Below, piece by piece: positions 1 to 64,000 of a stretch of 64,000 nucleotides of DNA (position 1 is the first letter of the stretch; the number at the start of each line of letters is the position of its first letter). The DNA is from Macrostomum lignano (taxonomy: Eukaryota). The DNA lies in assembly GCA_002269645.1 (NCBI GenBank), contig NIVC01000003.1, forward strand, positions 372,001 through 436,000, in the 5' to 3' direction. Position numbers and translations under genes: made by a program. A model generated the notes under the pieces. It was not told where the DNA came from. It was given only the letters and a program-made list of their open reading frames with translations, and did no database searches.

Positions 1-159
1 TTGAATTTGCTTGAGGGATCAGCTGTAGCAACACCAGCCCCGTTTCTGCGCCCCTTTTATACTGAGGGATTCTGCCCCAATAGTTTCTGCTGCGCCAGAA
101 CGGAGCAACGCAGGCACACAAAATTCATAAACATCCACCAAATTTTTGTTGGGCCTTTG

Positions 160-885
160 TCAGATCAGATTTAGCAGTCAGACATGCCAGCTGAGTTAAG
201 GCTAGTGTCAGATTTAGCAGCCAGACACGCCAGCTGAGTTCAGGCTAGTGTCAGATTTAGCAGTCAGACATGCCAGCTGAGCTCAGGCTAGTGTCAGATT
301 TAGCAGCCAGACACGCCAGCTGAGCTCAGGCTAGTGTCAGATTTAGCAGCCAGACACGCCAGCTGAGCTCAGGCTAGTGTCAGATTTAGCAGCCAGACAC
401 GCAATCTGAGTTAAGGCTAGTGTCAGATTTAGCAGCCAGACACGCCAGCTGAAGTAAGGCTAGTGTCAGATTTAGCAGCCAGACACGCCAGCTGAGGTAA
501 GGCTAGTGTCAGATTTAGCAGCCAGACACGCCAGCTGAGCTCAGGCTAGTGTCAGATTTAGCAGTCAGACATGCCAGCTGAGCTCAGGCTAGTGTCAGAT
601 TTAGCAGCCAGACACGCCAGCTGAGGTAAGGCTAGTGTCAGATTTAGCAGCCAGACATGCCAGCTGAGCTCAGGCTAGTGTCAGATTTAGCAGCCAGACA
701 CGCCAGCTGAGGTAAGGCTAGTGTCAGATTTAGCAGCCAGACACGCAAGTTGAGTTCAGGCTAGTGTCAGATTTAGCAGCCAGACACGCCAGCTGAGCTC
801 AGGCTAGTGTCAGATTTAGCAGCCAGACACGCCAGCTGAGCTCAGGCTAGTGTCAGATTTAGCAGTCAGACACACCAGCTGAGCC
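160..885. repeat. 43-bp tandem minisatellite (GCTAGTGTCAGATTTAGCAGCCAGACACGCCAGCTGAGCTCAG), roughly 16-17 copies
   Basis: Units start at 201 and 244 (period 43). Copies are near-identical, with variation mainly in the GAG(C/T/G)T(C/A)AG segment. Confidence 0.97.
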
Positions 886-1570
886 TCAGTTCCAAGTGCT
901 GCATCGATCAATCTGAGTTTGCAGCCTCAATGGCAGGAGAGAGCAGCAGACGGCTGAGAACAATCAATGAGAATATATAAGGTAAAAAGCAAAAAAGAAC
1001 AATGACAACCCAAGGCTGCTCTGTGCAGCTCAGCTTGCTTTTGGACTAGCAAAGCGTCCTTTGTTTTCTGAGCAGGGAGCGGCTAGAGTACAGAGCGCAG
1101 TGCATTCAGAAACCGCGGAGCTGCAGCATTAAAAATAAGCTTTATTTTAGACAGGCGAGAAATAGAAGAGAGGAATAGGCAGATGAAAAACCTCAATCTG
1201 CTCGGGGATCAAAATGAGGCTGGATTTGCACCTGGGCCCGGGAGGCGTGGGCGGCCTAAACCGTTCGGGAATCTGTGGTAGGGAGTTTTAAAAAACTTTA
1301 AACTAAAAATCCCACGCATAGATGTCGGTTAGGTTGTTTTCCCGAATTGCGGCAAAAATTGAGATCCCCTCGAGAGTTTCAGTTAATTAAAGGCTGCTTG
1401 CTGCCTCTCCTCACAGGGCCCGCATCAACAAACGATTAATCATTAGTGCAGCGGCAGCTCTTCCCCTGTCACTCCCCTGACATCAGGAGGATCCGCTCTC
1501 CCGTGTCAACTTGATGAAGAGGATTTCTGGTCTGGCCAGAATCTGCAGTGCGCTGCAGATGACGGCTGGG

Positions 1571-2235
1571 GGTGAGACTGGGGAGGAGGGGGAGAGGGGG
1601 CTGGGGAGATTCTGGGGTTAGGCTGGGTAGATGGAGGAGCGGAGCTGGAGAGATTCCGGGTGAGACTGGGGAGATGGAGGAGCGGGGCTGGGGAGATTCC
1701 GGGGTGAGACTGGGGAGATGGAGGAGCGGGGCTGGGGAGATTCCGGGGTGAGACTGGGGAGGGGGGTCGGGGCTGGGGAGATTCGGGTGAGGCTGGGGAG
1801 GAGGGGAGCAGGGCTGGGGAGGAGGGGAGCGGGGCTGGGGAGATTCTGGGGTGAGGCTGGGGAGATGGAGGAGCGGAGCTGGAGAGATTCCGGGGTGAGA
1901 CTGGGGAGGAGGGGGATCGGGGCTGGGGAGATTCTGGGGTGAGGCTGGGGAGGAGGGGAGCGGGGCTGGGGAGGAGGGGAGCGGGGCTGGGGAGGAGGGG
2001 AGCGGGGCTGGGGAGGAGGGGAGCGGGACTGGGGAGATTCCGGGGTGAGACTGGGGAGGAGGGGGAGAGGGCGCTGGGGAGATTCTGGGGTGAGGCTGGA
2101 AAGGAGGGGGAGAGGGGGCTGGGGAGATTCCGGGGTGAGACTGGGGAGGAGGGGGAGAGGGGGCTGGGGAGATTCCGGGGTGAGACTGGGGAGGAGGGGA
2201 GAGGGGGCTGGGGAGATTCCGGGTGAGACTGAGAA
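1571..2235. repeat. G-rich, strand-asymmetric degenerate tandem repeat (GGGGCTGGGGAGATTCCGGGGTGAGACTGGGGAGG-like)
   Basis: Recurrent G4-G5 tracts and the motif GAGATTC(C/T)GGGGTGAG(A/G)CTGG. The ORFs at 1718-2311 are read-throughs of this repeat. Confidence 0.9.
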
Positions 2236-2557
2236 GGAGCAGAGATTTGGTCAGCTAGAATCGCTAGTTAAATTGCGCAGGAATAATTTAGAGAGATTAG
2301 ATAAGATTTGAAGCTGCTCAAGAGCAAGAGAACAGAAGAGAGGTTTTCTTGCACGCAGAGAACGCGACCAATGCCGGGGATGACTGACCAAGCAGCAGAG
2401 AAGGTTGGCTTGGGATACTTTGATCATCTTGATCCCGGATGGCTCACCGGTGGGTCGGTCTCGGACAGGTGAAGAGCTGGTGAATGAGAGAATAGACCGA
2501 GGGGATAAGTTCAGTTGGGTCTGCATTGGTCATGCGTGAGTCAGCGTGACGGGCAGC

Positions 2558-3924
2558 TCAAGCTCGTTTCTGCTGCAGCTTGATGCGATAAGGCCGCGGT
2601 ACCTCGCCGCGTCGGAGCATCCGGCGCATCCGGTCGATGTCAGGTCCGCCGCCGCCGCCGCTTCCGAGAGCGTCGAACCAGCGCAGGCCGAGATCCGCGC
2701 ACAGGGCGTGCAGCCTGGCGAAGACCTCCCCGCAGCCGCCGCTGCCCAGCCTGGCGGCCGGCTCGAAGGCCAGCAGGTTGTACAGCAGGTTCTTCGTACG
2801 CTGGTTGAGCTTCGGCCGCTCTTCAACCTTCGGCCTGGGAGCGGCGCGCCAAAGTCGCAGGTAGCGCCGCTTGGTCAGCTGCGGGTCCTCGCCGCCCGCC
2901 GGAGCCGCCGCCAGCGCCTGGCGCTTGTGCTCATCGAACGGCAGCCGGCCGTAGAGCATGTTGAAGAGCAGCGCTCCGAGGCCGAACCAGTCCGCCGAGT
3001 GGTCCACCGAGCCGCCCGACTCGTCCAGCTGCTCAGGCGGCACCCAGCGCACGGACATGAAGGTGCCGGGGTCGCAGCGGCTGCCCCAGTAGTAGTACGG
3101 GTTTTCCATTTTGCGGCCCAGCCGGCATGGCTTGGCCAGGCCGAAGTCGCCCAGCTTGGCGTCGCCGAACTCGTCCACAAACACGTTGTCCATCTTGAGG
3201 TCAAAGTGGATAAAGCCGGACTCGTGTAGGTAAGCCAGGGCCTCGGCCACCTGCAGGGCCAGGTAGAGCGAGCTGGCCTGCAGAAAGGTGGCTTCCCGGT
3301 GCTTGCTGTTGGTCTCTTCCGTGTCCACCGATATGTAGCGCAGCAGCCGCATGGCGTCCCCGACAGCGTAGTACTCGTAGACCTCGAAGGGCGTGTCGTG
3401 CGTGGTGAGCGCGTACTGCGAGTCCAGCAGCCTAGCGATGAAAGGGTGGTCGCAGTGCTGAATGTGCGCAATGCTCTTCACGATATCCATCGATTCCAGG
3501 GTGCGGCCGTGAATCTCCAGCGTCTTGGAGTTCAGCGCGGCGGCTTCGGCTTCGCGGAGTCGCCAGTCGCAGTTTTGATTTCTTTGACCACCACTGAGCT
3601 GCCTTGCATGAGGGCGAGCAGCTGGCGCTGGTCCTTGACGGATGTTGGGGACAGCGGCATGTCCTCGTGAGCCTGGAGGCGGCTCAGCCGCATGGCACAC
3701 TCGATGCGGGCCAGGTAGGTGGTCCCGAAGCTGCCCTCGCCGATGCGCGCCACGATGCGGTAGGCGGCGTTGGCCGTCTCCAGTTCGGTGCGGTCGGCCT
3801 CCCGCCGGCGCTGCGGAGACAGGTGGTGCCGGGCGCAGGCCGGGATCTCAAACACCCGCTGCGGCTGCTGTGACTGCAGGCTGCCGGCGCTGCCCGGAGC
3901 CTGCGGCCGGCGAGGCGGCGGCAT
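2558..3924 (-). CDS. Intronless Ser/Thr protein kinase, loosely AGC-like, interrupted by a 1-nt frameshift at about 3573-3576 (about 455 aa if repaired); pseudogene or assembly error
   Basis: Frame 1 (ORF 3532-4089, first ATG at 3924) has the Gly-loop IGEGSFGTTY and VVVKEIK. Frame 2 (ORF 2558-3700) continues with HCDHPFIARL, HFDLKMDN, DFG, WVPPE, DWFGLG, GRLPF and RLGSGG. The two frames meet at ATC-AAAA-CTGC. Confidence 0.85.
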
Positions 3925-5076
3925 CGCCACGAGCGATGCACGCGGAGGTTTCGCACCTCCGGAGTTGCTTCTCTGCCGCGTCAGGAAAGCCAACGAGAAG
4001 TGCAGCTGGCCTCTTGAGCGCTTCGCGTTGCGTCTCGAGGGGGGTCTCGGGGCCGTTAGATTGGCGCTAATATGAGGGAGTTGAGACAAGTGGAGAGAGA
4101 ACAGTGACGCAGGGCGGTCGCCTGGTGGAGGTCGGGGTGGGCGGTACAGTAAAGGCCGCGCTGTTTGGAGCTTTGAGGCTGGCTGTTCGCTATAGGAGCT
4201 TAGAGTTGAGGTGAGCTACAGAGCAAGCAAGCCAGGTGAGGCACAGGTACAGGTGAGAGGCCAAAACGGTTTCTTGTCGCGCGCGTGACTCTTTCTCATT
4301 CGTGCCCATGAAATGCAGAGAGCAGCCGTGCAAACCTACCACCGCAAGCCTATCAAGACAGCTGGAGCCAGGGAGGAACAGCGCCAGTGCAATGAAGACT
4401 TGCTGCAGCCGGGGCTGCATGCGCGATACAGCCTAGGGAGGCAGGCAGGGCTCTCTGAGGTGGGGAAATGGAGGGAGAGAGAAGAGCCTATTTGTATGGA
4501 CGAGAGCTGGCCGGGCCGCAGTCGCGGGAAGCAGGCGGAGAGAAGAGATGAAGCTTTAGACGGCCCTAAAACACGGGCACGAGCAACCTGAGCCCCTAAG
4601 CCAAATGCGGGCCACTTGACGTGCGAGACTGGACTGAGCCTGTGGAGAGGTTGCGGGGCGGCGGGCTGAAGTGGTGTGTGGCCCAGCGGGGTCTTTCTAA
4701 GGGCCATTTTAGCAGTCTATCAATTAAAGTCTCTCTTAAGTCAGAAATTGGATTCTCACGGTGCCCCGAGCTGGGAGTGAATTCTCAGCGGGTGAGGGTC
4801 AGCGGGGGCAATAAAACCTAAACAAATTTACCCAGGCGAAGCGAAGTCGACTGGCCGAAGCAGGTGAGAAATTTTCGCCTTTCTAAAACCAAGTTTTATG
4901 GCGCCTAGCGACCGACTCAAAAACCCGAGGCGCAGATCTGTGAGGGGCCCAGAGCTTAAGAAATTTGCTGCAAACAACCTTTGCTAGCAGCGTCTCTATA
5001 TAGCTGGAACCAAAGTACAAGCAGAACTTTCGTCGAAACATTGCTACGGCACTTTTTACAAAACATTTATCGACAC

Positions 5077-5500
5077 ATGGTGCTGGTGCTCATGGTGTTG
5101 GTGCTCATGGTGTTGGTGCTCATGGTGCTGGTGCTCATGGTGTTGGTGCTCATGGTGCTGGTGCTCATGGTGTTGGTGCTCATGGTGCTCATGGTGTTGG
5201 TGCTCATGGTGCTCATGGTGCTGGTGCTCATGGTGCTCATGGTGCTGGTGCTCATGGTGCTCATGGTGCTGGTGCTCATGGTGCTCATGGTGCTGGTGCT
5301 CATGGTGCTGGTGCTCATGGTGCTGCTGCTCATGGTGCTGGTGCTTATGTGCTGGTGCTCATGGTGTTGGTGCTCATGGTGCTGGTGCTCATGGTGTTGG
5401 TGCTCATGGTGCTCATGGTGCTGGTGCTCATGGTGCTCATGGTGCTGGTGCTCATGGTGTTGGTGCTCATGGTGCTGGTGCTCATGGTGCTGGTGCCCAT
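5077..5500. repeat. Compound 6/9/15-bp tandem repeat (GGTGCT/GGTGTT + GGTGCTCAT)
   Basis: Directly visible. It generates the spurious MVLVL and MSTST ORFs. Confidence 0.95.
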
Positions 5501-6040
5501 GGTATAGGGCTGGGCTGGCATTAAGGTCATGGGTGCTTCTGAAATGGTGCTCTCAAAAGACGTGGGCCGCATCAAACGCTCCTGGCTACGCCCCTGATGC
5601 CACAAGCAGTGCTGGTGCTGTTCATGTCTGCCCGGGGTTCCTTCACATGTAACTGAGTGAGTCACCAATGACATTGCATGACCTCGTGAGTTTGGCAGAT
5701 TTAGGGAGTTGCTAGGCATTGATAATCACCGGGGCTACTTTCAAACAATTAAATAATTTTAAGTTACCGGGATGCTGAAAAATGAAATGACATGCGTGCA
5801 TATTACGAAATGGTTTAAGAAAATTCGCCCGGACGGACATAAGCGCGCATATCACCCCCCCACCTAAAACATATTCAGAAACACTGAGGAATTCACAGTA
5901 CAGCTGCGCAACTCTGCCCTGCTTTTGGTATTTCTGGGTACATTTACGGAAACACAACCTTATAACCCAATGCGTACACTCGTTCGTTATCGTTATTCGT
6001 TATTCAAATGGTTAGCTCAACTCACTGACGCATGCCGCCC

Positions 6041-6436
6041 CGAGCCCCTAGTCCTTCAGCGGGCCGCCCGCTACCCCTAGTCCTTCAGCAGGCCGCCCGC
6101 TACCCCCTAGTCCTTCAGCCGGCTGCCCGCTACCCCCTAGTCCTTCAGCCGGCTGCCCGCTACCCCCTAGTCCTTCAGCCGGCTGCCCGCTACCCCCTAG
6201 TCCTTCAGCAGGCCGCCCGCTACCCCCTAGTCCTTCAGCCGGCTGCCCGCTACCCCCTAGTCCTTCAGCCGGCTGCCCGCTACCCCCTAGTCCTTCAGCC
6301 GGCTGCCCGCTACCCCCTAGTCCTTCAGCAGGCCGCCCGCTACCCCCTAGTCCTTCAGCAGGCCGCCCGCTACCCCCTAGTCCTTCAGCAGGCCGCCCGC
6401 TACCCCCTAGTCCTTCAGCAGGCCGCCCGCTACCCT
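6041..6436. repeat. 30-bp tandem minisatellite (CTACCCCCTAGTCCTTCAGC(A/C)GGC(C/T)GCCCG), about 13 copies
   Basis: The period of 30 is visible as two units per 60-nt row. It generates the YPLVLQPAAR ORF. Confidence 0.96.
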
Positions 6437-6718
6437 CTTTCGTTGCATACCAGCAACTGTTCCTAACTCATTCTAGAGTAATCAATTGGATGCAGCATTG
6501 CAGAATTTCAAGAAAAAAATAAATAAAAAAATAAATATTTCATTTATTTCGATTATTAAAAACTCACAAATGATGGTGACAAAGCTTCGGTTCTACAAGC
6601 ATACTACTGCCACACTGTCCAGCAAGTAGACAATAAAGTGGATTGAAATTTATTTGATACCGCCAACTTAGTTTCCAAACTGTCTACTGCCAACCGTTTG
6701 GTCATTAACATTAAGTAT

Positions 6719-7114
6719 TTAGGACGGCGAGCTGCGCAGCTGCAGGATGCTGAAGATGGCGCTGACGATGGCGCAGACCGCCGAGTAGGCCATGCGGTCC
6801 GAGTGCTGAATGGTCCGCCCAATGCCCAGCACGATGATGGCGCTGAACCCGGCGATGAAGGCGAACACCAGGCCCACGATGAGCACCACCGAGCTGCCAG
6901 TGCCCTCCACGAACAGGTAGAGGAAGTTGAGCATCACGGCCAGGAAGTAGGAGCAGACCCCGATGATGAGGAAGGCCTCGTAGGCGGTTGCCAGGCTGGA
7001 GTTGGTGGTCACCAGGCCGACGCTGCCGGCGTCCAGCCACACCACGAGGCCGACTGTGATGAGCACGAAGCCCGCCTTCATCCACACGGAGCCGCTCTGG
7101 AAGGTGCCAGACAT
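6719..7114 (-). CDS. Small 131-aa protein with four predicted transmembrane segments (claudin/tetraspan-like topology; family unassigned)
   Basis: ATG at 7114 (MSGTFQSG...), preceded 12 nt upstream by the acceptor-like CTTCAG. It has four hydrophobic stretches, GC3-rich codons and a stop at 6719. Confidence 0.75.
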   Translation of the reverse strand: MSGTFQSGSVWMKAGFVLITVGLVVWLDAGSVGLVTTNSSLATAYEAFLIIGVCSYFLAVMLNFLYLFVEGTGSSVVLIVGLVFAFIAGFSAIIVLGIGRTIQHSDRMAYSAVCAIVSAIFSILQLRSSPS

Positions 7115-7282
7115 CGCGCTGCGAGCCTGAAGCACCGAAGTGGGAAGAGAAGGGGGCGGCACGCTAGCTTCGCAAGCACTTCCATCTGGCCCTAGCATGC
7201 AAGATTTACATGAAAGCAGACACTGATTTTTCCCGCGCTGCATTTCTGGCAAAACGGATTTCTTTGATGACTTGGCAAAAAA

Positions 7283-7466
7283 TCTGTGAATGCAGATCTG
7301 TGAGCGCAGATCAGTGACTGAAGATCAGTGACTGCAGATCAATGAGTGCAGATCAGTGACTGAAGATCAGTGAGTGCAGATCAGTGATTGCAGATCAGTG
7401 ATTGCAGATCAATGAGTGCTGATCAGTGACTGCAGATCAATGCATATCAGTGAGTGCAGATCAGTG
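7283..7466. repeat. 14-bp degenerate tandem repeat (GCAGATCAGTGA(C/G/T)T)
   Basis: About 12 visible copies upstream of the 4-TM gene. Confidence 0.9.
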
Positions 7467-8685
7467 CTACTTGAACAGGAACAAATCAAGAAAAAAGAAA
7501 GTAAAAGAAGAAGATAAGAAGCTTAGCAATGCCCCGTAACAAAAAACTTACTTTTTAATAATCGGTTCTAGTCACTTTTCTTTTTTCGGAAATCTTGCAG
7601 GCTGTGTCCTTTTCTGCAGTTTTCTTTCGGTTTCTTCCATCAAGCCGCCGAGCCATTTTAACCCCGATGCGAAATGGAGGAAAGGCAAACAGGAGTGGCC
7701 ACGCAAGTTTTTCTTTCTGCTCCTCCCGCCCACAATTTTTGGGCTCGAAGTGTGCAAGAAAGCATTGAGATTTGGACGAGCGGCAACCTCGGGCCCCCTG
7801 AGCTCGCCCTGCCCGCCTGGGTGGGTCCGGCCGGGCCTGACTTGCGCCGCCATTTCTCTCATTGTTTACAAGACTGCGAATTCCTGCCACCTCTCCGTTG
7901 CGACCTTTCAGTAGGCCATCATCTAATGCCAAATTAAGTTCAAAACCGGTTGAACACAGCGAAACTGGGCAACGCATTTCACAGCGTTTCTCTCCGTGTG
8001 TTGTTATTGTTTTTACCTTATTTCAGCTGGCTGCGGCCGAGAGAAATGTAAAAATAGATTCATTAAATAGCCTCATTGTGAATTGGTGTGTCTGCGCATT
8101 AACGATAGACCGAATTACAGGACAGTCAAACGGACAGACAGACACTAAGACAGACAGACAGACGGACACGTATCACAAGAAGCAGCCAAAACCAACAGGA
8201 AAAAGACCAAAAGACAGAAGCTACGGTTCGCAACGTCTTGAACAATAAATCAGCTTTTCCTGCTGGCACAAAGCGGTCTATTTGCCAAAGGAATATCGCT
8301 AGTTAATGTCACAGGGTGGGAGCGGCAGAGCTGCGGAGGGGGAAAACTGGAGGCGCAGGTAAAGAAGAAAAAGCAGAGAAGTGTCAATGAGAAGCAGAAC
8401 AGAATAATGCTATGTAATAAACAGTTACGCTTGTGTCTCTGCAGATTTGTAAGCATTGCAGCCGCAAGACCCAGATGACAACCAGGATGACCGGGAAGCC
8501 TGAACAGACTGCAGGGATGCGAGACGCTACTCTAACACAGGTAATCTGAAGTCCTTCTCACAGTAGACGGCTGCGGCACCTCTAACGCTTGAGGAAAAGT
8601 TTAGAAGCCTCAATCAGTCTTTTCTACTCAAAAAAAGACATTGCCGCAAGTTAAAGATAATGAATGTGATCCACACCAGCTGGTC

Positions 8686-11600
8686 TCAGGCGTTCTGCTG
8701 CAGCCGCTCGCCCAGGTGGCGAAGCTCCTCGGCCACCGGCGGCGGCAGGTCGCGGTTGAGCTGGCTGCTGAAGTAGGTCTCCAGCTCCTTGCACTCATTC
8801 AGCCAGAAGTCCACGGGCACGGAGAACAGCGCGTCGACGTTGACGGGGCTGTCAAGGCCTTCCAGGTTCAGCGCGTTCGGCTTAGGCAGGCGGCCGATGG
8901 GCGAGTCCACAGCGCAGTCCTCGTTGTCCACCCGGCGGCAGATCCAGTCCAGCACGCGGCAGTTCTCGCCAAAGCCGGGCCACATGAACTTGCCGTCCTC
9001 GCCTTTGCGGAACCAGTTCACGTGGAAGATCTTCGGCAGCTGGAGGCCGGGCTTCTCGTCGAAGCTCAGCCAGTGGTCGATGTAGTCGGCAAAGTTGTAG
9101 CCGAAGAACGGGCGCATGGCGAAGGGGTCGTGCATGATCACCTTGGTGTTGTGCTCAGCTGCCGCGGTGGCCTCCGAGCGCATCGCGGCACCAAGGAAGA
9201 CGCCGTGGCGCCAGTTGTTGGCCTCAAACACCAGCGGCACCCCGGCTGGCCGGCGGCCGCCGAAGATGATGGCGCTGATGGGAACGCCGGCCGGGCTCTC
9301 CCAGTCGGGGTCCATGGAGGGGCACTGCGAGGCCGGGGCGCAGAAGCGGGAGTTGGGGTGCGCGGCCAGGATGCGGTTGTACGGCGTCCACATCTCGCCC
9401 TTCCAGCTGGTGACGCCGACCGAGGTGTCCACCTGGGTAGCGGGACAGCGGCGGGGTGGGGCGTGAAAATGTAGATTCTAGAGTTGATGCGAGATTGCCT
9501 ACTGACAATTAATAGAGCATCGGGCCTGCGATTCAACTCTTATCGATGTTCTCAACTCCAGGTTTTTGGCAGATCTTTGCTGGTTTCTGAGGGAGGTTCG
9601 GGCAGGTCTTTGCTGGTTCTTGAGGGAGGTTCGGACAGGTCTTTGCTGGTTCTTGAGGGAGGTTCGGACAGGTCTTTGCTGGTTTCTGAGGGAGGTTCGG
9701 ACAGGTCTTTGCTGGTTCTTGAGGGAGGTTCGGACAGGTCTTTGCTGGTTCTTGAGGGAGGTTCGGACAGGTCTTTGCTGGTTCTTGAGGGAGGTTCGGG
9801 CAGATCTTTGCTGGTTCTTGAGGGAGGTTCGGGCAGGTCTTTACTGGTTCTTGAGGGAGGTTCGGGCAGGTCTTTGCTGGTTCTTGAGGGAGGTTCGGGC
9901 AGGTCTTTGCTGGTTCTTGAGGGAGGTTTGGGTAGGTCTTTGCTGGTTTCTGAGGGGGGTTCGGTAGCGGAATGGGCGACCCTCGCCTCCCCGCTGTGTC
10001 TACGGACCACCCTGCAGCTAAGTCAAGAGGGGGGTTCGGGCAGGTCTTTGTTGCTTTTTGAGGGACATTCGGGCAGGTCTTTGTTGCCTTTTGAGGGAGG
10101 TTCGGGCAGGTCTTTGTTGCTTTTTGAGGAAGATTCGGGCAGGTCTTTGCTGTTTAAAGGGAGCCTTTTGCGCACTGCTCTCCAAGGTACGCCAATCGAT
10201 TTCCAGGACCAGCAGGCAGCCGCCCGCTCACCTCCTTCTCGAGGCCCTCCCAGAAGACGCCGCCATCGTCAGTCTCGGCCACATTGGTGAAGATGGTGTT
10301 TCGCTGAATCGTCTTCATGGCGTTGGGATTCGTGTGGCTGCAGGTGCCGGGCGCCACGCCGAAGAACCCGGCCTCGGGGTTGATGGCCCGAAGGACGCCC
10401 TCGGAGTCGAATTTCATCCAGGCGATGTCGTCGCCAACGCACTCGACCTGGCGGGTGCGGGGAGCCGGGAGCAAACAATTTATAACATTAATATTTCATA
10501 ATCATTTATACTTCAAGATGAGCAAAGTGAGCTATAAATGTTTATAAATGCATAAATTGAGATATATTAGACAGTAATTTTATTATCTATATAATATATA
10601 GACAGTATTTTTATTATTGTTAGGATTCTTGAGACTTCAAGACTTCTTGATCAATTGTCAATTTTAGGCAATCTGTAAACATGGAGTCTGAAGACACAAT
10701 GCAACTTTGGTGTGTTAGCAGAAATGCTCAGCAGTATAAAGGGTAGGGTAGTAGAGGTGCTAGTATTTTTTTTGATTATTAGCTTTTTAACATGGCACTC
10801 TGGATTTCAATTTAGCTTCATAAATTTGGATCCAGAGATACCTAATGGCACCATGATGCTAATGCTCAAAAACCAAGGATTTTATTATATTATTAATTAA
10901 TATTTATATAGTGTTATTAAACTTTATAAACTTTTTATAGATCTATAAAAAAATAAACAAAAATAAATAACTTAAACATAATATAACTATAATATAGAAA
11001 AACATTATGTCAAATTATTAGACTAAGGATGGGATGTAAAAAGTAAGAATAAAAAATCTGTGGGTCTCCCATAGATGGCCTGCATATGGTCATGGGCGTG
11101 GGTGGCAACAATTGTTTGAGCATTTCTAGCAATAGAATAGTATATATATAGTATACCCAAAAATTAAACAGTATTTAAACAATATAAAATTTAACAAAAA
11201 CCAAAAGAACTAAATTTATACAGAAATAAACAAAGCTAAACAGACTTTCTAAATTATTGCATCTATAAATTTGAATTTAAAATCATACCTTATATCCTGG
11301 CAGTGTAGGCTGCATCATGGCCAAGTTGGTCTTTCCACAGGCAGATGGGAATGCAGCAGCAACATACTTCTTCTTGCCCTGTGGATTGGTGATGCCAAGG
11401 ATGAGCATGTGCTCAGCCAGCCAGCCTTCCCGCTTGGCCAAGATGGAGCCCAGGCGCAGGGCAAAGCACTTCTTGCCCAGCAGCGAGTTGCCACCATAGC
11501 CAGACCCGAAGCTGGCGATCTCGTTGCGATCGGGAATGTGGGAGATGAGGATCTTGGACGGGTTGCAGGGCCAGTTCTGCACCAGCGGCTTGCTGACACC

Positions 11601-12248
11601 TGAGAATGGCAGGCCGACCGAGTGCAGGCACTTGACAAAATTGTCGCCCTGAATAGCCCCAAGAGCGTCCTTGCCCATTCGGGTCATGATGCGCATGGAG
11701 GCCACCACATAGGGCGAATCAGTGACCTGGATGCCCACCTTGCTGATCGGGCCGCCCACTGGACCCATGGAGAATGGGATGATGTACATTGTTCGGCCCT
11801 CCATGCAGCCGGGGAATCGATCCCGCAGTGCATTCTCCAGCTCGGCAGGAGACAGCCAGTTGCCCAGCTGGCCTTTGACGCCCTCCTTGGGCACCGGGAC
11901 AGTTTCGCGCTTGTCGGAGGTGCTGATGACGGTCTTACTCTCGACGCGGGCAACATCGGCAGGGTCCGTGCGCACCAGCCAGCAGTTGTCCATCTTGCGC
12001 AGCGGTTTGGCAATGCCAGCGCGTCGCATGATTTCCAGAAAGCGTTTGTTCTCTTCCTCGGAGCCGTCGCACAAGTACACATCGTCCGGCTGGCAGATGT
12101 TGGCCTTCTCTTTAACGTAATTGCGAGCAATGGTGGGGAGGCTGCTCAGAGTTGTTGGTATGTCAGCTAAGCCGCGACATGGCGTTAGTTTGACTTGCAG
12201 GCTGGAGCTGAGGAGCCGGTAAATTCCAGGTCGAAAAATCCCAGACAT
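8686..12248 (-). CDS. PCK: Phosphoenolpyruvate carboxykinase (GTP), 640 aa, probable mitochondrial presequence; exons 12248-11289, 10447-10232, 9432-8686
   Basis: Motifs [72 protein letters not shown] and FHVNWFRK. Both introns are GT-AG in phase 0. The N-terminus is rich in Arg/Ser/Leu and lacks acidic residues. Confidence 0.98.
9566..10155. repeat. 33-bp tandem minisatellite in PEPCK intron 2 (GGCAGGTCTTTGCTGGTTCTTGAGGGAGGTTCG)
   Basis: About 12 pure copies at 9566-9965 plus degenerate copies at about 10030-10155. It generates the [11 protein letters not shown] ORFs. Confidence 0.96.
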
Positions 12249-13331
12249 CTTGTCTAGTCAGAGTTTAAACTTTGCTTGTCCTTACGAGTAATTCTCTAGG
12301 GTTGGGAGTGCTGGGCAGATATCTGAGCGAATTCAGCAAGGCCTTGCTTTTAATTCCAAGTTCACCAACGCACAGCTAATGGGGGTAAGAAAACTTAGCG
12401 ATTAAATGTACAGTCTGCCCATTCTGACACCCATTCTGCTAGGGGGGGCGGGGTCGCGGGGCAGAGGGGAAGCCCAGCCCACACAAGTGTACATTGTCCC
12501 GCAGAATGTGCCCAAATATCTCTAATAGCAGCCCCCTCTTTCTCTTAAGGGGAGGGGTCCTGGGGCAAAGGGAAGCCAGCCCGCCACAAGTGTACATTGT
12601 CGGTCGTTTCCCCCACGGAATGTACGCATATATATTTTATTGCGGAGCGCACCCAGCTGAGTATAGAGTCGCACCAGACAGCAGAGGTGAGGGGGCTGTT
12701 TGTTACTCGTAAAATTGGAATGAATCACAACCGTTTCAGAGATTTTTGTTTATTGCGGGCAAGTAGTGAACCAAAAACATAACTGTTCGTAAAAAAATGA
12801 GTCCGGCAGCAGCGCGTGCAGATAAGAACTAAATTAAATAACAAACAGAGCAGCTAGTTGAGTTCTGAGCTTGTCGCACTTGTGTTGTGAACTGTCTTCA
12901 ACTGACTAAAATTTTATCTACATAACACTAAATTAAAGCCGTTCTTCGAAGTATATGGAATTTTTACTTGAAAGGGCAAAGCATGGTATTAAAATTAAAA
13001 TTATTCGATATCAATTCGTAAGAAGTGTATAAACAATTTGTACTTTTTCGATATGAACTTTGCTTACCCTAGCCTGCTTCTTGGCTGCTAATATTTCCTC
13101 CATTCCGGCTCTTAATTCAAGCCTTAGCTTTAGTTTCGCCCACAGACAGTGGCTTTCCCTCGGACTCATAGACAGCTAGGCCCAGCGGTACAGTCCCCCA
13201 CGGCTCTGCTAAACCCAACTAGTGAGCTAAGAGAGCTAACAAGCACTCAATCCAGCCCACACCCATCAGCCCTCGCAATTGAACTTTGCTTTTAGAGCTA
13301 AGCTCAACCCGTCAACACCGCAAAGTCCGGC

Positions 13332-14344
13332 ATGTTTCCCTGGGCTGCACCGAAGGAGCCGCCGGCGGAGTCCGTGCGCAACAACTGCCCCGCCGTCTGG
13401 GGCAACGGCCTCGACGATGGTGACAACAGCATCTCCATGGACGAGATCGAGGCCCGATTCCGCAACAAGCAGGTCATCGTGCTCAGTCGCTTCCACGAGA
13501 AGGAGCGCCGGACGTACCGCAACCTGGCCATGAAGTCTAAGCGGGTTGTTGAAGTTCTCACGGGCGAGTACCTCGGCATTTCGCACGATGTAAGAGCTCA
13601 ACTTTTTTTATATCAGCAAGGGAGTTTGTTGTTATACGAATTATTTACGAGCCCGGAACCTCCGTTATCCCATTGAACCCCAGATGTCGATCGAGAAGGA
13701 GAAGAACACCCCGTCATGGATCGCAGTCGGCGCCTGCCGTTTCCGCGACGGCAAGAAGGGTTACGAATGGATGGACAGCGACCCCAACTTCATGGGCAAC
13801 GACCTGCTGAGCCACACACACGAGGCTTGGCTGATCAAGCTGGACGAGGCCGAGGCAACAAAAGACGGTAAGGGAATAAAATGTTTAGAATGCTACTTAT
13901 CGTGCCTCTCAGTAGAGTGTTTTGGGCATCATAATCTAAAAAACCTCCGCACCATGCGCACCCGCTTTAGGCAACAACATTTGGTTCCTCAACAACGTGT
14001 TCTGCAAGCGCGAGGACGTCCCGGCCGCCATCGAGAAGCTTAACGGCCTCAAGCGGGGCATCCAGAAGTACAGTGGCCGCGTGGTTGCTAACAACAATCT
14101 GGGCCTGCGCATCAAAGGCAACAGCACGGCTCCCGAGTACATCATCCTCATCCAGTTCCGCAGCTTCCAGTACTACCGCGACTGGATGAAGTCCCAGGAG
14201 GGATTCGAATTCCTAGACGTCGTGAACCCGCTGGGCGACCGCGAGTCGCTGCTGTTCGCGCTCTGCCCAGACTTCCCCTCACCGTCGGAGTGGAAGTCGA
14301 ACGACGACCTGGCCGATTACATCAAGATGCACGGTCAGGACTAG
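13332..14344 (+). CDS. 271-aa protein with two tandem DUF1330-like (dimeric alpha-beta barrel) repeats; exons 13332-13589, 13684-13867, 13971-14344
   Basis: GT-AG introns of 94 nt (phase 0) and 103 nt (phase 1) join three ORF pieces in frame. The C-terminal repeat QKYSGRVVA...IKG...PEYIILIQFRSFQYYRDWMKSQE resembles the DUF1330 pattern (YGGRFL...VVIEFPS...AWY.S.EY), judged by eye. The gene is head-to-head with PEPCK. Confidence 0.8.
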
Positions 14345-14884
14345 TCCGAGCCGGGGACCCCTAGTTTGATGAAGGCCACGCGCTGTGTCTGCAGGCGACC
14401 CGCTGTCCTCAGTGACGACAATGTTATTTTCCAAGAACCGCTCGCCTAACTTACCTGTATTATAGGAGGTACACCGCTTTGTTTTAGTCAGTGCAAAATG
14501 TGATTTAAATATTTATTTTCAATGTGATTGCGAACATTAGACACTAAAGCTGCTTTTTCCCCGCAAATTTGTATGCGCGCCCCCCTTCTCGTGCGTTTTT
14601 TTCTGTCGCCCAGCGCAGCGCGTGCAGTAGCGATAATAAAAGGCGGCAAGACTCGGCGAATTTTCGATATCCCAGCGTGTGAAGGCTCGCCAAACGCTTA
14701 TCAACTATAACAAAAATCATTGCGGTCTCGTCACAATACCCAATTACGATTTACCATGCCCAACAAAAAGCTTTTTTTATCGAATAAACTTTTTTCCCCG
14801 TTAAAGGAATTCCGCAAGCTGCATCTAATTGTCCATTGAGTCCTTGACGGCATTCAAACTGGGCTGGGCTGTCCTCAAATTACA

Positions 14885-15507
14885 CTGTCTTCTGTTAGAC
14901 TGGGACTGTCTTCTGTTAGACTGGGACTGTCTTCTGTAAGACTGGGACTGTCTTCTGTTAGACTGGGACTGTCTTCTGTTAGACTGGGACTGTCTTCTGT
15001 TAGACTGGGACTGTCTTCTGTTAGACTGGGACTGTCTTCTGTTAGACTGGGACTGTCTTCTGTTAGACTGGGACTGTCTTCTGTAAGACTGGGATTGTCT
15101 TCTGTAAGACTGGGACTGTCTTCTGTTAGACTGGGACTGTCTTCTGTAAGACTGGGACTGTCTTCTGTAAGACTGGGACTGTCTTCTGTAAGACTGGGAC
15201 TGTCTTCTGTAAGACTGGGACTGTATTCTGTTAGACTGGGACTGTCTTCTGTAAGACTGGGACTGTCTTCTGTTAGACTGGGACTGTCTTCTGTAAGACT
15301 GGGACTGTCTTCTGTTAGACTGGGACTGTCTTCTGTAAGACTGGGACTGTCTTCTGTTAGACTGGGACTGTCTTCTGTAAGACTGGGACTGTCTTCTGTA
15401 AGACTGGGACTGTCTTCTGTTAGACTAGGACTGTCTTCTGTAAGACTGGGACTGTCTTCTGTAAGACTGGGACTGTCTTCTGTTAGACTGGGACTGTCTT
15501 CTGTTAG
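14885..15507. repeat. 21-bp satellite (AGACTGGGACTGTCTTCTGT(T/A)), left arm
   Basis: About 30 copies. Same unit as 18698-20022. Confidence 0.98.
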
Positions 15508-18500
15508 CCCAGTGGCAAAGCCGAGCTCGGTCCGAGCTCGGCCCGACGTCGGCCACTCGGCATTCGATCGGCCATACTAAAGTCGGCCAGCCGACGTCGG
15601 CCCGAACTCGGTAGAACCTCGGGGTGCCGCGCCGTTAACCGATTAAAAGTTTTAATCAATTAAGCAGAATTTATCTACGCTAATGAATTCAATATGATTA
15701 AAAAAAACCCCGCATAAATATAGATGAATAATTTACACTGAAAAAGTGACTCTTTTGCAATAAACAAAAACAACGCAATCATACAGCACTTTTGATCCAC
15801 CAAAGTGGTGAAATGTGCTTTTTACACATACTAATTGTGTTTTTACTGAATTAGTTTCCTCGTTGAGTAGGTGATTTGACTTTTATGGATTTATTCTCCT
15901 TCGAGACGACCATGAAGTGCATGCGTTATAGGTACGGAAAATTCGAAGTACTGGATTTTAACAATTATATATATGAGTAATTTACCAGATAAAAGAACAT
16001 AGCTTCGTTAGTAAAAATATAAATAAATAATTAACTGCTTTAGAATTTACTTAAGGCGCAATTATTGCTCATTTTTTGCCATTCATTTGAATATATTGCT
16101 CCCGTGCAGGTCAAGTCAATTGTAAACAGTGTCTAGCTCTTTTTAACGTGGCAATTCATTTATTTAGCTTCTTAGTTATTATTTTTATTACACGTTCTTT
16201 GGAAGCATTTAGATGTTTCGGCAAAAATTCCAGAGACATACTTAGTCTTACAGTTAAGCCGTAACTAATTGAACTATAGCTACACTGTAATGCAATGTAA
16301 ACTTGCTTTTTTGGGTTTAATGAAGATTTGCTTACAATTTATGAATAGGCGTATGAAATATGTTTTCATTAATGATAATTAGACATATTACGATGGCAAT
16401 TCACCAGCTATTTTCAGAATGGCCATCAAATAGTTATCTAGGAGTTAAAAGTGAATAAATCCGAGGAGAAGAATTTCTTGTCGCGTCCCAAAACCTGGAC
16501 TTAGCTCAAGATTCTTAAATGGAAATTTTACTAAACAATTTATCTACAAAAAGCATATTTTCATGATAAAATGTTGAAAAGTATAGGATTGCAATAGGAG
16601 TTACCATAACTTAACTGTAGGAATGATATCTAGCTTAGGTCATAAATCCTGTGATTTGAAAAGTCTAAAATGGCCTAAATAAAGCCAGATTTTTAGGCTC
16701 CTATGATATTTTTATCCCTACTATATTAGGTCTAGCTTCTTATTTTTTTATTTGTCTATGGCAATGCCATCATGAATTACATACTATCAGTTAATTTAAG
16801 ACATTGTTTATGTACTATGGGCCAGGATATAATGCCAATTGTGCATTTTATGGCAGGCAATTTAATGTAATTTTGCTGTATATGCCAATTTTTTACTCTT
16901 TTGAATAGATTCATAGTATTCATATTATACTATATTGTTTTTCTAATGACTTTTTAGTACAACTATAGTATACTTATTTTACTATTATAGGTTTTTACTT
17001 TATTTTTGCACCATAGACTAGATATTGATGCTATTTTTATATACTAGGGCCCTATGCCATATTTGGCATCAGTTTTGCACTGCAGGCCAGATTTGGGTAT
17101 CAGTTTTGTGTTTTCCATTTATGTATTTGATTCCAATTTTTTTACTTTTTCATCATATGGCTTCAATTCTAACCCCCTTGATGTTCTAGATACTACAACA
17201 CTTTGAGAAAATGGGGCGAGATTCTAAGCCTCCCCACAAGCGATCCAGAAGCAGCAGCACAACACCCATGCCCATGACCACCACATTGAGATGGGCAACG
17301 CAGTCGTTGCGAGGGACTTTGCTGCTGATGGCAGCTGGAAGCCTGCTGTTCTGACCGACTGCTCCAGGGCTGTGTCTCTTGCCAGTTTGACGATGGTCGA
17401 GAGGTCCATCGGCACATCAATCAAGTGCCTGCGGCGCCTTCCAAAGTTGAGCAACCGCTATGTGCCGAGGTACCTGACGATCAACCAGAGGCCCCTGCGG
17501 AGACGCCTGGCCAGGCGCCAGAGTTGAGCTCTGCGGCGCCACTTTGACGTTCGACCAGGGCAAGAGCTTAAGCTGACCGGCTGCGCTACCAGTGACTATG
17601 GACTGTTCCTCTATGGACTGTGAACTGATTTGCGTCTTTTATTCCCGTTTTTATCTAACGCTTAATCTTTGTGGGGAGGAGTGTGGTGACTTGGCTGGGC
17701 GAATTGTTGTTTGTTTTGTTAGCTTGTTTTTACTCCGTGTTTTGAGGTGGTTTTTTACCAGTTTCGCTGCGTACTCCCTTCTGCGATATTTCGCTGTACA
17801 TTCTTATGTGCGCTCTGCATTCTGGCCGCTCTTGCTCTCCACCCTTAAGCCTCTTACACCCAATGTATCGTGCTCAATATTTACAATATAAATTGCAGTC
17901 GCTTTCCTCGTATCAAGCGTCTCGTTCTACAATCTAAACTTCTAAAGTGAAGTCTTTACAGTTTATAATGTTAATAAATGCTCAACAAAATCCGTATCGC
18001 AACCCTTAACTCAACCTCTGTTTTCAGCTGTTTAGCTACTTTTTCTCTGTTTTCTTGCTAATTGGTTTGAAAGTTAATCTTGTATCATTATTAGCATTTG
18101 ATAATACACTAGTGTGCTTGTGGTGGATTTACTGTTGCGGTGTTCTTTTAATTCAATTATTTTAAGTTCTAAATCGTTGTCTTATTTCACAATCATTTAA
18201 TCCTGAACATGGCTGTTGGTTGTATATTTGTTGGGTCAGAGAACTGAGTCTGGTGGATATGTATCTAATTCCGAGGGGAAATCAATTAACTAGTTATACT
18301 AAAGGCTCACCATAACCAGGCTCATATACGAGCGTACATTACCACTGCAATGCACTAACATGCTAGGAATGACATGGGATCTTTAACTCGATGGTTTCAA
18401 TTCGTGTCATGTCGTTTTCCCATTCACCTTTTCTTTTTCATGTAATACCAAATTGTACATGTACAGTAAAATTCTATAGAAAGTGAAAGTGGCACCTACA

Positions 18501-18697
18501 TGTAGTCAATCTTCAAGAAGCAATATAAGCTTTATAATAAGCTAAATAGAAAGTATAGTGCAAAGCTACTCGGCATTACCGCGGTCAGCCGACCTCGGCC
18601 CGAGGTCGTCGGCCCGAGCTAGAACCGCCGTCAACCCGCCGAGCTCGGCCCGATCTCGGCGGACCGAGCTCGGGCCGAGCTCGGCTTTGCCACTGGG
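15508..18697. mobile_element. 3,190-bp non-autonomous TIR DNA transposon with CCCAG...CTGGG termini and a 2-bp target duplication (AG), possibly CMC/EnSpm-like, inserted in the 21-bp satellite
   Basis: The left end CCCAGTGGCAAAGCCGAGCTCGG (15508) is the exact reverse complement of the right end (to 18697) for 23 bp, and about 38 bp with 2 mismatches. Flanks are ttAG|CCCAG and CTGGG|AGactggg, versus the unbroken unit ttAGactggg. CCGAGCTCGG palindromes repeat subterminally. No transposase ORF is seen. Confidence 0.88.
17220..17990 (+). mobile_element. Degenerate Gypsy-type LTR retrotransposon 3' remnant (integrase tail, polypurine tract, start of 3' LTR) inside the TIR element; right boundary uncertain
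   Basis: ARDFAADGSWKPAVL, then after a frame change FDDGREVHRHINQV and L*RSTRARA*ADRLRY, typical of Gypsy integrase C-termini. Purine tract GTGGGGAGGAG at 17671-17681 is followed by TG at 17682. Confidence 0.7.
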
Positions 18698-20022
18698 AGA
18701 CTGGGACTGTCTTTTGTTAGATTGGGACTGTCTTCTGTAAGACTGGGACTGTCTTCTGTTAGACTGGGACTGTCTTCTGTAAGACTGGGACTGTCTTCTG
18801 TTAGACTGGGACTGTCTTCTGTAAGACTGGGACTGTCTTCTGTTAGACTGGGACTGTCTTCTGTAAGACTGGGACTGTCTTCTGTAAGACTGGGACTGTC
18901 TTCTGTAAGACTGGGACTGTCTTCTGTAAGACTGGGACTGTCTTCTGTTAGACTAGGACTGTCTTCTGTAAGACTGGGACTGTCTTCTGTAAGACTGGGA
19001 CTGTCTTCTGTTAGACTGGGACTGTCTTCTGTTAGACTGGGACTGTCTTCTGTAAGACTGGGACTGTCTTCTGTTAGACTGGGACTGTCTTCTGTTAGAC
19101 TGGGACTGTCTTCTGTAAGACTGGGACTGTCTTCTGTTAGACTGGGACTGTCTTCTGTTAGACTGGGACTGTCTTCTGTAAGACTGGGACTGTCTTCTGT
19201 TAGACTGGGACTGTTTTCTGTTAGACTGGGACTGTCTTCTGTAAGACTGGGACTGTCTTCTGTTAGACTGGGACTGTCTTCTGTAATACTGGGACTGTCT
19301 TCTGTAAGACTGGGACTGTCTTCTGTTAGACTGGGACTGTCTTCTGTAAGACTGGGACTGTCTTCTGTAAGACTGGGACTGTCTTCTGTTAGACTGGGAC
19401 TGTCTTCTGTTAGACTGGGACTGTCTTCTGTAAGACTGGGACTGTCTTCTGTAAGACTGGGACTGTCTTCTGTTAGACTGGGACTGTCTTCTGTAAGACT
19501 GGGACTGTCTTCTGTAAGACTGGGACTGTCTTCTGTAAGACTGGGACTGTCTTCTGTAAGACTGGGACTGTCTTCTGTAAGACTGGGACTGTCTTCTGTA
19601 AGACTGGGACTGTCTTCTGTTAGACTGGGACTGTCTTCTGTTAGACTGGGACTGTCTTCTGTAAGACTGGGACTGTCTTCTGTTAGACTGGGACTGTTTT
19701 CTGTTAGACTGGGACTGTCTTCTGTAAGACTGGGACTGTCTTCTGTAATACTGGGACTGTCTTCTGTAAGACTGGGACTGTCTTCTGTTAGACTGGGACT
19801 GTCTTCTGTAAGACTGGGACTGTCTTCTGTTAGACTGGGACTGTCTTCTGTAAGACTGGGACTGTCTTCTGTAAGACTGGGACTGTCTTCTGTTAGACTG
19901 GGACTGTCTTCTGTAAGACTGGGACTGTCTTCTGTAAGACTGGGACTGTCTTCTGTTAGACTGGGACTGTCTTCTGTAAGACTGGGACTGTCTTCTGTTA
20001 GACTGGGACTGTCTTCTGTTAG
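18698..20022. repeat. 21-bp satellite, right arm (about 63 copies)
   Basis: Same unit as the left arm. It generates the 467-aa LTEDSPS and 464-aa SSVRLGL ORFs. Confidence 0.98.
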
Positions 20023-20420
20023 ATTGGCTGTCAAGTGTGAGATTGACTGTCAAGTGTTAGATTGGCTGTCAAGTGTGAGATTGGCTGTCAAGTGTGAAAT
20101 TGGCTGTCAAGTGTGAGATTGGCTGTCAAGTGTGAGATTGGCTGTCAAGTGTGAGATTGGCTGTCAAGTGTTAGATTGGCTGTCAAGTGTGAGATTGGCT
20201 GTCAAGTGTGAGATTGGCTGTCAAGTGTGAGATTGGCTGTCAAGTGTGAGATTGGCTGTCAAGTGTTAGATTGGCTGTCAACTGTTAGATTGACTGTCAA
20301 GTGTGAGATTGGCTGTCAAGTGTGAGATTGGCTGTCAACTGTTAGATTGACTGTCAAGTGTGAGATTGGCTGTCAAGTGCGAGATTGGCTGTCAAGTGTG
20401 AGATTGGCTGTCAAGTGTTA
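20021..20420. repeat. 19-bp tandem minisatellite (AGATTGGCTGTCAAGTGTG), about 21 copies, abutting the 21-bp array
   Basis: Directly visible. The unit aligns with the 21-mer. Confidence 0.96.
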
Positions 20421-21137
20421 CACACGGAGTCCCGTCTATCACCCTATTAACCTTTTATATAGACAGCAAAATTCTCATTTAGCGAGCTGATAGTTTTGTA
20501 AAACCATTAAGACAACAAAAAGCAAATTTCAATTTTCGAACGCTCAATATTACTGATTGGAACGGTTATTGGTATTATTACCATCGAACTATTACTATCT
20601 TTATTGGTATTATTTGAATAATCAGTAAGATAAGCAAGCCCCGGGATGCCAGTAAACAGAGGAAGGCGCACTCAGCGCACTTGCGCAACGGGAGAAGCAG
20701 CAGGCCGCTGAGCAACTCCCACTGAGCTGCCGCCTCAACTAAAAACAAAGAGGGAATTTTAAAACATAAAACAAGGCCAGCCGGATGGATTCGCAAGGGG
20801 ACAGCGGGACGCAGAATCACTCCGACTAATTAACTAAGTTAAAATATTAACACACCCTCTCGGGTAAAGTTGAGTAACAATGCGACATCTGTACACAAAG
20901 ATTCGCTTAGGATGGGGCCGGGGCCAAGCACTCCAGCGAGGGCATGCATTGGCGAGGTGGGAAATTTTTCCGCTGAAACTTCTTGTTCGTCTTCATAAAT
21001 GGGAAGCAAAATGCAGCAATTCAGGGGGGAGGTGTAAAATTTCCTAACTCGCCAATGAACTTCCTTGCGTTTAGGGAAATTCGGATTAAATGGGTCTGCC
21101 TAAGAGACCCGACCTCCTCGAGGCCGCTCGCAGTGAC

Positions 21138-27556
<6,419 letters not shown>

Positions 27557-30500
27557 TCAATCTGCCAATGTAAAAATTGTTTAGCAGTGTGAGAGATACT
27601 ACTGTTTCGTCGTCCCAACTGGTAAGTAGATCGGCATGTGTTGGATAAATAAATCTAGTGTTTGATTTACATTTGAAATAGCCAATTTGTTTTAATACCT
27701 CTTCCCTCCACGCAAAACAACATTTTCCTTAATTCAATACACCTAAATGAAGCAATACTAATAATAGTGTTGCTGTATAACAAATAAATGATAATATTTA
27801 ATGTTATCAAATTTTAATTTGGTATCAATATCAAGTCAGTGTTTAAATTTCTATTCAAGAAGCCATCAGTAAAATAAATGTAATTGATTTGACAATTTGG
27901 GTAGAATCAGTTTATAAAAAAGCAGCCGGAGCAACATCACAGAAATTCCTTACCTTTGGTTAGTATATTTCTGTTGAGAAATTGGTTTGAATATGAGCTA
28001 TGAAGTTATCGCCGATCTTTAAACAGTAATGAATCTGAGTTCGTCTAGAGCTGGCTGTGTCTGCGGTTCCGGGGCTATAGCAGTTATAGCAAGTATATAC
28101 GAGAGCTGAGGCCGGATGGCTGGGGTGGGCTATTTTGGGGGTTAGGACTGGCCGCCCCGGCTATCTTAATGGCTGAATCACACTGGAGTAAAGTCTAGTC
28201 GAGGCCGGGGGTCATTAACATATGCAAATAAGGTTATGACTGACTGACTGAAGAGAAAGATATCGCATCTCGGGGGCAGGCTTTGGGGGGTTGGCGTGGG
28301 GGTGGCGGGTGCGACGGGGGCTGCACTAAGAATCGACCGGGAAGGGGGGAGAGGAGAGAGGCCTAACCGTCCGCACAACAGCGAATCCTCTCGGCACAAG
28401 TGATCACGTGACCATGATTAGTTCCAATTTAGCCGGAACAGGGGGTGTACAAAGAAAAGTGAGAGAGTGGGAGAGCCGGGACCCTTCCAAAACTCCTTTC
28501 CCAGCTTCTGCTTTAGTAAGCTATTCTATTTAGGCAAAAAAGGAAACATCGGACAAGATTATGCCTTGGGACACGGTCGCACAGACCCAGCCAGGGAATT
28601 TCCGGATCGATCCCGTCCTAGGCCTAGAAATCAAAGCACAAGGCTTTGGCCAATTCAGCTCGAATCAGGGTGAATCAGAGGGCCTATTCTGACAGTTGAC
28701 ACAAGGCAACACAGAAGTGGCAACTCACAACACAGAGCCGCGAGCCTCCAGTGCTTGTATTTTCACGGAATTTCACTAATTTTTGTCTGATGCGGCGGGC
28801 GAATTACCCAAGCTCAACATCACCATATATTAAGTATTCTATCGTAGTTATAGTCTAGTTCTGATGCCAGACTTATGATGGCAGCGTAGATTGTCTGATG
28901 CCGGCTGACATCAGGTGAAAAATTCAATGTCAAACTATCAATAAATACCAACATCTCTACCTTACCTCTACACTGCGGAGTCTGGTCCAAAGAAGTTGCA
29001 GAAGACTCCACTCTCCACTTCAGATTCCATTACTCGAATTTGACATTTGGTAGAAGTCTAGAAGTCTCAAGAATTATAAAATCATTGATCCTACAAATGA
29101 ACTCTTAAATTCGATAAAATAAATTGATGGTATTTGACATCAGTTTCTCTGACAAAGGTGACACCAACACGTGGGCGACTTTAGCCGCCGACTCTGCCCA
29201 GCTGTACTGCCTAAAAGCGGTGCATGTGCTGCTGCCGACACTGCAGGCACCCCCCAGGCACTCACTGCAGCGGAAAAAGGCATCCTATATAGAGTCCATG
29301 AACTAGAGGGTAAAAACTATGTATTGTACAGGATTAAAATGATCTCTCTTGTTCGTCTTGGCAGTTGACCAGGCGTTGAATGTTTGCCGGACAGTTTGAT
29401 CGCACGTAGCTAAAAAATATATAAGCTACTTATAGTAGTAGTATGTATTTTAAAGCAGAGAGAAAGCAATCTCAGTATCAATACGTCACCTGATTCAGAC
29501 AGACTGATTACTCGTATTTTAGGCTTCTTACAAGCACATTTACAAGTATTTAGCAGGCTAAACGAAAAATTAAATTATATTAACTGCTGCTACTACCCTC
29601 TTACTACTGACAAGTAGGCAGCAATTTGAAGGAATGTCAGGTAAATAAGAGTCAAACAAAGCGGTTCGGTCAGCAATTGAGCTCTTAACAAACTCAGAAA
29701 TTGCAAGCCTGCAAAAGCAGCAAACTTCATTAAAATTCAAGCAGCCGTTTGGTGAATCTTAAAAAGCAAAACTGAAATAATTGATTCCGAGTTTAATCAA
29801 TGTTTAATATAATCAATTAGTGCAGAATAATAATCAATCTTACAGTATTATTACAGTAGAAGTCTGCAACAAACTTTTGATATTGCAGGCTCTGGGACAC
29901 ACAGACACACCATCAAACTGACAGATAATTCGGGACATTCGAGGGGATGACGAATTGAAGCTTTTAGTCAAAGACAAGACTTAGACTGTGATGTACATGA
30001 ATATCTAGACGCAAAACAAGAACGAAACAGCTATTTCTTGGCTGAAAATATGAAACATTCTCGTGAAGTTGGCCTTCAAATTTTTCTAAGAAACAAAATG
30101 TATTGTCATTCTACCAAAGCTGTCCCCTTGCTTTCTGCTTGATTTGAATTTCACATCGCCACCCACTTAGTAGTTCTACAGTTGGGAATGAAAGAAGTTC
30201 AGAGCAACAAAGATTTAAGAGCAGGAAGATCCTACAGTCTGCCAAAAGCCAAGAGGAAATGCATCGCTTTTACAGGGAGGCGGGCGAGCATCAAATACTG
30301 GCAAAAAATTAGCAAAAGTTTACAATCAAATTCGACGACAAACTAACCTAGTGTTAAATAAGTGCAGTAGCTGACAAGCTGACAATAGAATTCAAATGAA
30401 TTTGAAGGTAGAAAATTGCATTCGATCAGGAGTGACGGCGGCCGCCCTCCATAGCGAGGCATGGCGAGGATCGAGCATGGATGAGCTTCGGCTTTCATCC

Positions 30501-30902
30501 GATTCAAATACGGCAAATCAAGACCGATTAAAACAAACAACACTCAGCTTTATAGGAATTCAAATCCCAGCGAATTAATTCTTATTTAGCAAGTGACAAA
30601 TCTTGAGGTTCGCGCGCACTACGCTACTGTCAGTAGGCGATAGCGAGCAAAACGTCAGCCAATGAGAAAAACAACAGGAAGTGAAAATGTGCTCGCTACA
30701 TATGTCCACGGTAATTAAAACAGATTAACTGATAACAGATTTGAAAGGTGCGAGGGAATATGAAAGACTCTGGTAAAAAAACACCTGACTGCCGGGCCGG
30801 GGTGAGTTGCAACAGCCGAGCCGGCGTCAGAGCAGCTTCTGAAATGAGATGGGCGGGTGCGCTGATGGGAGCGGACTGGCTGCCTAATGGGCTGAATGAG
30901 GG

Positions 30903-30952
30903 ACAGACAGAGACAGACAGGCAGACAGGCGGGCAGACAGACACACAGACAC

Positions 30953-31010
<58 letters not shown>
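30903..31010. repeat. (CAGA)n microsatellite
   Basis: Directly visible. Confidence 0.95.
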
Positions 31011-31011
<1 letters not shown>

Positions 31012-31064
31012 TGAGTAGTAGGAAAGTGGTACCCTCCACCGCCATCGCACCGGATTGGCCGGGG

Positions 31065-31548
31065 CACAGATTCCCGGTGCCACCTAATCAATAATACAGC
31101 AGATTCCCGGTGCCACCTAATTAATAATACAGCAGATTCCCGGTGCCACCTAATCAATAATACAGCAGATTCTCGGTGCCACCTAATCAATAATACAGCA
31201 GATTCCCGGTGCCACCTAATCAATAATACAGCAGATTCCCGGTGCCACCTAATCAATAATACAGCAGATTCCCGGTGCCACCTAATTAATAATACAGCAG
31301 ATTCCCGGTGCCACCTAATCAATAATACAGCAGATTCCCGGTGCCACCTAATCAATAATACAGCAGATTCCCGGTGCCACCTAATCAATAATACAGCAGA
31401 TTCCCGGTGCCACCTAATCAATAATACAGCAGATTCCCGGTGCCACCTAATCAATAATACAGCAGATTCCCGGTGCTACCTAATCAATAATACAGCAGAT
31501 TCCCGGTGCTACCTAATCAATAATACAGCAGATTCCCGGTGCCACCTA
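31065..31548. repeat. 33-bp minisatellite (GATTCCCGGTGCCACCTAATCAATAATACAGCA), about 14-15 copies, just 3' of the glycosyltransferase stop
   Basis: Directly visible. It gives the LLIRWHRESAV periodic ORF. Confidence 0.96.
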
Positions 31549-31641
31549 AGCTAGTTCGGGAGATTGGTTCCATCTATCTGGTAAATGATATTGCTGGCAC
31601 ACTCAAGACTAGGAGCAGACGCCAGAACGCCCAACCACCCC

Positions 31642-33101
31642 TCACATAACCAACGCACAAGTTCGATAACTCACGGCTCTACGCAGAATTTGAGACTCGG
31701 GAATCTCTACGGAGATGAAGTAGGCCAGCTGCCGGTCCTGCACCCGGCTCACCGTGTACTGCAGGCTGTTCAGGCCGTCGGAGTGCCAGCGCTTTTTGCC
31801 GAATTTAATTAGCTTGAAGCTGGCCAGGTTTAATGGGGATTAAAAAATCGATTTGAGATTATGCAGGCAGGAACAGCCGACTCCTGAAAGTCGGGAATCT
31901 AGAGCAAACACAGACATTAATCAGCTTTGCACTGATTAATGCAATGCATTTCGGCTTTGCAAATACTGCGATATCTGCGCTGTGAACAAGCTCCCATCGG
32001 CTTGCCGGGTCGCTTTTGTTGTTGTTGTTAAACGGGGGTGGGAAGCCGGGAGCTACCCGCAGATCAGCCCTGGGAGGGGCTCTGCCGCCGAGGGGCACTA
32101 CCAGGGGCATATAGCCCGAGATACCCCGAGATTGGACCCTGACGTCTGGGCCAGGGGAATCTGCCAACCCAAGCCTATGGACTAAGACACCGCCAACCCA
32201 AAAGTGGAATCAGGGACGGTGCTAGGACCGAGTCCACCCAGGCTACCCCCCCCCCCCCCCCAGCAGACAAGTCCTCGGAGTGCGCGAAAAACAGAATTGG
32301 AAATGAAAATGTTGGGTATACTACTGAAGCCGTCCAAGAGCGGGGAAACCCAGAAGTCTTGGAAAGGGCTTAACTATTGGAGCGAGTCTGAAAGGCTTGT
32401 ATCCGAGGGCGAGTCTCCCATCAGGCAGTCCCTAGCAGCCTACCTATGGGGCTGCAAGCCACAAGGGCATCACATATCCAGCTCAATATTGGAGGCCAGG
32501 CCAAGGGGGAGGGGCACAAGGGGCAAGAGGAAACCGGACTCAGCCGGTCGCTTTTACAGCCCTAAATTTCACAAACCCTTAATTTCACAACGTCTCAAGA
32601 CAAACTTTCATAAGCTCTAAATTTCAGAAACCCTAATTTTCATAACGTCGAAAAAGTCGTGCACAGAATTTCATAAGCTCTAAATTTCACGACGTCAATA
32701 ACAAAATTTGCATCAGACTGCACAAACTCTAAATTTCATCACAACGCCTAAAAGCACTATGGAGATACGATTTGTGGCTTGTAAAATATCGTATCTCTAT
32801 AGTGCTATTAGGCGTTGTGAAATTCTTTGCACGGCTTTTCGACGTTGTGAAAATTAGGGTTTATAAAATGTAGGTTTTATAAAACGTTCGAGTTTCGACG
32901 TGAAAATTAGGGTTTTATGAAATGACCCCGGTTTGACGAAGCGGCTTTTGCGTTCAGTTTGCTCGCACAACCAATGCTCGCTTTACACAGGCTCATGGGA
33001 CCGCCTGTCTTTTTCTATCTATCGATCTATCTGTCTATCTATCTGTCTATCTATCTGTCTATCTATCTGTCTATCTATCTATCTATCTGTCTATCTATCT
33101 G

Positions 33102-33187
<86 letters not shown>

Positions 33188-33246
33188 CATCTATCTGCCT
33201 ATCTATCTATCTGCCTATCTATCTATCTGCCTATCTATCTATCTGC

Positions 33247-33296
<50 letters not shown>

Positions 33297-33328
33297 GCCT
33301 ATCTATCTATCGATCTATCTATCTATCG

Positions 33329-33396
<68 letters not shown>

Positions 33397-36300
33397 GCCT
33401 ATCTATCTTTCTATCTATCTATCTATCTATCTTTCTATCTATCTGCCTATCTATCTTTCTATCTATCTATCTATCTATCTTTCTATCTATCTATCCGCCA
33501 CCCCACCAGAACTAGCAGGCCCGGGCTCACCGCATAGGGTTGGGCTTGTTCTTCTCCTCGGTCTTGTGCTTGATCATGGTGTAGCGGGCGATGGACAGCG
33601 GGTAGCGGCTGATCTTGAAGCCGGACCAGACCACTCTGTTAGCAAAGTCGTCGTCCTCGCCGCCCCAGCCGAAGAACAAATTCGAAAATCCGTTGATGGC
33701 CTTGAATTGCCGCGGCGTGAGGGCGCAGGCGCCGCCGAAGATGGTGGCGTAGGGCAGGCGGTACTTGAACTTGTCCACGGCCGCGCTCATGTGCCTGGGG
33801 TGGGCGCCGCACCTGTACATGTTGTGATCGTGCTCGGGCAGCAGGTCAACGTCGTGGAAGATGAAGCAGTTGGGCTTGAACAGCCGCATGGCCTCCTTGA
33901 AGCCAATGTTGAACAGCATGGCCCGATTGAACCGCGTGGTGCCCGCCTGCGAGTGGCGAGTGCGGCTTCAATTAGATGAGCGGGTTCAGTGCAAACGGGT
34001 GGAAGTGCGCACTCACAGCTGACGGGGTACAAGTCTTAGTAGTGAGTCTATTTGCCTTCTGTCCAACAGGTAGCTTCACCTCGGCTACTTCAGGACAGGT
34101 AGCTTTTACCTTGACAACTTCACGACAAGTTGCTTTTACCTTGACAACTTCACGACAAGTAGCTTTTACCTTGACAACTTCACGACAGGTAGCTTTTACC
34201 TTGACAACTTCACGACAGGTAGCTTTTACCTTGACAACTTCACGACAGGTAGCTTTTACCTTGACAACTTCACGACAGGTAGCTTTTACCTTGACAACTT
34301 CACGACAGGTAGCTTTTACCTTGACAACTTCACGACAGGTAGCTTTTACCTTGACAACTTCACGACAGGTAGCTTTTACCTTGACAACTTCACGACAGGT
34401 AGCTTTTACCTTGACAACTTCACGACAGGTAGCTTTTACCTTGACAACTTCACGACAGGTAGCTTTTACCTTGACAACTTCACGACAGGTAGCTTTTACC
34501 TTGACAACTTCACGACAGGTAGCTTTTACCTTGACAACTTCACGACAGGTAGCTTTTACCTTGACAACTTCACGACAGGTAGCTTTTACCTTGACAACTT
34601 CACGACAGGTAGCTTTTACCTTGACAACTTCACGACAGGTAGCTTTTACCTTGACAACTTCACGACAGGTAGCTTTTACCTTGACAACTTCACGACAGGT
34701 AGCTTTTACCTTGACAACTTCACGACAGGTAGCTTTTACCTTGACAACTTCACGACAGGTAGCTTTTACCTTGACAACTTCACGACAGGTAGCTTTTACC
34801 TTGACAACTTCACGGCAGGTAGCTTTTACCTTGACAACTTCACGACAGGTAGCTTTTACCTTGACAGCTTCACGACAGGTAGCTTTTACCTTGACAACTT
34901 CACGACAGGTAGCTTTTACCTTGACAACTTCACTACAGGTAGCTTTACCCGGCTACTTCAGGACAGATAGTTTTTGCCCCGGCTACTTCAGGACAGGTTT
35001 TGCCCCGGCTACTTCAGGACAGGTAGTTTCTGCCCCGGCTACTTCAGGACAGGTAGTTTCTGCTACTTCAGGACAGGTAGTTTCTGCCCCGGCTACTTCA
35101 GGACAGGTGGTTTCTGCTACTTCAGGACAGGTAGTTTCTGCCCCGGCAACTTCAGGACAGGTAGCTTTACCCCGGTCAAGTCCTTCAAACAGCGCATTCC
35201 TAGATCGAATAGCGAAAGAAAGGCAAAGCAAAGGCAGCTGTGGGAAAGGAAGCCTACGAGTATCTACTGACAACCGACAGTAAGAATTAGCGGAATGCAC
35301 AGGCAAAGGCAGGCGCAGGGCGGGGCTCCGCTCTGAGCAGATAGGATAGAACAGAGCCAACCTGGGCGGAAGGGGAGCTCAATGCACTGCCTGGCAATGA
35401 TTTAATAACATAAGCAGCCGGCCGGCTTTCATTGGCAGCCGATTATCAGGATTACTAGCGACAAACAGTAAGCAAAAGGCTGCGCCAGGCTGTCGCTGCC
35501 TGGATAATGAATGGCATTAACTAACTGCAGCAAGATTTGATCAGGGCGGGAGAATAAGAACGGAGAACGCTTGCAATCGATAAGAGTCTTTGTCAAGCGA
35601 GTCATATTCCTTCTGGAAGGTGCAATTTTCTATGAAACACAGGGCTTTTTTCGCACTTTATCAGCCATAACTTTTAAGCTTATCCCAAAATCCCGGAATC
35701 CACCCCAAAAAATGTTAATCCCGTTCGATCCTGAAAATTCCCGGAAAGCCAGTTAGCTAATGTCGTTTGAGCACACCTGTGCTCTAGCAATTTTTTAACA
35801 TTGAGTGAGATTGTAAAGATAAGTAGACCAGGGCTCATTAATTAATCCTGGCTCCATCTCCTGGCCCTACATAACCGTCTACATCAACAATTGGGGTTTT
35901 TTTCGTCAGATGCCATTATTTATTCGCCCTCAGGCCTGAAAATCCCGATGCCAGAATGGCAGTCAAAAATCAATTGGCCTTTAAAAATCAATTTAAAAAA
36001 TTCTACTACCAACAGAGGCTGGCTCTTGCGTCACTGACAAAGAGCAGCTCGGGCAACAATTATTTAAGGCTCATTCTCACCTGCTCAATGGCGAACACCT
36101 TAAAGTGCAGCTGCTGCCGCTGCAGCATGGGCACCAGGTTGGCCAGGAACAGCCGCAGGTGGGCGTCCCTGTTTCTGAAGGGCACCACGATGGCCACCCG
36201 CTGCCGGGCCTGGCAGTCGGCCGGCCGGGACCCGCCGTGCCGGACGTCCGGGAACTGGGCGGCCAACTCGGACCAGGAGGGCGACCTGACCGGGTCGGAC

Positions 36301-36674
36301 AGGATCTCCGCCTTGGGCAGCAGGCCGCGCAGCTTGGGCGGCACGTTGGGGCACAGCGGCAGCTTGCTGGCGGCCGAATCGGCGGGGTCCAAGTCGGCCT
36401 CGGCCAGCGAGGCGCTGCTGTTGCCATCGAGCAGCGGCAGATCGATGAGGCGGCCAGCAGCGGCCGAAGTCGGCGCCGTCCCGTTGGCGATGTGGCGGCC
36501 GCCGAGTGGCAGGCCGGGCGTGTAGATGGCGGGCTCGGCGCGCTGGCTGAACAGCACGGAGCAGACCAGGCTGGAGTTGATCATCAGCTGGGTGCAGGCG
36601 AACAGGGCCAGCAGAGCGCAGGCGCTGCGGTATGGGTGCCCGCGAGCCAGGGTGGCCAGCCTGCGGCACCACAT
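31642..36674 (-). CDS. GT7-family beta-1,4-galactosyl/N-acetylgalactosaminyltransferase (bre-4-like), about 395 aa; exons 36674-36081, 33946-33531, 31819-31642
   Basis: Type II TM anchor, [59 protein letters not shown] and [15 protein letters not shown] introns are in phases 0 and 2. Confidence 0.95.
32544..32931. mobile_element. About 390-bp foldback/MITE-like palindromic element in glycosyltransferase intron 2
   Basis: The left arm (TTTCACAACG/AAACCCTAAT repeats ... ACAACGCCTAAAAGCACTATGGAGATACGAT) is reverse-complementary to the right arm (ATCGTATCTCTATAGTGCTATTAGGCGTTGTGAAA ... ATTAGGGTTT). The central loop is at about 32770-32785. No clear target duplication was found. Confidence 0.75.
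33010..33494. repeat. (CTAT)n/(CTGT)n microsatellite
   Basis: Directly visible. It gives the IYLS ORFs. Confidence 0.98.
34085..35170. repeat. 30-bp minisatellite (GGTAGCTTTTACCTTGACAACTTCACGACA), about 28 copies, grading into a related GGCTACTTCAGGACAGGTAGTTTCTGCCCC repeat; glycosyltransferase intron 1
   Basis: Directly visible. It gives the 435-aa [13 protein letters not shown]. Confidence 0.97.
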
Positions 36675-39274
36675 TGTGGCTGCGGGTGTGAGTCCAGGTG
36701 AAGAAAAAAGATTTGCCCTATAAGTTTATTAATTACTTTCTTATCAAAAGGTGACAATATTTGTTTTAAATTCATAGACAACATAATTATTCAGCCAACC
36801 CAAGTCAATTAAGTAAGCTACGTATACTTAAGCTACGTAGTCTCGTATTTACTTTTAAAGATTGTCCATTGATAATCTTTGCTAAAACTCAACCTGGCAG
36901 TTTTAGACTGTACTAGCAATCTAGTGCTGCCCCCCTTCTGGACGACCAATAAGCAAGGAGCAAAAATAGTTCAAGGAAAAACAATTAAAAAACCACATTT
37001 TCTTAAACACCAATTCCTTCTTCACTTTTAAAAATCACCTCATTCATATAAAATTGTCACGGACAATGATATTTGTTAGGAATCTCTTTTTTTTTCTAAA
37101 ATTAACAAACACAACAAAATATAGCTTTCACAAAGATAACAGACATTCCCCCTAAATAGAAAATACTCCCAAGACAGCAAGCATCCCTCAAGAAAGCAAG
37201 CACCCCCCTTCAAAAGTAAGCAACCGCAGATTAGACTATATTGAAATTTTATAATAGACACTGATTGCAACAATCACTTACAAACTATATAATGTGATTT
37301 CTTTTTTTCGCATTTCTATGGTATATTAAACCATTAAATTAAAATTCAAGTGTTTTTGTTTACTACAATTATTAGCTAGAGGGCTCCCAATAGAAAACCC
37401 AATAGCTGCAGATAGCCATGGATTTAACCTAATGAGCTTATGCATGTAAAAAATGTGCTGTTTCTTTGATGGCTGCTCTGCAGCCACAGTGGATTTTTTC
37501 AGAGTGAGTGGCAGGGTGCCACTTGTGCTGGCCATAGACGGCTGCAGCTGTAGACATTCAGCAGATGACAGATTCTTTTTGGTAGCTCAAGACACATGTG
37601 CATAGGGGATGCACATGCCTATACAACTAAAAAAGTAGAAATAAAACACAAAAAAATTAATGTCTATTAAAATTTTTGAATCTTTTTATAGTTGCAACAG
37701 GTAGTAATTATATCAAATTTGCATACATTGCCTATTGGAGTAAGTTTCAAAAACTTGCACATATATAACACAGATGCAAAAAGTTGCCCAATGCATAACA
37801 CATGAGTCAAAAGAATGAAAAAGTGTGACATGATGTAGCACTAATAGAAATTTTGTTTAGAAGTACTTCTGATCAGGATTTGAAATAACAATTTATAAAA
37901 TTATTAAACATGGTAGAAAATGACAGATAAAGACCAATATGAAAATCTAGAAAATAAAGTAGGCCTCAACATTCTAAAACTTAATATACAAAGTCTCAAA
38001 CAATAACTAAATTACTCTTGCAGTGTTTTTTATATGTTCTATGCTATATGTGCTATAATGACTCTTAGAGAGAATTACTGAAATTTCAATGCTTTAGGGT
38101 TAGGGTTAGGCTAGGGTTAGAAAGTAAACAATTTTTTTAAGATTTCAAGGCTTATGGGGGCATTGCTAAGATGTCAAGGGGGGAGTTGATATGTTAAGCC
38201 AGTTAAGGCTTGTGGGGGGAATTTCTGACATGTCAAGGCTTACAAGGGACAGCTGGGGTAAAATGCAGAGATGCTACATGTAGTTTATTAAAACAACTTG
38301 TACTGCATTTTTTAGGCTCCCCAACGGGGGGCTCTAATTGCTAGTCACTACCCAAAAGTGGGTAAAGATTTAAAGAACCACACCACAGTGACTTCTTAGC
38401 CAAAGATATACACCTAGATATATTACCTAGATAATTTTGTGAAGATAAAATTAAGTTGACTTTGATGCTCTTTGTACTACTTGGTTTTGATTTTTTAATT
38501 TGATAGTTTTTCAATATTTTAGAAAGCTGTTAAGAGCTAGTGCCATCAATAGCATGTCTAAACAAGTTTATTGCCTTGGATGAAGATGAGGATGAGAATA
38601 TGCTTATTTCTAATGTTGACTAAGACCTTGACTAGGCTGAGAAAAACTGAACTAGCTAAAATGTACCAACCCAAGGCCAGCCAATTCAAGTTATTTTGTA
38701 AAAAGAAAATGAGCAATCAAATGACTTGTTCCATTCCAGAGTTTTGAACTCAGGCTTTATGCTTCACTATATTATGCAGCTATGTGTTTTTTATGAAGAA
38801 TCCAAATTTATACACTATTGCGAGCTGTGTTATGTTATCTCTGCATATATCAATTGCCTTGAATCCATGCATTTTTATAAGCCTCTGCATATTATTTAGC
38901 ATTAGAATTAGAATGTGAGTTTTTTATTTTATATTCTGATATAGTATAAGAACTACTGCTTCTTGCATTGCAATAGGCAACTTAGGAGTTTCTGGATAAT
39001 GTTAATTATTTCACAAAAGGGTTGCTAATGTGCAACATTAATAATTATAGTCATTATAGATAGGAAACAAATTTTGTTCTTGCAGTTGCAGATCCCAAAT
39101 TATTTTTATGCATAGGCGTAGGAATGAGGGAAGGGGCAGTGGGGCCAAGGCCCCCATGTTTTAAAATGGGAGGCCAATAATAGTATCTGGCCCCTCCACA
39201 TTTTAAATGTAAAATATAGACTTCTTGCTTATTTTTAGTTTTTTCTTCTTTGCATGAATGGTGACAAAACATAG

Positions 39275-39490
39275 CACCTATAGCACCAAAAATGAGTGCC
39301 TATGGTGCCAAAATGAGTGCTTGCAGCGCTAAAATGAGTGCCTATGGCACCAAAATAAGTGCTTGTGGCACTAAAATGAGTGTCTATAGCACCAAAATGA
39401 GTGCATATGACACTAAAATGCGGGCTTGGCCCTACAGCATTAAAATGAGTGCCTACAGGCTGTGGCACTTGATAAAATGAGTGCTGACAA
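39275..39490. repeat. Degenerate 21-bp tandem repeat (GCACCAAAATGAGTGCCTATG-like)
   Basis: About 9 diverged copies (MSAYGAK periodic ORF). Confidence 0.85.
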
Positions 39491-39560
39491 GATGGATTTT
39501 GAAAATAATAGTACATAATAATTGTGCATTTTTCATATGAAAAATCTAACTCAATAGAGG

Positions 39561-40237
39561 CCATACTCAGGAAGGTGGCCTGCACGCGGGAATTTTCCCG
39601 CGTGCACAAGCCACACTAAAATTTTGGCATGCAAAGTTGGCGTGCAAATAGGGGTCTCAAGCCACGTCTAAATTTTCAGCGTACAAGTTTTTTACTTGGC
39701 GTGTAACCTTGGCGTGCAATTACAAACTGACAGTATATCAACAAGTCAGATATAGATGTATACACTATATATATACAATATATAAAGTTAAATGTGAACA
39801 ATTGAATTTGAATATTGATTAAACCAACTAGTTGAGGCTACAGCCTAGCCTATAGCCAGGCCTACACTCTACAGCCTACATTAAAATTAAAATATCCAAT
39901 AACTTTTAAACACTCTTATTTTGTGACTCTTGTAGACTATTAGTTTATTTGTTTCTTGAAATGTGAAGAAAAAGTTTTTGATACTCACTATGTTCTTTGT
40001 AGCGAATTTCCTTTTTTTATATAAACTTTGTTTAACGTAAGTAGAAAATTTATTTAAAAATAGTATCTAATACGGTATATACAATTTTCGGCGTACATGA
40101 TTTTTGGTATTCAAGATTTTTGGCGTGCAACAGAAACGTCATGTAAAGGGTTTTAAAAAATTGGCGTACATTGGCGTGCACCAAGGATTTTTCCATAAAT
40201 TGATTCCCGCGTGCACTTGCCACCTTCCTGACTATGG
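39561..40237. mobile_element. 677-bp MITE with CCATA(C/G)TCAGGAAGGTGGC terminal inverted repeats and an 8-bp target duplication AATAGAGG
   Basis: Left end CCATACTCAGGAAGGTGGCCTGCACGCGGGAA. The reverse complement of the right end is CCATAGTCAGGAAGGTGGCAAGTGCACGCGGGAA. AATAGAGG lies at both 39553-39560 and 40238-40245. Subterminal TTGGCGT(G/A)CA repeats are present. Confidence 0.88.
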
Positions 40238-43200
40238 AATAGAGGTGTGCACTCTATGTGTCCCCCCCTCTAAATCTATCACTGAACCTGGCCCTCTAGT
40301 TTTTGAAACATTCCTATACCTATTTTTTATGCCTATATCATTGACAATATATAGAGCAAAAATTGAAACACATATATGGCCTTTTTCTAAATAATTGTCA
40401 TAATTGAAACAATTTTTAGGGCAAATTTTTCGAAAGTTCAAAATTATTCAAACAAAAACATGTCTTTGTCAAATGTATAAATATACAAATGTATAATCTT
40501 AAAAATGTGCAAAGACAAATATATTTGCAACCCTATTGGATCATTGCATATAGTATAGGGCCTTTGCAACTACAACCCTATCTCAGAGACATGTAAGAGC
40601 TAGCCCCATAAAAAGAAAACTTTTAATAAATTAATATTCATAGGTCTCTAATTGTTATTAGATTAAATTTACATTGAAGCATTGTGCTCCATGGTATTAC
40701 TTTTGCCAAAATGTCTTTTTGCTGATGTGACCTACACCCAAGAAAACTATTATTAAGACATTTTTATTTTGCTTTTCTATTTGAATTTGGTTAGAAGTCA
40801 TATTTGGATACTTGGATTAGGGCCTAGGCCTAATATTCAAACCTTTTTTTGGATATCCTAGCTAAAATTAACTAGTTCTTCATGGTTCAGTTAAATATTT
40901 ACTACTTTTAATATTTTGGCCTACTATTTTTGCAAAGTTTATATTATAAACAAGCCTAAAATATAGTTTGCCATTTTTTGTTTCTGTCTTGGTACATTCT
41001 TTGTATGCGATATAAATCCTTTGGCGTATATTGGGCAGAAGGGCAGATGCAGTAAAATTTCAAACTCAAGCAGCCAGGTAACTCAATTATCTTAGTACAC
41101 CACCGAAAAATTGTTGACGTTGAGGAAATACAACGACAAATGAGTATTGTATGGAAGGTTTGCAGTAATCTTGCCTTAGTGAATACAAAATTAACTAAAT
41201 TGATGAAATGACAAAAAAATGAGCATTCTTGTAGAAAGCAAAAAGCAAACAGCCTCCCAAAATTACAAAACTCATCATTGCAAGACTGACTGGTATGCGT
41301 TTTGTATTTTTTCCAGGAAACGAAAAGCCAATAGGATACAATTTTTTTTTCATTTTTTGGCAATATATATTTACATCAGATTGTGTTTTTATTACAATTT
41401 AATTGACAGACGCTGTTTTTGTTTAAATGTTAAGCTGTACAGAACTGTACAGTTTGTTATACTTTTTGAACAAAAAATTTTCGAGGCCGCATGATACGAG
41501 CAATTATTTGCCATGCTCCAGCCTCCAAGATCATTTCAAAAAAGCGGACGCTGAGCTGATATACTTATATAAAACTAAATACAAGTGTACGATTTTTATC
41601 TGTTCATAATTCTGGCAAATTCGTCATCTTGCCTTGGCACTTTGTTACGCACCAATGTAATGCAAGCAATAGTGCATAACATCTTTTTACTTCACTTAAG
41701 TTTACCTTCTATATTTTCATATGCCCATATATCCTTTTATGCTAGTTGGTAGTACTAGAATATATATTTCGAATTTAGTATTTTGGTAAGACACATTTTA
41801 GCTAAGGAATTGGACGATTTCTTAGTTTGTTTTTCATGTGCACGCAATTGGACCACTTGCACGATTTTTAAGTGTTGCGTCCTTTAAGTCTTGTAGTCCT
41901 TGGTGCATGGTAGGTTGGTTTATTCAATATCGACTAATTTTATAACCCCCTCCCCCTTTACTTTGCTGCAAATAGAAATCGCGTAGAGAATTTTTTCAAA
42001 CTTTCCAGCTTTTTTCGACTTCCGAATTGCATTAGTCTTCCTTTACAAGTGTCTAAGCGTAAGTAATACAGCTAGAGCAGGAAAGCTCGACGTACTACTA
42101 GGCTAGGCGTGCAGCACTAGAAAGAGGATTAAAGTTTAATTCGTATATTCGTATAATCGGCTAAGAAAGAAGCCAGGTAGATTCTAGGTAGACAGGTAGA
42201 GAGAGATGAGATTAAAACTAATTATATTTTACTATATGCGTACATGTACATGCAAATTTACAGATTTTCATATGCAGTATAGGGATGAATTAAATGGGAT
42301 TAAACTGAAGCTGAAAACATTTTTTGGAATGCAACAACGTGAACAGCAACGCAGCTGTAATAGACTAATAAAACAGTATATTTAATTTTTACTTAATTGT
42401 TGTGAACATAATTAACAGTATCCGTGTCGTGATTCTCATTAGACTTAACCTAGCTAATGGCCACAACACTGAATAAGGAGGCGAGATTGCTAGGTAGATA
42501 CGAGTACTTAAACGAGAGTAGGGTGCTGATTTGTAAAATTTAAGTAGGTCCAGAAAAAGTAATGCTAAATACTAAAATAATGCAGCAATTAAAACAGCCA
42601 AATAATTCTGCAACTAATTATTTTTGCTATAATGTGCGGAATAAGAGATAGAAAGAAAAAACTAAAAAAGTTTGACTAGGTAATTATTTTTATAACAAAT
42701 TGCAAGACTTGCTTATAGAATGAACAGAAGCAACAACACTGCAGTAACTATCTGCAGTCGTTGCTAAAAATATCGGGTAGGGAATATCAATAGAGCTACT
42801 GAGCTGTAGGACTGCGAGACTATAGCTGATCGAATGACCATTAAAAATGATTGACACTCAACCATATATTCAAATCTAAATAACTAAATTTAGCTCATCA
42901 AACTATCATTCTATAGTTATCTATCATTCAATCATTCATAAAGCGCCTTATTGCACAGAGTTACAAATTCAACAAAAGACTCAAACTTTTAAAAGTCAGA
43001 ACTGATAAAGGGCAAGCAATGACTTAGTGATAACCAGAGTTCCCAAGTTCGGTTCTGGGGTAAAATGGCCTCGATTGTTTGGGGTCCACACATGGACAGT
43101 GCCAACTGGAAGGCCCAGAGTGTGCAGGAATACAAGCTTTGACATTGGCAATCAGGCCAGCAAAGCTGTACACCTGTGCGAGCGGCGCCTGCTCAGCGGA

Positions 43201-43333
43201 ATGGGCTGACTGCGGGGATCCTAAACATCTTCGCAATACTATCAACGCCTCGGTAATAAACTGGGTAATAAACTAATAAACGGTAATAAACTTAGTAAAC
43301 CCATGCAACGTCTCGTTGCCAATGGCGACGCAG

Positions 43334-46300
43334 TCACATCTTGCCGCGCGAGAAATTCTCGTGCAGACGGGGCTGCACATCGAACAGCAGAGTGAGCAGC
43401 CGGCGGATCGCCTGCTCCTTGTTCTGGCGCACGCTGCCGCTCAGCTCGCTCAGGCGCTGCCGGGTCTCCTCCTGCACCAGCTTCTCCGAGTCGGTGCGCG
43501 AGCCCAGGGTGCGCGCCTCGTGCGCTTTGAACTCGCGCTCCCGCTCCAGCTTGAAGGCCTCGATCTCGGCGGCAGCCTCCTGCTTGGCCTGCTTCAGGCG
43601 GCGCTGCTTGCCTGCGGGCGACAGATCGAGTCTTCTTTTAGAAGAAGAGCGATGAGTTTGGAACTTATTCAACTTAGTTGCAAATTTGTAGCAATAGCAA
43701 ATGCTAAAAGCTGAAGGCTTCAAAGTTACGGCTGCCATAAACGCATGATTTGCAAATAAAAAAGCAAAACTTGAAATTGAAACAAATTACACAAATAAAT
43801 TTTCATGGGCTGACGCCACTGTCTAACCTTGAGGTTAAATCTGAGCCTGAGGTTGGACTGAAATTCAAGCCAGTCAGAGAAAGCTCCACTCTGATTGCAC
43901 TTCCCACTGTGCCTACTGACAACAGTAGGGTATCAAGCGAATTACTGGCATGAAAGTTCTATTCTACAAGTATATGTAGGTATATGTACGAGTACAAAGT
44001 AAATGTAGGAAGTCGAAGTCGGATTAATTTAAAGAAAAATATGCGATTTATTTTGAGTAAAAGTTACTTAGTGAAATACCGAACTGCGGGTTAGAATATT
44101 GATCGATAGGTTAATAAATTAGTGCTAAGCAGGTTCGTGACACAAAACCCTAGGCTCGCAAGAATACTCGTAGAAATTGGTTTGTTGGATCAGCGATCTG
44201 TGAATAACCAAAGAATTCAAACTGCAACAAAATTTGTTTTATAGGAATCAGAGCAGTCAGCGCAGCTCAGTTAGTCAACAGGTATCACAGCTCAGGCTTT
44301 GCTGCCGCTTGGAACAGCTGTTGAACGAAGCTGACATTGAGACCACAGTGGGCAACTTCTTGTTTGTATAGAACCCAGCTGACACTTGTGTATAACCCAG
44401 CTGACACTTGTATATAAATTGACACCCCAGCTGACACTATTGACACCCAGCTGACACTATTGACACCCAGCTGACACTTTCTTGACACCCCAGCTGACAC
44501 TTTCTTGACACCCCAGCTGACAGTATTGACACCCAGCTGACACTATTGGACACCCAGCTGACACCATTGACACCCAGCTGACACAGGAGATCTCTATACA
44601 CTACGCACTGCATGCAGACTGCTGGACCCCGCAGCAAGCCTCAGTCAGCAGCGCCGGCCGGAGACCCAGTCGCCGCCCTTGAAGCTGCCGTAGCCGCAGT
44701 ACCGATGAGCGCGGCCCGACACCATCTCGGTGAGCACAGTCGAGTCCAACTTGATCCGGTAGCCGAACCACGAGCCGAACGTGGACTCGTCAGTCCAGCT
44801 GACCTCCAGCTTGGCAGGCGCCGAGGCGGCGAGGCTCCACCAGCCAGTGCAGCCGAAGACGCCGCGCTGCCGGGAGCCGGGACTCAGCCTGCGCTCATCG
44901 ACAGCGAGTTTAACTGGGCCGCACTGCTTGCCGCCACAGCTCAGCTGCACCTTCAGGCCGCCGGTTCGGCCCGACGGCGACTTGGAGGACAGGCGCAGGG
45001 TCACGTGATAGTGCACCACCGAGTACGGGGCGCTGGGACCCGTCAGCAGGTAGTAGCGATGGGGCAGCCGGGAGCCGGTAAACCGGGCCTTGTACTTTTT
45101 CGCGTCCAGGCCCATGACCGGGCAGCCGCCGCTGGGACAGTGGGAGCCGCAGTCGCCAGCCATGAACTTGTCGTAGTTGTCGCAGGGGAAAGCCGAGAAC
45201 GCTTTCGAATTCGCGGTCTTCAGGGTGTCAATGTACAGCTGCGGGGCCCGGCTGTGATCGCAGGCGCCCAGCGAGGAGCAGCCGGGCTGGTGGCGGCCGC
45301 CGTTGACAAAAAAATCCACGTGACCCACTGGAGACTGGATGCCGAAGCCGCCCTGCAGTGTCGGATGGGCAACCGATTCGTCGAGTTTTAGGCTGAAGAA
45401 TCTGAGACTGGGAGCTGAAACCGCCCCATCTGAACTACAAGTTTGCAAACTGCGACATCATAAAAATCACAAGACGGCTGCGGCCATCCTGGCGCAACGC
45501 CTTCAGCGACATCGTCTCACAATCAGCGGTGAGGCAATTCTGCCCATTCTGCTGACTCCTGAGCCAATACTGTACTGTGCGCAGGCACGCGCTCACGCAG
45601 GGTGTACAGCGGCCTTGACTTTTTAATCGGCAGACATGTACACTTTCTATGGCTTAGGGGTTGGCCCTCAGGCCTCACGGATGTGAATCGCACGACAAGC
45701 CGCGCAAGCCGCAAATCCCAAATGAATGTGTTTGCGCACGGAATTGAGCCCGAAATCGTGGCGTGAGAGTCGAACCCGTTTACTGCTGAGCTGCTCTGCC
45801 CGGAAAACTGGCACAGACAAACGGAACCAAGGGACAAATCTGGAGTGGCGATCCCGCCAAGCACTCACGTTGAGCAGTGGCAGGCCGACCCGCCACAGCG
45901 CGCCGTCCGTGTGAATGGCGTCGACAAACTTGGCGTCGGTGGGATCCAGGCGCACCACCGGGTCCGTGCCCTCGAAGTACGGCCCAGCCGGGTCCAGGCC
46001 GGTGATGCGGCCCAGCGGGGTGCCCCTCTCCCGCAGGCGGCGGCCAACGTAGCCGGCGATGTGGCCACCCAGGCTGAAGCCGATGACGTGGACATTGTCC
46101 AGGTCAACGCCGAAGCGGCTGTGCAGCCAGCGAAGCATCCGGGCAACAACCGCGCCAACCACCCGAGTGTTGGACGTGGCCTGGTTGTACAGCGTGACGG
46201 ATCCGCCGGCCCAGCCCACCTGAGAGGCAGGAAGAGCGGCGCTGTAGAGCTTCCACTGATTGAATACCATTACATATTTGCCTTGAAATTCATTGTCTTC

Positions 46301-46948
46301 ACCACGCGTTAAACCTCTCGATGGTGTAAACAGACATCTGAATCTTGTAACTAGAGGCATGGATTATGCAACTGACAGCAGCGAATCGCACCTGAATCAA
46401 ATTGCAGTCCACCCGCTTCAGCATAGCCTGCCTGATGCGGTTCATCCAGCCCATGACGCCCTTGCCCAGGAAGCCGTGGATGACCAGCTTGGTCGGCCGC
46501 CTGTTGCTGAAGCGGGAGCGCAGCACGGATTTGGCGTTTTTGTAGTGCAGCTCGGCCGGGCTGGCCGGATTCCGACGGGTGAACAGCAGGAACTTCGTGC
46601 CGATCACTTCTGGCGACTGCGGCACGACAACCACGGGGCGGTGCAGCAGGTTGAAGTACTTTCCCTTGATGCTGAAGCAGCCCAGATCTCCGTAGCAGAC
46701 GCTGGTCTTGACCAGGAACCTTTCGTCTTCATCGATGTCCTCATCGCCGTAGTCCGGAATGTCAGGCTCGACGTACTCGTCCAGGTCGATGCTTAGGGTC
46801 GACAGCGGCGCGAACGTCAACAGCAGCGTCGACAGAAGCAGCAAAGGAAGGCGGCACTTCATCTTGAGCGTTATGCTGGCGTCTCACTGGGTTTCTTCTA
46901 TTCATTAGATCATTATTTATAATGCGAGCTGGCGCAACTTAGCACCAA

Positions 46949-46985
<37 letters not shown>

Positions 46986-49900
46986 TCAAAAACACCGCGG
47001 AGTCCTAGACAGAGAATTTGGAGCGGCGACTCAGCTCTGAGCAACAAACTTAGGCCATAAAAACGCATGAAAGATTGAGCAGAAAATTGTCCAAACCCTT
47101 CGCACAAAACTTCCTAGATTGAATTGACTGACCAAAGCATCTGATTTCGTTTAACAAAAGAAGTGTGGAGCGTGGAAAAGTGAAAAATTTACAAAGTGCA
47201 TTTTCCCCGTACGGCTTCAAACCACCGGTAGCTAAGTGTTCGTTCTACTAAACAGTACGCATGGTTACGAAAATAGTAGTAAATACTAGAAATCTGCAGC
47301 ATTGACCCCTTAGCAACTCCCCCATGAGCCTTGACATCTCAGCAACTCCCCCATGAGCCTTGACATCTCAGCAACTCCCCCCATGAGCCTTGACATCTCA
47401 GCAACTCCCCCATGAGCCTTGACATCTCAGCAACTCCCCCATGAGCCTTGACAACTCAGCAACTCCCCCCATGAGCCTTGACATCTCAGCAACTCCCCCA
47501 TGAGCCTTGACATCTCAGCAACTCCCCCATGAGCCTTGACATCTCAGCAACTCCCCCATGAGCCTTGACATCTCAGCAACTCCCCCCATGAGTCTTGACA
47601 TCTCAGCGATTCCCTCATGAGCCTTGACATCTCAGCAACTCCCCCCATGAGCCTTGACATCTCAGCAACTCCCCTATGAGCCTTGACATCTCAGCAACTC
47701 CCCCATGAGTCTTGACATCTCAGCGATTCCCTCATGAGCCTTGACATCTCAGCAACTCCCCCCATGAGCCTTGACATCTCAGCAACTCCCCCATGAGCCT
47801 TGACATCTCAGCAACTCCCCCATGAGCCTTGACATCTCAGCAACTCCCCCCCATGAGTCTTGACATCTCAGCGATTCCCTCATGAGCCTTGACATCTCAG
47901 TAATTCTTCCCGTGAGCCTTGAAATCTTGCAGCAAATTCCCACATAAACCATTGACATCTCAGAATGACAACTCATTTTTAGTATATGAACAGCAGTATA
48001 CAAACTCTATAGTGGGTGGACTTTGTGGAAGTGTGCAGGGCGGCATGTTTTGTCAGGGGGAGGCAAAAGTTGCAAAACCAAGATACTGACCTCCTCGACC
48101 TCACCTGAACGGATTTCCATAGCAGTCAATAAGCGATAATCTAAATGTAGGGGGGGGGGGGGGGCAGCTGCCCCCTGTTCCTCGGTGCCTGTTGCAGTCC
48201 AGATCTCTAGCTTTAGGCGTCCCTGCCAATAAAATGCAGCTACGCGCGCACGTTTTGTTGTTGCGCCAAAACAGCCCCCATTGAACTCGATGCGCTTCGG
48301 TGAACACCTGCTCTGGTGAACAGCTTCTTCAAGCATGTTGCTTTAGCTTATTATCATATTAGCAGCCTCAGACCCCGGGCCTGTCTGCCTATTGTCCTGG
48401 CGAGACGGTTTTTATGACCCAAAAGCTGCTTCAAACTTGGAGAGGGGGTCGCACGAGCGCATTGACGTTGCTGTTTACCACTATGGCCGCCCCGTCTTCA
48501 GGACTATTTTTGCCGTGCAGTGTTTTTGTTTAAATGTCGCCTTTGATAGGGTAAATAGATTAAAAAGCTCGTAGATTCAAAACATTAAAAATGTATGCCG
48601 AAAAAACATCTCATAACGTGCAACATAATACTTGTAGTAGGATACTACCAATTATGCAATTAAGCAAGTTAAAAAGCAAATTTGCAGCATTTTGCCAATA
48701 TCCATGATTTTGATGCACATAATGTTCAATTAACAAGGCATTTAGTAGCACTGCAAAAGTAACAAAGATTTTTTATTTTATATTTGATTTGATAAACTTG
48801 AGTGAGAAAAGGCTGTTGTCAATTTTTTTAAGTTTTAGACACTATGAAATATGTTAAATCTTTTTTTCAAAGGAAAAATACTATATTATTATTTTCTATT
48901 TATAGGCTAGCCACCCAAATTCTAATTGATGACTTGCTATATGTACCTCCCTGTGCCTCCAAACTTACAAAATTTCCCATTTTAGGTTTTACTACTTTGT
49001 GCTCTACTTAATGATAGGCATTATTTGTTTTTTATCATTATCTAAATAATCTAATGCAACAAATACATTGTTATGGTGATAGTCTTCGAAAATTAATTAA
49101 TAGTGTTATAAATTATAGCTTTCTTTACATATAGGTAAAACAGGTCTACTACTAATTTTGCATACAAGGTCCCAGACAGTCTAATATGGTATATGGCATT
49201 CATCAAATATTTTAAGGTTTTTTGGCATGCTCTAAGTAGTAGAATTATGTGTAACTTTTTTGTTGGCATGCCACAACTATCAGAGCAATGCAGAGTGCCA
49301 AAAAGGTCTTTTATTGTTGCAATTCCAAAAATGTTTTTTTATTGTTGCAACCATGAAATTTGCCCTATTGGTCTATTATCACACACTAAGTGGATTTGAT
49401 CCAACCCTCTGGCATAAACTGTGTAGGGCAATAAAAATTCTCACATGCATATTATATACTCTGGACTATGGGCCTTAATTACTTTTATCACAGATAGAAC
49501 ATCAAGGCCTATTTAACTAGTCTTTAATAAATAAAATAGGAGCAAATTTAATTTGTAAATGCTTGCATTAAATTATAAATAGTCAGTTTAACTGGCACAT
49601 GTCTAAGGTGGCCATATACTAAAGTGGCTACAATATAGGCATTGCTTTAAATCAGCTTATGCAAAGAGAAATAACTTTGTTTTAACTTCTTTAAAATACA
49701 ATTGGCTAATCTAGCTTCTAGCTAGAGGAGTCAAAAGACCATTTTTAATGTCTAACTTTGACTATAGGCCTAATGAATAATTATAGGCCTAATTGTAAAT
49801 AATATAGTATTGGTTACTCAAAAGCTAGGCCTATCCAAAACTAGATAGTTTGGCAAATAAGATATGGACTCAGAGATTGAGATAAGAGGAATTGATAAGA

Positions 49901-50649
49901 GAGAGAGAGAGAGCTTCTGTTTCTATACCTTATCCTCCTCTCAGCCTTCCCTCTCACTTCCCTCCCCTTCCCTCTTCCCTCAACATTGGTCTGTGCCCAC
50001 CTTGGTCTGTCACTGTTTAACTAGGCATGTAGCTAGAAATTTTCTTTGAGGCCACTAGAAATAATCTTTAGGATGAGAGAAGAAATATACTTAAAAAGCA
50101 GCCATAAAAATTAGATGTTTTTTTTTGGGGGGGGGGGGTAAATTCCCATTCCCCCTTCCTACACCTCTGAGTTTAAACTTTTGGAACTTTTTATACTAAT
50201 TGAGATAGGCAACTTATTTCATAGAATAAAATGATATATGCATTAACTTTATAACTTTTTCTAAAAATGAAAAACTTGAAACATAACAAAATAAAAACTA
50301 ATAAATTATCTAAATGGTAGGCCTAGGCCCAAGCGGCCTAGGTTTAAAACAAATGACTTACTTATCAATTTTTATATAATTTATAAATATAATTTTGTGT
50401 TAAGCTATAATGTACACATCAATACTACACTGGTATTGCTGGAACCCGTCAGCAAAAGTTATGCATTAGAAATAAATCTCTTCAGTCAAAGGATTTTCAT
50501 GTATGCAATCCCAACCCAACGTCCTATTGTTTAGTATTTACTTGTAAGTTGTAAGTTTCAGATTTACCTTTTCGAGCTTCCTCGATTTTTTCACGTGCTT
50601 TCTTCTCTGCTTGGAGAAGCTGTTGGATTCCACCAGTTTGAGTGTTCAT
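43334..50649 (-). CDS. ATP6V1G: V-type proton ATPase subunit G, 119 aa; exons 50649-50568 and 43611-43334, separated by an intron of about 6.96 kb
   Basis: Exon 1 is MNTQTGGIQQLLQAEKKAREKIEEARK-G|gtaaat (82 nt, phase 1). Exon 2 is cag|GC-KQRRLKQAKQEAAAEIE...LFDVQPRLHENF. The join is in frame and gives the canonical subunit G sequence. Exon 1 is too short to appear in the ORF track. Confidence 0.93.
44375..44585. repeat. 19-21-bp minisatellite (TTGACACCCAGCTGACACT)
   Basis: About 10 copies immediately 3' of the lipase stop codon. Confidence 0.92.
44645..46862 (-). CDS. Secreted pancreatic-lipase-family enzyme with a C-terminal PLAT-like domain, about 509 aa; exons 46862-46392, 46219-45869, 45352-44645; nested in the V-ATPase G intron
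   Basis: Signal peptide, CYGDLGCFS, TKLVIHGF, HVIGFSLGGHIAG (Ser), ITGLDPAGPYF (Asp), DAKFVDAIHTD, GHVDFFVNGGRHQPGC and CDHSRA (His). Both introns are GT-AG in phase 0. Confidence 0.96.
47305..47930. repeat. 28-30-bp minisatellite (AGCAACTCCCCCATGAGCCTTGACATCTC) with a variable C-run, about 21 copies
   Basis: Directly visible, in the V-ATPase G intron upstream of the lipase. Confidence 0.95.
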
Positions 50650-53600
50650 TTTGTATTGTTTAATTTCACGAATGCTGTTGTTGTTATTTAATACTTAAAT
50701 ATTTATTTAGGCAGTAGGAAGAAGAATAAAAAATAGTAATTTATCTGTCTGCTATTATTGGGTAAATCTCAAATTGAAATATACGTAAGTTATAAACAAA
50801 TTTTTTCTTTCAGCATGAATTTAATTGTTAAACCAGAAGTATTTGTACATAAATTTAACTTTTATTTATAAAAAACTGATTGAAAAATGTGTCTTTAAAC
50901 TTTTAGCCAGAGCTTATGCTTTTATCGTGGCGATAGCGACCGAAAACGTATTTTTCTGACTTGTACTTTAAGTACGTTTTTTTGTTTCATAACGCTCTTT
51001 TGTGTACGTGTACTATTTTTGTCTATGGGACAATGACTGAAAATATAGGGGAAAACCTTTATCTGTGAGCTTGTGGATATTTTACGGCTGTGTTTTCAAT
51101 ATTTATGAACTTATTTAGCCCTGTCTTAATTGCATGACACTTGTCTACTGTTGAAAAATTCCTGTAAGGTGTAGGTTTTCTGATAAACAACGCCAAACAT
51201 TTTGATCTTTAGTGATTCATTCTTTCAGAGACATTTTAAATATTGTTATTTTGTTTTATCTGCGACTGTCAATGCATTGTTACTTACTTATGCCTATTGA
51301 TGTTACATTTTGACTTTTTTCATGAGCACAAAATTTCCTGTAAGGTGTAAGTTTACTCAGCTCATAAGCATGTAAATGTTCCCAAAACTTGTTATTATGT
51401 AGAAAAATACTAAACAAAGAGTAGTTTTTTATTGCATGTTCTTGTGATTTTACTAAAGAAGTATAGACCTTATTAAGTTCATTATATGGGTTTTTACCAT
51501 TTATAGCCAACTAACATACTTAAGTAAGCAGTTTGTTTATTTTTGTATGAAAATCTTTGATGAATTCGCTTGTAATGATATTCAATTTTGATCTTATGTG
51601 TATATTTTGAGCTCTAATGTTTGGTAATCCATATAAATATTCTAATTTGTTTTTGCCAATGTATTTAATATATTCCTCTAATGTTATCATATTTGAATGC
51701 CTATTTGGGCTAGCAAAAGACAATAGGTATGGCAGGAACAGGAACCCTTAGAAACAGTTTGCATGGTTAGGAGAAAGCAAAAAGAATCCTGGTATTGCAT
51801 ACTTTTATTGTATTTAATGACACCTTAGAAAGCCTTTTTACTCATAATTAGGAAGCACAATCTATCTACTTCTATTTGTATTTATATCTCAATATCTGTG
51901 TGTAGCAGTATATGTTTACCTTGCAATTTGAATGCCATATCTATTATTTCTATTTAGTCATTTTCAATTGTACTCTGCTATCTTGGTATTCATTTACAAA
52001 AATACAAAGTGAGAGTCTATCTGTCTATTTGTAAATTTTGGCAATTTTCAATGTAGACATTCCTAAAATTACTACAGTTATTTTCTTTAAATTGATACCA
52101 GATAACATTAAGATGATAATACCTCATTCTTATATGGTTTCTATTTTCTACAATACACAAATTTACTTCAAAATTCATTTCTTGTCTGGAATAAAAGTGG
52201 ATATTGCATGATAATAGAATATATTTATATGTATCTCTATAGTACAGTGCAAGAAGGGAGTGTTGGCCATGATGGCATAGCAGTCATGAGGGTAGAAAGA
52301 ATTGCTGGGCTGGGCCAATGCCAAATGCCACACATGCACATTGTTTCACATGTGCACTGTGTAGTTACAGTGTTGGGCATAAAAACTAACACATCTATGT
52401 AAGAGTTTGAAATCCTATATACTGTATTTGTACTGTCAGTTGCATCTTATCCTGGCCTGTACATCTGTTGCTTTCTCTTAGCATACTGTATTACCTTTCT
52501 CTCAGCATATATATATGTTTTAGTTTCCAGTTTAACATTTGCCATTTGCCATTTACATTTTTCTTAGTTTTCAGTGCCATATCTGCTTTATATAGTATTT
52601 TTCAGTCTGTAAGTTTTCTGTTTTTTTTTCTTTTTGCCAGTATCTTTTTGGCTTTTATTTACTGTTGTACATTTTCCCAGTGCGAGTAACTGTACGCTTT
52701 TAATTTCATTGCATTTTTATGGTCTGCACTTCTTTATATAAGTCCAGTGCAGTTCAAGTATCTGTTTCAGTCTGTTTTTTCTTGCACATTTTAAAGTAGA
52801 AATGGGAAATATACATGCAATTTTTTGTTTTGCTTTAATTTACAAACAAACATCTACATTCTACAGACGATATATTTGATCAGTGATGGAAACCTTAGTC
52901 AAAACTTCAAAAGTAAAATGTATAAGTATATTTTTTAACTTCTAGCTTTTTAGCAGTATGAGAGAACAGCAGCTTCGAGTTCTTTGTCAAGAAATTAAGG
53001 GAAAGTATTGGTGTTATTTTTGTGGTATGGCTTGCAATTTGATAGTTGCAAAACTTGATTCAGTTGAATTAAAGAGACAAACGTGTAATTTAAAGAAAAT
53101 TCAATACATTTGCTTAATTAAAATATGTTCAAGTTGAATACTAGATCCATGATCCATCGGTGTCAGTCTGAATATTACAGAATTTGTAGGTTTCGCCATA
53201 TTAAATTTTAGTAAAGATAAATAACCCAATTGGCATCGTTTCATTGCCATCAATAATAAACTCCGTTCGTTATCAGTCCGTCAACGGGATATGTTGTCGA
53301 TATATATATAAAAAATGGTTTAGGTACCGTATATTCCGTTTATATTAAATCAGGCAGATTCTTAGCACGTTAAATTAAGTAACTATAAACAGCCTCAATT
53401 TATAACAAAATGTTTCTTAAAAACAAAGAATATTTTGTGTATACTACAAACCAAAAGAAATTTAACTCTAAAAAACAAAAACTACAATTTTGTATGTTAA
53501 ATAAACAAAAAGTTTATCTTCGGTATTAATCGTTGTCAGAATACCCTTCGAAAAAACAAACAGCATTCTTTCTTGAAATTCAGGCCTACTTGTGGTTTTA

Positions 53601-56087
53601 AGTAGAAAAATTATTATATTATTGTTTAATCTTCAGAGGTAAAGCATTATTTTGCATGCCACAGAACTTTTATTTTTTGTCAATTTTTTTACTTCTGTGT
53701 TTGAGATTTACCCTATTATATAATCATAAACATTTAAGTCAAAATTATAAAGCGAAGCAAATCTAAACGTTTAAACAAAAGTTCACCACTTTAATTGTAA
53801 TTAATTAGCTTGACCTACTTTAACTGAATAAAACTTTCTAAGGCTTTTAAAAAAGAATGCAGTAAGCTTAGTGGCGTGTATTCTTTTAAGTAATTTTTCG
53901 TTAATAAATTACCGGGCTTATTAAATTAAACTTGTCTCTTGCAAAAACTGCTTCGAACGTGTTTCTCTGGGCTCGACCCTGCCGGGGTTAAGTGATACCT
54001 ACATTTACATGTACCATTTATGTACATACGCTAGAGACTGCATGAATTACGAGTAGCAGCCGAGCCAGGATAAAATTAATTTAATTTAATTAGCCCTTGA
54101 ATAACACTTGCAAGATTCGCGTCGTTCTACCTAAGTAGTCCGTGACTTTCATTTGAGACTGCAATCCATGCAATGCAGCCATAAATTTCAGTTTTCTTGA
54201 CGCGCAGTTCCTATAAGTTCCTGTTACAGGTTTGTACTGAAACACTGCACTCGGAGAAGTGAAAGACTGTTGACTAAGCCAAGAGTACATTACAAAGAAT
54301 GAACTGTAAACTTTTGAAGTGGGGAGGTGCTGCGGGCTGGCTTTTGCCCGAGCAGTTCCTAGAGTACGAGAACAGATAAATGAAGCACATGCACGTCGCA
54401 CATACATGTACAGTGTAGAAGGGGATAGCCAGCTTCCACCAGCATCAATTAATCCGATCGCAATTCGGCGTAACACATGCATGCAAACTAAATGGCCGGG
54501 CGGCCAAAAATTACGTGATACATTCCATAGATTTTAAGTGCATGCCTAAATTTCAACAAGTTTAAAGTTAACTGTATTAAGGAACAACGGAAAAACTTTC
54601 ATGTGACTAACTACACAATTCTGTGCATTAATTTAACAAGTATAGTGCTTGATCAGCTTACTTACATCATGTACTTGCATGGCCTGTGGTGGCCCATGGA
54701 AGTTATACTGTAATATCAATGAGGATCCCTAGCACCACTTTTGTGTATGACCTTGAAATAAAGTTTCTCAGGGATTATTGTTTTTAGACCTAAAATCAAT
54801 AAATTAGCTGCCCGGAGTCCCCATGCCCCACAAAGTGAATATGGCATGTCGCTGCCCTTCCTTAGAGTGCACATCCATGCAGGGACCACTCAATACACTA
54901 CTGAATACTGTATTGAGTATCCCTGCATCCATGATAAGCGTTGGGAGCAGAAACTGGTCACTTTCCCTCAATATTTCAGCTTGGATCCCTGCCAAAAATC
55001 ATTTTCGGCACGAGAAACAATCCTATGAAAATTTTGGATACTTACAGTATAGTGCTATTAATTGTTTTTTTTTCTGAAAGCATTGAACAAATGTCAGTCA
55101 ATAAAAGCAATAAGATCACAGTCAAGATAGGCACGCGGTCTGTTAAGAGTCTCGATCGGGATTGCGCTATTCGTGGCAGACATGGATTCAAAATTTATTT
55201 GTGATTGAATCACTGCTTTACTGCATAGCTACTGTCGGTAGAACATGAGACTCTTCAATTGCAGAAGAAGCCACAATTGAAATTGTGCCCAGCTTTCTGC
55301 TCAGTCTAATTTCAAGTTTAATAGCTTTATGATGGCTTAGCTGAATAGACATAAAGCTGATCACTGATCACTCGGATGCGCACTTATTCTATTCCGATAA
55401 TAGACTTGCTTTCACTAAGCAATCAAAAAGCTTGTCTTCAGGATTAACTCACGCAATTAAGCATTAATATTAGTGTTGCGTCCCGTAAAAGTACGGCACT
55501 GCGGCAGCTCGGCAGCGTACGAAGCCACCAATTGTACATATAAAGAAAAAGACGGCGGATTCATGCACAATCAAAATTGTTAATAATAGTTGCATGACTA
55601 ATGCAAGTAACATTAATTAACGCCTTTGCTCCATACAGATGAGGGCACTAAACAAAGCCGAATCCGCTAGCCGATCGTCAAGTTCGTCAAGTTGCAGTAA
55701 CCATGGCAACAATAAATCTAAGGGATGCAGCTCAGCCGGAAAGCTAAACCGGGCATGTAAAGTGTAATGTGCTTTTTGGATTAAATTATTTAGCGAGTCA
55801 AATAGAGTCCAAGAGCGGGGCAGAAGCAATAGAGAGGATTATATTTAACTTAAGCCTGTCAAATCTATGGGAGTGAAATAGAAAGCCGGATTTAAGAACG
55901 CAAGGAGCTACAGATAGGTAAGACAAAAACAAAGACAACAAACAAGAGAGGATACAACTATTTCTATCAGCATAGGAGCGCGAATCATTGAAGAGGGCAT
56001 TTAGTGCGGGAGGCGGAAATCGGTGCCGTTAATCGCGAATCGGGCCAATCAGGGGATTCGGTGGCTTGGGCTCGCAAAATGCAGGGG

Positions 56088-59000
56088 CTAGGAGTCAGTG
56101 CTGGGGCTGTGCGTGGACTCCAGAGTGTTAATAAACACCTGAGTGGCGTCCTGAAGCTCCTTGCCGGCCTCCTGGTACCACTGCTTGAACGAGTCCTCGC
56201 AGATGATTGCGTTATCAAGGTAGGCGAAAAAGAGGTCGTTTATCAACTCTGCAGTGCATTTGGAAGGAATGCGCCGTTGAAACTACTGAAGCACAGTGAG
56301 TAGAAAGGTCAGAGCATTGCTACCAGCAAAGCAAAACTCACCAAGTGAAAGGCCTGCACTCTTTATGGTGTCGCAGGTGGCGCTGAGAACCCACTGCTGT
56401 TGCTGCTCATGGGTCTCGATGTGCCGCATAAGGACTGGCTTAACCAGCAGGAACAGCGGCTTGTTCAGCTTCTTGCTCTCTGCAAAGCGTGAGAATTCAA
56501 GTCACAACTGACCTGCCATAAAGATGTCCCATCACTGCAAATGCACATCACCGACTGCCCACTCACGAGTGCAGCCGCGACAGACGCTTCGCACGAGAAC
56601 CCGGATGAACTCCCGAGACTCCATCTGCTTCTTGTCCACCTCCTTCTCTATGAGGGCGATCAGCTCCTCGGACAGCAGGTCCTTCGCCGAGGCGTCGCCG
56701 TCTGCGTTGCCGATTTTCTGCTCGATCCGCTCGCCGACGACGTCCAGGGCGATGGGCGATGGCGACAGCATCGTCTCATGCAGAGTGAACTCCAGCTTGT
56801 TGGCTGCAACGAAGTCCGCCGCGTCCGCCTGCGGCAGCTCCAGCAGGCTGTGCCACGCCATCCCCGCCTCCCGGAACGCCGCGCCCACCCGGTCGTGGCC
56901 GAGCCGCCCGCTGGCCAGGTGCAGCGCCCGCGACACCACCTCGCCCCGCAGAGGTCGCCGGCTCGAGTCTCGCAGGTCGGCGGGGATCCTCAGCACCAGC
57001 TGCTGCACGCAGGACAAGTAGGAGGCCGCCTTCTGCACAAAGGAGGAGAAAATCTCTCCCAGGTAGCTGGACAAAAGCGGGAAGTCCGACAGGAAGTCGT
57101 CCGCCATCTCCATGATGGGTGAGAAGCTGCGGGGGAGCGGATGATGGGTGGGAGTCTGCAATCTACTGCAATCAATTCACAACCCATAGCCCAGAGCCGC
57201 TGGTCCTCTCGGGTTGCTGGCAGCTGGGCCAAGTTGGGCCTCCCAGGCTGCTGGCAGCAGGCTCCTGACAGCTGGGCCTCCCAGGCTCCTGACAGCTGGG
57301 CCTCCCAGGCTGCTGGCAGCTGGGCCTCCCCAGGCTCCTGACAGCTGGGCCTCCCAGGCTTCTGACAGCTGGGCCTCCCAGGCTTCTGACAGCTGGGCCT
57401 CCCAGGCTCCTGACAGCTGGGCCTCCCAGGCTGCTGGCAGGAGGGCCTCCCAGGCTCCTGGCAGCTGGGCCTCCCAGGCTTCTGACAGCTGGACCTCCCA
57501 GGCTTCTGACAGCTGGGCCTCCCAGGCTCCTGACAGCTGGGCCTCCCAGGCTGCTGGCAGCTGGACCTCCCAGGCTTCTGACAGTTGGGCCTCCCAGGCT
57601 GCTGGCAGCTGGGCCTCCCAGGCTCCTGACAGCTGGGCCTCCCAGGCTCCTGACAGCTGGGCCTCCCAGGCTCCTGACAGCTGGGCCTCCTAGGCTCCTG
57701 ACAGCTGGGATCGCGTCGAGCTTCAGACAGCAAAAACTTCGTCAGCCGGGGGCCTCGGGGGCCTCACCGGGTCAGACGGTAATTCCAAAATTCATCCTGC
57801 TGACGCATCGCGGTGAGCAGCTTCATCACTTTGCCCAGACTCACCCCTCAATAAGATCTTTCGAGCTGAGCAGCTCGCTGTGCAGCAACTCGAAGAGCAG
57901 CTGGCCGCCCCTCTCCCGAAGCTCTTTGCTGTTTTCATTCAGCAGGTGCTCCGCGTTCACCTCCACGAAGGCGCTGATTTCTGGGTGACGCGAGATTTCA
58001 ATGAAGTTGGATTTGGTGTCCTGAATGGAAGAAGGTGAGGGAGAGGATGCGGTGCTTCAGATTCTTCAGACACATTCATGCAAGACACGAGCTTACTTCT
58101 AGCGAGCACAGGGAGCCGAGCCACTCCATCATTATGTTTTTGCTCTTCCGCTCCAGAACGTCCCGCGGTATCGGCGGCGGCTCAACGGACCGTGGCGACT
58201 CAACGGCCCGCGCCGGCAGCTCCTGGCTGGACTGAGAGCGCGGCATCTTGCCGGAGGCCGCCAACGCTGCCACAGCGGGCTGCTGCAGCTGCTGCGGATC
58301 CAGGTGCGGCGAGGCCTCCCGACTGGTGCCACGACTGGCGCTGGACTCTCGCGAGTTCTTCTGACTGCCCAGCCTAGCGGAGGAGCGAGTTTGTGTTTAA
58401 CAAATTCTAAACATTTCTGAGGCCTAGGACAGGAAAACTAATTGAGGACGCCAAATAATATAATCCAACCAACTAATTTAAAGTGAGGCTTGGATGTCAA
58501 AGCTCACATGGGTTGTTGATATCTTAGGGTAGAAGGTTTGGCTTCCAGAGCTGGTGCTGGTGCAAGAAATTGTTCTTTTCTTTCTTGCCCCCCCAACTGG
58601 GGGGGCGTAGATGGCTAGTCTAACCATCTAATATTCTCACCTCGGCGTGCCACGGCCTCCGTCATCCTTGCCGCTGGGCCTTGCCTTGGCCACAAACGAC
58701 GGTCGAGACGGGCCCAGCCGAGTCTGTGACTGGCCCTGCTCCTGGCTGCTGCCGATGACCATCTTGCGAGCGTCCATCTTCTGTGCCTTGCGAGTCGTTG
58801 TTACTGGGGTCCACTCGCTGTTGGCCGCAGGGGTCGGCCCAGCAGGTGGCCGACTGAAGCCGCCCTGCCGGCCACCTCGAGTCTGCTGCTGCTGCATGCC
58901 TGCCAGCTGCTGCTTCCGCGACTCATCCTGCCTGGCCTTCTGCTCCAGCTCCTCCTTCGTCATCGGCCTCTCGTGCAGCCGAATCTCCATCTCGCGCCGC

Positions 59001-62000
59001 TCCCAGTTCCGCTGTCGCATCTCTACGATGTCCTGCAGGCGGAACCGAACCTTCGACTCGATCTCCTTGCTGTTGATCAGCTTCTTGATCCGCTCGAAGT
59101 ACTGGTCGATTCGAGCCTTGGCGTTATTCTCACTCTCCAGCTTTTTGCCGACTGTCTTCAGCAGCTCGCACAGGCACTCCAGCGACTCCGTGAACATGCT
59201 CTTGCTGCTGTGGTCTGACTTCAGCTGCGATACAATGCACTGATGGATGATGTTTGCCGTCAGGATGTCCTTCATGAACAGCTCGCCGATGAATCTGCAG
59301 TGAGGCAGCATGAAAACACACAATACACAATAAAGGACCCCATTTTATTAACCCAGCTTCTAACAGAAACTCACCTGATGTTCCCGTAATATTGGTCCTT
59401 TGCTTTCTTCATCTGCTCGTCCCTCTCCTCTTCCAGCGCCTTCTTCTTGTCTTCCTTCTCTTCTGCGTCGATCTTCTCTTGCCACTGCGCCCCCTTCTGC
59501 TCCATCTGCTCCTTCAGCGGAGTCTCGAACATTTCCTGGCATTTCTTCAGCAGCAGGGACCGGAAACCGATGAACTGCTTGTTCTCCTGAGACTGCTCGG
59601 GAAAGTTCACCTTGAGCTGCAGGTATGAAAATGGAAAACATTAGCAATTAAGCTCATGAGCTTACAAAACGTCTTAGTGTTTGCATAATATTTGTGACTA
59701 TCGCTTACAAAGGCCAGCCGCTTGCAGATCTCAGCGAACACGGATGAGTAGGACTTCTCACGAGTGGCCTGCAGACAGAAAATGGGCGCATATTTAGCCA
59801 GGTGGGTGCAAGAGCAACTGCAGATAAGTTGAAATGAATTTTATTTATGGCGTAATCAGACATAAACTGTTTTCTGCATTGCATATAAGTCAGGGATAAC
59901 GGTCATCATAGGAGAAGTAGGTACCAGTCTACTCTCTCAATACAAGACAGTTATTACCTTGTCAAAGATGATGTCAACGCAGGCATTGAGACCTTGGATG
60001 CTGCCGATATCGCAGGTTGTGGTCAGCTGAGAAAAGCAGGACTCAAAGTTCTGCGGAGCAATCTTGTTCAGGATGGACCGAATGTTCCGCTCGATCTCCA
60101 CCTTCTTGAGCTGCTCCTGGTCGTCAGGCTTCTTCTGCAGGAATCCGGGCACATAGGCACTGTCGCTCTTGTGCAGGTCGACCTTATCCTTCCGCACTTC
60201 AATCACAAGCTGCGGCTTGGGCGCCGGTTTCGGCGGGCCGCCGCCGCCACCACCGCGGCCTCCACTGCCACGATGAGATCCGTAGATGGACTTCCCTTTG
60301 TCCTTCGCGACGTAGTTCGGCTGCACCACGAATGAAGGCGTGAAATCGAAGCCGCGAACGGCTCGAGGCGGCTGCTGCTGCTGAAAAAGGTATCAAAAGT
60401 TTGAAAATGTGAATCTCAGTCGTAGAACTGATGAAAAGAAACCAATGCAAAAGAATGAATGGTGACTCAGTATTGCCGAAATTTGACGTCAAGCAATGCA
60501 AAAATTGCAATTATCTGACGGTAATTCCAACAGATAATCACTGATTTTATCTTTATAATAATAATTAATAATAAATGACTACACCTGTCCGAATGGGCAG
60601 ATGTGCAAACAAAAGCTCAGCCGGAATCGGGATTCGAACCCCCGACCTTCGAGTCGTGAATCCGACGCCTAATAAGGTATCACTTTGGACCTTAATAAAT
60701 GATATATACACATATCGAAAAACACTGCAGCACTTACGGAGTCGCTGCGGGGCAGCAGCTCAGGAATGTCTCCCGGTAGCTCGTCGGGCCGCTGGTTGCT
60801 GAGATCAGTAAACTGCAGGCTCAGCAGGAATCCCCGGTCGTACTTCAGCTTCTTTTCAAGCGTTGTCTTGTCCGACTCGCCCGGCTCTGGCTTGAACTCG
60901 TACTTGCCGCTTGCCGGTGGCTGAATGAGCGGCGGCGGCTGCTGCGTCCTGCGCTCCGGCCCAGCCGAGCCGCGTCCGGCATCGACAGACGCCTTGCGCG
61001 ACGATGGGGCCACTGCGGGCGACTGACGACTGCCGTCGGTTGCGTCCCCGTTGACTGGCGGCGACGCCACTGGGGACTTCTGCGCCAGCGCGGTCGGAAC
61101 AGGCGAGTCCGCGGCGGGCGATTCGGCAGCGGAGGACTCCGACTTCAGAGCCGGAGCTGTTGCGCCTTCTTTCTTTGCCTCAGCGTCGGGCGCCGGCATC
61201 GGAGCAGCCTCCGACACCTCTGGTGAGGGCGAAGGCGTCGGTGGCTTGGCTGGTGGAGGCAAAGGGTCGACGCTGATCGACTCGGGCTGGGCAGCAAGAG
61301 CGGGCGCTGCTGCTGAAGCCTTGGCCTCCGCTGCGTCGGAGGGGGCGGCTGGGTGCGGCTCGACAGTAGCGGGTGGGGCAGCAGGTGTCGTGGATGTCGG
61401 CTGTTGGGCTGCTGCTGTCGCTGGCTTAGCGGTGGCCCGCAGCTTGAGGAGGTCCTTCTGAACCGTCTGGCCATCGGCCGGCGGCTTCTCGATTGGCAGA
61501 CCGCGACTGGGCCGATGCGCTGGCCCGCTTAGCTGCGGCGGTGGCGACGGCTGGTGAATGCCGGCGGCTGCGGAACCGGCGGCGCTAGTTGAAGTCGCTG
61601 GTTTCTCAACGTGCACCTCCTCTTTCGTGTCCGGATTCACAATGGCCAGCCGCTTTCTCTCTCTTATTGGGGCCGCAGCCTCCTGTTGCTGCTGGCCAGC
61701 TTGCTGCTGCTGCTGTGGCGCAGGCTGGTGCTGCTCAGGGCCGGGCCCGCCGTGCTGCATGAATGGCTGATGAGGCGCGGGGGCGGGCCCGGACGGGTGG
61801 AACTGAGCCCTGGAGTGCAGCTGACCAGTCTGAGGCCGAGTGCCGCTAGCGTAGGCGCCAGGCACGAACTGCTGAGGATATGCCGGATTTGGCTGCTGAT
61901 GATGCGGCGGCGGCGGCTGCTGCTGCATCGCCGGAATGCCGTAGGTTTGCGGGTTCGAGCCGGGGTTCATGGCCATGGCGTTCCACGGCTGCATTGGCGG

Positions 62001-63159
62001 CTGTGTGGACGGGGTGAGTGGGCTTCAATAGAATTTCAGCGGTTTGAGCACGGCGGCAGCAGTAGAAATTATCAAATTTTAAAGCACAATATTGAGCAAT
62101 TATTTCTTTAACTTCAATAATTTTATACCAAGTCCCCAAACTATTAAGAAACTCAAAGAAACTTAAGACAATTAAAATTATTCGAAATAAACAGTTATAA
62201 AATATAATAATTAACAGGCACTAAAATCGAGCTCATAAAACGAACAAGACAGCCGAGCGGCAGAAAAAGCACCGAAACTGGAACGGCCGGTTCTCACTTT
62301 TGCAATCAGCGGAGCGGCCATTGTGAACACCTGGAACTGTGGCTTTAAGCAGATCAAGAAAATGTGACAGCATGGGAAAGATAGGGAGTAATCATACTAG
62401 TGTTTGCACACTTCAGAAACTTGCACCGACAATAGGTATAAAGAACCAACTTGGGCCTACTGTTTCTTAAAAAACATTTTGGGTGCTGGTTTTGTGCGAA
62501 AAAAAAACAGTGGAGATAGGCTTCTTTCCTACACAAAACGGCGATAGCTAGTGCAGCCCCTAAACAGTTCCTCGTGCTTCTAATGATTTGTCCTCGCTGA
62601 TATGCACAACTCCAACAGTCTGTTTTTAACTCACATAGCCTGGCGGAACTTGCGGGTGCTGCATGGGCATCATTGGCTGAACAGGCTGCTGCACATACGG
62701 CGCCATGTACTGCTGCTGCATCGAGCTGGACGGAAACTGGCCTGGCATGTTGCCAGCTGGCCAGCCAGGCTGAAGAGAGCTGGCTCCCTGCTGCTGGTAG
62801 GCGGCATTTGGGTTCTGGCCATAGATCACCTGGGACTGCGGCTGTCCCTGAGAATACCGATAGTTCTGAGCCTGCAGGTGAAAGTGGCAAAATGCTGTGC
62901 TGCAACCTCCAAGTTCTCCAGAGCAGAGTTGATGCTGTTACCACAATTATGACCACAACTCATCAGCCATGGGTAATGTAAGTATTGTATGAAAATAAAA
63001 GTACTACACAAATTTGGTTGCTTACCAAGTGCGCACGATTTCCCTCTTGAAATTCCGTTTGATAAGGACCTAAATGAATAGAATATATCAAGTTTGTAAA
63101 ATTATGAAAATTAATATAGAAAGAAATGGAATCTCAATATCTTACCTTGGATATAAGGG
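56088..63159 (-). CDS. EIF4G: Eukaryotic translation initiation factor 4G (5'-incomplete, about 1,400 aa reconstructed); exons 63159-63146(?), 63069-63026, 62829-62635, 62000-60738, 60380-59958, 59768-59709, 59616-59375, 59294-58641, 58373-58097, 58020-57845, 57126-56567, 56479-56342, 56248-56088
   Basis: eIF4E-binding YDRGFLL (YxxxxL-phi), RERKRLAIVNPDT and DFTPSF. MIF4G domain (IRSILNKIAPQNF ... FRSLLLKKCQEMF ... GNIRFIGELF ... ESLECLCELLKTVGKKLE ... VRFRLQDIVEMR). MA3-like region (MEMADDFLSDFP). W2-like end (YLDNAIICEDSFKQW). Every junction is GT-AG with matched phase. The start codon was not located. Confidence 0.95.
57205..57710. repeat. 24-bp minisatellite in an eIF4G intron (CAGCTGGGCCTCCCAGGCTCCTGA), about 20 copies
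   Basis: Directly visible. It gives the PSCQEPGR and DSWASQAP ORFs. Confidence 0.96.
60620..60672 (-). pseudogene. 5'-truncated tRNA-like fragment (tRNA pseudogene or SINE head) in an eIF4G intron
   Basis: The minus strand reads GGCGTCGGA-TTCACGA-CTCGA-AGGTC-GGGGGTTCGAATCCC-GATTCCGGC. It has a B-box/T-arm, an imperfect anticodon arm and a 3' acceptor strand, but no matching 5' acceptor strand or D-arm. Confidence 0.65.
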
Positions 63160-63740
63160 CTGTTTGGAGAGTTAGTTAATTTTGGCAGTTAAGGAAAATA
63201 AAGAAATTTTGAAAAAATAGTCACATTTATATGCTAGCTCTTTAATTCTAAATTAAGTTAACTAATTTATAAGCTATTATCCTAAAACTAAATTATCTTA
63301 CAGTATACTTGTTTAAGTAAAGCTAATTCAATTATCTCCTAGCTTCTGTTTTATATATAGCTACTTAGATTATACATTTGTTTATGTAACATTTTCAGTA
63401 GCATATGCCTAATTGCCAAAGAGCAACAATATTAATTGTTTAAATAAATATTGCTATTATAGACCATGAGCTTTAAGATTGTTTTTTATTTATGAGATAT
63501 TCATTAGGCAAGCAAAACTTGAAAAAAGAATAATTCCATGGCTAATAATAATAATATTAATAATAATATAATAATTGTTTATTATACCTGCCCTAAGAGA
63601 TATGCAACCAATAGCTTAGTAGCAACTATTATGTAGCACATCTAAAGGGTATATACATAGCTATTATTTAGTTTAAGGACTAGGAAGTTGCCACATATAC
63701 CTTTATTTATCTTGGCTAATGTTGGTACCCATGTTATAGC

Positions 63741-63860
63741 CCATAGTCTGGAAGGTGGCCTTTATGCCAGAATTTTCTAGTATATTTTTGCTCTTGCTGA
63801 CAATCTTGGCGTACACTTGGCATATAGAATTTTCAGGTTCAACATGAAGTGTACAGAGTC
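63741..63860. mobile_element. Degenerate end of a second copy of the 39.6-kb MITE family
   Basis: CCATAGTCTGGAAGGTGGCC at 63741 differs by one base from the right TIR of the 39561-40237 element. It is followed by decayed TTGGCGTACA-type repeats. Confidence 0.65.
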
Positions 63861-64000
63861 AGCATACAAAAAATTGCCAAGTTCAAGGCTAATGTAATTG
63901 TGTAGTTAAATATCAACCAATGTTGAAAGCTTTTTAAAAATAATTGGAAACTAAAATAGAAAACATTAATGCAATCACAAGAAAATCAAAATTAAAACAA

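Follow-up and report, generated by a model that had tools for sequence, protein, structure and literature searches.

A complete lipase gene nested on the same strand within the sole coding intron of a V-ATPase subunit G gene in Macrostomum lignano

The locus described here was compared with published catalogues of nested genes, which cover Drosophila (Lee and Chang 2013, PMC3814207; Assis 2016, PMC5174743) as well as mouse and human (PMC11694760). An earlier note on this DNA had stated that nested genes are mostly antisense to their hosts. This holds for Drosophila, where 71% of the pairs lie on opposite strands (PMC3814207), but not for mouse and human, where the orientations are 'broadly similar' (PMC11694760); same-strand pairs account for ~29% in the fly and for roughly half in the mammals. 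Among the same-strand guests of Drosophila, 72.5% are intronless, and the hosts of the intron-containing ones are less often essential (PMC3814207; PMC5174743). A second related arrangement is the operon resolved by spliced-leader (SL) trans-splicing, described in Macrostomum lignano (PMC5730564, PMC8629364) and in C. elegans, in which one primary transcript covers two same-strand genes.

In M. lignano, a complete three-exon lipase gene lies within the only coding intron of a gene for V-ATPase subunit G, in the same orientation as its host. The earlier note had proposed this nesting, and it is confirmed. The window, that is, the whole 64-kb stretch analysed, corresponds to positions 372,001-436,000 of the forward strand of contig NIVC01000003.1 (assembly GCA_002269645.1). 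Both genes are on its minus strand, the lipase (46862-44645) is wholly contained in the host intron (50567-43612), and they have no exon in common. The features of the locus, in window coordinates, are as follows.

50700..50709, minus strand: TAAATAAATA, a TATA-like candidate core promoter of the host, conserved between the three copies of the locus; 51-60 nt upstream of the start codon of subunit G
50568..50649, minus strand: coding exon 1 of subunit G (Mlig012681.g3), 82 nt, encoding MNTQTGGIQQLLQAEKKAREKIEEARK plus the first base of a Gly codon; donor AAG/GTAAAT
43612..50567, minus strand: sole coding intron of subunit G, 6,956 nt, phase 1, GT-AG
47298..47963, no strand assigned: 29-bp minisatellite with 22.6 copies, which ends ~435 nt before the lipase ATG
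46914..46921, minus strand: TATAAATA, candidate TATA box for the lipase, whose ATG lies 52-59 nt downstream
46392..46862, minus strand: lipase exon 1, 471 nt from the ATG; donor CAG/GTGCGA
45869..46219, minus strand: lipase exon 2, 351 nt; acceptor CTTCCTGCCTCTCAG/G, donor AAC/GTGAGT; carries the GFSLGGH nucleophile elbow and the Asp of GLDPAG
44645..45352, minus strand: lipase exon 3, 708 nt with the TGA stop; contains the catalytic His (ACDHSRA), the mini-lid CSSLGAC and the C-terminal domain
44364..44584, no strand assigned: 20-22-bp tandem repeat inside the presumed 3' UTR of the lipase, starting ~60 nt past the stop
44047..44052, minus strand: AATAAA, candidate 3'-end signal of the lipase, ~590 nt past the stop
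43334..43611, minus strand: coding exon 2 of subunit G, 278 nt including the TGA stop; acceptor CCCGCAG/G

The pair resembles the catalogued same-strand nested genes in that the guest sits within one host intron, that intron is unusually long, and no exons overlap. As in those cases, the host is a conserved gene of the housekeeping type, and the guest of M. lignano is probably a tissue-restricted secreted enzyme. It differs from most Drosophila cases in that the guest itself has two introns with good splice sites, and it is this intron-containing, same-strand guest that makes the nesting less common. The host differs as well, having only two coding exons, so that a single splice must span the whole guest. 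The nesting is already largely present in the public annotation and is an ordinary, if less common, case of a well-known phenomenon. We found no mention of Mlig012681 or Mlig034080 in the literature searched or in the supplements of the genome paper.

The two subunit G exons had been joined in phase 1 by the earlier note to give a protein of 119 aa; the coordinates are exact, and the product is identical to GenBank PAA94716.1 (Mlig012681.g3). Transcript assemblies, both from RNA-seq and de novo, underlie the Mlig_3_7 annotation (StringTie, TACO, TBONE and TransDecoder), which is not an ab initio prediction (PMC5730564). The host splice across the lipase is thus represented, as the protein of the joined exons, in a transcript-derived annotation of a locus whose copies are nearly identical. 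Pfam V-ATPase_G (PF03179) matches residues 4-106 of the 119 (E=5.6e-31, 107.7 bits, cut-off 28.6). Exon 1 encodes the conserved N-terminal segment GIQQLLQAEK...ARK, and the intron is placed as in orthologues. In a six-frame tblastn search of the 64-kb window (word size 2), the protein found only its two exons, the next exon-1-like match having E=0.79; there is no nearer first exon in the window. Translation of exon 2 from an ATG donated by a spliced leader was ruled out, since a stop follows after 6 codons in that frame.

The same 82-nt first exon and phase-1 intron occur in the paralogue Mlig009743 and in snake ATP6V1G2, which indicates that the lipase occupies an enlarged, ancient intron. 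In Protobothrops ATP6V1G2 (locus L007; 53% protein identity), the first coding exon likewise encodes the conserved N-terminus and the intron interrupts the identical codon, but the snake gene has a second coding intron, and its first intron is ~180 nt long and has no annotated guest gene. At 6,956 nt, the intron in the window is shorter than its counterparts in the two further copies of the locus (7,936 and 7,688 nt), and that of the paralogue measures 1,982 nt. Introns of M. lignano average 1,114 nt (PMC10468722), and that of subunit G is about six times as long. Its 5' third is AT-rich, and its 3' two-thirds, which contain the lipase, are GC-rich. GC3 rises from 0.33 in exon 1 to 0.92 in exon 2; in Mlig009743, which has its intron at the same site, the values are 0.41 and 0.62. 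No structured RNAs or tRNAs were detected in the intron by searches of the whole window with Rfam at gathering thresholds and with ARAGORN, and no dispersed repeats were found there in a search of the window, other than the 29-bp minisatellite, which has a weak relative at 38140-38249.

The guest encodes a protein of 509 aa, and its frame, stop and splice sites are complete, with two GT-AG introns of 172 and 516 nt. The N-terminus, judged by eye, is signal-peptide-like. The protein matches the lipase profile PF00151 over positions 2-336 of 336 (E=7.6e-91, 305.3 bits, cut-off 27) and human pancreatic lipase 1LPA with E=4.4e-81. The Ser/Asp/His triad is intact, GFSLGGH, GLDPAG and ACDHSRA aligning with GHSLGAH, GLDPAE and ACNHLRS of 1LPA. 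Only five residues separate the two lid cysteines (CSSLGAC), in place of a full-size lid loop, and no PLAT domain (PF01477) was detected in the C-terminal part at E<=0.001. The protein is a member of the pancreatic lipase family, but the short lid and the lack of a PLAT match set it apart from the classical pancreatic triglyceride lipases. A short lid is linked to phospholipase or galactolipase activity. Comparable are mini-lid members of the family such as guinea-pig PLRP2 (1GPL), one of the matches to the protein; these have the PF00151 fold, the Ser-Asp-His triad and a very short lid; the M. lignano protein differs from the solved structures in its low identity (~40%) and in having no Pfam PLAT match in its C-terminal domain. 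An origin as a retrogene or a recent duplicate was rejected, given the two introns and the fact that the nearest other lipases of M. lignano are only 38-45% identical. The exact protein of the window is absent from a collection of 15 billion sequences.

Two further copies of the locus, L002 and L003, lie on separate contigs and show the same nesting, with both genes annotated and the lipase on the host strand. The annotated protein pairs are PAA59910.1 with PAA59909.1 and PAA87381.1 with PAA87382.1, and the counterparts of the window lipase are Mlig034080.g1 and Mlig002264.g1. The three loci are collinear over ~27 kb, which rules out a misassembly across 44-50 kb, and all splice sites are kept. 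Between the window and its most diverged copy, exons are 98.7-100% identical and non-coding DNA 94.7-97%; exon 1 of subunit G is 100% identical in all three copies, and its flanking intron 94.7%. One site at which the copies can be told apart is Thr62/Ile62 in subunit G. The copy number of the 29-bp minisatellite varies between copies, and the 20-22-bp tandem repeat is ~960 and ~470 nt longer in the other two. In the subunit G paralogues, only the exons align (74-76% nucleotide identity), and an attempt to delimit a recent lipase insertion with the paralogue's intron failed for this reason; the origin of the nesting can be neither dated nor oriented from it.

How the lipase is expressed is the next point to consider. 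The earlier note had argued that the guest needs either an internal promoter or SL trans-splicing from the host transcript, which is logical, and the sequence favours the first option. The candidate TATA box TATAAATA occurs just once in a scan of the 238 nt that precede the lipase ATG (47100-46863); it is part of a conserved block, and its sequence does not vary between the three copies. No SL-acceptor motif (YTNCAG) was found within 300 nt upstream of the ATG of the lipase or of subunit G. The motif is present at only 9,551 of 21,754 known SL sites (PMC8629364), that is, at under half of them, so its absence does not exclude trans-splicing. At the other end of the gene, no canonical poly(A) hexamer other than the AATAAA lies in the stretch from the lipase stop to host exon 2, and this one is conserved in all three copies, in a block that is ~99% identical. 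Separate lipase models exist in two copies of the locus, with none for the copy in the window. That of L003 is 5'-partial and begins 9-11 nt upstream of the ATG, so that no upstream exon is attached to it. The transcriptional-unit names of lipase and host differ, a weak indication that separate transcripts were seen by the assemblers. Judged from the conserved TATAAATA and the absence of an SL-acceptor motif, an independent promoter appears to be the most likely mode of lipase expression.

We consider it likely that this is a genuine nested pair, in which the lipase has its own promoter and poly(A) signal and the host splices its first exon straight to its second. What is observed is the anatomy, the conservation and the agreement with the transcript-derived annotation; we infer the use of the promoter and of the poly(A) signal and the avoidance of mis-splicing. 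In this proposal, the host is one of three near-identical subunit G gene copies, whose ancient phase-1 intron would have grown to ~7 kb. Transcription of the lipase would most likely be independent and start at a TATA-type promoter a short distance upstream of the ATG, the transcript ending at the gene's own poly(A) signal, ~590 nt past the stop. During host transcription, RNA polymerase would read through the whole lipase gene, and the 82-nt exon 1 would then be joined directly to exon 2, the lipase being removed as intron.

Which copies are expressed is uncertain, because they are near-identical, and it has to be asked whether the nest is intact while the window lipase is silent or under relaxed constraint, the other two copies supplying the enzyme. 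The lipase is annotated in L002 and L003 and not in the window contig. The window protein has five private amino-acid changes in exon 3 (N322, K359, S381, C413 and T479), by which two cysteine positions are swapped, and 6 non-synonymous and 3 synonymous changes separate the window copy from L002; with only 6 synonymous and 7 non-synonymous differences, the lipase comparison cannot support a firm test of selection. Against this, the frame, the catalytic triad and all splice sites are intact in the window, and the stretch that starts at host exon 1, takes in the entire promoter region of the lipase and reaches lipase intron 2 is ~99.9-100% identical to that of the annotated L002. Transcripts are assigned to their best-matching copies, so an absent model can be a mapping artefact, and the downstream galactosyltransferase gene is likewise annotated in the other two contigs and not in this one. 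A silent window copy seems unlikely to us.

It is somewhat less likely again that one pre-mRNA gives two mRNAs, with a promoterless lipase released by SL trans-splicing at an AG near its ATG and by internal polyadenylation. The host intron would then be an outron, and an operon-like unit would be embedded in it. AG dinucleotides are available at -1, -14, -21 and -25 relative to the ATG, and the 5'-partial L003 model starts near the AG at -14. The locus resembles the SL operon systems in that one primary transcript spans two same-strand genes, in an organism with the machinery that resolves such transcripts. However, operon genes stand in succession, typically ~100 bp apart after repeat removal, and not one inside the intron of another, and at this locus the missing YTNCAG, the conserved TATAAATA at a plausible core-promoter distance and the differing transcriptional-unit names all argue the other way. 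Cleavage at the lipase poly(A) site would, moreover, end the transcript before host exon 2, so that each pre-mRNA could yield only one of the two mRNAs. A version that accepts this choice, with the lipase mRNA carved from the host pre-mRNA by SL trans-splicing and internal polyadenylation, either/or per transcript, and the paralogue covering V-ATPase needs in lipase-making cells, is slightly more doubtful still; if it were true, a single promoter would feed two unrelated genes, one within the intron of the other. Finally, an artefact of the gene model, with AT-rich exon 1 unrelated to GC-rich exon 2 or with 44-50 kb misassembled, might be suspected from the leap in GC3, the sixfold intron length and the wrong older UniProt models of the locus, but is hardly credible given three independent collinear contigs, an exon 1 that is perfectly conserved and without a rival in 64 kb, the same exon contrast and intron site in the paralogue and likewise in the snake orthologue, the early stop in exon 2 read from an SL-donated ATG, and an annotated protein equal to the join.

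To return to the nested pair with an independently transcribed guest, the host must splice past the lipase. The earlier note had the host pre-mRNA skipping three good exons and a 3'-end signal. The poly(A) signal stands, but the exons are fewer in effect: the lipase begins with its exon 1 and ends with its exon 3, so that the only acceptors open to host exon 1 are those of lipase exons 2 and 3, and the host has to avoid these two and the one poly(A) signal instead of three cassette exons. A splice from host exon 1 to either of these lipase exons is out of frame and leads to premature stops, and such mis-spliced products would be non-functional and probably degraded. The redundancy provided by three copies and a second paralogue may lower the cost of nesting.

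The pair does not reveal a new kind of system. It has value for annotation, given that older ab initio models fused both genes and that the lipase of the window contig is unannotated; the UniProt model A0A1I8GCF6, in which the lipase is fused to subunit G exon 2, is clearly wrong. Beyond this, it offers a clean, checkable example of a two-exon gene of the housekeeping type that has to splice past an entire same-strand gene with introns of its own. Genomic data from Drosophila suggest that selection acts against such a configuration, owing to mis-splicing; nevertheless, all three copies of the locus have retained the nesting, in a flatworm that is polyploid and uses SL trans-splicing. M. lignano is amenable to transgenesis, and 5'-end, SL and poly(A) read tracks are publicly available for it, so the pair could be used as a small model in which to study transcriptional interference and the choice of splice sites.

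The gene for V-ATPase subunit G (Mlig012681.g3) has two coding exons on the minus strand, and its single coding intron contains a three-exon lipase gene in the same orientation. The features of the nested pair and its surroundings are as follows.

50649-50568, minus strand: subunit G coding exon 1 (82 nt, open, ATG start, donor AAG/GTAAAT)
43611-43334, minus strand: subunit G coding exon 2 (acceptor CCCGCAG/, TGA stop)
46862-46392, minus strand: lipase exon 1
46219-45869, minus strand: lipase exon 2
45352-44645, minus strand: lipase exon 3
46921-46914, minus strand: TATAAATA, candidate TATA box of the lipase, 52-59 nt upstream of its ATG
44052-44047, minus strand: AATAAA, candidate lipase poly(A) signal, in a block ~99% identical across copies
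47298-47963: 29-bp minisatellite, ~435 nt upstream of the lipase ATG
44364-44584: 20-bp tandem repeat in the presumed lipase 3' UTR, downstream of the coding region
~56088 to at least 60649, minus strand: eIF4G-like MIF4G/MA3 gene, upstream of subunit G on the same strand
11283-12248, minus strand: PEPCK exon (PF17297/PF00821)
2558-3700, minus strand: protein kinase exon (PF00069)

The two host exons join in phase 1 to encode a 119-aa protein, which matches the Pfam V-ATPase_G profile nearly end to end (E=5.6e-31) and is identical to GenBank PAA94716.1 (BOX15_Mlig012681g3, Macrostomum lignano) by exact-sequence look-up. The minus strand of 43000-51200 agrees in every respect with the description in the earlier note. 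A sensitive tblastn search of the whole window with subunit G found these two exons only, and no likeness to exon 1 elsewhere, including 43614-50567 (best other match E=0.79), which disposes of a closer first exon. The M. lignano annotation rests on RNA-seq and on transcripts assembled de novo; the tools were StringTie, TACO, the TBONE boundary pipeline and TransDecoder, and transcripts with at least 95% identity have a common name prefix (PMC5730564). The join is therefore a transcript-derived model rather than an ab initio guess, and the evidence is common to the near-identical copies of the gene. Two older UniProt models of the locus are wrong: A0A1I8GCF6 joins exon 3 of the lipase to exon 2 of subunit G at cryptic sites inside both exons and looks like an ab initio artefact, and A0A1I8IAF5 keeps lipase intron sequence.

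The guest has introns of 172 and 516 nt, both GT-AG, and its 509-aa product covers the whole PF00151 profile (E=7.6e-91). In the alignment with human pancreatic lipase 1LPA (E=4.4e-81) all three catalytic residues, Ser, Asp and His, are in place, and the N-terminus of the guest resembles a signal peptide by eye. The lid (45230-45250) is shrunk to five residues between the two lid cysteines (CSSLGAC), and Pfam detects no PLAT domain in the protein; from its sequence, the guest is therefore classified as a pancreatic-lipase-family enzyme of the mini-lid type. Such members of the family tend to favour phospholipids or galactolipids. With its two introns the lipase is no retrocopy, and a recent duplicate is rejected because the nearest other M. 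lignano lipases are only 38-45% identical. On the window contig, NIVC01000003.1 of assembly GCA_002269645.1, the annotation of the locus shows the host only, the lipase copy having no GenBank entry, and its exact sequence is absent from the protein collection searched. Exon 3 of this copy (44645-45352) has five private residues (N322, K359, S381, C413 and T479); an exchange of two cysteine positions is among them, as the other copies have C381/S413.

Two further contigs, NIVC01002213.1 (locus L002) and NIVC01000236.1 (L003), encode a sister subunit G protein with a single residue changed. In both, the gene is annotated over ~8 kb with a lipase CDS inside it on the same strand: PAA59910.1 (Mlig034080.g1) and PAA87381.1 (Mlig002264.g1, flagged partial), respectively. 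Locus L001 is the window read in reverse complement, its position x being window position 60650-x. Over ~27 kb the three loci are collinear and share their neighbours, an eIF4G-like gene upstream and a galactosyltransferase downstream, so a misassembly is excluded.

In the three-way alignment, the window copy and L003 are 100% identical in host exon 1, 98.2% in host exon 2 and 98.7-99.7% in the lipase exons; in non-coding intron sequence identity falls to 94.7-97%, with many indels. All splice sites are retained between copies. The lipases of this pair differ by 6 synonymous and 7 non-synonymous changes, small counts that are compatible with purifying selection. Over ~5.3 kb, host exon 1 through lipase intron 2, the window copy is ~99.9-100% identical to L002; beyond that, starting with lipase exon 3, its divergence from both L002 and L003 is 1.3-3%. 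This mosaic points to recombination or gene conversion with a breakpoint within the lipase, at ~45352 (the intron 2/exon 3 boundary). The two minisatellites flanking the lipase differ strongly in length among the three copies, and an array at 38140-38249 is weakly similar to the 29-bp minisatellite (72-75% identity).

The host intron, at 6,956 nt, is about six times longer than the M. lignano mean of 1,114 nt (PMC10468722). A second subunit G gene, Mlig009743, lies on three contigs and is 81% identical to the host; its exon 1 has the same length of 82 nt, and its phase-1 intron measures 1,982 nt, with no guest gene annotated inside. The first coding exon of ATP6V1G2 in the snake Protobothrops is also 82 nt long and ends in phase 1 after a Lys codon matching that of the host. 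The phase-1 intron is therefore ancient, and in the Mlig012681 lineage it has become enlarged and occupied. Between the two M. lignano genes only the exons can be aligned; the lipase may have been gained in the host intron or lost from that of the paralogue. The L003 copy alone has ~840 bp of additional DNA (L003 10825-11665) within the AT-rich 5' portion of the host intron.

GC3 jumps from 0.33 in host exon 1 to 0.92 in exon 2 (0.86 in the lipase), tracking the local DNA, which is 30-37% GC around exon 1 and 53-57% around exon 2 and the lipase. The jump was set aside as evidence against the gene model, given that the paralogue shifts in the same direction, if more mildly (0.41 to 0.62), and that exon 1 is perfectly conserved; we take it to reflect the local base composition.

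About 110 nt upstream of the subunit G ATG, at 50760-53713, the window copy alone carries a 2,954-bp AT-rich element (30% GC) with 14-bp terminal inverted repeats (GGGTAAATCTCAAA) and a 4-bp target duplication, AATA; L002 has the empty site. Its longest ORFs do not exceed 76 aa, which makes a non-autonomous DNA transposon probable, and the element leaves a TATA-like TAAATAAATA intact.

In a scan of 238 nt upstream of the lipase ATG the candidate TATA box TATAAATA occurs once, and it is identical in all three copies. The 5'-partial L003 lipase model starts 9-11 nt upstream of the ATG and there is an in-frame stop at -21; the transcript as assembled thus begins near the ATG and has no upstream exon. 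Between the lipase stop and host exon 2, the AATAAA at 44052-44047 is the sole canonical poly(A) hexamer. Spliced-leader (SL) trans-splicing would be the other route to a guest mRNA. For M. lignano both the SL and the acceptor motif used with it, YTNCAG, have been published, and the motif marks under half of known SL sites (PMC8629364). It is missing within 300 nt upstream of either the lipase or the subunit G ATG, and no SL gene lies in the window; given the motif's frequency at known sites, its absence makes trans-splicing only less probable. The differing transcriptional-unit names of host and guest weakly favour separate transcripts. Taken together, the guest probably has an independent promoter.

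The observation of the earlier note is confirmed, and its structural reading as same-strand nesting is supported by the transcript-derived match to PAA94716.1 and by the annotation in L002 and L003. We consider it likely that the lipase works as a self-contained unit inside the host intron, having a promoter and a terminator of its own, and that host transcription would pass through it and host splicing span it. Either lipase acceptor, the one at 46219 with its strong pyrimidine tract or the one at 45352, could potentially be used by host exon 1; both chimeras are out of frame, with a stop after 65-68 codons, and would yield no functional product and probably be degraded. The conflict may be eased by expression of host and guest in different cell types, by kinetic preference for the authentic splice-site pair, or by redundancy among three copies and a second paralogue.

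In Drosophila, nesting involves ~10% of genes; opposite-strand pairs make up 71.3% of the total, and 72.5% of same-strand guests have no introns. Where a same-strand guest does contain introns, its host is less often essential, a pattern that has been put down to selection against mis-splicing (PMC3814207; PMC5174743). Nested orientations in mouse and human are 'broadly similar' (PMC11694760). The literature searched contained no mention of the gene identifiers of the M. lignano pair. In the light of these surveys, the pair belongs to the less common sub-class of a known class, and is a new example of a known arrangement that was for the most part already annotated.
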